Shown: positions 1 to 64,000 of the stretch, in pieces
How positions within the stretch are numbered: position 1 is the stretch's first letter
How the letters are laid out: the number at the start of each line of letters is the position of its first letter
Position numbers and translations under genes: made by a program
Assembly: GCF_963921235.1 (NCBI RefSeq)
Contig: NC_086097.1
Span: 103,170,001-103,234,000 of the forward strand
DNA length: 64,000 nucleotides
From: Mobula hypostoma
Taxonomy: Eukaryota
Reading direction: 5' to 3'
Notes under the pieces: generated by a model
What the model saw: only the letters and a program-made list of their open reading frames with translations
Told to the model about the DNA's origin: nothing
The model's database searches: none

Positions 1-71
1 AAGTGCAGTGGAGATTCAGCAGACTGATGGTTGGAATAGCAGCTCTGAAATGAGGATAGAGCAAGCTAGGC

Positions 72-1013
72 TGTCACGTACCCCGTGACGGGTTAAACAA
101 CCAGCAGAAATGGGAAACACCGTGGAGTCCAGTATTGCTATTAACTAATACGCAATACAGTAATATAAATGCAGATAAATCAAACAGATTAGCAATGATT
201 ATATATAAGTAAGTATATCAGTAAATGTGGATATATATGAAAACCAAGCTTCTTCAAGTCTAGGGGTAAATAAATACAGTCTTATGATGAGTAAAGTTCA
301 GTTCGTGGTATTGAGTTGAGTAGTGATGCAGAGAGAGAGAGAGGGAGAGATTTGAGTCTTCAGGTGAGCTGACGCCGTCGACCTTCCCGTTGTCCTCCGA
401 AATCCTTTAGAAGTCGCCGACTGTGACCACAACAAAAGTTCTTCTGTGGTGGAGTTATCAACCCAGGCGAGGGTTGGACACACAAATAACACCCCACCGG
501 TCACACCTTCTCCACACTGCAATAGCCACTGATTGATCCGCCTGATCGATCCTCCAAAACCCACTTTTTCTGTAGGCACAACAAAGCTCATTCAGTGTCC
601 AAAACCATGTGTCTGAGGTCTATCATCTGACCTTCCATTTATCTTCCCGTGCTGAATACCAGCTGTCACTCAAACAGCTCTTCCCCTCTCTGTCTGTAAG
701 AACTTTCAAGCAGGCAGTGACCTTGTAGAAATGTAAACATACTGTGAGCAGTCTTTCTTTCTCTCTCTCTCACTCTCTCTCTCACTCTCTCTCTCACTCT
801 CTCTCTCACTCTCTCTCTCACTCTCTCTCTCACTCTCTCACTCTCTCTCTCACTCCCTCTCTGTCACTCTCTCACTCTCTCTCTCTCACTCTTTCACTCT
901 CACTCTCACTCAAACAAGATGTTGGTGTTAAATACCTCTCTCTCTCTTTTCAAAAGCACAGTTCATAGGAGAATTGAGCACAATTCATAGGGGTCATTCA
1001 AGACCCCACCACA
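72..1013. mobile_element. Solo LTR (942 bp)
   Basis: Starts TGTCACG and ends CACCACA. AGGC direct repeat at 68-71 and 1014-1017 (4-bp TSD). No internal gag/pol. Interrupts a decayed CR1-like fragment. Confidence 0.8.
754..911. repeat. (CT)n/CTCA compound microsatellite inside the LTR
   Basis: Directly visible; explains the low-complexity ORF at 744-968. Confidence 0.95.
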
Positions 1014-1239
1014 AGGCTCAATGAAAGATCTCACTGAAATACCAATTTTTTTTGGGGAGGAAAAAATTGGGTCAGGAGAAAATATTTCTGTTGGCTGAGG
1101 TGTATGTAACTTGGGTAACAGGCTACTTTCCATTGAAGAGGGGAAGTTTCTTCATTCAGAGGGTAGTGAATATTTAAAATTCTGTGTTGCAGAGGACTAT
1201 GGAAGGTTAGTTGATGAATTAACCAATTGACTTCACACG

Positions 1240-4200
1240 ATCACAAGACAAAGGAGCAGAAGTAGGCCATTCAGCCCATCGAGTCTGCTCCGCAGCTCCT
1301 CCATGAGCTAAACTATTCACCCACCTAGTTCCAATTTCCGGCTTTTCCCCCATATCCCTTGATACCCTGATTAATTAGATACCTGTCAATCTCCTCCTTA
1401 AACACCCTCAATGATCGGGCCTCCACAGCTGTATGTGGCAACGAATTCCACAAATCCACGACCCTCTGGCTAAAAAAATTTCTCCTCATCTCTGTTTTAA
1501 CTGGGTACCCTCTAATTCTAAGACTATGGCCTCTTGTCCTGGACTCACCCACCAAGAGAAACAACCTTTCCACATCTACTCTGTCCAACCCTTTCAACAT
1601 TCAAAACGTTTCTATGAGATCCCCTCTCATTCTTCTATACTCTAATGAATACAATCCAAGAGTCGACAGACGCTCCTCATATGTTAGCCCCTGCATTCCA
1701 GGAATTATCCTTGTAAATCTTCTCTGAACTCTCTCCAACATCAGTATATCGTTTCTAAGATAGGGGGTTCAAAACTGCACACAGTATTCCAAATGAGGTC
1801 TCACTAATGCCCCATAGAGCCTCATTAACACCTCCTTACTCTTATACACTATTCCTCTTGAAATGAATGCCAACATAGCACTCGCTTTCCTTACCGCTAA
1901 TCTAACTTGGTGGTTAACCTTTAGGGTATCCTGCACCAAGTCCCTTTGCACTTCTGATTTTTGAATTTTCTCCCCATCTAAATAATAATCTGCCTGATTA
2001 TTTCTTCTTCTGAAATGTACAACCGTACATTTGTCAACGTTGTATCTCATCTGCCATTTCTTTGTCCACTCTCCTAAACTGACTAAGTCTCTCTGCAACC
2101 TTTCCGTTTCTTCAACATTTCTGGCTCCTCCACCTATCTTGGTGTCATCTGCAAACTTGGCCACAAAACCATTTAATCCATAATCCAAATCATTGATATA
2201 CATCGTAAAAAGAAGCGGCCCCAACACCGACCCCTGCGGAACAACACTAGTAACCGGCAACCAATCAGAATAGGATCCCTTTATTCCCACCCTTTGCTTT
2301 CTGCCTATCAGCCAATGCTCCACCCATTTCAATATCTTTCCTGTAATTCCATGGGCTCTCATCTTATTAAGCAGCCTCATATGCGGCACCTTATCGAAGG
2401 CCTTTTGAAAATCCAAATACACAACATCCACAGCTTCTCCCTTGTCAATCTTATTCGAGATTACCTCAAAAAATTCCAATAAGTTGGTAAGGCAGGATCT
2501 TCCCTTCATGAAACCATGCTGGCTTCGGCCTATCTTGTCATGCACCTGGAGGTATTTCATAACCTCGTCCTTGAGGATTGACTGCAATATCTTTACAACC
2601 ACCGATGTCAGACTAATAGGTCTGTAATTTTCTTTTTGCTGCCTCCTTCCTTTCTTAAATAGCGGAACTACATATGCGACCTTCCAGTCCTCCGGAACCA
2701 TGCCAGAGTCTATTGATTCCTGGAAGATCATTTCCAATGCTTCCACAATCTCCAAAACCACCTCCTTCAGAACCCTTGGGTGCACCTCATCCGGGCTGGG
2801 AGACTTATCTATTCTTAGTCCACTTAGCTTCCCAAGCACTTTCTCTCTAGTTATCTTGACTGCACCTAATTCTATTCCCTGATACCTCTGGCTATCAGGT
2901 ATATTTCTCATGTCTTCCACTGTGAAGACTGATGCAAAATATTCATTCAGTTCCTCTGCCATCTCTTTGTTATCCATTATAATTACTCCAGCATCATTTT
3001 CAATCGGTCCCATATCTACCCTTGTCACTCTTTTACTCTTGATATATTTTAAAAAACTCTTAGTATCCTTTTTTATGTTAATCGCCAACTTCCTTTCATA
3101 ATTCATCTTTCCTTTCCTAATGACTGTCTTAGTTTCTTTCTGTAAATTTTTAAAGGTCTTCCAGTCCTCATTTTTCCCACTAATTTTTGCTTCCTTGTAC
3201 GCCGTTTCTTTTGCTTTTATTTTTGCCTTAACCTCTCTCGTTAGCCACATTTGTGCCATTTTTCCAATCATGATTTTCTTTTTTCTTGGAATATATTTTT
3301 CCTGCATTTTCTTTATTTCTTGTAGGAATTTCATCCAATTCTGCTCTGCCGTCCCTCCATTTAGTTTACTTTTCCAATTGACTTGGGCCAGTTCCTCTCT
3401 CATACCACTGTAATTTCCCCTGTTCCACTGAAATATCGATACACCTGATACCAGCTTCTCCCTCTCAAATTTGAGACTGAACTCAATCATATTATGATCA
3501 CTACTTCCAAGAGGTTCCTTTACCTCCAGCTCCCTAATCGCCTCAGATTCGTTACACAACACCCAATCCAAAACAGCCGGTCTCCTGCATGGGCTTCTGG
3601 ACAAGTTGCTCCAAAAAGCCATCCTATAGGCATTCTACAAACGCCCTCTCCTGAGATCCATTACTTTCCCGACTTTGCCAATCCACTTTCATATTAAAAT
3701 CCCCCATAATTATCTTGACATTGTCCTTCTGACACGCTTTTTCTATTTCCAGCTTCAACTTGTAGTCCACATCCCGACTGCTGTTTGGAGGCCTGTATAT
3801 AGCTGCTATTAGTGTCTTTTTACCCTTGCCATTTCTTAATTCTACCCATAAGGATTCTACCTCTTCTAATCCTATGTCCCTTCTTTCTATTGATTTGATA
3901 TCGTTACTTACCATCAGGGCCATGCCACCCCCTTTATCTACCTTCCTATCCTTCCTGTACACTGTATCCTGGGATATTCAGCTCCCAATCACATCCATCA
4001 TTTAGCCATGACTCGGTGATGGCCACAATGTCATACCTTTTAACCTGCAGCTGTGCAGCAAGGTCATCCACTTTATTTCTATGCTGCGTGCATTTAAGTA
4101 CTGTACATTTAGATCGGTACCTGTTGCCACTTGTGCTATATTTCTATTTTGCAGCAAATTATCCTGTATATTCACCGGCCTGTCCTCCTTACCATCTTTG

Positions 4201-5321
4201 CTGCACAGTGTTTTTGACTTATTTCTATTTTCCTCTTCCTCGATCCTAACACCTTGGTTTCCTTCCCCTTGCCAACTTAGTTTAAACCCTCCCTAACAGC
4301 TATATTAAACAATCCCGCTAGGATATTAGTACCTTTTGAGTTCAGGTGTAATCCATCTTTTTTGTACAAGTCATACCTTCCCCAAAATAGATCCCAATGA
4401 TTCAAGAATTTGAAACCCTGCCCCCTGCACCAGTTACTTAGCCGCACATTCATCCGCTTAATTTTGCTATTCTTACCATCATTAGCATGCAGCTCAGGCA
4501 GCAATCCTGATATTATTACTCTGGAGGTCCGGCTTTTCAATTTTCTTCCTAGGTCCCAGTAATCTTTCTTCAGGACCTCCTCTCTTTTTCTGTCTATGTC
4601 ATTAGTACCAACATGTACCAAGACTTCCAGCTGCTTGCCCTCTCCTCTCAGAATACTCTGGACTCGATCTGAGACATCCCGTACCTTGGCACCAGGGAGG
4701 CAACACACCATCTGGGTATCCTTGTCCGTCCCCCTTACGATGGAGTCCCCTATAACTACTGCATTTCTTCTTGCTCTCTTGATTTTGGCACTGGGCAGAA
4801 TGCTAGAGTCTTGTTTACTGTGGTCCTCCTCTGTCAGGTCTGCCTCTTCAACAGAATCCAAAACGATATATCGATTTCTGAGGGGGACTGTCACAGGGGT
4901 GCTATCCACTACCTCTCTATAGGTAGTATCTATCACCTCCTCACTTTCCCTAATTAGCCGAAGGTCATCTATTTCCATCTCCAGCACCTTAACACGGTCC
5001 TTCAGAAGCCTCATCTCAGTGCACCTGGTGCAGATGTAATCCTTGGGGAGGCTGGGAGTCTCCCAGGGTCCCCACATCTGGCACTCCAAGCACAACACTA
5101 ATCCTAGATGCATACCTCTAATGCTACTGTTTGTACCAAATACCAAAAAACTGTAACTTACTCCGTTACTATGAGACTCAATGGTTGCAGGAAGCCTCTT
5201 CCCGTCTCCGCCGAAGCCCGTTGAGCCAAAGCCCTTTCACTCTGCACCCTCTCACTCCGCAGCCTGCTCCGACGCTGCCCGCTGGATATGGCGGTTTACT
5301 GCCCGCTGGATATGGCCGTTT
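1240..5321 (-). mobile_element. Near full-length CR1 LINE with ORF1 and disrupted ORF2
   Basis: ORF1 4277-5146 has a Cys motif (CLEC..CTRC) and SGNH esterase motifs (GDS, HVGTND, DGLHL). ORF2 pieces at 3624-3962, 1769-3622 and 1325-1600 show endonuclease (YRPP, MGDFN, SDH), RT (YLDFQKAFDKV, PQGSVLGP, FADD) and the CR1 C-terminus (FFSQRVV..WNSLP). Confidence 0.95.
4277..5146 (-). CDS. CR1 ORF1 protein (zinc finger/coiled coil plus SGNH esterase), open but probably with internal deletions
   Basis: ORF track 289 aa with motifs VVIGDSIVRG, LPGA, HVGTND, DGLHLN. Confidence 0.7.
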   Translation of the reverse strand: MVFGTNSSIRGMHLGLVLCLECQMWGPWETPSLPKDYICTRCTEMRLLKDRVKVLEMEIDDLRLIRESEEVIDTTYREVVDSTPVTVPLRNRYIVLDSVEEADLTEEDHSKQDSSILPSAKIKRARRNAVVIGDSIVRGTDKDTQMVCCLPGAKVRDVSDRVQSILRGEGKQLEVLVHVGTNDIDRKREEVLKKDYWDLGRKLKSRTSRVIISGLLPELHANDGKNSKIKRMNVRLSNWCRGQGFKFLNHWDLFWGRYDLYKKDGLHLNSKGTNILAGLFNIAVREGLN

Positions 5322-5704
5322 CTGGGTATTTGAGGAATTAAGGGAAAAAGGTAACGAAATAGTGTTTTTGGACACTAATCTTGTTGAATGGTGGAACAGA
5401 CTGATTGAATTTTGCATGGCTTTCCAAGTGTGTCATCATGATAAAACGTTTGTATGATGTTTGAAGATGAAACTTTGATGAGGTCCATATTATTTAAATT
5501 GACATTCTGCTGCAGTACAGTGCTTCCTTGTGGGCAGTGTCCTCTCTTTCAGAGGGAATGCCTAACCTCTGAGCTGGATTTCTCCCTAGTGTCCTAACCA
5601 ATCCTGGGTATAAAATCAGCATCATTAAAACAGATTACAGTGTTTGAGAGAAATTAATTTGCCTGAATTAGTTCTTTGGTTCATTTGTTTGGAAATGCAG
5701 CATA

Positions 5705-5930
5705 GAACAGGCCTTTCCAGTCCATTGAGCTGCACCGCCCAGCAACCACCCTAGCCGCAAGACAGTTTACAATGACCAATTAACCTACTAACCAGTACGT
5801 CTTTGGACTGTGGGAGGAAACTGGAGCACCTGGAGGAAATCCACATGGTCGTGGGGAGAACGTATAAACCTCTTATTATGACAGTGCTGGAACTGAACTC
5901 CAAACTCCAACACCCCAAGCTGTAATAGCT
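5705..5930 (-). mobile_element. V-domain SINE (HE1-like)
   Basis: Reverse complement of the V-domain core GTTCTCCCC..GGTGCTCCAGTTTCCTCCCACAGTCCAAAGAC. Related copies at about 40680-40860 (-), 46385-46810 (+) and 54385-54612 (-). Confidence 0.7.
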
Positions 5931-5934
5931 TCAT

Positions 5935-7028
5935 CGGAATTGGACGGCAGAGGGGAAGAAGCTGTTCCTGAATTGCTGAGTGTGTGCCTTCAGGCTTCTG
6001 TACCTCCTACCTGATGGTAACAGTGAGAAAAGGGCATGCACTAGGTGCTGGAGGTCTTTAATAATGGACGCTGCTTTTCTGAGATACTGCTCCCTGAAGA
6101 TGTTCTGGGTACTTTGTAGGCTATTACCCAAGATGGAGCTGACTAGACTTACAATCCTCTGCAGCTTATTTCAGTCCTGTGCAGTAGCACCCCCCGCTCC
6201 CCAATAACAGATAATGATGCAGCCTGTCAGAATGATCTCCACAGTACATCTATAGAAGTTCTTGTGTATTTGTTGACATACCAAATCTCTTCAAACTCCT
6301 AGTGAAGTATAGCCGCTGTCTTGCCTTCTTTATAACTGCATCGACATGTTGGGACCAGGTTAGGTCCTCAGAGATCTTGACACCCAGGAACTTGAAACTG
6401 CTCACTCTCTCCAATTCTGATCCCTCTGAGGATTGGAATGCGTTCCTTCGTCTTACCCTTACGGAAGTCCACAATCAGCTCTTTGGCCTTACTGACATTG
6501 AGTGCCAGGTTGTTGCTGCGACACCACTCCACTAGTTGGCATATCTCACTCCTGTACGCCCTCTCATCTCCATCTGAGATTCTACCAACAATGATTCTAT
6601 CATCAGCAAATTTACAGATGGTATTTGAGCTATGCCTAGCCACACAGTCATGGGTATAGAGAGAGTAGAGCAATGGGCTAAGCACACACTCCTGAGGTGC
6701 ACCAGTGTTGATCGTCAGCGAGGAGAAGATATTATTACCAATCTGCACAGGTTGTGGTCTTCCAGTTAGGAAGTCGAGGATCCAATTGCAGAGGGAGGTA
6801 CAGAGGCCCAGGTTCTGTAACTTCTCAATCAGGATTGTGAGAATGATGGTATCAAATGCTGAGCTATAGTCGATGAACAGCATCCTGATGTAGGTGTTTG
6901 TGTTGTCCGCGTGGTTGAAGGCCGTGTGAAGAGCCATTGAGATTACATCTGCCATTGACCTATTGTGGCGATAGGCAAATTGCAATGGGTTTAGGTCCTT
7001 GCTGAAGCAGGAGTTCAGTCTAGTCATG
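5935..7028 (-). mobile_element. Rex1/Babar-type LINE, 5'-truncated RT fragment
   Basis: [48 protein letters not shown]. Confidence 0.9.
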
Positions 7029-7144
7029 TCTAAAAAGGTGCAAATGAATACAGTCCTCTATTTTCATTAACTGTGATGCTGTATGTTTTGGAATTTAAGC
7101 TCGTTGAATGAAATTTTAAAATGTGAATGACAGTCCAATGGCCA

Positions 7145-10100
7145 AATCAGCAGCAGGAGCAGGCCACAGCGACGAGGTTTCTTGCAGGTCAGCGACGCTC
7201 GTTTAAGAGTGCAGCAGGGACAAGCGGGGTGGCCATTGTCGGGAGTAGGCCAGTGCTGAGAGTAGGAGTGTCAGGCTTTGGCTCAAAAGAGATGTTGGCA
7301 TGGGTAAGTTTCTATTAAGGTTTCCTTTTCTTTTTTTCTCTCTTACTGTACCTGGTATAGTAGATGGCCATTGTGTGTTCTTCATGCCAGATGTTGAACT
7401 CCTGGGAAATCTGCAGTCTTCCAGGGAACTACATCTGCATGGTGCATAGGTCTGTAGTGCAGAAAGGAAAGAGGGAGAAGAGGGGAGCGGTAGTGATAGG
7501 AGACTCAATAGTCGGGAACAGACAGGAAATTCTGTGGATATGAACAGGACACCCAGATGGTATGTTGCCTCCCAGGTACCAAGGTCAGACACGTCTTGGA
7601 TCGCATCCACAGCATTTTAGAGAAGGAGGGAGAGCAGCCAGATGTCTTAGTACATTTGGTACCAGTGACACATGAAGGTAAAATAAGGAGGTCCTGAAGA
7701 GAGAATTTAGAGAGCCAGGCAGAAAGCTGAGAAGCAGGAGCTCCAGGATTCTGGATTGCTGACTGTGAGGGTAGAAACAGGATGATTTAGCAGATGAGTG
7801 CCGGGCTGAGAAGCTGGTGCAAGGGGTAGGGCTTCAGATTCTTGGATCAGTGGGATCTCTTCTGGGGGAGATATGACCTCTACAAAAGGGATAGGTTGCA
7901 CCTGAACCAGATGGGGACCAATATTCTTGCTGGCAGGTTTGTTGGAGCTGTTGAGGGTTTAAAGTAATTTGGTAGTGGGGTGGGACCCGGAGTGAAGGGT
8001 TTCAGGATAGGAAGGGAGGTAAAAAAGCAAAGATAGCATGCAGTCAGACTGTCAAGTGGGCAGGCAGATGATAGGACAAAATTGCAACCAGCAGAGTGAG
8101 TATCAGTGCATTAGGGATGCAGAATCAAAAAGGGTAGCAAATACAATACTCAAAGTGTTATATCCCAATGCACGGACTACAAGAAGAAAGGTGGATGATC
8201 TTGCTGCACTGCTACAAATTGTCAGATATAATGTTGTGGTCAAGACTGAATTGTGGCTGAAGGATGGTTGTAGTTGGGAACTGACACCCAAGGTTACACG
8301 TTATATTGGAGGGATAGGAATGTAGGCAGAGGGGGTGGCGTGGCTCTGCTTGTAAAGAATGGCATCAAATCAGTAGGAAGATGTGACATAGGATCAGAAA
8401 ACGTTGAATCCTTGTGGATTGAGTTAAGAAACTGCAAGGTAAAAGGACCCTGATGGCAGTTATATACAGGCCTCCCAACAGTAGCTGGGATGTGGACCAC
8501 AGATTACAACAGAAAATAGAAAAGGCGTGTCAAAAGGGCAATGTTATGATAGTCATGAGAGATTTCAGCATGCAGGTCGATTGGGAAAATCAGGTTAGTA
8601 ATGGATCCCAAGAGAGTGACTTTGTTGAATGCTTCTGAGAGACAGTGATCACAATGTGATTGAGTTCAACTTGAAATTTGATAGGGAGAAAGTAAAGTCT
8701 GAGGTAACAGTATTTCAATGGAGTAAAGGAAATTACAGTGGTATAAGAGAAGAATTGGCCAAAGTAAATTAGAGGGAGATGCTGGCAGGGATGACAGCGG
8801 AGTAGCAATGGCATGAGTTTCTGGGGAAAATGAGGAAGGTGCATGAGATAGATGTGTTCTAAAACCAAAGAAATACTCAAATAGAAAAATAATATAATGG
8901 TGGCTGACAAAGGGAAGTCAAAGTTAATGTAAGAGCAAAAGAGGGAGCATACAACAAAGGAAAAAATAGTGGGAAGATAGTGGATTTGGAAGCTTTTAAA
9001 AATCTAAACTAAAAGAATCATTAGGAGGGAAAAAAAGAAATATGAAAGCAAGCTAGCAAACAATATCAAAGTGGATAGTAAAAGCTTTTTCAAGTATGTA
9101 GTAAAAAAAAAGGGAAGCGAGTGTGGGTATCAGACTGCTAGAAAATAAGGCCGGAGAAAAAATATTGGGGGACAAGGAGATGGCAAATGAACTAAATGAG
9201 AATTTTGCATCAGCCTTCACTATGGAATACACTAGCAGTATGCCAGATGTTGAAGGGTGTGAAGGAAGAGAAGTGAGTGCAGTTACTATTACGTGGGAGA
9301 AGGTATTCAAAAAGTTGAAAGACCTGAGGGTACCTAAGTCACTCGGACCAGATGAACTGCACTCTAGGGGTCTGAAAGAGGTAGCGGTAAAGATTGTGGT
9401 GGGATTAGTAATGATCTTTCAAAAATCTTTAGACTCTGGCATGGTGCCAGAGGACTGGAAAATTGCAAATGTCACTCCACTCTTTAAGAAAGGAGGAAGG
9501 CAGCAGTAAGGAAATTATAGACTAGTTAGCCTGACCTCAGTGGTTAGGAAGATGTTGGAGTCAATTGTTAAGGAGGAGGTTATGGAGTACTTGGTGACAT
9601 AGCACAAGATAGGATAAAGTCAGCATGCTTTCCTTAAGGGAAAATCTTGCCTGACAAACCTGTTGGAATTCTTTGAGGAGGTTGCAATTAGGATAGGTAA
9701 AGGGGATGCAGTGGATGCTATATATTTAGACTTTCAGAAGGCCTTTGATAAAGTGCCACACATAAGCATGCTTACCAAGTTAAGGGCCCATGGTATTACA
9801 GGAAATGTACAGACATGGTTAGAGCATAGGCTGATTGGTAGGAGGCAGCAAGTGGGAATAAAAGGATCCTTTTCTGGTTGACTGCCGGTAACTAGTGGTG
9901 TTCCACAGGGGTCAGTGTTGGAACCGCTTCTCTTTATACTGTATGTCAATGATTTAGATGATGGAATAGATGGCTTTGTTGCCAAGTTTGCAGATGACAT
10001 GAAGCTTGGTGAAGGAGCAGGTAGTGTTGAGGAAACAGGAAGGCTGCAGATGGACTTAGAGAGATTAAGAGCATGGGCAAGGAAGTGGCTAATGAAATGC

Positions 10101-10900
10101 ACTTTGGGAGTAGAAATAAATGTGCAGACTATTTTCTAAATGGGGAGAAAATCCAAAGATCTGAGATGCAAATGGACTTGGGAGTCCTTGTGCAGAACAC
10201 CCTAAAGGTTAACTTGTAGGTTGAGTCGGTGGTGAGGAAGGCAAATGCAATGTTAGCATTCATTTCAAGAGGTCTAGAATACAAGAGCAGAGATGTGATA
10301 TTGAGGTTTTATAAGGCATTGATGATGCCTCACCTTGAGTATTGTGAACAGTTTTGGGCTCCTCATCCAAGAAAAGATGTGCTGGCATTGGAGAGGGTCC
10401 AGAGGAAGTTCACAAGGGTGATCCTGGGAATGAAAGAGTTATCATACGAGGAATGTTTGATAGGTCTGGGTCTGTACTCATTGGAATTTAGAAGAATGGG
10501 GGTGGGGAGGGATCTCATTGAAACCTTTTGAATGATGAAAGGCCTAGACAAAGTAGATGTGGAAAGGATGTTTCCCATGGTGGGGGGAGTCCAGGACAAG
10601 AGGACACAGCTTCAGGATAGAGAGGAGTCCATTTAAAACAGAACTGCGGAGGAATTTCTTTATCCAGAGGGTGGTGAATTTGTGGAATTTGTTACCATAG
10701 GCAACTGCAGAGGCCAGGTTGTTGGGTGTATTTAAGGCAGAGATTGATAGATCTTGATTGGACACTGCTTCAAATGTTACGGGGAGAAGGCTGGGGAGTG
10801 GGGCTGAGGAGGGGAAGAAAGGATCAGCCTGATTGAATGTTGGAGCAGATTCGATGGGCCAAATGGCCTAATTCTGCTTCTATGTCTCATGGTCTTGTGG
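7145..10900 (+). mobile_element. Decayed near full-length CR1 LINE
   Basis: Esterase ORF1 remnants at about 7480-7960; ORF2 fragments YRPP, YLDFQKAFDKV, FADD, PHLEYC; CR1 3' UTR and tail ending near 10900. Many stops and deletions. Confidence 0.9.
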
Positions 10901-11744
10901 TAAGCAATGGGTGGCTCAGCAAATACAAAATAAAACAACCTTAGAATTTTATAGCATGATCCAAGGATAGTCCGCCCAGAACAATAATGTGTGTTGATGA
11001 AGTCCATTCCCCTGAACAGATCTTCACGGCTCCTGTTTTAACTGCCTCCCAGGTCCATAATCCAGACATTTCATTCTCTCTTTTATTTCTCATCTTTACT
11101 TCCTTGCTTGTTTACACTCTCTTACTGTTTCCTTTCTCCTTACAAATAACCTTTCTTTGTCTGATCCTTGTAAAGTCTTTGTACTTACTCCACAAGGCTT
11201 TTCTTGCCTTTAAAAGAAAATGGAAAAAGATTGAATTCTTTATTGAAAGAATAGTTTAATAAATTAGTGTTTCATGACAACCTGACCTGAATAACAAATT
11301 CAGTCCCCAGTGTACTAATTAAATAAATGAACTATATGATAAAAATGAAATTTGACATTGTTACCATAAATGGCCTGACAAATGGAAGCAGGTTATCTGT
11401 TGGTGCATTCACCCCTCACAAGTTGTGCCACTGTTTTCCAGAACAACAGTGACTCTTTGGCACAGCCTGCAGTTCTGGTGTATATCCCATGACATCCTTT
11501 TAGCATCTTGTCCTTTATTCTCGTGAATAATTGCAAAAGAAAGCTGCGATCAGAGTAAGAATAAAGTGGAATAATTAATTTCTGTGGATGATATTAGATT
11601 TTTCTTGCTCCAATTATTATCAAATAAAAATAATTCTTCTCGTCAATAAAAGGTTTTCTTTTGTTTTAACTGGAGATTTCCATGAACATAGTGAACATTA
11701 GTTGGAATTGGTTTGTTATTCTCACAGGTACCAGGAAACAGTAA

Positions 11745-14539
11745 GAATCAAAGTTCAAAGTAAATTTGTTATCAAAGTTCATATGTCACCTTATACAACC
11801 CTGAGATTCATTTTCTTGTGGATATCCTTAATAAATCCATAATAGAATAATAACCATAATAGAATCAATGAAGGACCACACCACTGGGTGTTGAACTAGT
11901 TTGCAAAAAAACAACAAACTGTACAAATACAAGGAAATAACTAACTATTAAGAACATGAAGGTGAGTCCATAGGTTATGGGAACATTTCAATGATAGTGC
12001 AAATTAAGTTGACTGAAGTTATCCTCTTTGGTTGAGGGGTAATAACTATTCCTGAACCTGGTGCTTTGAGTCCTGAGCCCCCATACCATTTTACTGATGG
12101 CAGCAGTGAGAAGAGAGCATGATCTCAGTGGCGAGGGTCCCTGATGTTGGTTTTGCTTTCCTGCAACATCACTCAGTATGGATGTGCTCAGTGGGGGGAG
12201 GGCTTCACCCATGATGGACTGGGCTGTATCCACTACTTTTCGTAAGAATTTCCTTTCAGGGGCATTGGCATTTCTCATACCAAGCCATGATGTAGCCAAT
12301 CAATTCGCTCTCCACCACACATCTATAGAAACTGGTCAAAGTTTTAGATGTCATTCTGAATCTTTGCAAATTCCTAAGTAAGGGTGCTTTCTTCATAATT
12401 GCACTCGTGAGCTGGGCTCAGATTAGGTCCTCTGAAATATAACACCAAGGAATTTAAAGTTGCTGACCCTCTCCAGTTCTGATCATCTACTGAGGACTGG
12501 CTCATAAATCTCTGGTTTCCTCCTCCTGAAGTCAAATATCAGCACTTTGGTCTTGCTGACATGAGTAAGATGTTGTTGTTGTGGCACCACTCAGCCAGAG
12601 TTTCAATCTCCCTCCTATATGATAATTTGTCACCACCTTTGATTTGGCTTACAACAGTGCTGTCGTTGGCAAACTTGAAAAAGGCATTGAAGTTGTACTT
12701 AGCTACACAGTCATAAATGTAAAGTGAGTTGAGCAAGGGGTGTACCTGTGGTTCACCTGTGCTGATGGAAATTGTGGAGGAGATGTTGTTGCCAATCCGA
12801 ACTGACAAGGGTCCAAAAGGTAGGAAATCTAGGATCCAATTGCACAAAGAAGTATTGAGGCCACGGTCTTGAAGCTCTTTGATTAATTTTAAGGAGAATG
12901 ATGGTATTGAATGTCAAGCTGCAGTTGATAAAGAGCATCCTGATGTATGAACCTTTGCTGTTCAGATTACCAGAATTGAGTGAAGAGCCAATGAGGTGTC
13001 ATCAGCTGTGGACCTGTTGCTCTATTAGGCAAATTGGAGCGGAGCGGATCCAAGTCATTTCTCAGGCAGGAGTTGATGTGTTTCATCACCAACCTCTCAA
13101 AACCCTTGATCACTGTAGATGTAAGTGCTACTGGATGATGGTCACTAAAGCCTTTGTTCTTTGGCACTAGTATAAGTGAAGCCTGAGTTGGGTATCTCTG
13201 ACTGCTGAAGTGAGAGGCTAAAGATCTCAGTGAATACTCCACCCACATGATCTTTAGTTCTTGGCCAGGTACCCCATATGGTCCAGATGCGCTTTGTGGG
13301 TTCGCCCTCCCGAAGGTTGCTCACACATTGGCCTCAGAGACTGAAATCATAGGATCATCAGGGGCTGTGGGAGTTTGCAGTGGTTCCTCCATGTTTTGAC
13401 AGTCAAAGTGATTATAGAAGACATTGAGCTCAACTGGAAGCGAAGCCCTGATGTCACCTCTGTCGCTTGATTTTACTTTATAAGAGGTAATAATAGTAAA
13501 GCCCTGCTACATCTGTAGAGCATCCTTCATTGGTTTAAGTTTAATCCAGAATTGCCACTTCACCTGTGAAATGGCTTTTCAGATATTGTACCTGAACCAC
13601 TTGTAACTTTTATGATCAGCAGACTTGAATGTCTCTGATTTGGCCCTCAGCAGACTGCAGGTCTCGTGTTTCATCCAGGGCTTCTCATTGGGGAAGACTT
13701 TGAATGATTTTGTGGGGACACACTTGTCTAGAAATGTTTTTATATAGTCTGTGACAGCTATGGTGCATTGACTTGAGGCAATTCCGTAACTGCACCTTTG
13801 CGTCCTGCAACCACCTTTTTGTTATCCTAATCTCTGGGGCCTTGCTGTTTAGCCTCTGCCTGTATGCAATTAGGAGAAGGACAGCCAAGTGATCAGATTT
13901 CCCGAAATGCAAGCTGGGCACGGAATGGTAGGCATTCCTTGTGTCAGTATAACAGTGTTGGGACCTCGGGTGCTACAGCTTGTATGCTGATGATAATTGG
14001 GCAGAAATTTCTTCAGTTAAGCCTGGTTGAAGTCCCTGACTATCATTTGAAAAGTTTAGTCCATCCTTCAGGTTATTTGCTGTATCTAGTGTACTGAGAG
14101 TAAGCCATGTCTCAATAAATAAGCTCACAACAATCTTTCATTTTCCTGTGATACAGCAGTGTGCACCAGGGTCCTCAAATTTTGTTCTCTAGCGACTGCA
14201 CACTTGCCAACAAGATGCTGGGTAGAGAGGCTCTCATTCCTTTGTGATTCAGCCTGGCATGGAGTCTCTTCTCCACCCCCCCCCCCACTCACCTCTCTTC
14301 TGGTTGTGGTGCTAAACTTTCCTTCACTTAAAGTTGATGTACCTGCTAGCTTGAGAGTTAGGTCTGCTAAGTCCTTTAGAAGATCATGAAATCTATAGTT
14401 CATTAAGTCAACTTAAAAGTACATTGCTTAAAGGGAAATTACATGCTGCAAATTGCAGTGAGAGTAATTCAACAAAAGTATATTTGCAAGTGTTGTACGT
14501 AGCCCACAGAACGTTGCCATGGGTCGTTGGTGCCATCTT
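11745..14539 (-). mobile_element. Decayed near full-length Rex1/Babar LINE
   Basis: FGKSDH endonuclease motif, [21 protein letters not shown]. The 5' end begins AAGATGGC (gccatctt at 14532-14539). Confidence 0.85.
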
Positions 14540-14559
14540 GCCTCAAAATCTTAGTTTCA

Positions 14560-15226
14560 CAAGTCATTTATACTAATTATTTCAAAACATAAGTGCATTG
14601 AGGTAGTACAAGGAAAAGCACTGGCAGAATGTTGGATATAATGTTACAGTTACAGAGAAAGTGTCGTGCAGGTAGACAAGGTACAAAGGCCATAATAGCA
14701 TAAATTCTGAGAGTTCATCTTTAACATACAAGAGGTCTGTTTTAGAGCCTTATTACAGAGGAACAGAAGCTGTCCTTGTGCCTTGTGTGTTTTTACAAAC
14801 TTTTGTACCTTCTGCCCCATTCAAAGGGGAGAAAAGAGGTGGGGTTTTTGATTGTGCTGGTTGCTTTTCCAAGGCAGCAAGAAGTGTAAACAGTCTATGA
14901 AGGAGAGGTTGGTATTTGTGATATACTGAAAACTCTGCAATTTCTTGCAGTCATTGGAAGAGCAGTTGCCATTACCAAGCTGTGATGCATCGGATAGGAT
15001 GCTTTCAATGGTGGATCTTTAAAAAATTGGTGAGGGTCAATGGGGATATGCTGAATTTCATTAGCCATATGAGCAAGTAAAGGCACTGGTGTGCTTTTTT
15101 GGCCATAGTGTCTACATGGTTGAACCAGGGCAAACTATTGGTGATGTTTATGCCTTGGAGCTTGAAGGTCTCAATATCTCCAGCTCAACACCATCGATAT
15201 AGACAAAAGTGATTAATCTACCCCCT
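14560..15226 (-). mobile_element. Decayed Rex1/L2-like LINE 3' part, host of the Academ insertion; continues at about 19562-19740
   Basis: Resembles other Rex1 3' regions in the window. Resumes after the Academ with tcctgaagtcaat (IDFR on the minus strand). Confidence 0.6.
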
Positions 15227-15362
15227 TAGTCCTTGAGCCAGGACCCCAAATTTGGGCCACCGGTACCATCTGGGGGGAAATAATTCTTAGTAGTGATTTT
15301 TGGCAATGTATACACCCCTAGTGCTAGAAAATATGTGAAGGCATTGTGTTGGTGGTAGCTTT

Positions 15363-18300
15363 CTGTGAGGGAGGACTGGGAGTTGCACCTCCATGCTACA
15401 AGAACCATGATCCCATGGTGCTATGCCTATGATAACATGAATTATGCCAGGTACCTATCCTCTTACTTTGCTCAGATGATGAACCTCCCAGAGAAGAATC
15501 CTTCTGTGTATGAGGCCTTTAAGACAGGCCAATTCTCAGTGCAGCTGTCAAGTAACAATCCCTTTGGGCAGATCCCTCTGGACCAGGCTATTGAAGCCAC
15601 AGTGAACAAAGACACTCGGACTCCTGGAGGCACATCACGGTTCAGCCTGAATGCTGGAGCTATCAAGCGTTACTACATTACAGCTGAGCACCGCAGTGGA
15701 TTCCTAGGACAGTTGAGATGGTGCAAGACAACAAATCAGAGCTTTGTCATGCGGAGCTACAGCAGCCAAGAATCCAGAAACTTAAGGAAGCAGTTTCAGC
15801 AGTGGTTAGCCTCGTACATGAATGGGTCAACCCATTTGCAGAGAAGAGGGACCTCATTAGCATCTCTACGGCAAAGTCAGCCCCCAAGGACATTGCCTCT
15901 GACCTGATGAAGGCATATGAAATTGGTGAGCAATGCTATGCAACCTTCAAGGATGAGAGACTAGAGGAAGATCCACCAGCAAAGAAATTCCATGACCCAA
16001 TGAAAACCAAAAAGCTGAAAACATTCAGTGATACGTGTAAGAAGAGAGCAGTGAAATCAAATAGGAGGGTGATCATCTTAAAAGCAGACAGGTCTTTGTT
16101 TGGACGCATCATAGTGATGGCACAAGGGCGCAGTCTACGTATGGAGGATATCCTTTCTCATCCCCTTGGACCATTGCCCTGGGCCCTGTCCACACCAGAA
16201 GAATTGTTGAGAAAGACAAATAAAGCTACTTTAGCCACAACCTTGCAGAAAAATGTAGTAGTAGAAGAGCATCTCCCAGGAAACTCTGCTACAGTGGTTG
16301 ATGGAATGAACTTGGTCCAAAGAGTGAAAGGTGATTAAGTTACTTTCAGAGATGTTGCCACAACAATTCTGGGTATTGCTCTGAGGGAAGGCAGTCAGAG
16401 TAGCAGAATAGATGTTGTGTTCAACGCAAAAAAGGAGACCTCTATCAAGAACAGTGAAAGATCTCTATGGGGTGAAGAGACTGGTCATGAGTTACAAGGT
16501 ATCACAGGCACACAGACGGTGAGGCAGTGGAGGAGCTTCCTAACCAAAGTCAGTAAGAAAAATAGTCTCATTAGCTTTATAGTCCACGAATGGAGGAAGG
16601 CGGAGTACAGAGCAAAGCTACAGGAGAAGATTCTGTGTGCAACTGTGAAGGGCAAATCTTACAGAATCACACCTCAAGACAGTGAGGAGGTGTCAGCTCT
16701 TCAGTGTCAACAAGAAGAAGCAGATGGCTGCCTACTTCGCCATGCTGCCCATGCCACAAGAGAGGGATACCAATCTGTAGTGATCTGCTCAGAAGACACA
16801 GATGTCTTTATCATGTCTTTAGCATTTTGTGACAAGATTGAGGCCCCACTGTTCCAGAAGTGTGGCACTAGAACCCATTCAAGGCTTGTAGACATCAGGA
16901 AGGTTGCTGCCACTGTTGGCATAGAGGTTTGTAGGGCTCTCATCGGGTTGCACGCATATACAGGATGTGACACTGTGAGCACTTTTGTGGGCAAAGGGAA
17001 GACAAGTGCTCTAAAACTTCTGGACAGCAATAGGGAAACTCAGGACACATTCTTAGAGTTGGGTCAGGAATGGGACCTCTCCCCAGAACTGATGGACAAA
17101 CTGGAGGCATTTACATGTCCCAAAAACATCGACCACCATGGTCAATGAGCTCAGGTATCACCTTTTCTGTGCCAAAAAAGGTGAAATTGAAAGTCATCAA
17201 CTCACACCATGCTAGGACTGCTTAACAAAACATGCACAGCGAGCCAACTACCAGGCTGGTATATGGAAAAGATGTTTGGAGAATAGACAATAAACAATAG
17301 GTGCAGGAGTAGGCCATTCAGCCCTTCGAGCCAGCACCGCCATTCACTGTGATCATGGCTGATCATCCACAATCAGTATCCAGTTCCTGCCTTATCCCCA
17401 TAACCTTTGATTCCACGATCTTTAAGAGCTCTATCCATCTCTTTCTTGAAAGCATCCAGAGACTTGGCCTCCACAGCCTTCTGGGGCAGAGCATTCCATA
17501 TATCCACCACTCTCTGGGTGAAAAAGTTTTTCCTCAACTCCGTTCTAAATGGCCTACCCCTTATTTTTAAACTGTGGCCTCTGGTTCTGGACTCACCCAT
17601 CAGCGGGAACATGCTTCCTGCCTTCAGCGTGTCCAATCCCTTAATAATCGTATATGTTTCAGTAAGATCCCCTCTCATCCTTCTAAATTCCAGAGTATAC
17701 AAGCCCAGTCTCTCCAATCTTTCGACATATGACAGTCCCGCCATCCCGGGAATTAACCTTGTGAACCTACGCTGCACTCCCTCAATAGCAAGAATGTCCT
17801 TCCTCAAATTTGGAGACCAAAACTGCACACAGTACTCCAGATGTGGTCTCATCAGGGCCCTGTACAGCTGCAGAAGGACCTCTTTGCTCTTATACTCAAT
17901 TCCCCTTGTTATGAAGGCCAGCATGCCATTAGCTTTCTTCACTGCCTGCTGTACTTGCATGCTTGCTTTCAGTGGCTGATGTTCAAGAACACCTAGATCT
18001 CGTTGTGCTTCCCCTTTTCCTAACTTGACTCCATTTAGATAATAATCTGCCTTTCCGTTCTTGCCACCAAAGTGGATAACCTCACATTTATCCACATTAA
18101 ACTGCATCTGCCATGCATCTGCCCACTCACCCAGCCTGTCCAAGTCACCCTGTATTCTCATAGCATCCTCCGCACATTTCACACTGCCACCCAGCTTTGT
18201 GTCATTGGCAAATTTGCTAATGTTACTTTTAATTCCCTCATCTAAATCATTAATATATATTGTAAATAGCTGCAGTCCCAGTCCCAACCCTGCAGTACCC

Positions 18301-19065
18301 CACTGGTCACTGCCTGCCATTCCGAAAGGGACCCATTGATTGCTACTCTTTGTTTTCTGTCAGCCATCCAATTTTCAATCCATGTCAGTACTCTGCTCCC
18401 AATACCATGTGGCCTAATTTTGCCCACTAATCTCCTATGTGGGACTTTATCAAAGGCTTTCTGAAAGTCCAGGTACACTACATCCACTGGCTCTCCCTTG
18501 TCCATTTTCATAGTTACATCCTTAAAAAATTCCAGAAGATTAGTCGAGCACGATTTCCCCTTCGTAAATCCATGCTGACTCAGACCAATCCTGTTACTGC
18601 TATCCAGATGTGTTGTAATTTCATCTTTTATAATTGACTCCAGCATCTTTCCCACCACAGACGTCAGGCTAACTGGTCTATAATTCCCTGTTTTCTCTCT
18701 TCTTCCCTTCTTGAAGTGAGGGACAGCATTAGCCACCCTCCAATCCACAGGAACTGATCCTGAATCTATAGAACATTGGAAAATGATTACCAATGTGTCC
18801 ATGATTTCTAAAGCCACCTCCTTAAGTACCCTGGGATGATGGAAGGGCCCACAAGTGCCAAGCCCTGTTGGCAGAGGATGGAAGATGGAGAGAGAAGAGG
18901 AAGTTGAACAGTTGATGGTGCACTGGATGGAAGGCCAGCCAGCACCCGATGCTGTCCTGGATTTACTGGCCTGTAACTGTCCAAAAAAATGTTCACTCCC
19001 AAGATGTATGTGTGTTGCAGAATAGCCTCAGGTGTACTGACATGTGTAGACTGGCAGACTGTGAG
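15363..19065 (+). pseudogene. Academ transposase-XPG-Cys8 polyprotein pseudogene (N-terminus missing)
   Basis: Motifs NYARY, DQAIEATVNK, VVDGM, QEEADG, SEDTDV, HAYTGCDTVSTFVGKGK, VNELRY, HAQRANYQAGIW; after the CR1 insert, PSPVGRGW and CNCxxxCxxxxCxC..CTDMCxxxxC (18972-19062). Frameshifts near 15717, 17118 and 19020; stops at 16336 and about 17213. Confidence 0.85.
17284..18840 (-). mobile_element. 5'-truncated CR1 LINE inserted into the Academ ORF
   Basis: RT and C-terminal ORFs at 17373-18320 and 18242-18817; tail (tagacaataaacaatag) at 17284. Academ coding sequence rejoins in frame across it (CLE-K-GPQVPSP). Confidence 0.93.
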
Positions 19066-19871
19066 GACCAGGCATCCACCTCAGAGAGTGACTTGGAAAA
19101 TTATTATGGTTACTAGGTTATGAAAGTATGGAAAACAAAGTATGCAAAGCAGTCTTTGATTAAATATATTAATTTTACAACCAAATGGAGCCTAGGTTAT
19201 GGCTGTGTGGAACCCCGCATTTGAATTATTGTACTGTAATTCTATATGCTATGACAAAAGCTTAAGATTGTTTTGATTTGATACAACAATATGGAAAATA
19301 TTATGACATTGATAAAACTCCAGAAATCTCTCCAAATGAGGTTTTTTACCTTTTGGGGGGTGGGGTGACATCTTCTGCTGTACTGATGTTAATATGGAAT
19401 ATATACAAAAAGTGATTATTTATTTGAAGTGATAAAGCTACCACTGGTGCAATGCTATCACATGTTTTCTAACTCCAGAGATGTATACCTTGCCAAAAAT
19501 CACTATGAACATTATTCCCCTCAGATGGTACCGACCAACCCTACTGGCTTACGGACTACCTGTCCTGAAGTCAATGGCTGGCTCTTTTCCTTTGCTGACT
19601 TTCAAGGAAAGGTTGTTGTCCTGACACCATGCCATTTGATTCTCATCTCCTTCCTCTACAAAGTCACGTCATTATTTGAAATTTGACGTACTGTGGTGGT
19701 GTCAATTGTGAACTTGTAAAAGAAGTCAGAGCAGAATATGTTGCAGTAATAACTTCTTTAGCAAGAAAAATTTTATGAAAATAGTTCAGAATATTGCATA
19801 TAATGTAATTGGAGTTGTTGCTCCTGTACTTGGATATATACTTGTTTGTTCCATAAAAGATGTAAAACTGC

Positions 19872-21007
19872 AACTATAACCATATAACAATTACAGCACG
19901 GAAACAGGCCATCTCGGCCCTTCTAGTCCATGCCGAACGCTCACCTAGACCCATCTACCTGCACTCAGCCCATAACCCTCCATTCCTTTCCTGTCCATAT
20001 CCCTATCCAATTTTTTTTAAAATGACAAAATCGAACCTGCCTCTACCACTTCTACTGGAAGCTCGTTCCACACAGCCACCACTCTCTGAGTAAAGAAGCT
20101 CCCCCTCGTGTTACCCCTAAACTTTTGCCCCTTAACTCTCAACTCATGTCCTCTTGTTTGAATCTCCCCTACTCTCAATGGAAAAAGCCTATCCACGTCA
20201 ACTCTATCTATCCCCCTCATAATTTTAAATACCTCCATCAAGTCCCCCCTCAACCTTCTACGCTCCAAAGAATAAAGATCTAACTTGTTCAACCTTTCTC
20301 TGTAACTTAAATGCTGAAACCCAGGTAACATTCCAGTAAAACTCCTCTGTACTCTCTCTATTTTGTTGACATCTTTTCTATAATTCGGTGACCAGAACTG
20401 TACACAATACTCCAAAATTGGCCTGAGCAATGCCTTGTACAATTTTAACATTACATCCCAACTCCTATACTCAGTGCTCTGATTTATAAAGGCCAGCATA
20501 CCAAAAGCTTTCTTTACCACCCTATCCACATGAGATTCCACCTTCAGGGAACAATGCACCATTATTCCTAGATCCCTCTGTTCTACTGCATTCCTCAGTG
20601 CCCTACCATTTACCATGTATGTCCTATTTTGATTAGTCCTACCAAAATGTAGCACCTCACACTTATCAGCATTAAACTCCATCTGCTATCTTTCAGCCCA
20701 CTCTTCTAACTGGCCCAAATCTCTCTGCAAGCTTTGAACACCTACTTCATTATCAACAATGCCACCTATCTTAGTATCATCTGCATACTTACTAAACCAA
20801 TCTACCACCCCATCATCCAGATCATTAATATATATGACAAACAACATTGGACCCAGTACAGATCCCTGGGGCACACCACTAGTCACCGACCTCCAACCTG
20901 ACAAACAATTATCCACCACTACTCTCTGGCATCTCCCATCCAGCCATTGTTGAATCCATTTTACTACTTCAATATTAATACCTAACGATTGAACCTTCCT
21001 AACTAAC
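19872..21007 (-). mobile_element. 5'-truncated CR1 LINE
   Basis: ORFs at 20017-20682 and 20686-20919 (GVPQGSVLGP, YADD, RPILEYC); aaccatat-type tail. Confidence 0.92.
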
Positions 21008-24000
21008 CATAGAAACTACAGCACAGAAACAGGCCCTTTGGCCCTTCTTGGCTGTGCCGAACCATTTTCTGCCCAGTCCCACTGACCTGCACACGGACCA
21101 TATCCCTCCATACACCTCCCATCCATGTATCTGTCCAATTTATTCTTAAATGTTAAAAAAGAACCCGCATTTACCACCTCGTCTGGCAGCTCATTCCATA
21201 CTCCCACCACTCTCTGTGTGAAGAAGCCCCCCCCTAATGTTCCCTTTAAACTTTTCCCCCCTCACCCTTAACCCATGTCCTCTGGTTTTTTTCTCCCCTT
21301 GCCTCAGTGGAAAAAGCCTGCTTGCATTCACTCTATCTATACCCATCATAATTTTATATACCTCTATCAAATCTCCCCTCATTCTTCTACGCTCCAGGGA
21401 ATAAAGTCCTAACCTATTCAACCTTTCTCTGTAACTGAGTTTCTCAAGTCCCGGCAACATCCTTGTAAACCTTTTCTGCACTCTTTCAACCTTATTTATA
21501 TCCTTCCTATAATTTGGTGACCAAAACTGAACACAATACTCCAGATTCGGCCTCACCAAAGCCTTATACAACCTCATCATAACATTCCAGCTCTTATACT
21601 CAATACTTTGATTAATAAAGGCCAATGTACCAAAAGCTCTCTTTACGACCCTATCTACCTGTGACGACACTTTTAGGGAATTTTGTATCTGTATTCCCAG
21701 ATCCCTCTGTTCCACTGCACTCCTCAGTGCCTTACCATTAACCCTGTATGTTCTACGTTGGTTTGTCTTTTCAACTTGCAATACCTCACAGTACTAAACT
21801 CCATCTGCCATTTTTCAGCCCATTTTTCCAGCTGGTCCAAGTCCCTCTGCAGGCTCTGAAAACCTTCCTCACTGTCTACTACACCTCCAATCTTTGTATC
21901 ATCAGCAAACTTGCTGATCCAATTTACCACATTATCATCCAGATCATTGATATAGATGACAAATAACAATGGACCTAGCACTGATCCCTGTGGCACACCA
22001 CTAGTCACAGGACTAGTGTAACCTTCCGTGTGGAACCTTGTCAGAGGCCTTACTGAAGTCCATATAGACAACATCCACTGCTTTATCCTCGTCAACTTTC
22101 TTAGTAACCTCATCAAAAAATTCAATAAGATTTGTCAAACATAATCTTCCATGTTGACTGTTCCTAATCAGACCCTGTCTATCCAGATAATTATATATAC
22201 CATCTGTAAGAATACTTACCATCAATTAACCCACCACTGACGTCAAACTTACTTTGCTAGGTTTACTCTTAGATCCCATTTTAAACAATGGAACAACATG
22301 AGCAATACGCCAATCCTCTGGCACCAATCTTGTTTCTAATGACATTTGAAATATTTCTGTCCAAGCCCCTGCTATTTCTACATTAACTTCCCTCAAGGTC
22401 CTAGGGAATATCCTATTAGGACCCGGAGACTTATCCACTTTTATATTCCTTATAAGCGCCAGTACTTCCTCTTCTATAATCATCATAGTTTCCATAACTA
22501 CCCTACTTGTTTCCCTTACCTTACACAATTCAATACCCTTCTTCTTAGTGAATACTGAAGAAAAGAAATTGTTCGAAATCTCCCCCATCTCTTTTGGCTC
22601 CACACATAGCTGTCCACTCTGATTCTCTAAGGGACCAATTTTATCCCTCACTATCCTTTTGCTATTAGTATAACTGTAGAAATGCTTTGGATTTATTTTC
22701 ACCTTACTTGCCAAAGCAACCTTATGTCTTCTTTTAGCTTTCCTAATCTCTTTCTTAAGATTCTTTTTACATTCTTTATATTCCTTGAGCACCTCATTTA
22801 CTCCATGCTTCCTATATTTATTGTAGATCTCTTTCTTTTTCTGAACTAAGTTTCCAATATCTCTTGAAAACCATGGCTCTCTCAAACTTTTAACCTTTCC
22901 TTTCAACCTAACAGGAACATAAAGATTCCGTACCCTCAAAATTTCACCTTTAAATGACCTCCATTTCTCTATTACATCCTTCCCATAAAACAAATTGTTG
23001 CAATCCACTCCTTCTAAATCCTTTTGCATCTCCTCAAAGTTAGCCTTTCTCCAATCAAAAATCTCAACCCTGGGTCCAGGCCTATCCTTCTCCATAATTA
23101 TATTGAAACTTATGGCATTGTGATCACTGGACCCGAAGTGCTCCCCAACACATACCTCCGTCACCTGACCTATCTCATTCCCTAACAGAAGATCCAACAC
23201 TGCCCCTTCTCTAGTTGGTACCTCTATGTATTGCTGCAAAAAACTATCCTGCACACATTTTACAAACTTCAAACCATCCAGCCCTTTTACAGATTGGGCT
23301 TCCCAGTCTATGTGTGGAAAATTAAAATCTCCCACAATTACAACTTGTGCTTACTACAAATATCCGCTATCTCCTTACAAATTTGCTCCTCCAATTCTCG
23401 CTCCCCATTAGGTGGTCTATAATATATCCCTATAAGCGTTACTACACCTTTCCCATTCCTCAATTCCACCCAAATAGCCTCCCTAGACGAGCTCTTTAAT
23501 CTATCCTGCCAAAGCACCGCTGTAATGTTTTCCTCTGACAAGCAATGCAACACCTCCCCCTCTTGCCCCTCCGATTCTATCACACCTGAAGCTGAAATCC
23601 AGGAATATTTAGTTGCCAATCACACCCCTCCTGCAACCATGTTTCACTAATAGCTACAACATCATATTTCCAGGTATCAATCCATGCTCTAAGCTGATCC
23701 ACCTTTCTTACAATGCTCCTAGCATTAAAATAGATGCATTTAAGAAACTCTCCACCTCTTACTTTCTGTTTATCCCTAATGGTGCAAACAACTTTATTAT
23801 CTTTTTCTTCCTTCTCCCCTACATCTTCGGTCTGAGCACTCCCCTTCTCTGTCACCTGCCTATCCTCCCTCACACACTGTCTACTAGCTTTCTGTATTTG
23901 TGAACTAACCTCCTCTCTCCTAGTCTCTTCAATTTAATTCCCCCCCCCAACCATTCTAGTTTAAAGTCTCCCCAGTAGCCTTCGCAAATCTCCCCAAAAG

Positions 24001-24324
24001 GATATTGGTCCCCCTAGGATTCAAGTGCAACCTGTCCTTTTTGTACAGGTCACACCTGCCCCAAAGAGGTCCCAATGATCCAGAAACTTGAATCCCTGTC
24101 CCCTGCTCCAATCCGTCAGCCATGCATTTACCCTACATCTCATTGCATTCCTACTCTCACTGTCGCGTGGAGATTACTACCTTTGCGGTCCTTCTTCTCA
24201 ACTCCCTTCCTAACTCCCTATATTCTCCTTTCAGGATCTCTTCCCTTTTCCTACCTATGTCATTGGTACCTATATGTAACACAACCTCTGGCTCCTCACC
24301 CTCCCACTTCAGGATATCTTGGAC
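21008..24324 (-). mobile_element. CR1 LINE (partial ORF1 plus disrupted ORF2), abutting the previous copy
   Basis: ORFs 21191-23873 with endonuclease (YFNARSI, SETWL, MGDFN, SDH) and RT motifs; esterase remnant HIGTND at 24157-24348. Confidence 0.93.
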
Positions 24325-24659
24325 TATTTTCATTGTTACGTTTGACATTAGAATGAATGGATTTTAGTTTCATTTGATGCCTGTTTATTGCATGATCCTC
24401 CATAAATCTGTTCCACTAAAGTCGAAAATGTCAAAATGATTGCTACTGTAGAGTTTTAAATGTGCATCTAGCCATGTTGTGACGCGGCTGCAGTTTTAAA
24501 TTATTATATACTGTAAAAAAAAATATATAAATGATGACTTTTATCATGGTAAATCAATATTTTATGTAAACCCACGTGGAAAAATACATGAAAATCTTGG
24601 TACAGGAATATTATTTAGAGGAAAATAAATGCACCAACTTCTATTGAAAGTAAAGGTTA

Positions 24660-26930
24660 AAAAAAAATGCAGTTGCTGGGAATCTACAGTAAAAGCTGAG
24701 ATTGCTGGAAATATTCAGAAGATTTAAACACATTTATGGAGCGGGGGTGGTGGAAGCAGAAGTAACATTTCAGCCTTGACCCTTCATCAAGGCTGCAAGG
24801 AAACAAAAGGATCTTTGAAACTCCAAGAAGTGTAGGGTAGTGGGGGATTGAATGTCTCTGTCATAGTGTAATTAGGGTGGCCATGAGAATGCACAGTAAA
24901 CAAGGTGATCTACTCATTTAGTAAATGGAAGCAGTTAAAGAGAGAACATAGACAAAGAATTTAACAGTTGTGAAATGTAGAGCAAGAGGATATACCCAGC
25001 AGGTCAAGTTGGACATGTTCACCACTATGGGGGGAGAAGAAACAGAAGGATTGGGTGGTGGGGGGGTGGAAGGCAAGGAACTAACAAGCTGAACCAAGCA
25101 ACACATATAAAAGTTGCTGGTGAACGCAGCAGGCCAGGCAGCATCTCTGGGAAGAGGTGCAGTCGACGTTTCAGGCCGAGACCCTTCGTCAGGACTAACT
25201 GAACCAATATCACAGATAAGGGCCTCAACAAGGCCTTAAGGAGCAGTACATCATTTGTCTGGAAGCATTGAAGGCTTCTATATTTACTACAGAATTCTAC
25301 AACGTAAGGTAATTCCATTTTTCACTCTTTGTATCAGCGTCCGTCTGTGCTATTGACTTGGCTTTGTACCTTTTTTCTGTTTTCTTCCTCTGAGAGAAGG
25401 ACATATCCAATTTGTTTTGATGAAGGGTCACAGCCTGAAATGTTGACTGTTTACTCTTTTCCATAGATGCTGCTTAGCCACTGAGCTCTTCCAGTATTTT
25501 GTGTGTGTTGCTTAGATTCCAGCATCTACAAATTTTCTCTTGTTTGTGACCCCTGTCTGGCTGGTCCTTTTGCTCTATATCTCATAGCTCCCATGCTCTT
25601 TTCTCTGTGTTTTTGTTCTCCTGCTGCTCCCATTCACTCGTTGTCCAGAAACCTGTTTGCTGTTTGTCCCCTTGATCATTCCAATTTTGCAGAAATGTTT
25701 ATAGTCCTTACCTACCACCCAATGAGCCTCCATATCAAACATATTATTCTTCATAACTTCTGCCAATCCTGCAACTAAGGACATCTTTCCTACTGCTTTC
25801 TGTACTCCATGTCCACTGGTCCCTCCCCACTGATCATCCTCCTGGCACTTATCCCTGCAAGCATGACAAGTGCTATACCTGACCTTACATTTTCCCCCTT
25901 CACCAACATTCAGGGCCCCAAGCAGTTCTTCAAGGTGAGGTAACACTTCAAAGTACAAAGTAAATTTATTGTTAAAGAACGAACATGTCACCATATACTA
26001 CCCTGAAATTAGTTTTCTTGCAGGTGTTCACTGTAGAACAAAGAAATACAATAGAATAAATGGAAAAAACTATACATGGGTAAACACTGACAAACAACCA
26101 ATGTGCAAAAGAAGACAAACTGTGCAAATACAGTAAATAAATAAATAAATAGATAGATAGATAACTACTGAGAACATGAGTTGTCGAGTCCTTGAAAGTA
26201 GAGTTAGTTCAGTGTTGAGGTGAGTGGAGTTATCTACTTTGGTTCAGGAGCCTGATGGTTGAAGGGTAATAAATTTTCCTGAACTTGGTTCACTTCACCT
26301 GCCCATCCTCTACAAAGATGAGGCCCAGTGCAGATTGGGGGACCACTTTGTGCACCTTCACTCTCCTGGTGGTCAATTTGACTTCCTATTCCTATTCTGA
26401 CATGCCTGCCCATACCCTCCTCCTCCTCCTGCCATGATGAAGCTAAAGTCAGGTTGGAGGAGCAACTGTCTGAGTAGCTTCCAACTTGATACCGTGAACG
26501 TTAATTTCTCTGACTTCTGGTAACTTATTCCTCCTCCCTCCCTCTCCCTTCTCTCTTTTCCCATTCCCTATTCTGGTTACCCTCTCACCCCTTCTTCTCA
26601 CCTGCCCATCAACCCCCTCTTTCTTTCTTCTATAGTGTAATGTCCTCTTCTATCAGATTCCTCCTCCTTCAGCTATATATCTCTTCCTCCTATCCCCTCT
26701 CAGCTTTGAACTTCATCCTTCCTCGCACATCCACCTACCTTACCCCCTCACCTGGTCTCACCTATCACCTGCCAACTTGTACTTCCTTCCCACCCCACAC
26801 CTTCATATTCTGGCTTCTGCTCCTTCCTTTCCAGTTCTGATGCAAGTCTCGGCCTGAAACGTCGACTGTTTATTCCTCTCCACAGATGCTGCCTGACCTA
26901 CTGAGTTCCTCCAGGATTTTGTGTGTGTTG
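24660..26930. mobile_element. Cluster of decayed Penelope-like fragments in both orientations, with a Rex1-type 3' fragment inserted at about 25947-26290
   Basis: Repeated pLTR end (gatgctgcctg..ctgagttcctccagcattttgtgtgtgttg), GIY-YIG remnants and hammerhead-like cores. Confidence 0.75.
25161..25196 (-). ncRNA. Minimal type I hammerhead ribozyme (Penelope pLTR)
   Basis: Minus strand reads AGUC-CUGACGA-AGGGUCUCGGCCU-GAAAC-GUC-GACU: intact core, stem I AGUC/GACU, palindromic ACGU stem III. Confidence 0.75.
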
Positions 26931-26991
26931 TCTTGATTTACTAAAGCAGTTTTTACAGTCTCATGACATCCATTCAGGTCATTACAGCCAA

Positions 26992-27228
26992 TAACTTCTT
27001 TACTCAGAGAGTGGTAGCTGTGTGGAACGAGCTTCCAGCAGAAGTGGTTGAGGCAGGTTCAATGTTGTCATTTAAAGTAAAATTGGATAGCTATATGGAC
27101 AGGAAAGGAATGGAGGGTTATGGGCTGAGTGCAGGTCGGTGGGACTAGGTGAGAGCAAGAGTTCGGCACGGACTAGAAGGACCGAGATGGCCTGTTTCCG
27201 TGCTGTAATTCATATATGGTTATATGGT
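26992..27228 (+). mobile_element. CR1 3' fragment
   Basis: FFTQRVVAVWNELP plus 3' UTR and atatggtt tail; same subfamily as the copy at 19872-20110, in opposite orientation. Confidence 0.9.
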
Positions 27229-27595
27229 TAATTGAGTACTTAGGTCACTATTGTTTAATAAGAAAATTAAGTAATCAATTTGTTCACAGAATGATTCAAT
27301 AAGCAGTAGAAAACATGTTTTAATGAGTTTGATTGAGAATTGAATATTCTCTGCCACAGCTGCCCAGCCTCCTTTTGAACATTAAACACTTATTGTGTTT
27401 AAATGAAGAGCAAATAGGCTTTTGGTTTAAACACATCTTCAAGAAGATTTTAAACATAAAAAGTAAATAGTGTCTGAAGATGAGGGCTAAAGTGACAATT
27501 GTGAAAGAAAAATAGGCAAGTGCATCATTTTATTGTTTTTATTGACTGCCTTTTGTAGCTGATGTTACAGACATTTTATTTCTTCTATTATGTAG

Positions 27596-27808
<213 letters not shown>

Positions 27809-28249
27809 TAAGTGCAAATTTATTCTTTTGCCGTTATGAATATATTCTGCAGATATTGAAAGGAATGTTCTCAAGAGTCTTGGCACTTGCACCGAATAAA
27901 TGCGGCTCATTTCTCAATGGAAATGTAGGTTTCACAAGACAATAAACTATATAGAACTTGATTCTTGTGCCTTCAGTTAGCTTAATTCCTCAGTGTCACA
28001 ACTCTTAATTTAGGATAATTTTTGTAAATTAATGGTGTTAAACTAATTGAGAAATCCTACTTCTAATTGTTTCATTATCTTTTGTTGAATAAAAACGGTG
28101 AAGAACTAGTTAATCAAAAAAAAAAGAAAATAGGGAAAGTATTCTCATGTATTTAATTTTAACATGAAACATTTCCTTTATTTTGAAGACCTGCCCTTTA
28201 AGAACAATTTTCTTTAGGGACTACTAGCCATATTGGAGTGTAGATGCAT

Positions 28250-28600
28250 AGTTATAAGAAGGAAATGGTTCCTTCCACTCAACCTTTTCATGCTGACCAA
28301 GCTGCCTTCCTGTGCTAGTCCCTTTTGTTTGAATTTGTCCCGTATGCCTCTAAACATTTCCTATCTGTGAATATGACATTTTAAATATTGTAAATACGTC
28401 CACCTCTAATGCTTACTCTGGCAGTTTACTCCATATACCCACCATTCTCTGTATGGGAAAACTTGCCCCTTTAAATCTTTTCCCTCTTACTTTAAACCTA
28501 TGTCCTCATGTTCTAGACTCCCTCACTCTTGGGGGGCGGGGTGGAGAGAAGCTGTGACCATTTATCTCATTTATGTCTCTTAAAATTTTATAAACCAGAT
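28250..28600 (-). mobile_element. Old CR1 3' fragment
   Basis: Diverged match to the 3' ends of other CR1 copies in the window. Confidence 0.65.
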
Positions 28601-29467
28601 CCAAAGTTATCCATTTACTACTAGCATGTAGTGATAGCTGGATGATACTGCCTAAGGTATTTTATAAGTTATAGTTCTTCTGAGAACTAATACAATGAAG
28701 TAATAAAGTTCTGATCCTAAAGTAATGTTCAGTTAATATAGAAAATAGTTCAACATTAAAAAGGGCCAGAACCTATGTCCCATCCACTGCCAATGCTCTC
28801 CTTTGTACTTTTTCCAGTTTTGTGAAATCAGCTAGCATTCCATAGCTGTCTATGAAGCCGAGTGAGCAATGACTAAACCCTCAGTGAGTCCAGCAGGGGT
28901 AGGGAACCAGATGCTCACAAATGTTTTCCGCTTTCTAGTGATTTCAGTGTTCTGCTGTGCAAGAGTGAAAGCCAGTGGCTATTGGACCATGAAGCAGCAA
29001 TTTTTCTGGTGCTTCCAAGTACAGATTGTTAATTAGCTGGAATATATCAAAGATTTTGAATTGGCCAAAACTAAAATGTTGTAAACAGTTTGCTCAACTT
29101 CTCAAAGAATGTAATGAGAGGCAAGAACTTCCAATATTGTGCATTTTTGTTGGCTAATTCAAAAAAGTATTCCTGTTTTGCTTTTCATCCATCAATATGC
29201 TACATCCACAACACCAGAGGACTCATAAGTGACATTTCTAAGAATTGAAGGCATAAAGTTTAAGTGTCTGTCCATCTGTAACACCTCAATGGGCTTAGAA
29301 TATTTCAACAGGAGCAATTTGCATTCACATAGTAAAGTATGCTCTTATGCTTTAATGGGCCAAATTTGTCAGTAGACTACTTACCAAAACAGCGACCAAC
29401 AACTGGGTCAAATCACCTTTTAAAGAGCAGCTATGGGAAGCAAGACAGGTGACAGCAGCTGAAGATA

Positions 29468-30016
29468 CTGTACTGTGCAAAAGTCTTAGGCACGTGTACA
29501 TGGCTAGGGTGCCTAAGAATTATGCACAGTACTGTATTTGTCAATGTGGAACAGAGTGAGTTTGTAAATCTGGTGGGAGCAAAGGATGCTGGGAATGGTG
29601 GGGGTAGAGCGCCATGGGAGGGGTGTGGGGCAGGTGGCAGAGAAGGAGTGCCAAGGGTAGGGGGTGGCATAGGTGCAGACACACCCAGCCCTGAAACACC
29701 AGGCAAGGTCATTTGATTTTCAAATAATTGGTGTATTGATCATTACAGAATGTCTCTCTGGTGCTTCCCACTCTCTCCCATCCCCATTCTTCTTTTTCTA
29801 ACCATAATTCTCCTCTCCTTGGCCCCTTCCCATTCTCAGTCCACAATAGAGACCCATATCAGAATGAGATTTCTCATCACTCACATATGTCCTGAAATTT
29901 GTTTTCTTTTTGCAGTAGCAGTACAGTGCAATACCTAAAATTACTACATTATAGTGCAAAAGTCTTGGGCATCCAAGCTATATAATATATGTGCCTAAGA
30001 CTTTTGCGCAGTATTG
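29468..30016. mobile_element. Non-autonomous Tc1/mariner-like element (MITE)
   Basis: TA flanks at 29466-67 and 30017-18. TIR CTGTACTGTGCAAAAGTCTTAGGCAC / GTGCCTAAGACTTTTGCGCAGTATTG. The TIR is present four times, as two hairpins. Confidence 0.75.
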
Positions 30017-30877
30017 TACCTTTAAGAAAACCCCCATCCTCAATGATGGACGGGGTTGTTTCTATTCTGCTGGATCTTTCCAGAATCAAGACAACTTTGG
30101 AAGATCACTAAAAAATATATCTCTGCAGCCACATCTTTTGAGATCCTTCACTGCAGACCATAGGGTTCAGGGAACTTATCAGCTGAGTCCTATTAGTTTG
30201 ATCAGTTCTTTCTTGCTAATGATAGATTAATTTAATTTATTCCCTTCCTTTTGGATTTAGAGTTTCTGTTATTACTGTGATGCTTTTCATGCCTTCTTCC
30301 ATAAAGAGACATACAAAATATTTGTTCAGAATTTGTGCCACTTCCATTCATTCCATCATGAATTCCCCAGTCACATCCCAAGGAGCCAATGCTTAGATTA
30401 GCTGTGCTCTTTTTCCACACACTATAGAAGCTGTTGATTTACCCTGTAATTCCAGCTAACGTGCTCAATCCACTTGATCACTTTGTTTTCGAAAATTTGT
30501 CACTTTGCTGATTTATTTTCCAATCATTTGGCCCACCACTAATCTTCACAACACTTTATACTTTTTCCATCCTCAATCTGAGATACAGCCAGTTCTGACA
30601 CACATGTCTTTGGCATTAAAAAGCCAGACTGCTGCCAGCAAACAAGGCTTATAGCATCTGGAATTGTCAGTTATGAAGTGAATCAAGTTGGTTGGTGGTC
30701 ACTTTCTGTGTTGGTGAGAACCTCTTGATAAGACAGAAAGAAATCATCCATTTAGCCCTTTTAGCTGAATGCTAAAAGGGCTAAATGCTCTTATCATACA
30801 GAGGTAATGCCTTTGACATAAATTGCAATGTTCAGGAAGTGGCTACCATCCAATGACAAATAGGAATTGAAGTTATA

Positions 30878-32268
30878 AACACAATAGATCCTGCAGAAAT
30901 CCAGAGCAATTCAGCAGGTCAAGCAGCATCTATGGAAATGAATAAGCAGTAGACATTTTGGACTGAGACCTTTTAGGACTGGAAGTGAAGGAGGAAGTTG
31001 CCAGGATAAAAAGCTGGGAGGAGGGGAAGGAGGACTAGCTAGAATGTGATAGATAAAGCCAAGAGGGCGAGAAAGGTAAAGGGCTGGAGAGTAAGGAATC
31101 TGATAGAAGAGAGTGGACCATGGGAGAAAAGAATTTAAGTTGCATGGTTGCCTTGTCAAAATGCACACATCCCTTGAAAGAACTTGAAACAAAAATTTAC
31201 CACCTATCATGTCTTGAAGAAATTTCTGCCAAACTACTACCATCACATCAGTTGCAGTACCAGAGGATCCAATATATTCAACCATTGCGACACTCCTGCA
31301 AGAATGCCTGCCTTCCACCGTATTTTGGGGATTTTGACCATCCAGTTGTCTATCTGGTAGCACATCTTTCCTTCTCCACACCACCCCCAACTTTCTGCTT
31401 TCCACAGGGATTGCTCCCTACATGACTCACTTGTCCACTCGTCCCTCCCCACTTATCGCCCTCCTGGTACTTATCTTTGCAAGTGGAACAATTGGCACAC
31501 CTGCCCCTACACCTCCGCCCTCACTAACATTCAGGGCCCCAAACAGTCTTTGCAGATGAGGCAACGCTTCACCTGCGAGTCTCTTGGGGTCATCTACTGT
31601 ATCTAGTGTACCATTGTGGCCTCCTGTGTATCAGTGAGACCTGATGAAGATTGAGAGACCATTTTGTCGAGCATCTTTGCTCTGTCTGCCACAAAAAGTG
31701 GGATCTCCTGGTGGCCACCCATATCAATTCTATTTACATTCCCATTCCAACACGCCAGTCTATGGCCTCCTCTACTGCCACGATGAGGCCACTCTCAGGT
31801 TAGGGAAGCAACACTTTATATTCCATCTGTGTAGCCTCCGTCCTGATGGCATGAACATTGATTTCTCGAACTTACAGTACTTGCCCCACCTCTCTTCTTC
31901 CCCATTCCCCATTCCCATTTCCCTCTCTCACCTTATCTCCTTACCTGCCCATCACCTCCCTCTGGTGCTCCTCCGCCTTCCCTTTATTCCATGACCTTCT
32001 GTCCTCTCCTATCAGATTTCCCCTTCTCCAGCCCTTTATCTCTTTCACCAATTGACTTCCCAGCTCTTTGCTTCATCCTTCCCCCTCCCAGTTTCACCTA
32101 TCACCTACCACTTTGTACTTCTTCCTCCCTTCCCCTTAACTTTTTATTCTGACTTCTCCCCTTTCTTTTCAGTCCTGATAAAGGGTCTCGGCCTGAAACA
32201 TCAACTGTTTATTCTTTTCCACAGATGCAGGCTGGCCTGCTGAGTTCCTCCAGCATTTTGTGTGTGTG
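30878..32268. mobile_element. Inverted Penelope-like composite (minus arm about 30878-31130, plus arm about 31350-32268)
   Basis: pLTR ends face outward on both sides; decayed GIY-YIG coding at 31555-31870; degenerate hammerhead near 32170-32207. Confidence 0.75.
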
Positions 32269-32452
32269 ACATCTCGTTGTCCTCCTACCTGCATATAGGC
32301 AGAGACCATAAGACATAGGAGCAGAATTGGGCCATTCAGCTCATCAAGTCTGTTCCACCGTTTGATCACCGTTTGATCATGGCTGATATATTCTTCTGCC
32401 ATTCTTCTGCTTTCTCCCTGTAACCTTTGACATCCTTCCTAATCAAGAGCTA

Positions 32453-32840
32453 ATGGAGGATGAGAGGTGACCTGATAGAGGTGTTCAAGATAATGAGAGG
32501 CATTGATTGTATGGATAGTCAGAGGCTTTTCCTCAGGGCTGAAACAGCTAGCATGAGAGGGCATAGCTTTAAGGTGCTTGGAAGTAGGTACAGAGGAGAT
32601 GTCAGGGCTAAGTTTTTTATGCAGAGAGTGGTGAGTGCATGAAATGCGCTGCCAGCGGCGGTGGTGGAGGTGGAAATGATAGGGTCTTTTAAGAGACTCC
32701 TGGATGGCTACATGGAGCTTAGAAAAATAGAGGGCTATGGGTAAAGCCAAGGTAGTTCTAAAGTAGGGACATGTTCAGCACAACTTTGTGGGCAGAAGGG
32801 CCTGTATTGTGCTGTAGGTTTTCTATATTTATGTTTCTTT
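32453..32840 (+). mobile_element. CR1 3' fragment
   Basis: MRGDLIEVFKIMRG..RGH..FFMQRVV and tttctat tail. Confidence 0.88.
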
Positions 32841-32844
32841 GTCA

Positions 32845-33665
32845 TCTGCAGAAATTATCTGATGACTCGGCAATAGTTGGGTGAATAAAGGGAGGACATG
32901 AGGATAAATACAGGGCCCTGGTGGAGGACTTTGTCAGGTGGTGCAAGCGGAATCATCTACAGCTTAACATCAGTAAGGCAAAGAAGGTGGTAATGGATTT
33001 TAGGAAGTCTAAGCTTGCACTGTTTCCTGTTACTATTGATGGTGAGGACTTGGAGGTGGTGAGGACCTACAAGTACCTGGGGGTATACCTGGATGACAGA
33101 GGCTATGTACAAGAAGGGCCAGAGTCACCTCTACTTCCTGAGGAGACTGAGGCACTTTGGAGTATGCAGGCCTCCCCTTCACATGTCCTACCAGTCTGTT
33201 GTCACCAGTACAATCTTCTTTGTGGTGGTGTGCTGGGGCAATGGCATCAACATGGGTGATGCCAACAGGCTTAGTAAACTGATTAGAAAGGATGGCTGTG
33301 TTATAGGAGTCAAACTGGACATGCTGGAGACTGATAGAACAAAGGACCCTATGGAAAATCCTGGCAATTCTGGACAGAGTTTCTCACCCTCTGTATGCCA
33401 CCTTGGCTGAACAGAGGAGCACTTTCAGTAATTGACTAATACAACTGCGCTGCTCCAAAGAGCGCTATTTGAGGTCATTCTTACCCTCGGCCATTAGGCT
33501 CTATAATGAGTCAACCTATAGCCAGGGAACTGATGACCCCCCCCTGTTAGACTGAGGTAACTTATCTTTTATTCTTTCTTACTTTTAATATTTGTATATT
33601 TGTGCATTTGTAATGCTACTGTGACACTGTAATTTCGTTTGGGATCAATAAAGTATTTATGTATC
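32845..33665 (+). mobile_element. Rex1/Babar 3' fragment
   Basis: WCKRNHLQLNISK, YKYLGV, LYFLRRLR; 3' aataaa tail. A related minus copy lies at about 40170-40668. Confidence 0.85.
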
Positions 33666-33739
33666 TGCCTAGCTTGGGTGTTTCAAACACCTTCAGCCTC
33701 TTGCTTTGGCAGTCTGAGGTACACGAGAAGAACATCAAA

Positions 33740-34930
33740 ACCTGCCCCTATGACCAGTAGCATTTATATCCACCATAATAAAGCGTCTGGAGAGTTTAGT
33801 CATGAAGTACATCAACTCCTGCCTGAAGAACAACCTGGATCCGCTCCAATTTGCCTACCATCACAACATGTCAACAGCAGATGCCACTTCATTGGCTCTT
33901 TATTCAGCTCTGGAACACCTAAACAATGAAACATATATGAGGATACTCTTCATTGACTGCAGCTCAACATTCAGTGCTATCATCCCCTCAAAACTCATCA
34001 CTAAACTTCAAGACCTGGTGGGACACAGTACCTCCCTGTGCAACTAGATCTTGATTTCCTCACTGGCAGCCACTGTTAGTGCTGATTGGCAACAAGATCT
34101 CCACACTCACCATCTATACAGGTGCACTGCACCACAAGGCTGTGTGCTTAGCCCCTTCTCTACTCAGTTTATACTGATTGTTCAAAGTAGAAAATATGTA
34201 TACTTTATACATCCTTGAGATTTGCCTCTTTATGGGCAGCCACAAAACAAAGAAACCCAATAGAACCCTTTTTTAAAAAAGACTATCAAACAGTCAACAG
34301 GAAAAAAAGCAAATCATGCAAACAATAAAAGTAAGCAAATAACATTCAGAACTGATGTTCTTGAAAGTAAGTCTACAGCCACAAAGCAAGTCATCACTGA
34401 TTGTGTGGCCAGTACAGCTCCATACCAAATTTAAATTTGCTGATAACGCCACTAAAACAAAGGTGATAATGATTTATTGTATAGAAGGGAAATGAAAATC
34501 TGGGTGAGTGGTGCCACAACAACAACCTCTGACTCAATGTCAGTGAAACCAAAGAGCTAATTATCGACTAGAGGAGGAAGAAACCAGAGGCCCATGAGCC
34601 AGACCTCTTTAGGGGAAGCGGAAGTGGAGAGCATCAGTGGCTTTAAAATCTTTGGCATTAACATGTCAGGGATCTGTCCTGGGGCCAGCACATACGTGCC
34701 AATGCAGTGGAGGCACAACAACATCCCTACTTTCTTGGAAGTTTGCATCGATTTGGCATATCACCAAAACCTTTGACTAACTGCTATAGATGCACAGCGG
34801 TGAGTATCCTAGCTATTTGCATCACAGCCTTGTATGGAAACACCAATGCCCAGGAATAAAAAAGGATAGAAAAAGTGGAGATGAAGCCTTTCCCATAACT
34901 GAGTATATTTACTTAAAGCACTTTGCATAG
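33740..34930 (+). mobile_element. Decayed Rex1/Babar RT fragment with a nested antisense 3' tail (about 34180-34397)
   Basis: LDPLQFAY, MRILFIDCSS motifs. Confidence 0.8.
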
Positions 34931-36359
34931 AGAAATGCAAGTGATCTGTAGTATGTCAGAATGAGTACTCACGTCTTCTAAATATTCTGTTGCCTGTGAC
35001 TCGCTCTCCCTTTTTCTCCCCTTCCAAATAAAAAAAATCCAATAGAACATAGAATAATGTAGCATAGCAGCAGGTTCAGAGTTGGTTGTGGATTACAGGA
35101 GGAACAGAGACAGGCTAGCCCCTATTGACATCAATGGTTGAGAGGGTGAGTAATTTCAAGTTCCTTGAGGGTGTGTGTGTGTATATATTTATTACTACAC
35201 ATTTATTAGATTGCATATCTGACTGTACACATGTACAATTACGTATACATTCTTAGTGTTTGGGCAATATCCTCCCACATTTCCCTTCCTTATTGCTTGT
35301 ACAAAGTGACAGGGACGTAACATAAAGGTTTTTCACTGCCTCATGAGATGGATGTAAGAAGTAAAATTCTAATTCTAATTTAGAATTGTTGTGCTGGTCA
35401 TAGTGCCAATCTAAACTAATTCCCTCTGCCTTACATATGGTCTGCATCCCTCCATTCCCTGTCTGTTCATGTGACTAAGTCCCTCTTAAACATTGTTATT
35501 GCCTGGCAGAACCTTCCAGGCACCTACCACTCACTGTGTTATATGCATCTCCTATAAACTTTCCTCCTCTCACATTGAACCAAATCACTCTGGTATTTGA
35601 CATTTATACCCTGGAGGGAAAACACTGAGTCCCTCCCTCCAATTGTATGTGCCTCCCTAATTTTATATACTCTTTGGATTTTACGATCCTTCATACTCCA
35701 TTTCAACAGTTCATTAGTAGCTTTTTTCAGTAATATAAAATATTATCTAAAATTGGACATCTGATTCTTTCTTAACCTAAAATTGTACAAGTGTTTAATC
35801 TCTATAGATTGGCATGCTCAGATACTTAATAAGTATTACATTTCAATATTACAATTTAATTTATGTGTTTGATTATGAATATGGGATATTGCGATTGTAA
35901 GTGTGACTTAAATATAATGTATTTGGTACTATTCTATTTTTTTGATTCATAATATATATCTTCATGTACTGTGTTCTTCTATGTGGAAATTAATAAAAAA
36001 TATTGAAACATAAGTTAATCATTTATATTGAGCAGTAATTTGTGTTGTTTTCTCCGGAGCTGCAATGTCATGATGAATATGCTTTTTGTTCATCTTGTTC
36101 TCGTATAACATTTGGGTTTTAAACAAAGATTTGTGAGCATCTTTTTGAAAACAATACACTATGTTGTTATAGTATGGATGATTATAATAATAAGGAATAT
36201 TGATGCATTAAAGGGCACATGGTCCAACACAGCCAATGCAGATGAAATGTCTTTGCAGTATGGATATACCATTTCGGGGTTAGTCAACTAACTAAATCAA
36301 AGGATTCATTGATCCTGAATTCTACACTAAGTTGTTCAGATGATCTGCATAACTTTTAA

Positions 36360-36833
<474 letters not shown>

Positions 36834-37344
36834 TAACTATTAAATTGTATAATTTAACAGAGGACAGACAGTTAATAAAGTTAATTTACTGAAAATGCAG
36901 AATTGCATGCACCCCAAGTAACGGAATTTGTTTTAATGCTTTTTGTTTTGAAGTGCAGTTTGAAATGATTGATACTAATTTGCCCATCACATCTGTCTTT
37001 GTCTGTGCCATTTGTGTCTATAAGTGTCATTTAACAGCACCAAATTTGTATCTGCTTTTGTCAGATTCTTTACTGTCTTGCTAGAGGCTTAAAATTAAAC
37101 TTGTGTCCAAAATGGTTGTAATTGTAAGCCAGCACTCAAATATTTCATTAGTGGGTGCTTGTGGGGTAGCGTAGCTGTAGATATAGTGAGATACTGATAT
37201 CTGCAGTATCTCACTATTTGGCTGAGTTATTGTCAGATATCACTGTGTGACATCAGTTTGAAGGCTGATTACTTTGCCTAGGAGAAATTCCCATTAGAAA
37301 AGAAATAATGTGACCATTGGGTTTTTTAATGGCATTTCTGTTGA

Positions 37345-37605
37345 CCCGGCTGGTGGCGTAGTGGCATCAGCATCAGACTTCAGGTCGAAAGGTCCTGAGT
37401 TCGAATCCAGCTGGCTCCCCTACATGTTTTCCATCCGTGCTAGGTTACAAGCTGGTGATCTCTTTGGAAACTCTCCTGGCAGAAGGCAATGGCAAACCAC
37501 TGCTGTAACTTGCCTCGTACGCGGTACCCCCCTACGTCAGAGTGGCGTGGAGGGAAATCATCCGCTAACCGGAGAAACTCCGGATGCGACATACCTTTTC
37601 TTTCC
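37345..37605 (+). mobile_element. tRNA-derived SINE with TSD
   Basis: A box TGGCGTAGTGG, B box GAGTTCGAATCC, body motif GAAGGCAATGGCAAACCAC, (CTTT)n tail. TTCTGTTGA duplicated at 37336-37344 and 37606-37614. Confidence 0.85.
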
Positions 37606-37789
37606 TTCTGTTGAGTATATATTAAGAATTAACATTGGAATTGGCCATTGTCACCTGTGTCATTGCACTGAGGAAGAATGGAGAAGTAGAAAGGTGGGCC
37701 GGAGAACTCTGATTTTGTCATAGGGCCTGTATGTATTTCCATTTTTTAGCAGAATAATTTGGACTGTTTTAAGGCTCAAGCACCAAGGA

Positions 37790-39240
37790 TTAATTTTACT
37801 CACCTTGTACATTTATATGTATTAGGAATTTGCTGTGGTGTATTGGTGCAACATACAACTAAAAACAATGTTCAATGATTAGAAAGAGTAAAGAATTATA
37901 TAAAAATAAGTTAGAGGTTAAAATATGGATATGGAATAAAATGTGCGTAAATACCAGCATGTGTTTAAAATATAAACAGCATCATGAACAGTGGTTTAAA
38001 GTATCTACAGTGCATTGTGATGATTCAAATAATAGGGAGGGATGGGCTGGGTAACTAGAATGGATTAACTGCCTTGGGGGTAGAAACTTTTAAGACAGCA
38101 TGAAGTTTTTGTTTTAATAGCCCTATCCAGAAAGGCCATTAAATTGCTTTCCAGTGGGGAGCTTTATAGGCAGTTTGCAGGGTACGTAGTGTCTGCAATC
38201 ACTTCTGTCTGCCTGGTTCTTTGTCCTGGAGACCTACAAATCCTGCACTGATGGTAGACTGCAGCCGGTGATTTTTTTCTGCAGACCTGACAGTTTGTAT
38301 AATGTGACAGACGGTAATGGCTGCGCTAAATAAGACAGTAGTGGATACTCTGTATGGTGGCAGTGTGGAGTTGCATCAGTATGTTCTGGGGAAGATGGAA
38401 TTTAACCAACTGCATCCTCTGCTGAGCCTTTTTGTTCATGAGGGAGATGTGGTTCTCCCACATGATGCGCAGGAAGTTGAATGTTGTAACCAGTTGCTTA
38501 TGATGAGCGGGTGGAGAGGAGACACATTTTTTCTGAAGATGATTCAGCTCCAAGTTGTTGTGATTGCACCAGGGCACCAGCTTGGTTACTTCTTGGTGGT
38601 ACTTGGATTTGTCACCTCTGGTGATTAGTCCTGTGACAGGGGTGTCAACTACAAACTTCATCAGTTTAACTGATGGATCACTGGAGGTGTAGAGAGAAAA
38701 TAGAAGAGGGGAGAGAACATACCAGTGCTAACCGAATGGGATGTGGAGATGTGCTTGCCTAGACCCACTTATTGCCTCCTACCAGAGAGGAAGTTTGTGT
38801 TCCACCTGTAGATGGGACCTGGTTAGTTAAGACTGAAGAGTTTCTGTTGCAAAAGCTCAGGGATGAGATTGACCAAGAGAATCCTGACGTATGTACTGTG
38901 GGACATGGGAGTTGAGGTGCTGTAGTATGAAGTCCTGATGTTAACTGCATCATCTATAGATCTATTGGCTCTGTCGGCAAACTGCAGCAGATCTTGGAAA
39001 TTTTGACCAACCTGTCAGAAGTTTTTATTATGACTGATGTGAGTGCAATTGGCGTGTAGTCATTCTGTTCAGTGATGCTTTGATTTTTGGGGGACTAGGA
39101 TAACAACATGCTGGAACAGTGCATAGTTTAAAAGACTGATTGAAAATGTCTGTGAAAAATGACAGTGGTCAGCTGGTTAGCAGAATGTTTAAGCATGGCA
39201 GGGAGACAGAGTCAGGGTGAGCAGCGGCCTTGACATTGCA
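37790..39240 (-). mobile_element. Decayed Rex1/Babar LINE
   Basis: WCNHNNLELN, KKAQQRM and QFA.RANRS remnants. Confidence 0.75.
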
Positions 39241-39249
39241 CCTCCTTTG

Positions 39250-39890
39250 GTACATCTCCTCCATCACCTCCATTCAGGGCCCCAAACAGTCCTTCCAGGT
39301 GAGGCAACACTTCACCTGTGAATCTGCTGGGATCATCTATCATGTCTGGTGCTCCCAATGCAGCCTCTCTACATTGGTGAGACCCGTCATAAATTGAGGA
39401 TCTGCTTCATCGAGCACCTCTGGACCATCTGTCACAAGCAGAACTTCCTGGTGGCCAACCATTTTAATTCCAATTCCCATTCCAGTTTCAACATGTCAGT
39501 TCATTGCCTCCTCTTGTGCCAAGATGAGGCCACCCTTGAGGTAGAAGAGCAAACCTTGTATTCTGTCTGGGTACCCTTCAGCCTGATGACATGAATATCA
39601 ATTTGACCTTCCGGTTAAAAAACACTCCCCCCCACCCTCCCCACCCTCCCCACTCACTCCCCATTCTGACCTTTTACCTCTTCTCCCCTGCCTATTATTT
39701 CCCCTTGGGTCCCTCCTCCTCCCCTTTCTCCTATGGTCCACTCTCCTATCAGATTCCTTCTTCTCCAGCCCTTGATCTTTCCCATCCACCTGGCTTCACC
39801 TATACCCTTACAGCTAGCCTCCTTCCCCTCCCCCAACCTTTTTATTCTGGCGTCTTCCCCCTTCCTTTTCAGACTTGAAGAAGGATCACT
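39250..39890 (+). mobile_element. Penelope-like 3' fragment (GIY-YIG remnant)
   Basis: LYIGETR..FIEHL..VANHFN in ORF 39349-39594. Confidence 0.85.
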
Positions 39891-41492
39891 GTTTTCAGTT
39901 TTTGCATGAAAGCAGCGATGAGCAGGGTCATAGCATGGTCATAATGTCCAAGGAGGACACAGGAATTGGCATTGTAGGCATTTTAATAGGGCTGTAGCAA
40001 TTGCCCAGAATGTTACCTTCTCTAGTTGAACATTTAATGTGTTATTGAAGTGTGTCAGTGATGGAGTTAGCTTTAATGACTATCCATCTATCTCTTCCTC
40101 CCACAAAAGGCCCTTTGAGCTGTGCTGCCCAGCAACTCCAGTGATTAAATCCTAGCCAAATCATGGGATAAGATAGATACTTTATTGATCCCAAAGGAAA
40201 TTACAGTGTCTCAGTAGTATTACAAGTGCACAGATATACAAATATCAGAAGTTAGAAAGAATAAAAACTTAATAAAAAAAAGTTACCTCAAACAGTCTAA
40301 CAGGAGGGGGTCATCACTTCCTCAGCTACAGGTTGACTCATTATAGAACCTAATGGCCGAGGGTAAGAATGACCTCATATAGTGCTCTTTGGAGCAGCAC
40401 AATTGTCTTAGTCTATTACTGAAAGTGCTCCTCTGTTCAGCCAAAGTGGCAAGCAGAGGGTGAGAAACATTATCCAGAAATGCCAGGATTTTCCATAGGG
40501 TTCTTTGTTCTACCACAGACAGCCTCTAGTGTGACCAGTTTGACTCCTATAACAGAACCAACCTTTCTAATTAGTTTATTGAGCCTATTGGCATCACCCA
40601 TGTTGATACCATTGCCCCAGCACACCACTGCATAGAAGATTGTACTTGCAACAACAGACTAGTAGAACATTTACGTGATCAATTAAGCTTACTAGCCAGT
40701 ATGTCTTTGGACTGTGGGAGGAAACTGGAGCTCCTGGAGGAAACCCATGTGCAGACAGGAAGGAACGTACGAACTTGCTTGCAGAGGACAATGGAATTGA
40801 ACTCCGAACGCTGATGCCTCAAGCTGTTATGGTGTTGCGCTAATGGCTACACCACCGTGGTGCCTCTATTGATGAATCTTCAAGTACATTATCAAAGTAT
40901 GTATACGTTATACAACCTTGAGATTCATCTTCTTACAGGCAGCCACAAAACAAAGAAAACTCCAAAAGAAAATCTGCAGATGCTGGAAATCCAAGCAACA
41001 CACACAAAATGCTGGAGGAACTCAGCAGGCCAGGCAGCATCTATGGGAAAAAAAGTACAGTCAACATTTTGGGCTGAGACCCCAAAAGAACCCACTAAAA
41101 AACAGAAGACTGTCAAACACCCGAAGTGCAAAGAAAAGGAAAAAAAACAAGTCGTGGAAAACAATAAAAGTAAACAAATAGCTTCCAAACTGAAGTTTTA
41201 CGAAAGACACAAAGCCAGGCATCTCTGCATCCAGATCTGCCATGCCACAGCCTCAGTTCAGTGCGGAGCTGAGTAAACATCGCGCAGCAGAACTGACCTT
41301 GCCTCACCTCTAGTTCCAACACCCTGACCTTTTCGATCTGGCCTGGCGCCGAATTCGTGCAGACATTGGGTTGTTCCTCGCTCTCTGACTGCCCTAGGGC
41401 CTGAACCCTGCCGCCACAATTTGGCACATACCCAACCTTTCCAATTCAGCTTAAATTGATCAGACTTAAAGACTTTCCTCGTGCTCGGTGGG

Positions 41493-41736
41493 TGTCACGA
41501 CTGCTCCGACTACGCCTCCACCTTCACTTGCCTTGACCATGCCTTCCCCATGCCTGCACTTCCACCACTGCTCACCTCTGCTTTCCTTCGCCACTTCTTG
41601 CCTGCAACTGCACCTCCGCCTCAGCTCACCTCTCCCTTGTTAACATTGATTGTTATTAATAAAGTGTTACTAATAAGGTATTTAGTAGTTTTCTTTTGTT
41701 TTTTTGCCCCAGTAAATAGTTATTGGGCATCGTGAG
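41493..41736 (+). mobile_element. Possible short, degenerate solo LTR
   Basis: Starts TGTCACGA and ends TCGTGA (terminal CA missing); internal AATAAA; no clean TSD. Confidence 0.35.
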
Positions 41737-42433
41737 TGCCATCTTAAAGTGGAATCTTGGCTATATTAATGACTGCTTGAATTCTATATTAATTTCTTTG
41801 TGCTGCTTCTTGAATTTTTATATGGTAAGTACTGTTTTTTCCCAAATAAAATTAGTATTTGTCATAAAAATTCAAGAAACAGCAGGAGAAACATCACAGC
41901 AGAGCTACAGTCATAAACTCAAGGTTTTCTCTGATTTTATAATGAGAGTCAAGCATTTCTATTTGGACATGTCAAAATTGCATAGTAGTCTAAACGGTAG
42001 TACAATACTAACATTGACAAAATGTGTTTGAACTGCACTTGTTTACTACTTTCTCCTCCATTAGTAACCAGCCTCAAGTCTTTTTTTCTGATTTAATCAC
42101 TGTCTGAATTTCTATCTGTCCAGGGATTCCTGGGCATTCAAAATTGAGAAGTCCACTGGTGCCCTAAATTATAAATCTTCATGACCACTTAAAATGTCCT
42201 GCTGAAGGATTTTGGCCTGAAACGTTGACTGTACTCTTTTCCTAGATGCTGCCTGGCCTGCTGAGTTCCTGCAGCATTTTGAGTGTGTGTTGCTCGCATT
42301 TCCAGCATCTGCAGATTTTCTCTTGTGTGACTCAAAGTAACTTTTGTTTTTATTACTCTTCATTCTTATTTCATTAACCTTGATTTCATTTAACCAAATG
42401 CTAGCAACCAATACAGTGTTGCCAATCCCTATT

Positions 42434-43505
42434 TGTCATAAGGAGGTGGCTGGGAACGGACCCAAGTGAAAGACACAGACACTGAAGTACTAGGGACAAG
42501 ACTAGGATACAGGGTGAGGGTTAGGACTTGGACACAAAAACCAGGAACCTGGAATAGGACTGGACAAGAGAGCTAGGAGCCCGGGTTTGGACTCCGAGAC
42601 AGGACAAGGACCCTGGGTCTTGCCTCTGGCTCGGACCCCAGAACTAGGCAAGGACATGACTTGGCTGGCAGGCAGGACGAGGCTGGAGTCTTCAGACTTG
42701 GGGCGAGGCTGGAGGCTGGAGACTTGAGGCTTGAGGTCTTGAAGCTTGGCTTGGGGCGAGGCTTGAGGTCTTGAAGCTCGGCTTGGGGCGAGGCTCGAGG
42801 CTTGGGGTCTTGAAGCTCCTCCTGGGCAGGGCGCGGATCTCCACCCAACGGAGGCAAGAGACAGGAAGGGACAGAACCAACCGCAGGTAACGGCAAGACG
42901 GCCTGGCTTACCCAGCGGAGGCAAGGGATAGGAAGGGACAGAACCAACCGTAAGTAACGGCAAGAGGGCCTGGCTTACCCGACAGAGGCAAGGGACAGGA
43001 AGGGGCAGAACCAATCGCAGGGTAACGGCAAGTCGGCCTGACTTACCTGGTGGAGGTAAGGGACAGGAAGGGAGCTAGGTACAGGGTGGCTCCAAGACAA
43101 GACTTTAGGCGAGAAGAGGCGAGAGTTACCAGCAAGACAAGGCAAGGCTTCAGGCAATGCAAGGCGAGACAAGAACTTCAGGCAAGGCGAGAGTTACCGG
43201 CAAGACAAGGCAAGGCTTCAGGCAATGCAAGGCAAGACAAGAACTTCAGGCGAGGTGAGAGTTACAGGCAAGGCAAGGCGAGGAAACAGAAGGCAGGGGA
43301 AGGGATACAAGGAGTAAGGACAAGAAAAATCCAGCAGCTACGCCCTGGTCTCTGGAGGTATTTATGCAGCCAGTGCCAATGAGAATCAGCTGCCTCAATT
43401 AGTGCTCAACAGGAACAGAAACAGGATAGACAGGAAAACCTAGAGCAAGGGTCGATGGACTGGACTGTGAACCGGAATGTGGACTTCACAGACCGGACCA
43501 TGTCA
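42434..43505. mobile_element. Solo LTR (1072 bp) with internal tandem repeats
   Basis: TGTCAT...ATGTCA termini. CTATT at 42429-42433 and 43506-43510 (5-bp TSD). GC-rich internal arrays. Confidence 0.85.
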
Positions 43506-44289
43506 CTATTAGTTATTGGGATACATAAAGACAATGAAACTGCACATTGAAAAGAAGGCAATCAAAGGTCCATTGTTTTCATTGTGAATAAAATATCCAG
43601 CAGCCTTGTGATAAGTGCTCCTTCTTGTATGACTTGTTGCAGCTGCTTCTTTCCTTGCCATTTCCATCAGACCTGCAGAGGTTCATTTGCCAGTAGGTTC
43701 TTTCCATATATGAAGTTGCTATCACTTTACATTCTCCCACCCTGCAATTCATGAATTTTATTCTTTCAATAGAGAACTTTTTAAATTCTTATTTTAGTCT
43801 GCATCTCTCATTCTTTAGTAGCCTGTGTTTCTATCATTTCTGGCTTCTTTCCCTCCTGTTATCTGACAGTCAGATTTACAGCCATCCAGGATCTGGGAAG
43901 TTATCTTCTGCACCACCTCTTAAACACTAATTAATTAAAACCTTTGTCAGCCTTTTGGAAACCTATTCTAGCATCTCTTTTACTATGTGAACTCCTTAGA
44001 TACTTTGCATATTAAAGAGACTGTGTAAATCATAATTTAATATTTTTCTTTGAGTTAACCCAATTTATTGAAATAAGGTTGACTGATATGGTTCAGAATT
44101 CAAAGTAAATTTCTTATCAAGTTACATGTATGTCACCATATACAAACTTGAGATTCTGCATTTTCTTGCAGACAATCACAGTAAATACAAGAAACACAAT
44201 AGAATTAAAGGACCACACCCAATGGAACAGACAAACAACCAAAGTACAAAAGGCAACATAAATACAAAAAACTGATTGTAATAATTCAC

Positions 44290-44630
44290 TTGTTTGATAT
44301 GTGCCATGTCATATAACGAGGGTGATCGTGATCTTTTCGTGACCATGATTGTCCTTGGAAAATTTTTCTGCAGAAATGGTTTGCTGTTGCCTTCTTCAGG
44401 GTGACCCCAGTCATTATCAATACTCTTCAGAGGTTGTCTGCATGGTGTTGATGGTGGCATAACCAGCTGCTCCCATGGCTTCATGTTACCTGATTTTGGG
44501 GTGGGGGGGTGGGGTGGGTGTTGCTGAGCAGGTGTTATGTCTTGCCCAAGGGTGACCTGCAGCCTAGCAGAGAAAAGGATCGTCTTGTGTACCCCCTTTG
44601 GTAGAGACCTATCTCCACCCCGCCACCCAT
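44290..44630 (-). mobile_element. SINE-like or RTE-related non-autonomous element nested in a Rex1 tail
   Basis: Reverse complement contains GAAGGCAACAGCAAACCA, similar to the SINE at 37345. It splits a Rex1-type 3' UTR (about 44095-44790) at its aat-rich tract. Confidence 0.5.
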
Positions 44631-45467
44631 AATAATAATTAATAATTAATAAATAAGCAATAAATACCAAGAACATGAGATGAAGAATCCTTGAAAGTGA
44701 TCCCATAGGTTGTGAGAACAGTTCAGTGACGGAATGAATGAAGTTATCCCTTCTGGTTCTAGAATCTGATGGTTGAGGGGTAATAGCCAGTTGTGCAAAA
44801 TTATAATCATCCTTGGAGTATTCATGTTAAATTTGTCAAATTGACATATTAACTTGAGGTGTTTGAATAAGGTGATAAATAAGCCATGGGAAGAATTATA
44901 TTAAGTGCATTACCATAATAAAAGGTCCTGCTTGATTGATAGCAAGATCATCTGCTGTGAAAGCATTACCTAGTCATATGAAGGTGAAAATATTACTATT
45001 GAGTAGTACAGAGAACCATAGCTGCTTAATTGGGTTAACTATAATTGGGTGCTTCTAGCAGTTCAGAGCCTTTCCTCCATTTGGTGACTTGACCTTCATT
45101 GTCAAGGAGGGGGTTGATAAAAGTTGAAAGATGAGAAAATGGGCAAAAAAATCAATGCAAGCTGATTGGATTCAACCTGATAATGTATGAAGGGTACTAG
45201 GTAAATAGTGTTACAGAAACATTAGCTGAAAATTTATGGAGAGATTTTCTTCAAAATGGAGAGGGAAATCTTAAATATCAATGTGCTTTCCTTGCATTGA
45301 ACATTTATTAATAAACCTGGAGCCAGAGAGCAGGGGACAAACTACTTCGACAATTGTCCTCCGTGCTTTTACAATGTAGACGTTTCCAGCAAAGTTTTTA
45401 AAAATTAAAAATCATTGTACATTTTCCTTCTGTACCAAATTGTTCAAAAGTATTATTTAACCAGACA

Positions 45468-46029
45468 GGAGGCCCTCTGTTGACCATGGATGTTGCATTC
45501 TAGCTGTCATAGCACCACCAGTCAATATGCAAGCCAGGGCAGTACGATATGGAGAGCAAGCTGTTGTTCATGCAGCAGACTGCCCCACTCCACACAGCTG
45601 ATGAATCCAAGGGTACGGCAGAAACTGATACAGTTTGGAAACAGCTGTGTCGCAGGAGTTGCCTGTCAGCTTTGAACTCAACTTAGGGACTCCTGCTCCA
45701 GATTTTTCCCTTGAGGTTTACTTCCAAAGCCTTTCCCATGTGTGGGTTTAAGGCAGCGGAGGTTTAAGATCAGAGTTTTCCTTCTGGATGAGCTGTCAAC
45801 CATGGCTGACGAGCAACTGGTTTTAAGGTGCCAGTCACCTGCTCTTGCCCCTTCTCCTATAGATAAAAACAGTTCCACTGGGTTTAGTAGTTTGGCCACA
45901 CATGAAGGCCAGAAGCTGGATTTAGTTGTCAGAGCCTATTGGAGATGCATGCTCTTGGAAGCTTTTAATAGGTAGTGGGAACTCATCCCCACTACTTTAC
46001 CACCCCAGCTACGGCACTCTTAAGGAACC
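45468..46029. mobile_element. Unclassified non-coding insertion with TSD (probably a non-autonomous retroelement)
   Basis: TTAACCAGACA (45457-45467) and TTAGCCAGACA (46030-46040) flank a block that is GC-richer than its surroundings. Confidence 0.55.
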
Positions 46030-48076
46030 TTAGCCAGACAAGCTCCTGCTTAAATAAGCACATTTTGCCTCTGATTTCTTAGTGATTGCCAGGCTTTAAC
46101 ACTACCTGTCAGAAAACTGGTGCCTCCAGTCTTTAAGTCACGCCATAAACTATCTCTTTCTCGCTGGCCTTCGTCTGAAGCTGAAGCCCCACCTTCTAAC
46201 TCTGATTCCTCTTGTTTTTTTTTCTCCAGTCTTGTCGAAGGGTCTTGGCCCAAAACATCGACTGTACTCTCTTCCATAGATGCTGCCTGGCCTGCTGAGT
46301 TCCTCCAGCATTGTGTGGCTTGGATTTCCAGCAACTGGAGATTTTCTCTTGTTCAAGTTGTTTTAAGTGTTTTATTTGACCTTGCAGTGGGCTGGCACAA
46401 CTAGTAGAGCTGTTGCATCAAAGTGCTAATGTCCTGGATTTGTTCTGTTCTTGGATGCTGCCTGTGTGTACGTTGAACATTCTCCCTGATGAAGGGTCTC
46501 AGCTCAAAGCATCAACTATGCATTTCCCTCCATAAATGATGCCTGACCTGCTGAGTTCCTCCAGCGTTTTGTGTGTGTTTCTCAATTTCCAGCATTTGCA
46601 GATTCTCATGCGTCCCTGATTTCCTGTAGTTTTCTCCTACTTTCCAAAGACAGGTAGGTTAATTGGTCGTTGTAAATTGTCCCTAGTGTGTAGGTGAGGA
46701 ATAGAATCTGGGGGAATTTTGATAGGGTGTGGAAATGTGGGATGAGTGGAAGTGGGTGATTGAAGGTTGTTGGTGGCAGAAAGCTCTGGTTCCTAGTTGT
46801 ATGACTCTGATGTTGATCTTTTCAGCAATGACAATTGTGCTTTTGGTTACCTGTCACTCTGGACCTGTTTCTCTATTCTTCTTCACCTCACTATCCCTTT
46901 CTACCACTTTTAAGATGCTCCTTAAAACTTCACTCTTAAGTTTATATAACAAAAGGAGACCATTCAGCACATTGTGTCCATTTTAGCTCCAAACAGATTG
47001 ATCTAGATCACTCTTACTTCCTATCTGTCAGTCTATAGCTTTAGAGGTTGGTGCTCTTCATGTGCTTCTAAACACATTTAAACTTGTGGATTTCTGCCTC
47101 CACTGTCCTTTCAAGTAATGAGTTCCAGACTCTCATTGCTCTCTGTGTAATAGAGCTTTTCTTCAATTCCTTTCTCTTTATTCTTTCCTTCAATTAATTT
47201 AAATCTATGTCTCATTATTGTCAACCTTTGTGCCAAGGGAAACATTCACCTCAAATTTAAGGACCTTACTTTAAACAACCTTAATTTTCTTTATTCCTTA
47301 AATACAGCCGCACCTTCAATATTAGATCCTCATGAATATAACTCTCCAGAGCCCAGCAACATCTACATAAGTCTCCTACACGTTCTTTTATCTTGCCATA
47401 TCTTTCCTCCAGTGTGTGACCAAAGCTGTAGGCACTGTACAATTCATGGCCTATTAGCATTGGCTTAACTAGTACTGTTCTATTTTCTTCTTGAGCCAGC
47501 AGAACCAAGTATCTCTTGTGCCTTTTTCATGATTTGTGGATATCCACTACACGATCCCTTTGTTGTCTACACTACTTTTTATCCTCCTGTCTATCGTCTA
47601 TTCCCTTGTTTCACTGACCCCAATTCATTACTTTGAACTTTTCTGGATTAAATTCCAGTTACTATATGTGTGCCTATAACTAGTACAATACATTATAGAC
47701 TTGCCTGAATTAACAATTCTCAATGAAGACTAGTGCCAAATAAGGCCTCCACCCCTTTTTCCAACTTAGTGCCTCCAAAAATATTGCCACAAGCGTGGAG
47801 CAGGAACAGCTTCAAAGACCATGGGAACCTATTCCAGACCTGAACCTGAGTGGTCAAGTTGCAGAATGCAGGTGACACATTGTGTTTGCAAGTACTCAGA
47901 TGCCGAGCTCAAAACCACTGGTTCTGCTTTCACTGAAGCGTATGTGAGAATGAGTCTTGCACTCAAAATTACAAGAGGAAGGGCAGTGACCAACATGTAT
48001 ACTGGAAATGTATATTGAAAGTATGCTTTGATGAAGGCATCATCAATGAAGAAATTCATGGCCTTCAATATGCCAG

Positions 48077-49769
48077 CAACACACATCAAAGTTGCTGGTG
48101 AACGCAGCAGGCCAGGCAGCATCTGTAGGAAGAGGTGCAGTTGACGTTTCAGGCCGAGACCCTTTGTCAGGACTAACAGAAGGAAGAGTGAGTAAGGGAT
48201 TTGAAAGTTGGAGGGGGAGGGGGAGATCCAAAATGATAGGAGAAGACAGGAGGGGGAGGGATAGAGCCAAGAGATGGACAGGTGATAGGCAAAAGGGGAT
48301 ACGAGAGGATCATGGGACAGGAGGTCCGGGAAGAAAGACAAGTGGGGGGGGGAACCCAGAAGATGGGCAAGAGGTATATTCAGAGGGACAGAGGGAGAAA
48401 AAAGAGAGTGAGAGAAAGAATGTGTGCATAAAAATAAGTAACAGATGGGGTACGAGGGGGAGGTGGGGCCTTAGCGGAAGTTAGAGAAGTCGATGTTCAT
48501 GCCATCAGGTTGGAGGCTACCCAGACGAAATATAAGGTGTTGTTCCTCCAACCTGAGTGTGGCTTCATCTTTACAGTAGAGGAGGCCGTGGATAGACATG
48601 TCAGAATGGGAATGGGATGTGGAATTAAAATGTGTGGCCACTGGGAGATCCTGCTTTCTCTGGTGGACAGAGCGTAGATGTTCAGCAAAGCAGTCTCCCA
48701 GTCTGCGTCGGGTCTCGCCAATATATAAAAGGCCACATAGGGAGCACCGGACGCAGTATATCACCCCAGTCGACTCACAGGTGAAGTGTTGCCTCACCTG
48801 GAAGGACTGTTTGGGGCCCTGAATGGTGGTAAGGGAGGAAGTGTGAGGGCATGTGTAGCACTTGTTCCGCTTACACGGATAAGTGCCAGGAGGGAGATCA
48901 GTGGGGAGGGATGGGGGGGACGAATGGACAAGGGAGTTGCGTAGGGAGCGATCCCTGCGGAATGCAGGGGGGGGGAGGGAAAGGTGTGCTTAGTGGTGGG
49001 ATCCCGTTGGAGGTCAACACTTCACCTGTGAGTCGACTGGGGTGATATACTGCGTCCGGTGCTCCCGATGTGGCCTTTTATATATTGGCGAGACCCGACG
49101 CAGACTGGGAGACCGCTTTGCTGAACATCTACGCTCTGTCCGCCAGAGAAAGCAGGATCTCCCAGTGGCCACACATTTTAATTCCACATCCCGTTCCCAT
49201 TCTGACATGTCTATCCACGGCCTCCTCTACTGTAAAGATGAAGCCACACTCAGGTTGGAGGAACAACACCTTATATTCCGTCTGGGTAGCCTCCAACCTG
49301 ATGGCATGAACATCGACTTCTCTAACTTCCGCTAAGGCCCCACCTCCCCCTCGTACCCCATCTGTTACTTATTTTTATGCACACATTCTTTCTTTCACTC
49401 TCTTTTTTCTCCCTCTGTCCCTCTGAATATACCTCTTGCCCATCCTCTGGGTTGCCCCCCCCCACTTGTCTTTCTTCCCGGACCTCCTGTCCCATGATCC
49501 TCTCGTATCCCCTTTTGCCTATCACCTGTCCAGCTCTTGGCTCTATCCCTCCCCCTCCTGTCTTCTCCTATCATTTTGCATCTCCCCCTCCCCCTCCAAC
49601 TTTCAAATCCCTTACTCACTGTTCCTTCAGTTAGTCCTGACGAAGGGTCTCGGCCTGAAACGTCGACTGCACCTCTCCCTACAGATGCTGCCTGGCCTGC
49701 TGCGTTCACCAGCAACTTTGATGTGTGTTGCTTGAATTTCCAGCATCTGCAGAATTCCTGTTGTTTGCA
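48077..49769. mobile_element. Young inverted Penelope-like element with two GIY-YIG arms
   Basis: Minus arm 48077-49013 and plus arm 49014-49769 are near-identical, each encoding VIYCVRC..LYIGET.R.L..RF.EH..HF..E..G.N. TTCAATATGCCAG duplicated at 48064-48076 and 49770-49782. Confidence 0.92.
49633..49668 (+). ncRNA. Minimal type I hammerhead ribozyme, intact core, sense to the TTBK2 pre-mRNA
   Basis: AGUC-CUGACGA-AGGGUCUCGGCCU-GAAAC-GUC^GACU; predicted cleavage 3' of 49664. Confidence 0.78.
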
Positions 49770-50589
49770 TTCAATATGCCAGAACTGCTTTTGGTTGATT
49801 GAAGAAAAAATTCAAAGCACATTTATTATTAAAGAATGTTTAAGTTATACACCTTGAAACTTGTCTGCTTACAGACAGTTACAAAACAAGAAACCTGAAA
49901 AACCCAATTTAAAAAAGACTAAAAACCACAGCGCAAAGAAAGAGAGAGGGTTTAAAAAAAACTTACCATGCAAGCGAACAGCATCCTGAACCAGACTGAG
50001 TCCCAGATCTGCTCCTGGAGCGGCTGGAGTAGGCTCAAGCCAATGCTCGGTCCCCAGTTCATCACATCAGCGGGGCCGAAATGCACAGCAGCCAGATCAG
50101 TTCACAGCCTTGGCACTGCGGAGAAAGGAATAAACATTCACGGGAGATCGAGCAAAATCAGCCCAAGCCGAGCCTCCATTCCCGACACTCAGGCTTTCCA
50201 GTGTATCTGGAGAGTATTTGAATATTAAGACCTCAAATCTTGCACAGAGCATGTGGCCTACGAGACGGGAGAGATCCCTGCTCTCTGCTGTTCTCCATGG
50301 ACAGGGATTACCTGCAGCAGTTATCTAAGGTCATCGGAAAAAATGTCACCCAAGCATCTTGCAAAAATCCTCCATCTTCACTGGGACATGCAAAGGTTAG
50401 CAGCCTCTTGCAAGGCCCTATGTGCACTCTAGTTCCCAGTGTTGGTCAGAGCATGTTGTTCACAGGGCTAACACCAAACTCCTGAAGTAGATATCCTCTT
50501 CCAAGGTCTGACAAAAGAATAGGTTACTGAACAGAAAGCAGAAGACTCAAAAATGTGTGCAAAATTTCTTTGTTGAAATACAACATTCC

Positions 50590-51005
50590 CACCAATGGAG
50601 TGGGTTGACTAAAGTGGATCGTTTTCTCTGGTACATGGAGGCTGAGAGGAGACCTGACTGAATGATGATAGAATTATGAATGACAAAGTCAGAGGGCAGA
50701 TAGTCTTTTTTTTTTCAGGATGATAATGTCAAATACTAGAGAGCAGAGGTTTAAGTTAGGAGAGGGAAAGTTTAAAGGAGATGTACATGGAAAGTTATTT
50801 TTTACACAGAGAGTGGTAGTTGCTTTGAATGTACTCTTACGGGAGGTAGTGGGAGCAGATACAATGGCTGTGTTTTGAGAGACATTTAGACAGGTGCATG
50901 ACAGGCAGGAAATCGAAGGGTATAGACAACATTTGCATCATTTTCAGCGCAGTGTTTTGTGGGCCCAATGGCCTGTTCTTGTGCTGCTCTAATCTATCTT
51001 CTATG
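50590..51005 (+). mobile_element. Old CR1 3' fragment
   Basis: ttttacacagagagtggt (FTQRVV) and CR1-type 3' UTR. Confidence 0.7.
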
Positions 51006-52108
51006 TCATTCTTGGAACCAAACATGTGAATACAGCCGAACAAAACAGTGTTCCTCCTGTGCCAAGCTGCGAAGCACAGTACCAACAGCAGGTATAGTTA
51101 TGATAGTAGAAATCAATACAGTCTCAAAAAGGAATAGCCCAAGGCCCTGAGTGTCATGGCCTGTAGATTAATGGTGTAGGGATGTTGCCCTGGAGCCACA
51201 TTTCTGCAAGAACAAGCAAACAGCATTTCCTCATCGCATGTTAGTGCAGACGCAGATGAACACAAACCAGTTTGTCTTCCACCGAGCAAACACTGGAGGG
51301 AAGCATCGATGGGAGAAGCCAGCCTACAACTCAGCACAGACTACAGCTCTCTCCCACACTGCATCTGGCATCTCCTTCCCCTGACGGTTCCACAGGCGAC
51401 CCTCCGGCCTGAGGCCTGTCCACGCAGCTCCCCTGCCGTCAATCTCGCCAATCAATCAGACTTGCAAGATTCTACATTACCAATGTCCAAAAGAGTTTTG
51501 CGATCACAAGAAAATCGTCCAAGACGATCATTTACAGTTTTTTGAACAGCGCACTGCCTCTGACACCTTTCCCCTTGAGTGGTTGTAGTAGATAGCAACA
51601 AGTCCAGCTCCATTGTTATCGAGCAACTCAGCAGTGGAACAAAACTGCAGCACTAGATGTTCTCAATATCCAGCGGTGCCTTGCAATCATGCAAAAAACA
51701 CAAAGGATGAGCAATTACGCCTTTGGACCCAGAGAGGTCACTGGGACCTAGCACACTGCCATCCTATGTATATGACAGAAGTACAACCCATCAGATTAAA
51801 TTACCACCCATCTGCAGGGAAGGTTGCTCCTTTGCCTTGTTGTTCACCTCAGCAACTGCAGCTGAGGGATTACTACAGAACATGAGCAAGGTTGGATTTG
51901 TTGCTGTAGATTGAAGGTTAGCAAATGTAACCTAATTTCTTCAGAAGGGAAGGGAGATAGAAAACAGGGAACTATCAACTTGTAACGCTCAGTTATATTG
52001 GCTCGTATATGTCTAGGGGAAATACCACCCAGCACCTGCCTCAACGCTTCCCACGGAGTTGGTTGTTGCTAGTTGGAGCTCAATCGATGCCAGACGACCA
52101 CACGAATC

Positions 52109-52224
52109 CTGTCGACTCGCGGCTCGGGGGCGCCCAGACCCTGTCGACTCGCGGCTCGGGAGCGCCCGGACCCTGTCGACTCGCGGCTCGGGAGCGCCCG
52201 GACCCTGTCGACTTGCGGCTCGGG
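52109..52224. repeat. 32-bp minisatellite, about 3.6 copies
   Basis: Unit CTGTCGACTCGCGGCTCGGGAGCGCCCGGACC starting at 52109, 52141, 52173 and 52205. Confidence 0.95.
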
Positions 52225-52259
52225 ACCACCTGAAGTGATCGATTGGAGCCTCTCCGCAC

Positions 52260-52635
52260 GTCCACCGTCCTCGCCATCTCTCCTCCGACTCCCCGCCAAA
52301 ATCCCGTCCACCGTCCTCGCCGTCTCCTCCGACTCCCTGCCAAAATCCTGTCCACTGTCCTCCTCGTCTCTCCTCCGACTCCCTGCCAAAATCCCGTCCA
52401 CCGTCCTTGCCGTCTCTCCTCCGACTGCCCGCCAAAATCCCGTCCACTGTCCTCCTCGTCTCTCCTTCGACTCCCCGCCAAAACCTCGTCCACCGTCCTC
52501 CTCGTCTCTCCTCCGACTCCCCGCCAAAATCCTGCCCACCGTCCTCGCCGTCTCTCCTCCGACTCCCCGCCAAAATCCTGTCCACCGTCCTCGCCGTCTC
52601 TCCTCCGACTCCCCGCCAAAATCCCATCCACCGTC
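52260..52635. repeat. 46-bp minisatellite, about 8 copies
   Basis: Unit GTCCACCGTCCTCGCCGTCTCTCCTCCGACTCCCCGCCAAAATCCC starting at 52260, 52306, 52350, 52396, 52442, 52488, 52534 and 52580. Confidence 0.95.
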
Positions 52636-55162
52636 ATATGATACAGCATTATATCCGAAAACAAAATGATACATGACCACCCATTGGCTAATAGCACCCT
52701 GCTATCTATAATAACCCAAGCAACTGTCTAGCCAGAGACTTTCTCAGCATTCCCCAGTATAACGTAACAAAGAAGCCATTTTAAATTTAACATACAAAAA
52801 AAGAAAGGCCCCATACAAACATGTCATGCCTGACATCAGTATTTGGGGAAATGCTGGGATCTGCACTAAAGGATGTAATTTCTGTGCACAGAATCAGAAT
52901 CTGGTTTAATATCAGAGTATTTGGTGAATGGCCACATGACCACGAGGAGGGCATGTAAACTTCTCACAGACAGTTCTGCTGTTGAAGATTGAACCTGGAT
53001 TACTTAAATTGTGAGGCAAGAGCACAACTAGCAGTTTCAATCTTCAACGGCAGTGCTGTCTGTGTGAAGTGTACATACCCTCCTCACGAAGGTGTTCACC
53101 AAATACTGTTTCCTCCCACATCCGAAAGGTGAGCAGATAGATACACAGCCCAGTCACTATAGATGGGCAACAATCACCATCAGCACAGGCCCATCACAAG
53201 GATGTGTGATTAGCCCCCTGCTCTACTCACTTGATGCCCATGATTATGTGGCTAAGAAAATGAATTTCAACGTAGTACTGTATATTTACTTTGGTTGACT
53301 TTGAGAATAACAACATTGCAAATTCTGCCCAAGGCAGAGCTGAAGAGGTTTCCCTTCTGCTCTTTGCAAAAGTTTAAAAGTTGTGTAAAATAATATTCCA
53401 TATAATTTGGGAAACTTATGCAGAGACTAAATAGCCTCTATTTTTTAAAATAAGCCTTGTTTCGAGAGACTTTTTAAAAAGGTGAGTGGTGATGTCAGCA
53501 AATGAACCATTCTTTGCCCTTATAGAATAAGACTGGCCTGGCAGGCAGCAGTTAATGTTTGTGCCAGGCAATGGCCATTTCTAAACTGAGAGCCTTGACA
53601 TTCAATGTCATTACTGTCACTCAGCCGCCCCTCTCTCTCCCCCCGCCCCCCCCCGTATTCATATCGCAGCAGTTACCACAGGCAAGAAATATAACTGGGC
53701 CATCTCCAGAAACACTCTGGCTACAGAAACAGATTGCAGTATGTTGGCTAAATTGATGTCTGTCTCCACCAGTTAAATGTCAAGCCAGTTTCATGAGTGT
53801 AATAGAATACCATCTTGTGTGGATGAATGTGCAGCTCCCAGAACATTACTAAACTGACACCCCAACCACTATCCTAAGCATTAATTCCCTTTACCATCAT
53901 AATTCAGTTAGTTTTATATTGTATCCTGTAGAATGAATTGATTTGGCTGGACTAACTTCTGGCAAGATGGAGATCTCAGAACAAGGCCAAAATTTAGTTA
54001 CAAATGCTGCAGATGTTTTTCTTGATCATCTGCTGGCTCCACCACTGCTAAGAATGAGCCACCTTCTCTTGATGCTATTCATGACTGGATAAGAGCTTGA
54101 ATTTGGTATGATTAGCTGGTTATGGAATTGTTTAGCTCAATCTGCAGTTTGCTGTTAAGTCTCCCTGTAGTTTCTGTTGTCGTTTCAGTTTTGATTTTGT
54201 GTGACATTGTTGCTGGATCTTGTTGCTACGCTGTTTCACAAGCTTAATGGAAGGTATAGATTGACTATGTAATATTACCTTTGTATGGCGCTGGGTGTCA
54301 TATGTGATTGAATGTTCAAGATAGTAGGATGGAGTGTGAATATCCTGACTGAACTGTATTTATTTATTGAATACAGTGTGGAATAAGCCTCTCTGGCCCT
54401 TCGAGGGGTGCCACCCAGCAATCCCCTGATATAATCCTAGTCTAATCACGGACGATTAAACTACCAACTAGTAGGTCTTTGGATTGCGTGACAAAACCAG
54501 AGCATGTGGAGGAAACCTGTGCAGTCACGGGAAGAACGTACAGACTCTATAGACAGCAATGGGAATTGAATCTTCATTGCTGGTACTAAAGCATTGTGCT
54601 AACCACTACACTGTGAAATTATTTTCTGTTGCCTTACTGCTGTTACATTGGCAGGTCTGATCTGGGCTGTTTTCTTCCCTTTGTGTTGTGTGGGTGCTGA
54701 TTGCTATTTACTGGTCACTTTCAGAATCAAATCCAATGTCTCATTGGCAAATTTCTTACTTCCAGATGCGTACATTTGCTGAGGAGTAAGTGATCACTGT
54801 TGGAATGGTGTACCTTTGATACATATTTGACATAGATCAGTTATAGGGCATAAGAATGAGCACACATTCTTATTAAAACAAAATTCTTTGTGTACTTCAC
54901 AATAAGGAGGATGTCATAGCACCTGAGATGGTGCAGGGGAGATTCACTGGAATATTCTCTGACATGTTGCTTGGGTTGGACTGTTTCATTAATGAGTGGT
55001 TAGGTCTGTTTTCCCTTGAGAGGATGAGATTAAGAGGGGACATGCTTAGCCTTAGAAAATTATGAGCAGATAGGTTGCAGGAAACTTTTCCTCTTTATCA
55101 GAGGCAAGTAAAACTAGAGGATGTAGGTCAGTCTAGGATAAAAGTTAAGATATTTAGAAGGG

Positions 55163-55980
55163 ATAGAACATAGAATAGTACAGCACAGTACAGGCCCTTC
55201 AGCCCACAATGTTGTGCTGACCCTCAAACCCTGCCTCCCATATAACCCCCCACCTTAAATTCCTCCATAGACCTGTCTGGTAGTCTCTTAAATTTCACTA
55301 GCGTATCTGCCTCCACCACTGACTCGGGCAGTGTATTCCACGCACCAACCACTCTCTGAGTAAAAAACCTTCCTCTAATATCCCCCTTGAACTTCCCACC
55401 CCTTACCTTAAAGCCATGTCCCCTTGTATTGAGCAGTGGTGCCCTGCGGAAGAGGCGCTGGCTATCCACTCTATCTATTCCTCTTAATATCCTGTATACC
55501 TCTATCATGTCTCCTCTCACCCTTCTCTCCAAAAAGTAAAGCCCTAGCTCCCTTAATCTCTGATCATAATCCATACTCTCTAAACCAGGCAGCATCCTGG
55601 TAAATCTCCTCTGTACCCTTTCCAATGCTTCCACATCCTTCCTATAGTGAGGCGACCAGAACTGGACACACCTGCAAGTGTGACCTAACCAGAATTTTAT
55701 AGAGCTGCATCATTATCTCGCAACTCTTAAACTTTATCCCTCGACTTATGAAAGCTAACACCCCATAAGCTTTCTTAACTGCCCGATCTACCTATGAGGC
55801 AACTTTCAGGGATCTGTGGACGTGTACCCCCAGATCCCTCTGCTCCTCCACACTACCAAGTATCCTGCATTTACTTTGTACTCTGCCTTGGAGTTTGTCC
55901 TTCCAAAGTGTACCACCTCACACTTCTCTGGGTTGAACTCCATCTGCCACTTCTCAGCCCACTTCTGCATCCTATCAATC
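55163..55980 (-). mobile_element. CR1 3' fragment
   Basis: ALERVQRRFTRMLPG..FFTQRVVGAWNTLP; atagaac tail. Inserted into an older plus-strand CR1 remnant (about 54910-56100). Confidence 0.92.
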
Positions 55981-56111
55981 TGAGGAAGATTTTTTTTTTC
56001 ACCAATGGAGTAGCAAGTACCTGGATTTCAATGCCAAAAAGAATGGTAGAAGCAGTCACTGATGGTGTTCCAGTGTCTAGACAAGCACTTAGTGCCTAGT
56101 TTGGAAGGATT

Positions 56112-58420
56112 TCAAAGTTCAAAGTAAATTTATTATCAAAATATGTATACATCACTATATACAATTCTTAGATTCATTTTCTTGCAGGCATTTGCAGTAC
56201 AGCAAAGAAATAAATAGACTCAATAAAAAACCTACACAAAGGTTGTCTTCTTTTGCATATTAGTTGTTTGCTAAACTGCAAATACAGGAAAACAAGGCAA
56301 TAATTGATACGTACGTACACACATACACACATACTGAGAACGTGAGTTGTAGGGTCCTTAAAAGTGAGTCCAGAGGCTATGGAATCAGTTCAGCGTTGAG
56401 GCTATCGAGGACGGTTGAAGGGTAATAACGTACTGAACCTGGTCGTGTGAGACCTAAAACTCCTGTAACTCCTTCCCAGTGGCAGCAGTGAGAAGAGAAC
56501 ATAATCTGGATGGTGAAAGTCCTTGATGGATGCTGCTTTCTTGTGGCAGTGTACCTTTTTTTCAGATTATGAGGACACTCAGTCCTTGTTTATTGTCATT
56601 TAGAAATGCATGCATTAAAAAATGATACAATGTTCCTCCAGAATGATATCACGAGAAAACACAGGACAAACCAAGGCTAAAACTGACAAAACCACATAAT
56701 TATAACATATAGTTACAGCAGTACAAAGCAATACCATAATTTGATAAAGAGCAGACCATGGGCATGATAAAAAAAAAGTCTCAAAGTCCCGATAGACTCA
56801 TCATCTCACGCAGGTGGCAGAAGGGAGAAACTCTCCCTGCCATGATCCTCCAAGCACCACCAACTTGCCAATGCTGCACCATTGGAAGCACCTGACCACA
56901 GCGGACTCTGAGTCAATCCAAAAACTTCGAGCCTCCGACACAGCCTCTCCGAGCACCATCCTCTGCCAAGCACTTCGACCCTGCCCCGGCTGCCGAGCAA
57001 CAAGCAAAGCCGAGGACTCGGGGCCTTCCTTGGAGATTCTGGACCACACAGTAGCAGCAGCAGCGAAGCAGGCATTTCAGAAGTTTCACTAGATATTCCT
57101 CCATGCTCTCACGTCCGTTTCCATCAAATCAGGATTGTGCACGGCACCCTACTTGACAAATAACAGACATCACCACCAGAGTGGCCACTGCGAGCTGCGT
57201 TGCGCTACCATCTTCCCTTCCCACCATTGACCTTGTCGATGTGCTCAGTGGTAGGGAGGGCTTTTCCCATGGTGGACTGAGCTGTATCCACTTCCTTTGG
57301 TAGGTATTTCTGTTCCTGGGCATTGGTGCTCCTTGGTGATGCAGCCAGTCAAGAAACTCTCCACTGTGCATCTATAGAACATTTTCAGAGTTTTAGATAA
57401 CATGCCGAATCTTCATAAACTTCTAAGAAAGTAAAGGCCTTGCGGTGCCTTCTTTGCAATGGCACGTACATGCTGGTCCCAGGACAGATCTTCCGACATG
57501 ATAACGCCAAGGAATTTAAAGCTGCTGACCCTTTCCTTCTCTGATCCACTGATGAGGACTGGCTCATGGATCTCCGGTTTTCACCTCCTGTAGTCAATAA
57601 TCAGCTCCTTGATTTTGCTGATGTTGAGTGAGTGATGTGGCACCATTCAACCAAATTTTCAATCTCCCTTTATATCAATTCATCACCACCTTTGATTCAG
57701 CCAACAGCAGTGATGTTGTAAGCAAACTTAAATACAACATTAAAGCTGTACTTAGCTTCACAGTTGTGAGTAGAGCAGGGGATTATGTACATGACCTTGT
57801 GGTGCACCTGTGCTGATAGTGATGTTGTTGCCAATCCAATTGACTGCAAGTGAGGATGTGGAAGTCAAATCCGGGTAAACTCACTCAGAGACCACATAAG
57901 TACAAACTCTTTATTCAAAGCCTCTGGGGCACTTCGGTTAGTCACTCAAACAGGAACAGTCTGTGACTGTTCCTGCTCAGTCCACCAACTAACTGGCAGT
58001 TCCTCTTGCAGAATAGATATAGTTGCTCAGATACCCTCAACACAGGACAGGCTGGAGCCGATCTTATCTATGTGCATGACTGCACAAAGAGACCAGGACC
58101 CTGAAACACTAACTGCCTAACTTCAAGAAGAAATATTGCTCAACACTGAATAACAAGATTAGCACATCTGTTGATCATCAGCGGTGTCTTGCAGAAAAAC
58201 AGGCTTCAATGTTTGACTGACCGTCTTAACCCTTTACATAATTTATCAAGGAAATCGAGGATCCAGTTGCACAACTAGGTATTGAAGCTTGTGGCAATGA
58301 TGGTTGAATGCTGAACTGTAGACAATGACGAGCATCCTGATGTATGCACCTTCATTGTCCAGATGTTCTAGGGATGAGTGAAGAGCCAGTGAAATGACAT
58401 CTGCTGTTGAAATGTTGTAA
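56112..58420 (-). mobile_element. Decayed Rex1/Babar LINE with nested insertions
   Basis: Rex1 3' tail at 56112 and RT remnants to about 58420; interrupted at about 56556-57214 and 57857-58248. Confidence 0.8.
57857..58248 (-). mobile_element. Solo LTR (392 bp), possibly retroviral
   Basis: TG...CA termini; AGGA at 57853-57856 and 58249-58252. Removing it restores the Rex1 WILDFLT codons. AATAAA on the minus strand near 57910-57915. Confidence 0.85.
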
Positions 58421-58944
58421 CAGTATTGAAAGATGGGTACTCACTGGCCAGCATGGATATGATAAGCTGAATGGCCTGAGTCTGTGTTGTGTGACATTGG
58501 GGTGTAGGCTGCAAAACTAAGGAAATTATGCTGAATACAAGAGATTCTGCAGATGCTGGAAATCCAGAGTAACAAACACAAAATGCTGGAGGATCTCAGC
58601 AAATCATCAGCATCTATGGAGAGGAATAAGCTGTTGATGATTTTGGCTGAAACCCTTCATCAGTACAGGGAAAAAGAAACACTATTGTTGTACCTCAATA
58701 GAAGTATTATATTTGATTCCTAGCACTGTTAGGGAGGATATGATGATCTAGGAAAGGTTATAGAAGAAATGTACTTCCATTGAGGCCTGAGGTAAGGGAC
58801 TTCATTCTTGAGCAAGAGCAAGGTTGGAAGATTAAGCTCAGGATTCAAAAAATTTAAAAGAAAAATTCCTAGTGTAATAAGTGCAAGGCTGAAGTATTCA
58901 AACTGGATAGGTTTAAAGTTTACAAAAAGCAAATGATTACAGAG

Positions 58945-61246
58945 TAAGACACACAAAACGCTGGAGGAACTCAGCAGGCCAAGCAGCATCTGTGGAAAAA
59001 TTACAGTTCATGTTTCAGACCAAACCCTTTGGTAGGACTGAAGAAAAAATGCTGAGGAATAGATTTAAAAGGTGGGGGGAGGGGAGAGAGAAACACCAGG
59101 TGATAGGTGAATCCATGAGGGGGAGGGATGAAGTCAAGAGCTGGGAAGTTGATTGGTGAAAGAGATAGAAGGCTGTGGGAGAAAGAAAAAGGGGGGAGGA
59201 GCACCAGAGGGTGGTGATGGGCAGGCAAGGAGATGAGGAAAAGGAAGGGGGAGGGTTTGGGGGGCATTACCGGAAGTTTGAGAAATCGATGTTCATGCCA
59301 TCAGGTTGGAGGCTACCTGAATTGAATATAAAGTATTGTACCTTCAACCTAAATGTGGCCTTATCGCAATAGTGGAGGAGGACATGGATGAACATATGGG
59401 AATGCAAAGCGGAATCAAAATGGGTGGCCACTGGGAGATCATGCATGTTCTGGTGAACAGAATGTAGATACTCAGCGAATCAGTCTCCCAGTCTACGTCA
59501 GGTTTCACCGATGTATAGAAGGCCACACGGGAGCACCGAACTCAGTACATGACCCCAACAGACTCACAGGTGAATTGTCACCTCAATCACCTGGAAGGAC
59601 TGTTTGTGGCCCTTAATGATAGTGAGGGAGGAGGCGTAGGGGCAGGTGCAGCACTTGTTCTGCTTGCAAGGATAAGTGTCAGGAGGGACATCAGTGGGGA
59701 GGGACATATGGACAAGGGAGATGCGTAGGGAGCGATCGCTTAAGAAAGCAGAAAGTGAGGGAATGATGTGCTTGGTGGTGGGATCCCATTGGAGGTGGCG
59801 GAAGTTTCAGTGAATCGTGTTGGATGCGGAGGCTGGTGGTGTGGCAGGTGAAGACGAGGAACCTTACCACTGGTAGGGTAGCGGGAGTATGGGGTAAGAG
59901 CAGATTTGCGTAAAATGGAAGAGATATGGTTGAGGGCAGCATTGCTGGTGGAGGAAGGGAAGACCCTTTCTTTGAAAATGGAGGACAGCTCCTTCTTTCT
60001 AGAATAAAAAGCCTCATCCTGAGAGCAGATGCGGCGGAGACAGAGGAATTGAGAGAAAGGGGTGGCATTTTTGCAAGTTTAGGGTGGGACAAGGTGTAGT
60101 CTAGGTAGCTGTGAGAGTCCGTGGGTTTGTAATAGACATCTGTGGATAAGCTGTCTCCGGAGATAGAGACGGTGAGCTCGAGAAAAGAAAGGGAGGTGTC
60201 AGAAATGGACCAGATGAATTTGAGGGCAGGGTAGAAGTTGTCCTCTTGTCCTCACCTACCACCCCACTAGTCTCCATGTCCAGCATATAATCCTCTGAAA
60301 CTTCCACCACCTCCAATGGATCCCACCACCAAACACCTCATTCCCTCCTCCCCCCCACTTTCTGCTTTCCGCAGTGATCTCGCGACTTCCTTGTCCATTC
60401 GTCCCTCCCCACTGATCGCCCTCCTGGCATTTATCCTTGCAAGCAGAACAAGTGGCACACCTGCCCCGACATCACCTCCCTCACAACCATTCAGGGCCCT
60501 AAACAGTCCTTCCAGGTGTGGTGACACTTCACCTGTGAGTCTGTTGGTGTCATATACTGTGTTTGGTGCTCCCAGTGTGACCTCCTGTACATCAGCGAGA
60601 CCTGACGTAGATTGGGAGACCGCTTCACCAAGAATCTACACTTCATCTACCAAACAAGAGGGATCTTCCAGTGGCCACCAATTTTATTTCTACTTTCCAT
60701 TCCCATTCCAATATGTCCATCCATGGCCTCTTCCACTGTCGTGATGAGGCCACACTTAGATTGGCGGAACAACACCTTATATTCTGTTTGGGGTAGCCTC
60801 CAACCTGATGGCATGAACATTGATTTCTCAAAATTCCGGTAATGCCTCCAATCTCTCCCCTCCCCCCCCCACTTCTGCATTTCCCACCCCCTTTTCCCCC
60901 TCTCACCTCTTCTCCTTGCCTGCCCATCACCTCCCTCTGGTGCCCCTTCCCCCTTTTTCCCCTTTTTCTTTCTTCCATGGCCTCCTGTCTTTTTCACCAA
61001 TCAACTTCCCAGCTCTTTACTTCATCTCTCCCCCTTCAAGTTTCACCTATCATCTGGTTTTTCTCTCTCCCCTCCCCATGTTTTAAATCTACTCCTCAGC
61101 GTTTTTTCTCAGTCGCGCCGAAGGGTTTCGGCTCAAAATGTCAACTGTATTCTTTTCCTAGATGCTGCCTGGCCTACTGAGTTCCTCCAGCATTTTGTGT
61201 GTGTTGCTTGGATTTCCAGCATCTGCAGATTTTCTCTTGTTTTTGG
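58945..61246. mobile_element. Inverted Penelope-like composite
   Basis: Minus arm about 58947-60238 (RT C-terminal part plus GIY-YIG remnants) and plus arm about 60238-61240. GATTACAGAG duplicated at 58935-58944 and 61247-61256. Confidence 0.85.
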
Positions 61247-61552
61247 GATTACAGAGACTGGAAATCTAAAATAAGAACATAAAATCCTGTAACTATTCAG
61301 TAGATTCTGCCCCACTGACTTTTCAGTGGTTGAAATGGTCATTTATTCAGGGAGCACAAATTTATCTGTGCTCAGTCAACACTAATTGTATCTCAAGTTT
61401 AGAAGGTTGGAAATACTTAGCACCTGAGAGAGACAAAAAAAGTCTGAGTTAACATATCAAGAGTTCTCTTCAAAGGTGATTGATCTGCTGGACAGAATCT
61501 GCCTGCCATGCTGAAAAGTTAGAGGATTTTCTCTCTTTATTTCGGATTTTAA

Positions 61553-64000
61553 GTCATCGAATCACAGGCTCTTCAGCCCATCTAGTCCATGGCAAACTAT
61601 TTAAACTGCTTAGTCCCATCAACCTGCACCCGGATCATAGCCCTCCACTCCCCTCCCATCTATGTACCTATCTAAACTTCTCTTAAACGTTGAAATTGAG
61701 CTCACGTGCACTGCTTGCACTGGCAGCTCATAACCACACTCTCACGACCCTCTGAAGAAGTTTTCTTTGAGTTCCCCTTAAACTTCTTACCTTTCAACTT
61801 TAAGCCATGCCCTCTGGTTGTAGTTCCACCCAACCTTAGTGGAAAAAGCTGTCTTGTATTTACCCTCCCTATACCCAAAATAATTTTGTATACCTCTATC
61901 AAATCTCCTCTCAATCTTCGACGTTCTAAAGAATACTGACCTAACCTATTGGATCTTTCCTTATAACTCATGATCTCCAGTTCCAGCAAAATGCTTATAA
62001 GTTTTCTCTGTACTCTTTCAACCTTATTTACTGTCCATCCTTCCAATAGGTAGGTGACCAAAGCTGCACACAATACTCCAATTTAGGTCTCACCAATGTT
62101 TTATACACCTTCAACATAACAAACGAGAAAATTTACAGATGCTGGAAATCCAAGCAACACACACAAAATGCTGGAGGAACTCAGCAAGCCAGGCAGCATC
62201 TAGGAAAAGAGTACAGCTGACGTTTTGGACTGCAACTCTTCGGCAGGACGAGAGAAAAGAAAGTTGAGGAGTAGATTTAAAAGATGGTGGAAGGGAGAGA
62301 GAAACACAAGGTGATAGGTGAAACCTGTAGGGGGGAGGATGAATTTAAAGAGTTGGGAAGTTAATTGGTGAAAGAGACAGAAGGCCGTGGAAAAAAAAGG
62401 GGGGAGGAGCACCAGAGAAAGTCCATGGGTGGCCAAGGAGATGAGGGAGGAAAAAGGGGATGGGAAATGGTGGAGGGGGGCATTACCTGAAGCTTGAGAA
62501 ATCAATGTTTATGCCATCAGGTTAGAGGCTACCCAAATGGAATATAAGGTGTTGTTCCTCCAATCTAAGTGAGGCTTCATCACAACAGTGGAGGAGGCCA
62601 TGGATGGACATATCAGAATGAGAATAGGAAGTGGAATTAAAATGGGTGGCCACTGGGAAATCTCGCTTGTTTTGGCATGTGGAGTGTAGGTGCTCAGCGA
62701 AGTGGTCTCCTAATCTACATTGGGTGTCATCGATGTGCGGAGAGCACCGAACACCATATATGACCCCAACAGACTCACGGGTGAAGTGTCACCTCACCTG
62801 GAAGAACTGTTTAGGGCCCTGAATGGCAGTGAGGGGGGAGGTGTAGGGACAGGTGTAGCACTTGTTCCGCTTGCAAGGATAAGTGCCAAGAAGGAGATCA
62901 GTGGGGAGGTACAACTGGACAAGAGAGTCGCATAGGGAGTGACCCCTGTGGAAAACAGAAAATGGGGAGGGGAGGGAAAGATGTGCTTGGTGGGGGATCA
63001 ACATAGCATCCCATTTCCTGTACTCAGTACTTTGATTTGTGAAGGCCAGTATGCCAAAAGCTTATCTACCTGTGACTCCACTTTCAGTGAATTAGAGACC
63101 TGTATTCCCAGATCCCTTTGTTCTACCGCACTCCTCGGTGCCTTACAGTTCACAGTGTAAGACCTACCTTTGTTGTTCCTATTGAAGTGCAAAACCTTGC
63201 ACCTGTCTGCATTAAATTCCATCTGCCATTCTTCCAGGTGATCCAGATCCTGCTGCAGGCCCTGAGAGTCTTCCTTGCTGTCCACTACATTCCCAATCTT
63301 GGTGTCAGAAGCAAATCTGCTGATCCAGTTAACCTCATTATCATCCCTGATCACTGATACAGATATCAAACAACAATGGGCCCAGCACCAATCCCTGCAG
63401 CTCTCCACTGACAAAGACCTCCAATCAGAGAGGCAACTATCTACTACCACTCTCTGGCTTCTTGCACAAAGCCAATGTCTAATCCAACTTACTGCCTCAC
63501 CTTGAATGCCAAGGGTCTGAACCTTCATGACCAACTTCCCATGGGGACCTTGTCAAATGCCTTACTAAAGTCCCTGTTGACATTCACTGTCTTGCCTTCA
63601 TCAACTTTTCTTGTAACTTCCTCAAAAGCTCGGTAAGTTTGGTTAGTCACAACCTACCATGCACAAGGCCATGCTGACTATTCCTAATCAGTCCATGTCT
63701 ATCCAAATACTCATATATTCGGCCCCTTAGAATACCTTCCAATAACTTTCCCACTACTGATATTAGGCTCACTGGCCTATAATCTCCCGGTTTATGTTTA
63801 GAGCTTTTGTTGAACAGTGGGGGAAAAAATGACTATCCTCCAATCCCCCAGTACCTCACCTGTTGCTAAGGATGATTTAAATATCTCTGCTAGGGTCCTT
63901 GCAATTTCTGCACTTGCCTCCCATTGACATTCTGATCTTCCAGAGGACCAATTTTGTCCCTTGCAATCCTCTTGCTTTTAATATATCTGTAGAAACCCCT
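61553..64000 (-). mobile_element. Decayed CR1 LINE, interrupted by a PLE, running off the window end
   Basis: ORFs 61702-62073 and 62998-63534 with CR1 RT and C-terminal motifs. Confidence 0.88.
62122..62997 (-). mobile_element. 5'-truncated Penelope-like element nested in CR1
   Basis: GIY-YIG region and pLTR end; TSD TCAACATAACA (62111-62121) / TCAACATAGCA (62998-63008). Confidence 0.87.

Follow-up and report, generated by a model that had tools for sequence, protein, structure and literature searches.

Terminal TAG and CTA trinucleotides and a Cys8 domain are features of the AcademX family of DNA transposons, and internally deleted derivatives that cannot move autonomously, for instance Ds from Ac and KP from P, occur among DNA transposons. 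The Academ superfamily and its AcademX lineage were reportedly described by Kapitonov and Jurka 2010 and by Kojima 2020. In the available part of PMC10045372, the target-site duplication (TSD) is 3–4 bp in AcademX and 9–10 bp in AcademH, a difference tied to the nuclease of the former and the helicase of the latter, and the accessible section of PMC10294476 gives bivalve Academ elements a mean length of 5,565 bp. Here we analysed a 64-kb window (the whole stretch of 64,000 nucleotides (nt)) and found that its element is a non-autonomous, AcademX-like member of this known superfamily. It is very probably a dead copy from a non-autonomous family of mobulid-type rays, derived by an internal deletion of ~3.4 kb and amplified in its short form.

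The element begins with TAG and ends with CTA, is flanked on both sides by CCT and carries imperfect terminal inverted repeats (TIRs; Table 1), the alignment of which scored 123, whereas the best of 300 shuffles reached 30. Excision of the element with one CCT rendered the minus-strand frame of the interrupted LINE continuous, and in this reconstructed empty site the DFR-x10-IDG spacing is the same as in another LINE copy at 32885–33256. The shuffles and the restored frame bear out the termini, the ~130-bp imperfect TIRs and the CCT TSD read in an earlier note on this DNA. No second copy of the TIRs was found within the 64-kb window. Among 13 relatives having both ends, 12 terminate in TAG..CTA and one (L010) ends in CTG; an exact 3-bp TSD flanks seven (six independent sites), the other six have no 3-bp TSD, and none has a TSD of 4–10 bp.

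Table 1. Features of the element and its surroundings (window positions)
Feature	Position	Strand	Remarks
Older LINE fragment split by the Academ element, left part	14900..15226	−	Outer limit approximate
Left TSD, CCT	15224..15226		
Left TIR, 136 nt	15227..15362	+	Begins TAG; 70–81% identity to relatives' TIRs
4-nt microhomology at deletion junction	15358..15361	+	Compared with L002, L034 and L005
C-terminal remnant of DDE transposase	15374..15712	+	End of helical insertion domain and last helix
Linker and FEN1/EXO1/XPG-family 5′ nuclease	15715..17283	+	Stops 16336, 17213; frameshift near 17114
5′-truncated LINE inserted in this copy, presumably CR1	17284..18841	−	GAA duplicated; RVT_1 E = 2e-17
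ORF end with Cys8 (CXC-like) cluster	18842..19116	+	Cys 18972–19062; frameshift 19020; stop 19114
Right TIR, 125 nt	19434..19558	−	Ends CTA
Right TSD, CCT	19559..19561		
Older LINE fragment split by the Academ element, right part	19562..19700	−	Outer limit approximate
TTBK2 internal exon (AG..GT), first host exon downstream of the element	27596..27808	+	
Next TTBK2 exon	36378..36821	+	Limits by tblastn

Full-length relatives measure 5.3–6.4 kb, have homologous TIRs and encode proteins of 1,480–1,593 amino acids (aa), comprising in order an N-terminal region, an RNase H-fold DDE transposase, a FEN1/EXO1/XPG-family 5′ nuclease and a Cys8 domain; one of them, L002, combines a 1,571-codon open reading frame (ORF) with both TIRs. 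The candidate catalytic residues D477, D644 and E900 are invariant or near-invariant in these proteins. The transposase model best matches Drosophila P-element transposase (PDB 6p5a; Z 10.9, rmsd 4.5, 288 aligned), followed by Hermes (Z 7.8) and integrases, with an identity of 9% to the P-element enzyme and a Z score that, for a helix-rich model, lies only moderately above background; Foldseek returned no match for it at E ≤ 0.001. No helicase family was detected at E ≤ 1 in a full-length 1,569-aa relative.

The window copy retains ~720 codons in five segments, which cover only residues 827–1569 of the 1,569-aa relative (82–85% identity), most of the transposase domain being deleted. One of the three DDE candidates is left, the Glu at 15593, within a transposase remnant 82% identical to the full-length relative, and the copy lacks the complete triad and the N-terminal region that mark an autonomous Academ. 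The ~700 codons, roughly three frameshifts (near 15714 and the two in Table 1), two stops and one CR1 of the earlier note were all found, with a further 1-nt frameshift at 15372, adjoining the deletion junction.

The EEAD, DTD and GCD..GKGK motifs and eight cysteines can be read directly in the window copy. Seven acidic positions of the nuclease, which do not vary among 22 full-length relatives, fall at 16300, 16423, 16717, 16723, 16795, 16801 and 16969, and six are intact, 16423 reading N. Pfam searches of the element pieces gave no family below E = 0.01 (5_3_exonuc_N, E = 0.13). A model of the homologous C-terminal half of L002 (pLDDT 95) is closest to EXO1 (Z 14.9, rmsd 3.6, 263 aligned), and all 17 matches with Z ≥ 8 belong to the 5′-nuclease superfamily, including EXO1, XRN, FEN1, XPG and GEN1. 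The Cys8 positions are near-invariant in the relatives' alignment, and the family profile matches the LIN54 CXC domain (E = 0.003).

As modelled, the nuclease shares its fold with human EXO1, FEN1, XPG and GEN1 (PDB 5uzv, 6tnz, 6tus and 5t9j; Z 11.5–14.9), and residues 75–99 of EXO1 align, at a very weak score, with a basic SIK..ER..R stretch of the element family. By contrast, identity to the human enzymes is 10–13%, the Academ nuclease is fused to a transposase, and in its model the short gateway-like helix is not followed by another, residues 114–133 being coil or loop. Nicking and joining of the 3′ ends, staggered by 3 bp, would fall to the DDE domain of the autonomous enzyme, and there is about an even chance that the role of the fused 5′ nuclease is to trim, at the element ends, a 5′ flap or the strand that is not transferred. 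The intact, full-length P0001 and L002 offer material for studying this role in transposition, for which the window copy is unsuitable.

Relative to L002, ~3.4 kb is deleted, and the inner end of the left TIR is joined to about codon 823. The resulting short form, without the CR1, is 2.77 kb long and keeps both TIRs. Contigs of three organisms (X1, X3 and X8) span the junction; the depth of the spanning contig in X8 is 91.6, versus 85–105 in the element body, and the figure in X3 is 2,824 of a depth of 2,884 at 15372, summed contig depths not being equal to copy numbers. The family contigs skip 17281–18841 and so are without the CR1 insert. A 2,712-nt contig encodes an uninterrupted 737-aa protein (P0493; 92.5% identity over 468 aa) that begins at the junction and contains all nuclease motifs and the eight cysteines; its nearest full-length protein is P0001 (88% identity). 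In these rays it is the deleted form of 2.77 kb that has been amplified into a family, and ray genomes thereby gain an abundant, non-autonomous AcademX family that was probably undescribed before.

The window copy differs from the dominant family contigs by 3.8% (75 of ~1,999 nt). In a count of 32 copy-private coding changes, from roughly 80 (40 of 251 differences examined), 11 were synonymous and 21 non-synonymous, spread over the codon positions as 9/11/12, and 16 of 21 family letters encode the residue of P0001. The CR1, the frameshifts and the stops are peculiar to this copy and reflect neutral decay. Its few disablements had been taken to indicate recent activity, a view that finds no support, since the copy lies 3.8% from its family and the lineage evolves slowly. 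At 7e-10 per generation, the epaulette-shark rate (PMC10587355), the copy would be ~5e7 generations old, an implausibly high age usable only as 'not recent'. The same insertion is probably also present in a second organism.

The relatives show that an autonomous ancestor type of ~5.3–6.3 kb with a ~1,560-aa protein exists, and loss of ~3.4 kb at the 4-nt microhomology left a 2.77-kb element with an open nuclease–Cys8 frame of ~737 codons. The short form was amplified, and we propose that a full-length partner mobilised it in trans through its TIRs and that the family frame is open only because it preserves the state of the master copy during the burst. A full-length partner was not encountered in the rays. 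The window copy landed in the old LINE upstream of the TTBK2 exon with a 3-bp TSD, decayed neutrally and received the CR1. As in Ds and KP, both ends are kept, the internal deletion occurred at microhomology and amplification would have taken place in trans; KP, however, keeps the N-terminal DNA-binding part, whereas the ray family keeps the C-terminal nuclease half in an open frame.

The 3-bp TSD, TAG..CTA ends, fused nuclease, Cys8 domain and, in full-length relatives, DDE-type transposase agree with AcademX and uphold the earlier assignment to the XPG lineage of Academ, and the 5.3–6.4 kb of the relatives is comparable to the bivalve mean of 5,565 bp in the section of PMC10294476 cited above. 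The ray short form departs from AcademX in its 2.77 kb, in having lost the N-terminal half along with two of its three DDE candidates, and in that amplification in these rays involved the deleted, nuclease-only form. AcademH and AcademHP share the superfamily, but have a helicase and a 9–10-bp TSD (PMC10045372, part available) in place of a nuclease and a 3-bp TSD. No match was named Academ among the at least 49 and at least 120 protein matches listed.

Protein distances and a patchy presence make it likely that the ancestor reached the rays by horizontal transfer from another animal lineage. Vertical inheritance since the ray/teleost/hagfish ancestor, with many lineage losses and no transfer, is the less likely course: the family protein is 78–85% identical to proteins of the carp-family fish Leuciscus, whereas stingray TTBK2, as one gene a weak benchmark, is 52–56% identical to five bony-vertebrate orthologs. 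The family protein is also 79% identical over 727 aa to a cluster with snow-crab members, the crab label being based on cluster membership with P0004, since snow-crab P0055 and P0056 did not align to the retained half. Against vertical descent stand also dS of 0.54–1.06 and dN of 0.15–0.19 to the closest relatives' contigs, and the absence of element reads from 1,523 million letters, although this absence relies on a single run of one distant organism (X21). Ray, Leuciscus and Myxine sequences form one clade (UFBoot 97), and such clustering of the named vertebrate matches is likewise predicted by vertical descent, as favoured by the Academ fossils in amniotes noted in the accessible text of PMC9004415. 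A published criterion for horizontal transfer requires the Ks of the element to be lower than 99.5% of the Ks values of orthologs from the same pair of hosts (PMC7070016). Six pattern matches in viral contigs included no relatives, and hence no viral vector was seen. Our literature search returned nothing on Academ horizontal transfer in sharks, on Academ transposases with XPG and Cys8 domains or on AlphaFold models of Academ DDE transposases, and Academ was unmentioned in the best 30 of 902 chondrichthyan matches.

Horizontal entry would make this a candidate ray–teleost–invertebrate transfer chain. The surprise is modest, because transfer is frequent in Academ and had reportedly been described already by Zhang et al. 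2016. The portion of PMC12400950 at hand likewise reports it, and of the superfamilies that it names, Academ has the highest rate of transfer per copy.

The nuclease–Cys8 protein of the short form is unlikely to have been expressed with a trans-acting role, as helper or dominant-negative repressor towards the full-length element, or to have been co-opted by the host. Its uninterrupted frame and complete motifs would fit expression, but openness is what one would expect of a consensus-like contig even without selection; an in-frame ATG lies at 15408, ~180 nt from the left end, but the short form has lost the native 5′ region, which in L002 amounts to ~1 kb ahead of the ATG, and the window copy decays neutrally. 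Two other internally deleted relatives, L018 and L075, also retain the nuclease half, an ascertainment effect because the nuclease sequence was the query. The DNA-directed search gave no RNA match, and no named ray protein appears among the best 49 and best 120 matches listed. It is similarly improbable that a horizontally acquired AcademX became a nuclease-only short element of hundreds to about a thousand copies whose 737-codon FEN1/EXO1-type ORF was expressed and acted in trans on its autonomous partner; were this the case, nature would have separated the transposase half from the nuclease half, and what the Academ nuclease does could be tested in a vertebrate. The original reading, a recently active, near-complete Academ with a transposase–XPG–Cys8 ORF that could be rebuilt from the window copy, is hardly tenable despite the intact TIRs and TSD and the ~720 well-conserved codons, as ~820 of the ~1,570 residues are absent N-terminally, including D477 and D644, with none elsewhere in the 64 kb by tblastn, and the copy has diverged from its family.

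The placement in a TTBK2 intron holds in that TTBK2 exons follow downstream on the same strand; the intron itself we infer, because the upstream exon lies outside the window. Kinase-motif scans found no upstream exon in the 64 kb, two ray TTBK2 proteins used as tblastn queries matched two exons only, and an Atlas search with the exon gave no usable match. Exonisation of the element into TTBK2, for which the strand would be suitable, was rejected because there is no evidence for it and the frame is broken. The two TTBK2 exons are 98% identical to those of Mobula birostris.

The imperfect terminal inverted repeats (TIRs) of the element (136 versus 125 nt aligned) scored 123, against a top score of 30 in 300 shuffles. 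A lone match of a 3-bp target-site duplication (TSD) is weak evidence, with a chance of 1 in 64; excision of the element together with one CCT restored an uninterrupted minus-strand LINE frame across the site, with the same DFR-x10-IDG spacing as in a second LINE copy (32885–33256), indicating that the TSD is exactly 3 bp. The termini, TIRs and CCT duplication described in the earlier note were thereby confirmed, as was the insert in the open reading frame (ORF), a truncated LINE that we take to be CR1. Without this insert, the element is 2,771 bp long.

Features of the element and of the surrounding window
Feature	Position	Remarks
Left terminus	15227	TAG; CCT flank
Right terminus	19558 (last base)	CTA; CCT flank
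LINE inserted into the element	17284–18841	5′-truncated, RT domain; GAA at both borders
Frameshifts in coding segments	near 15372, 15714, 17114, 19020	
Stop codons in coding segments	16336, 17213	
TTBK2 exon	36378–36821	
Second TTBK2 exon	27596–27808	AG/GT borders
Long CR1-like element	1328–5236	minus strand; 621-codon open ORF2 stretch (1772–3634), ORF1 remnants
Penelope-like GIY-YIG fragments	48050–49810	two, near-identical, head to head about 48990; large inverted repeat
GC-rich minisatellite-like arrays	52016–52727, 42505–43379	several frames open

From 1,570 candidates, 49 proteins matched the nuclease segment, many of them 1,480–1,593 aa long. The window matched residues 827–1569 alone of one full-length relative, P0001 (1,569 aa; 82–85% identity in four main segments), and the N-terminal half of P0001 had no match anywhere in the 64-kb window. 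Alignments of 22 and 78 relatives show complete or near-complete conservation of the three candidate DDE residues, D477, D644 and E900 (numbered as in P0001), of which the window retains the Glu alone, at 15593. TIR homology to three related loci (the full-length reference L002, L034 and L005) stops at 15361 and their coding homology begins at 15358, so that the junction between the left TIR and the coding half has a 4-nt overlap and skips ~3.4 kb of L002. Judged by homology, the ORF is thus half of a full-length Academ protein, and the transposase that the earlier note considered reconstructable lacks D477 and D644.

The RNase H-like transposase fold expected from structure prediction was recovered in a relative. 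The L002-derived model of the DDE region (pLDDT 91) best matched the P-element transposase (Z 10.9, rmsd 4.5, 288 aligned), ahead of Hermes (7.8), integrases, ISCth4 and Tn5; Foldseek gave no match for this model at E ≤ 0.001. After the second Asp of the Academ transposase stands a GxFH with an invariant His (L002:3898–5505 model), where P, hAT and MULE transposases carry a C/DxxH motif. Our literature search found no paper treating the Academ DDE transposase by AlphaFold.

The retained half encodes an XPG/FEN1-type nuclease and a CXC-like cysteine cluster, as proposed from the window. The homologous nuclease-half model of L002 (pLDDT 95, pTM 0.92) adopts a 5′-nuclease fold, with EXO1 as best match (Z 14.9, rmsd 3.6, 263 aligned) and further matches to XRN1, T5 exonuclease, GEN1, XPG and FEN1. 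Of the 48,161 chains searched, 17 reached Z ≥ 8, and every one is a member of the 5′-nuclease superfamily; Foldseek was concordant. Across 22 relatives, seven acidic positions never vary; the window keeps six of them, encoding N at 16423, where the short-family protein P0493 has D. The C-terminal eight-cysteine cluster matches the LIN54 CXC domain (E = 0.003).

The short, deleted form is itself the amplified family. Between 21 and 34% of the element's words were present in 20 of the 24 sequencing runs listed (8 studies, 7 coded organisms, skin metagenomes); four of the 24 were placed along the element in detail. Coverage in organisms X1, X3 and X8 is even over the element, first bin included. 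An X8 contig crosses 15372 at a depth of 91.6 (body depth 85–105), and another, covering 15973–18947, skips the CR1; an identical 1-nt difference at 15372 accounts for 2,824 of 2,884 of the X3 depth, so the X3 contigs span that position. Family contigs have neither the frameshifts of the window copy nor its stop at 17213. Its other stop, at 16336, is not among the 40 listed of 251 differences, and P0493 is open there. This protein (737 aa uninterrupted, on a 2,712-nt contig) begins at the junction and shares 92.5% identity with the window over 468 aa. The summed element depth in X1 (9,000–22,000, versus 11–13 for two junction contigs identical to the window) points to hundreds of copies, up to about a thousand, depth sums not being copy numbers. 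The same insertion is probably present in X3, a second organism, where a contig carries the final 27 nt of the right TIR and runs on into 340 nt of flank, differing at 5 positions; the 27-nt overlap falls below the 31-letter bridging rule, making a shared insertion probable rather than proven.

Of 129 confirmed loci, 80 were retained, and termini were studied in the 13 with both ends placeable. Seven have an exact 3-bp TSD (six sites, as two share flanks), six have none, and TSDs of 4–10 bp occur in none of the 13; their TIRs are 70–85% identical to those of the window element. An excerpt of PMC10045372 assigns 3–4-bp TSDs to AcademX and 9–10-bp TSDs to AcademH, tied to nuclease versus helicase. 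The window element is a non-autonomous AcademX member, probably a new one; a literature search excluding the AcademX-defining papers found no description of this short family. L002:1469–7687, on a metagenome contig, is an apparently intact 6,219-bp AcademX that retains both TIRs and has an ORF of 1,571 codons; its assembled ends lack a TSD. L018:4840–7598 (2,759 bp) and L075:4635–7904 (3,270 bp) are internally deleted Academ elements with 3-bp TSDs and the nuclease half kept, recovered by a nuclease query and hence biased toward such copies. At L025:5431–7853, a 438-bp inverted repeat (98% identity) surrounds a rearranged Academ fragment that carries additional TIRs.

A putative full-length partner would mobilise the short form in trans through its TIRs. 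In the autonomous enzyme, the DDE domain would nick and join with a 3-bp stagger and the fused nuclease would trim the non-transferred strand or a 5′ flap, a scheme to which we give an even chance. Alternatively, the nuclease may resect donor ends or repair the insertion gap. A trans role for the nuclease frame that the short form itself carries is possible but unsupported, and we consider it very unlikely.

Relative to the dominant X8 contigs, the window copy carries 75 differences over ~1,999 nt (3.8%), compared with 1.4% between the window and the flank in the second organism, X3. Among the 32 coding differences listed, synonymous changes number 11 and non-synonymous ones 21, with a 9/11/12 distribution across the three codon positions, and the family letter gives the P0001 residue at 16 of the 21: the pattern of neutral decay private to the window copy. 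Since shark sequences evolve slowly (PMC10587355), we estimate its age at tens of millions of years; the fairly recent activity suggested earlier is not supported.

The Academ ancestor probably reached rays by horizontal transfer. P0493 is 84.7% identical to Leuciscus chuanchicus proteins over 404 aa (77–78% in three other rows), 79% over 727 aa to P0004, a relative whose 90% cluster includes snow-crab proteins; hagfish and a sea anemone follow at 77% and 70%. In a one-gene benchmark, stingray TTBK2 is 52–56% identical to five bony-vertebrate orthologs. The window, P0001 and Leuciscus group together in a 58-sequence tree (support 0.98). Against 22 related DNA loci, dS is 0.54–1.18 in eight, 1.5–1.9 in seven and saturated in seven, with dN of 0.15–0.19 for the closest. 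Purifying selection between the element's families and neutrality within them fits the pattern given for transferred DNA transposons in an extract of PMC7070016. A ray transfer would be nothing unusual, given the high per-copy transfer rate of Academ (a section of PMC12400950) and a case published in 2016 (a title cited in PMC5791352). A run of 1,523 million letters from X21, a remoter organism with reads that match the CR1 at 85–95%, has 0 reads on the element. Weighing against transfer, the three named vertebrates are part of one clade in a 16-sequence tree (UFBoot 97), and the absence from X21 is that of a single run. Two JGI and ENA proteins, P0494 and P0398, share ~94% identity with the family protein of rays, and their hosts are possibly the nearest transfer partners.

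The earlier note placed the element in a TTBK2 intron. Two TTBK2 exons do lie in the window, the longer being 98% identical to Mobula birostris TTBK2-like, 94% to Hemitrygon and 69–74% to sharks; both are internal and the preceding exon lies outside the window, so that the intronic position of the element is inferred. These are the only two in the whole 64 kb, and between 27808 and 64000 none was detected in the 27 kb beyond 36821, suggesting introns that are very long and filled with transposable elements.
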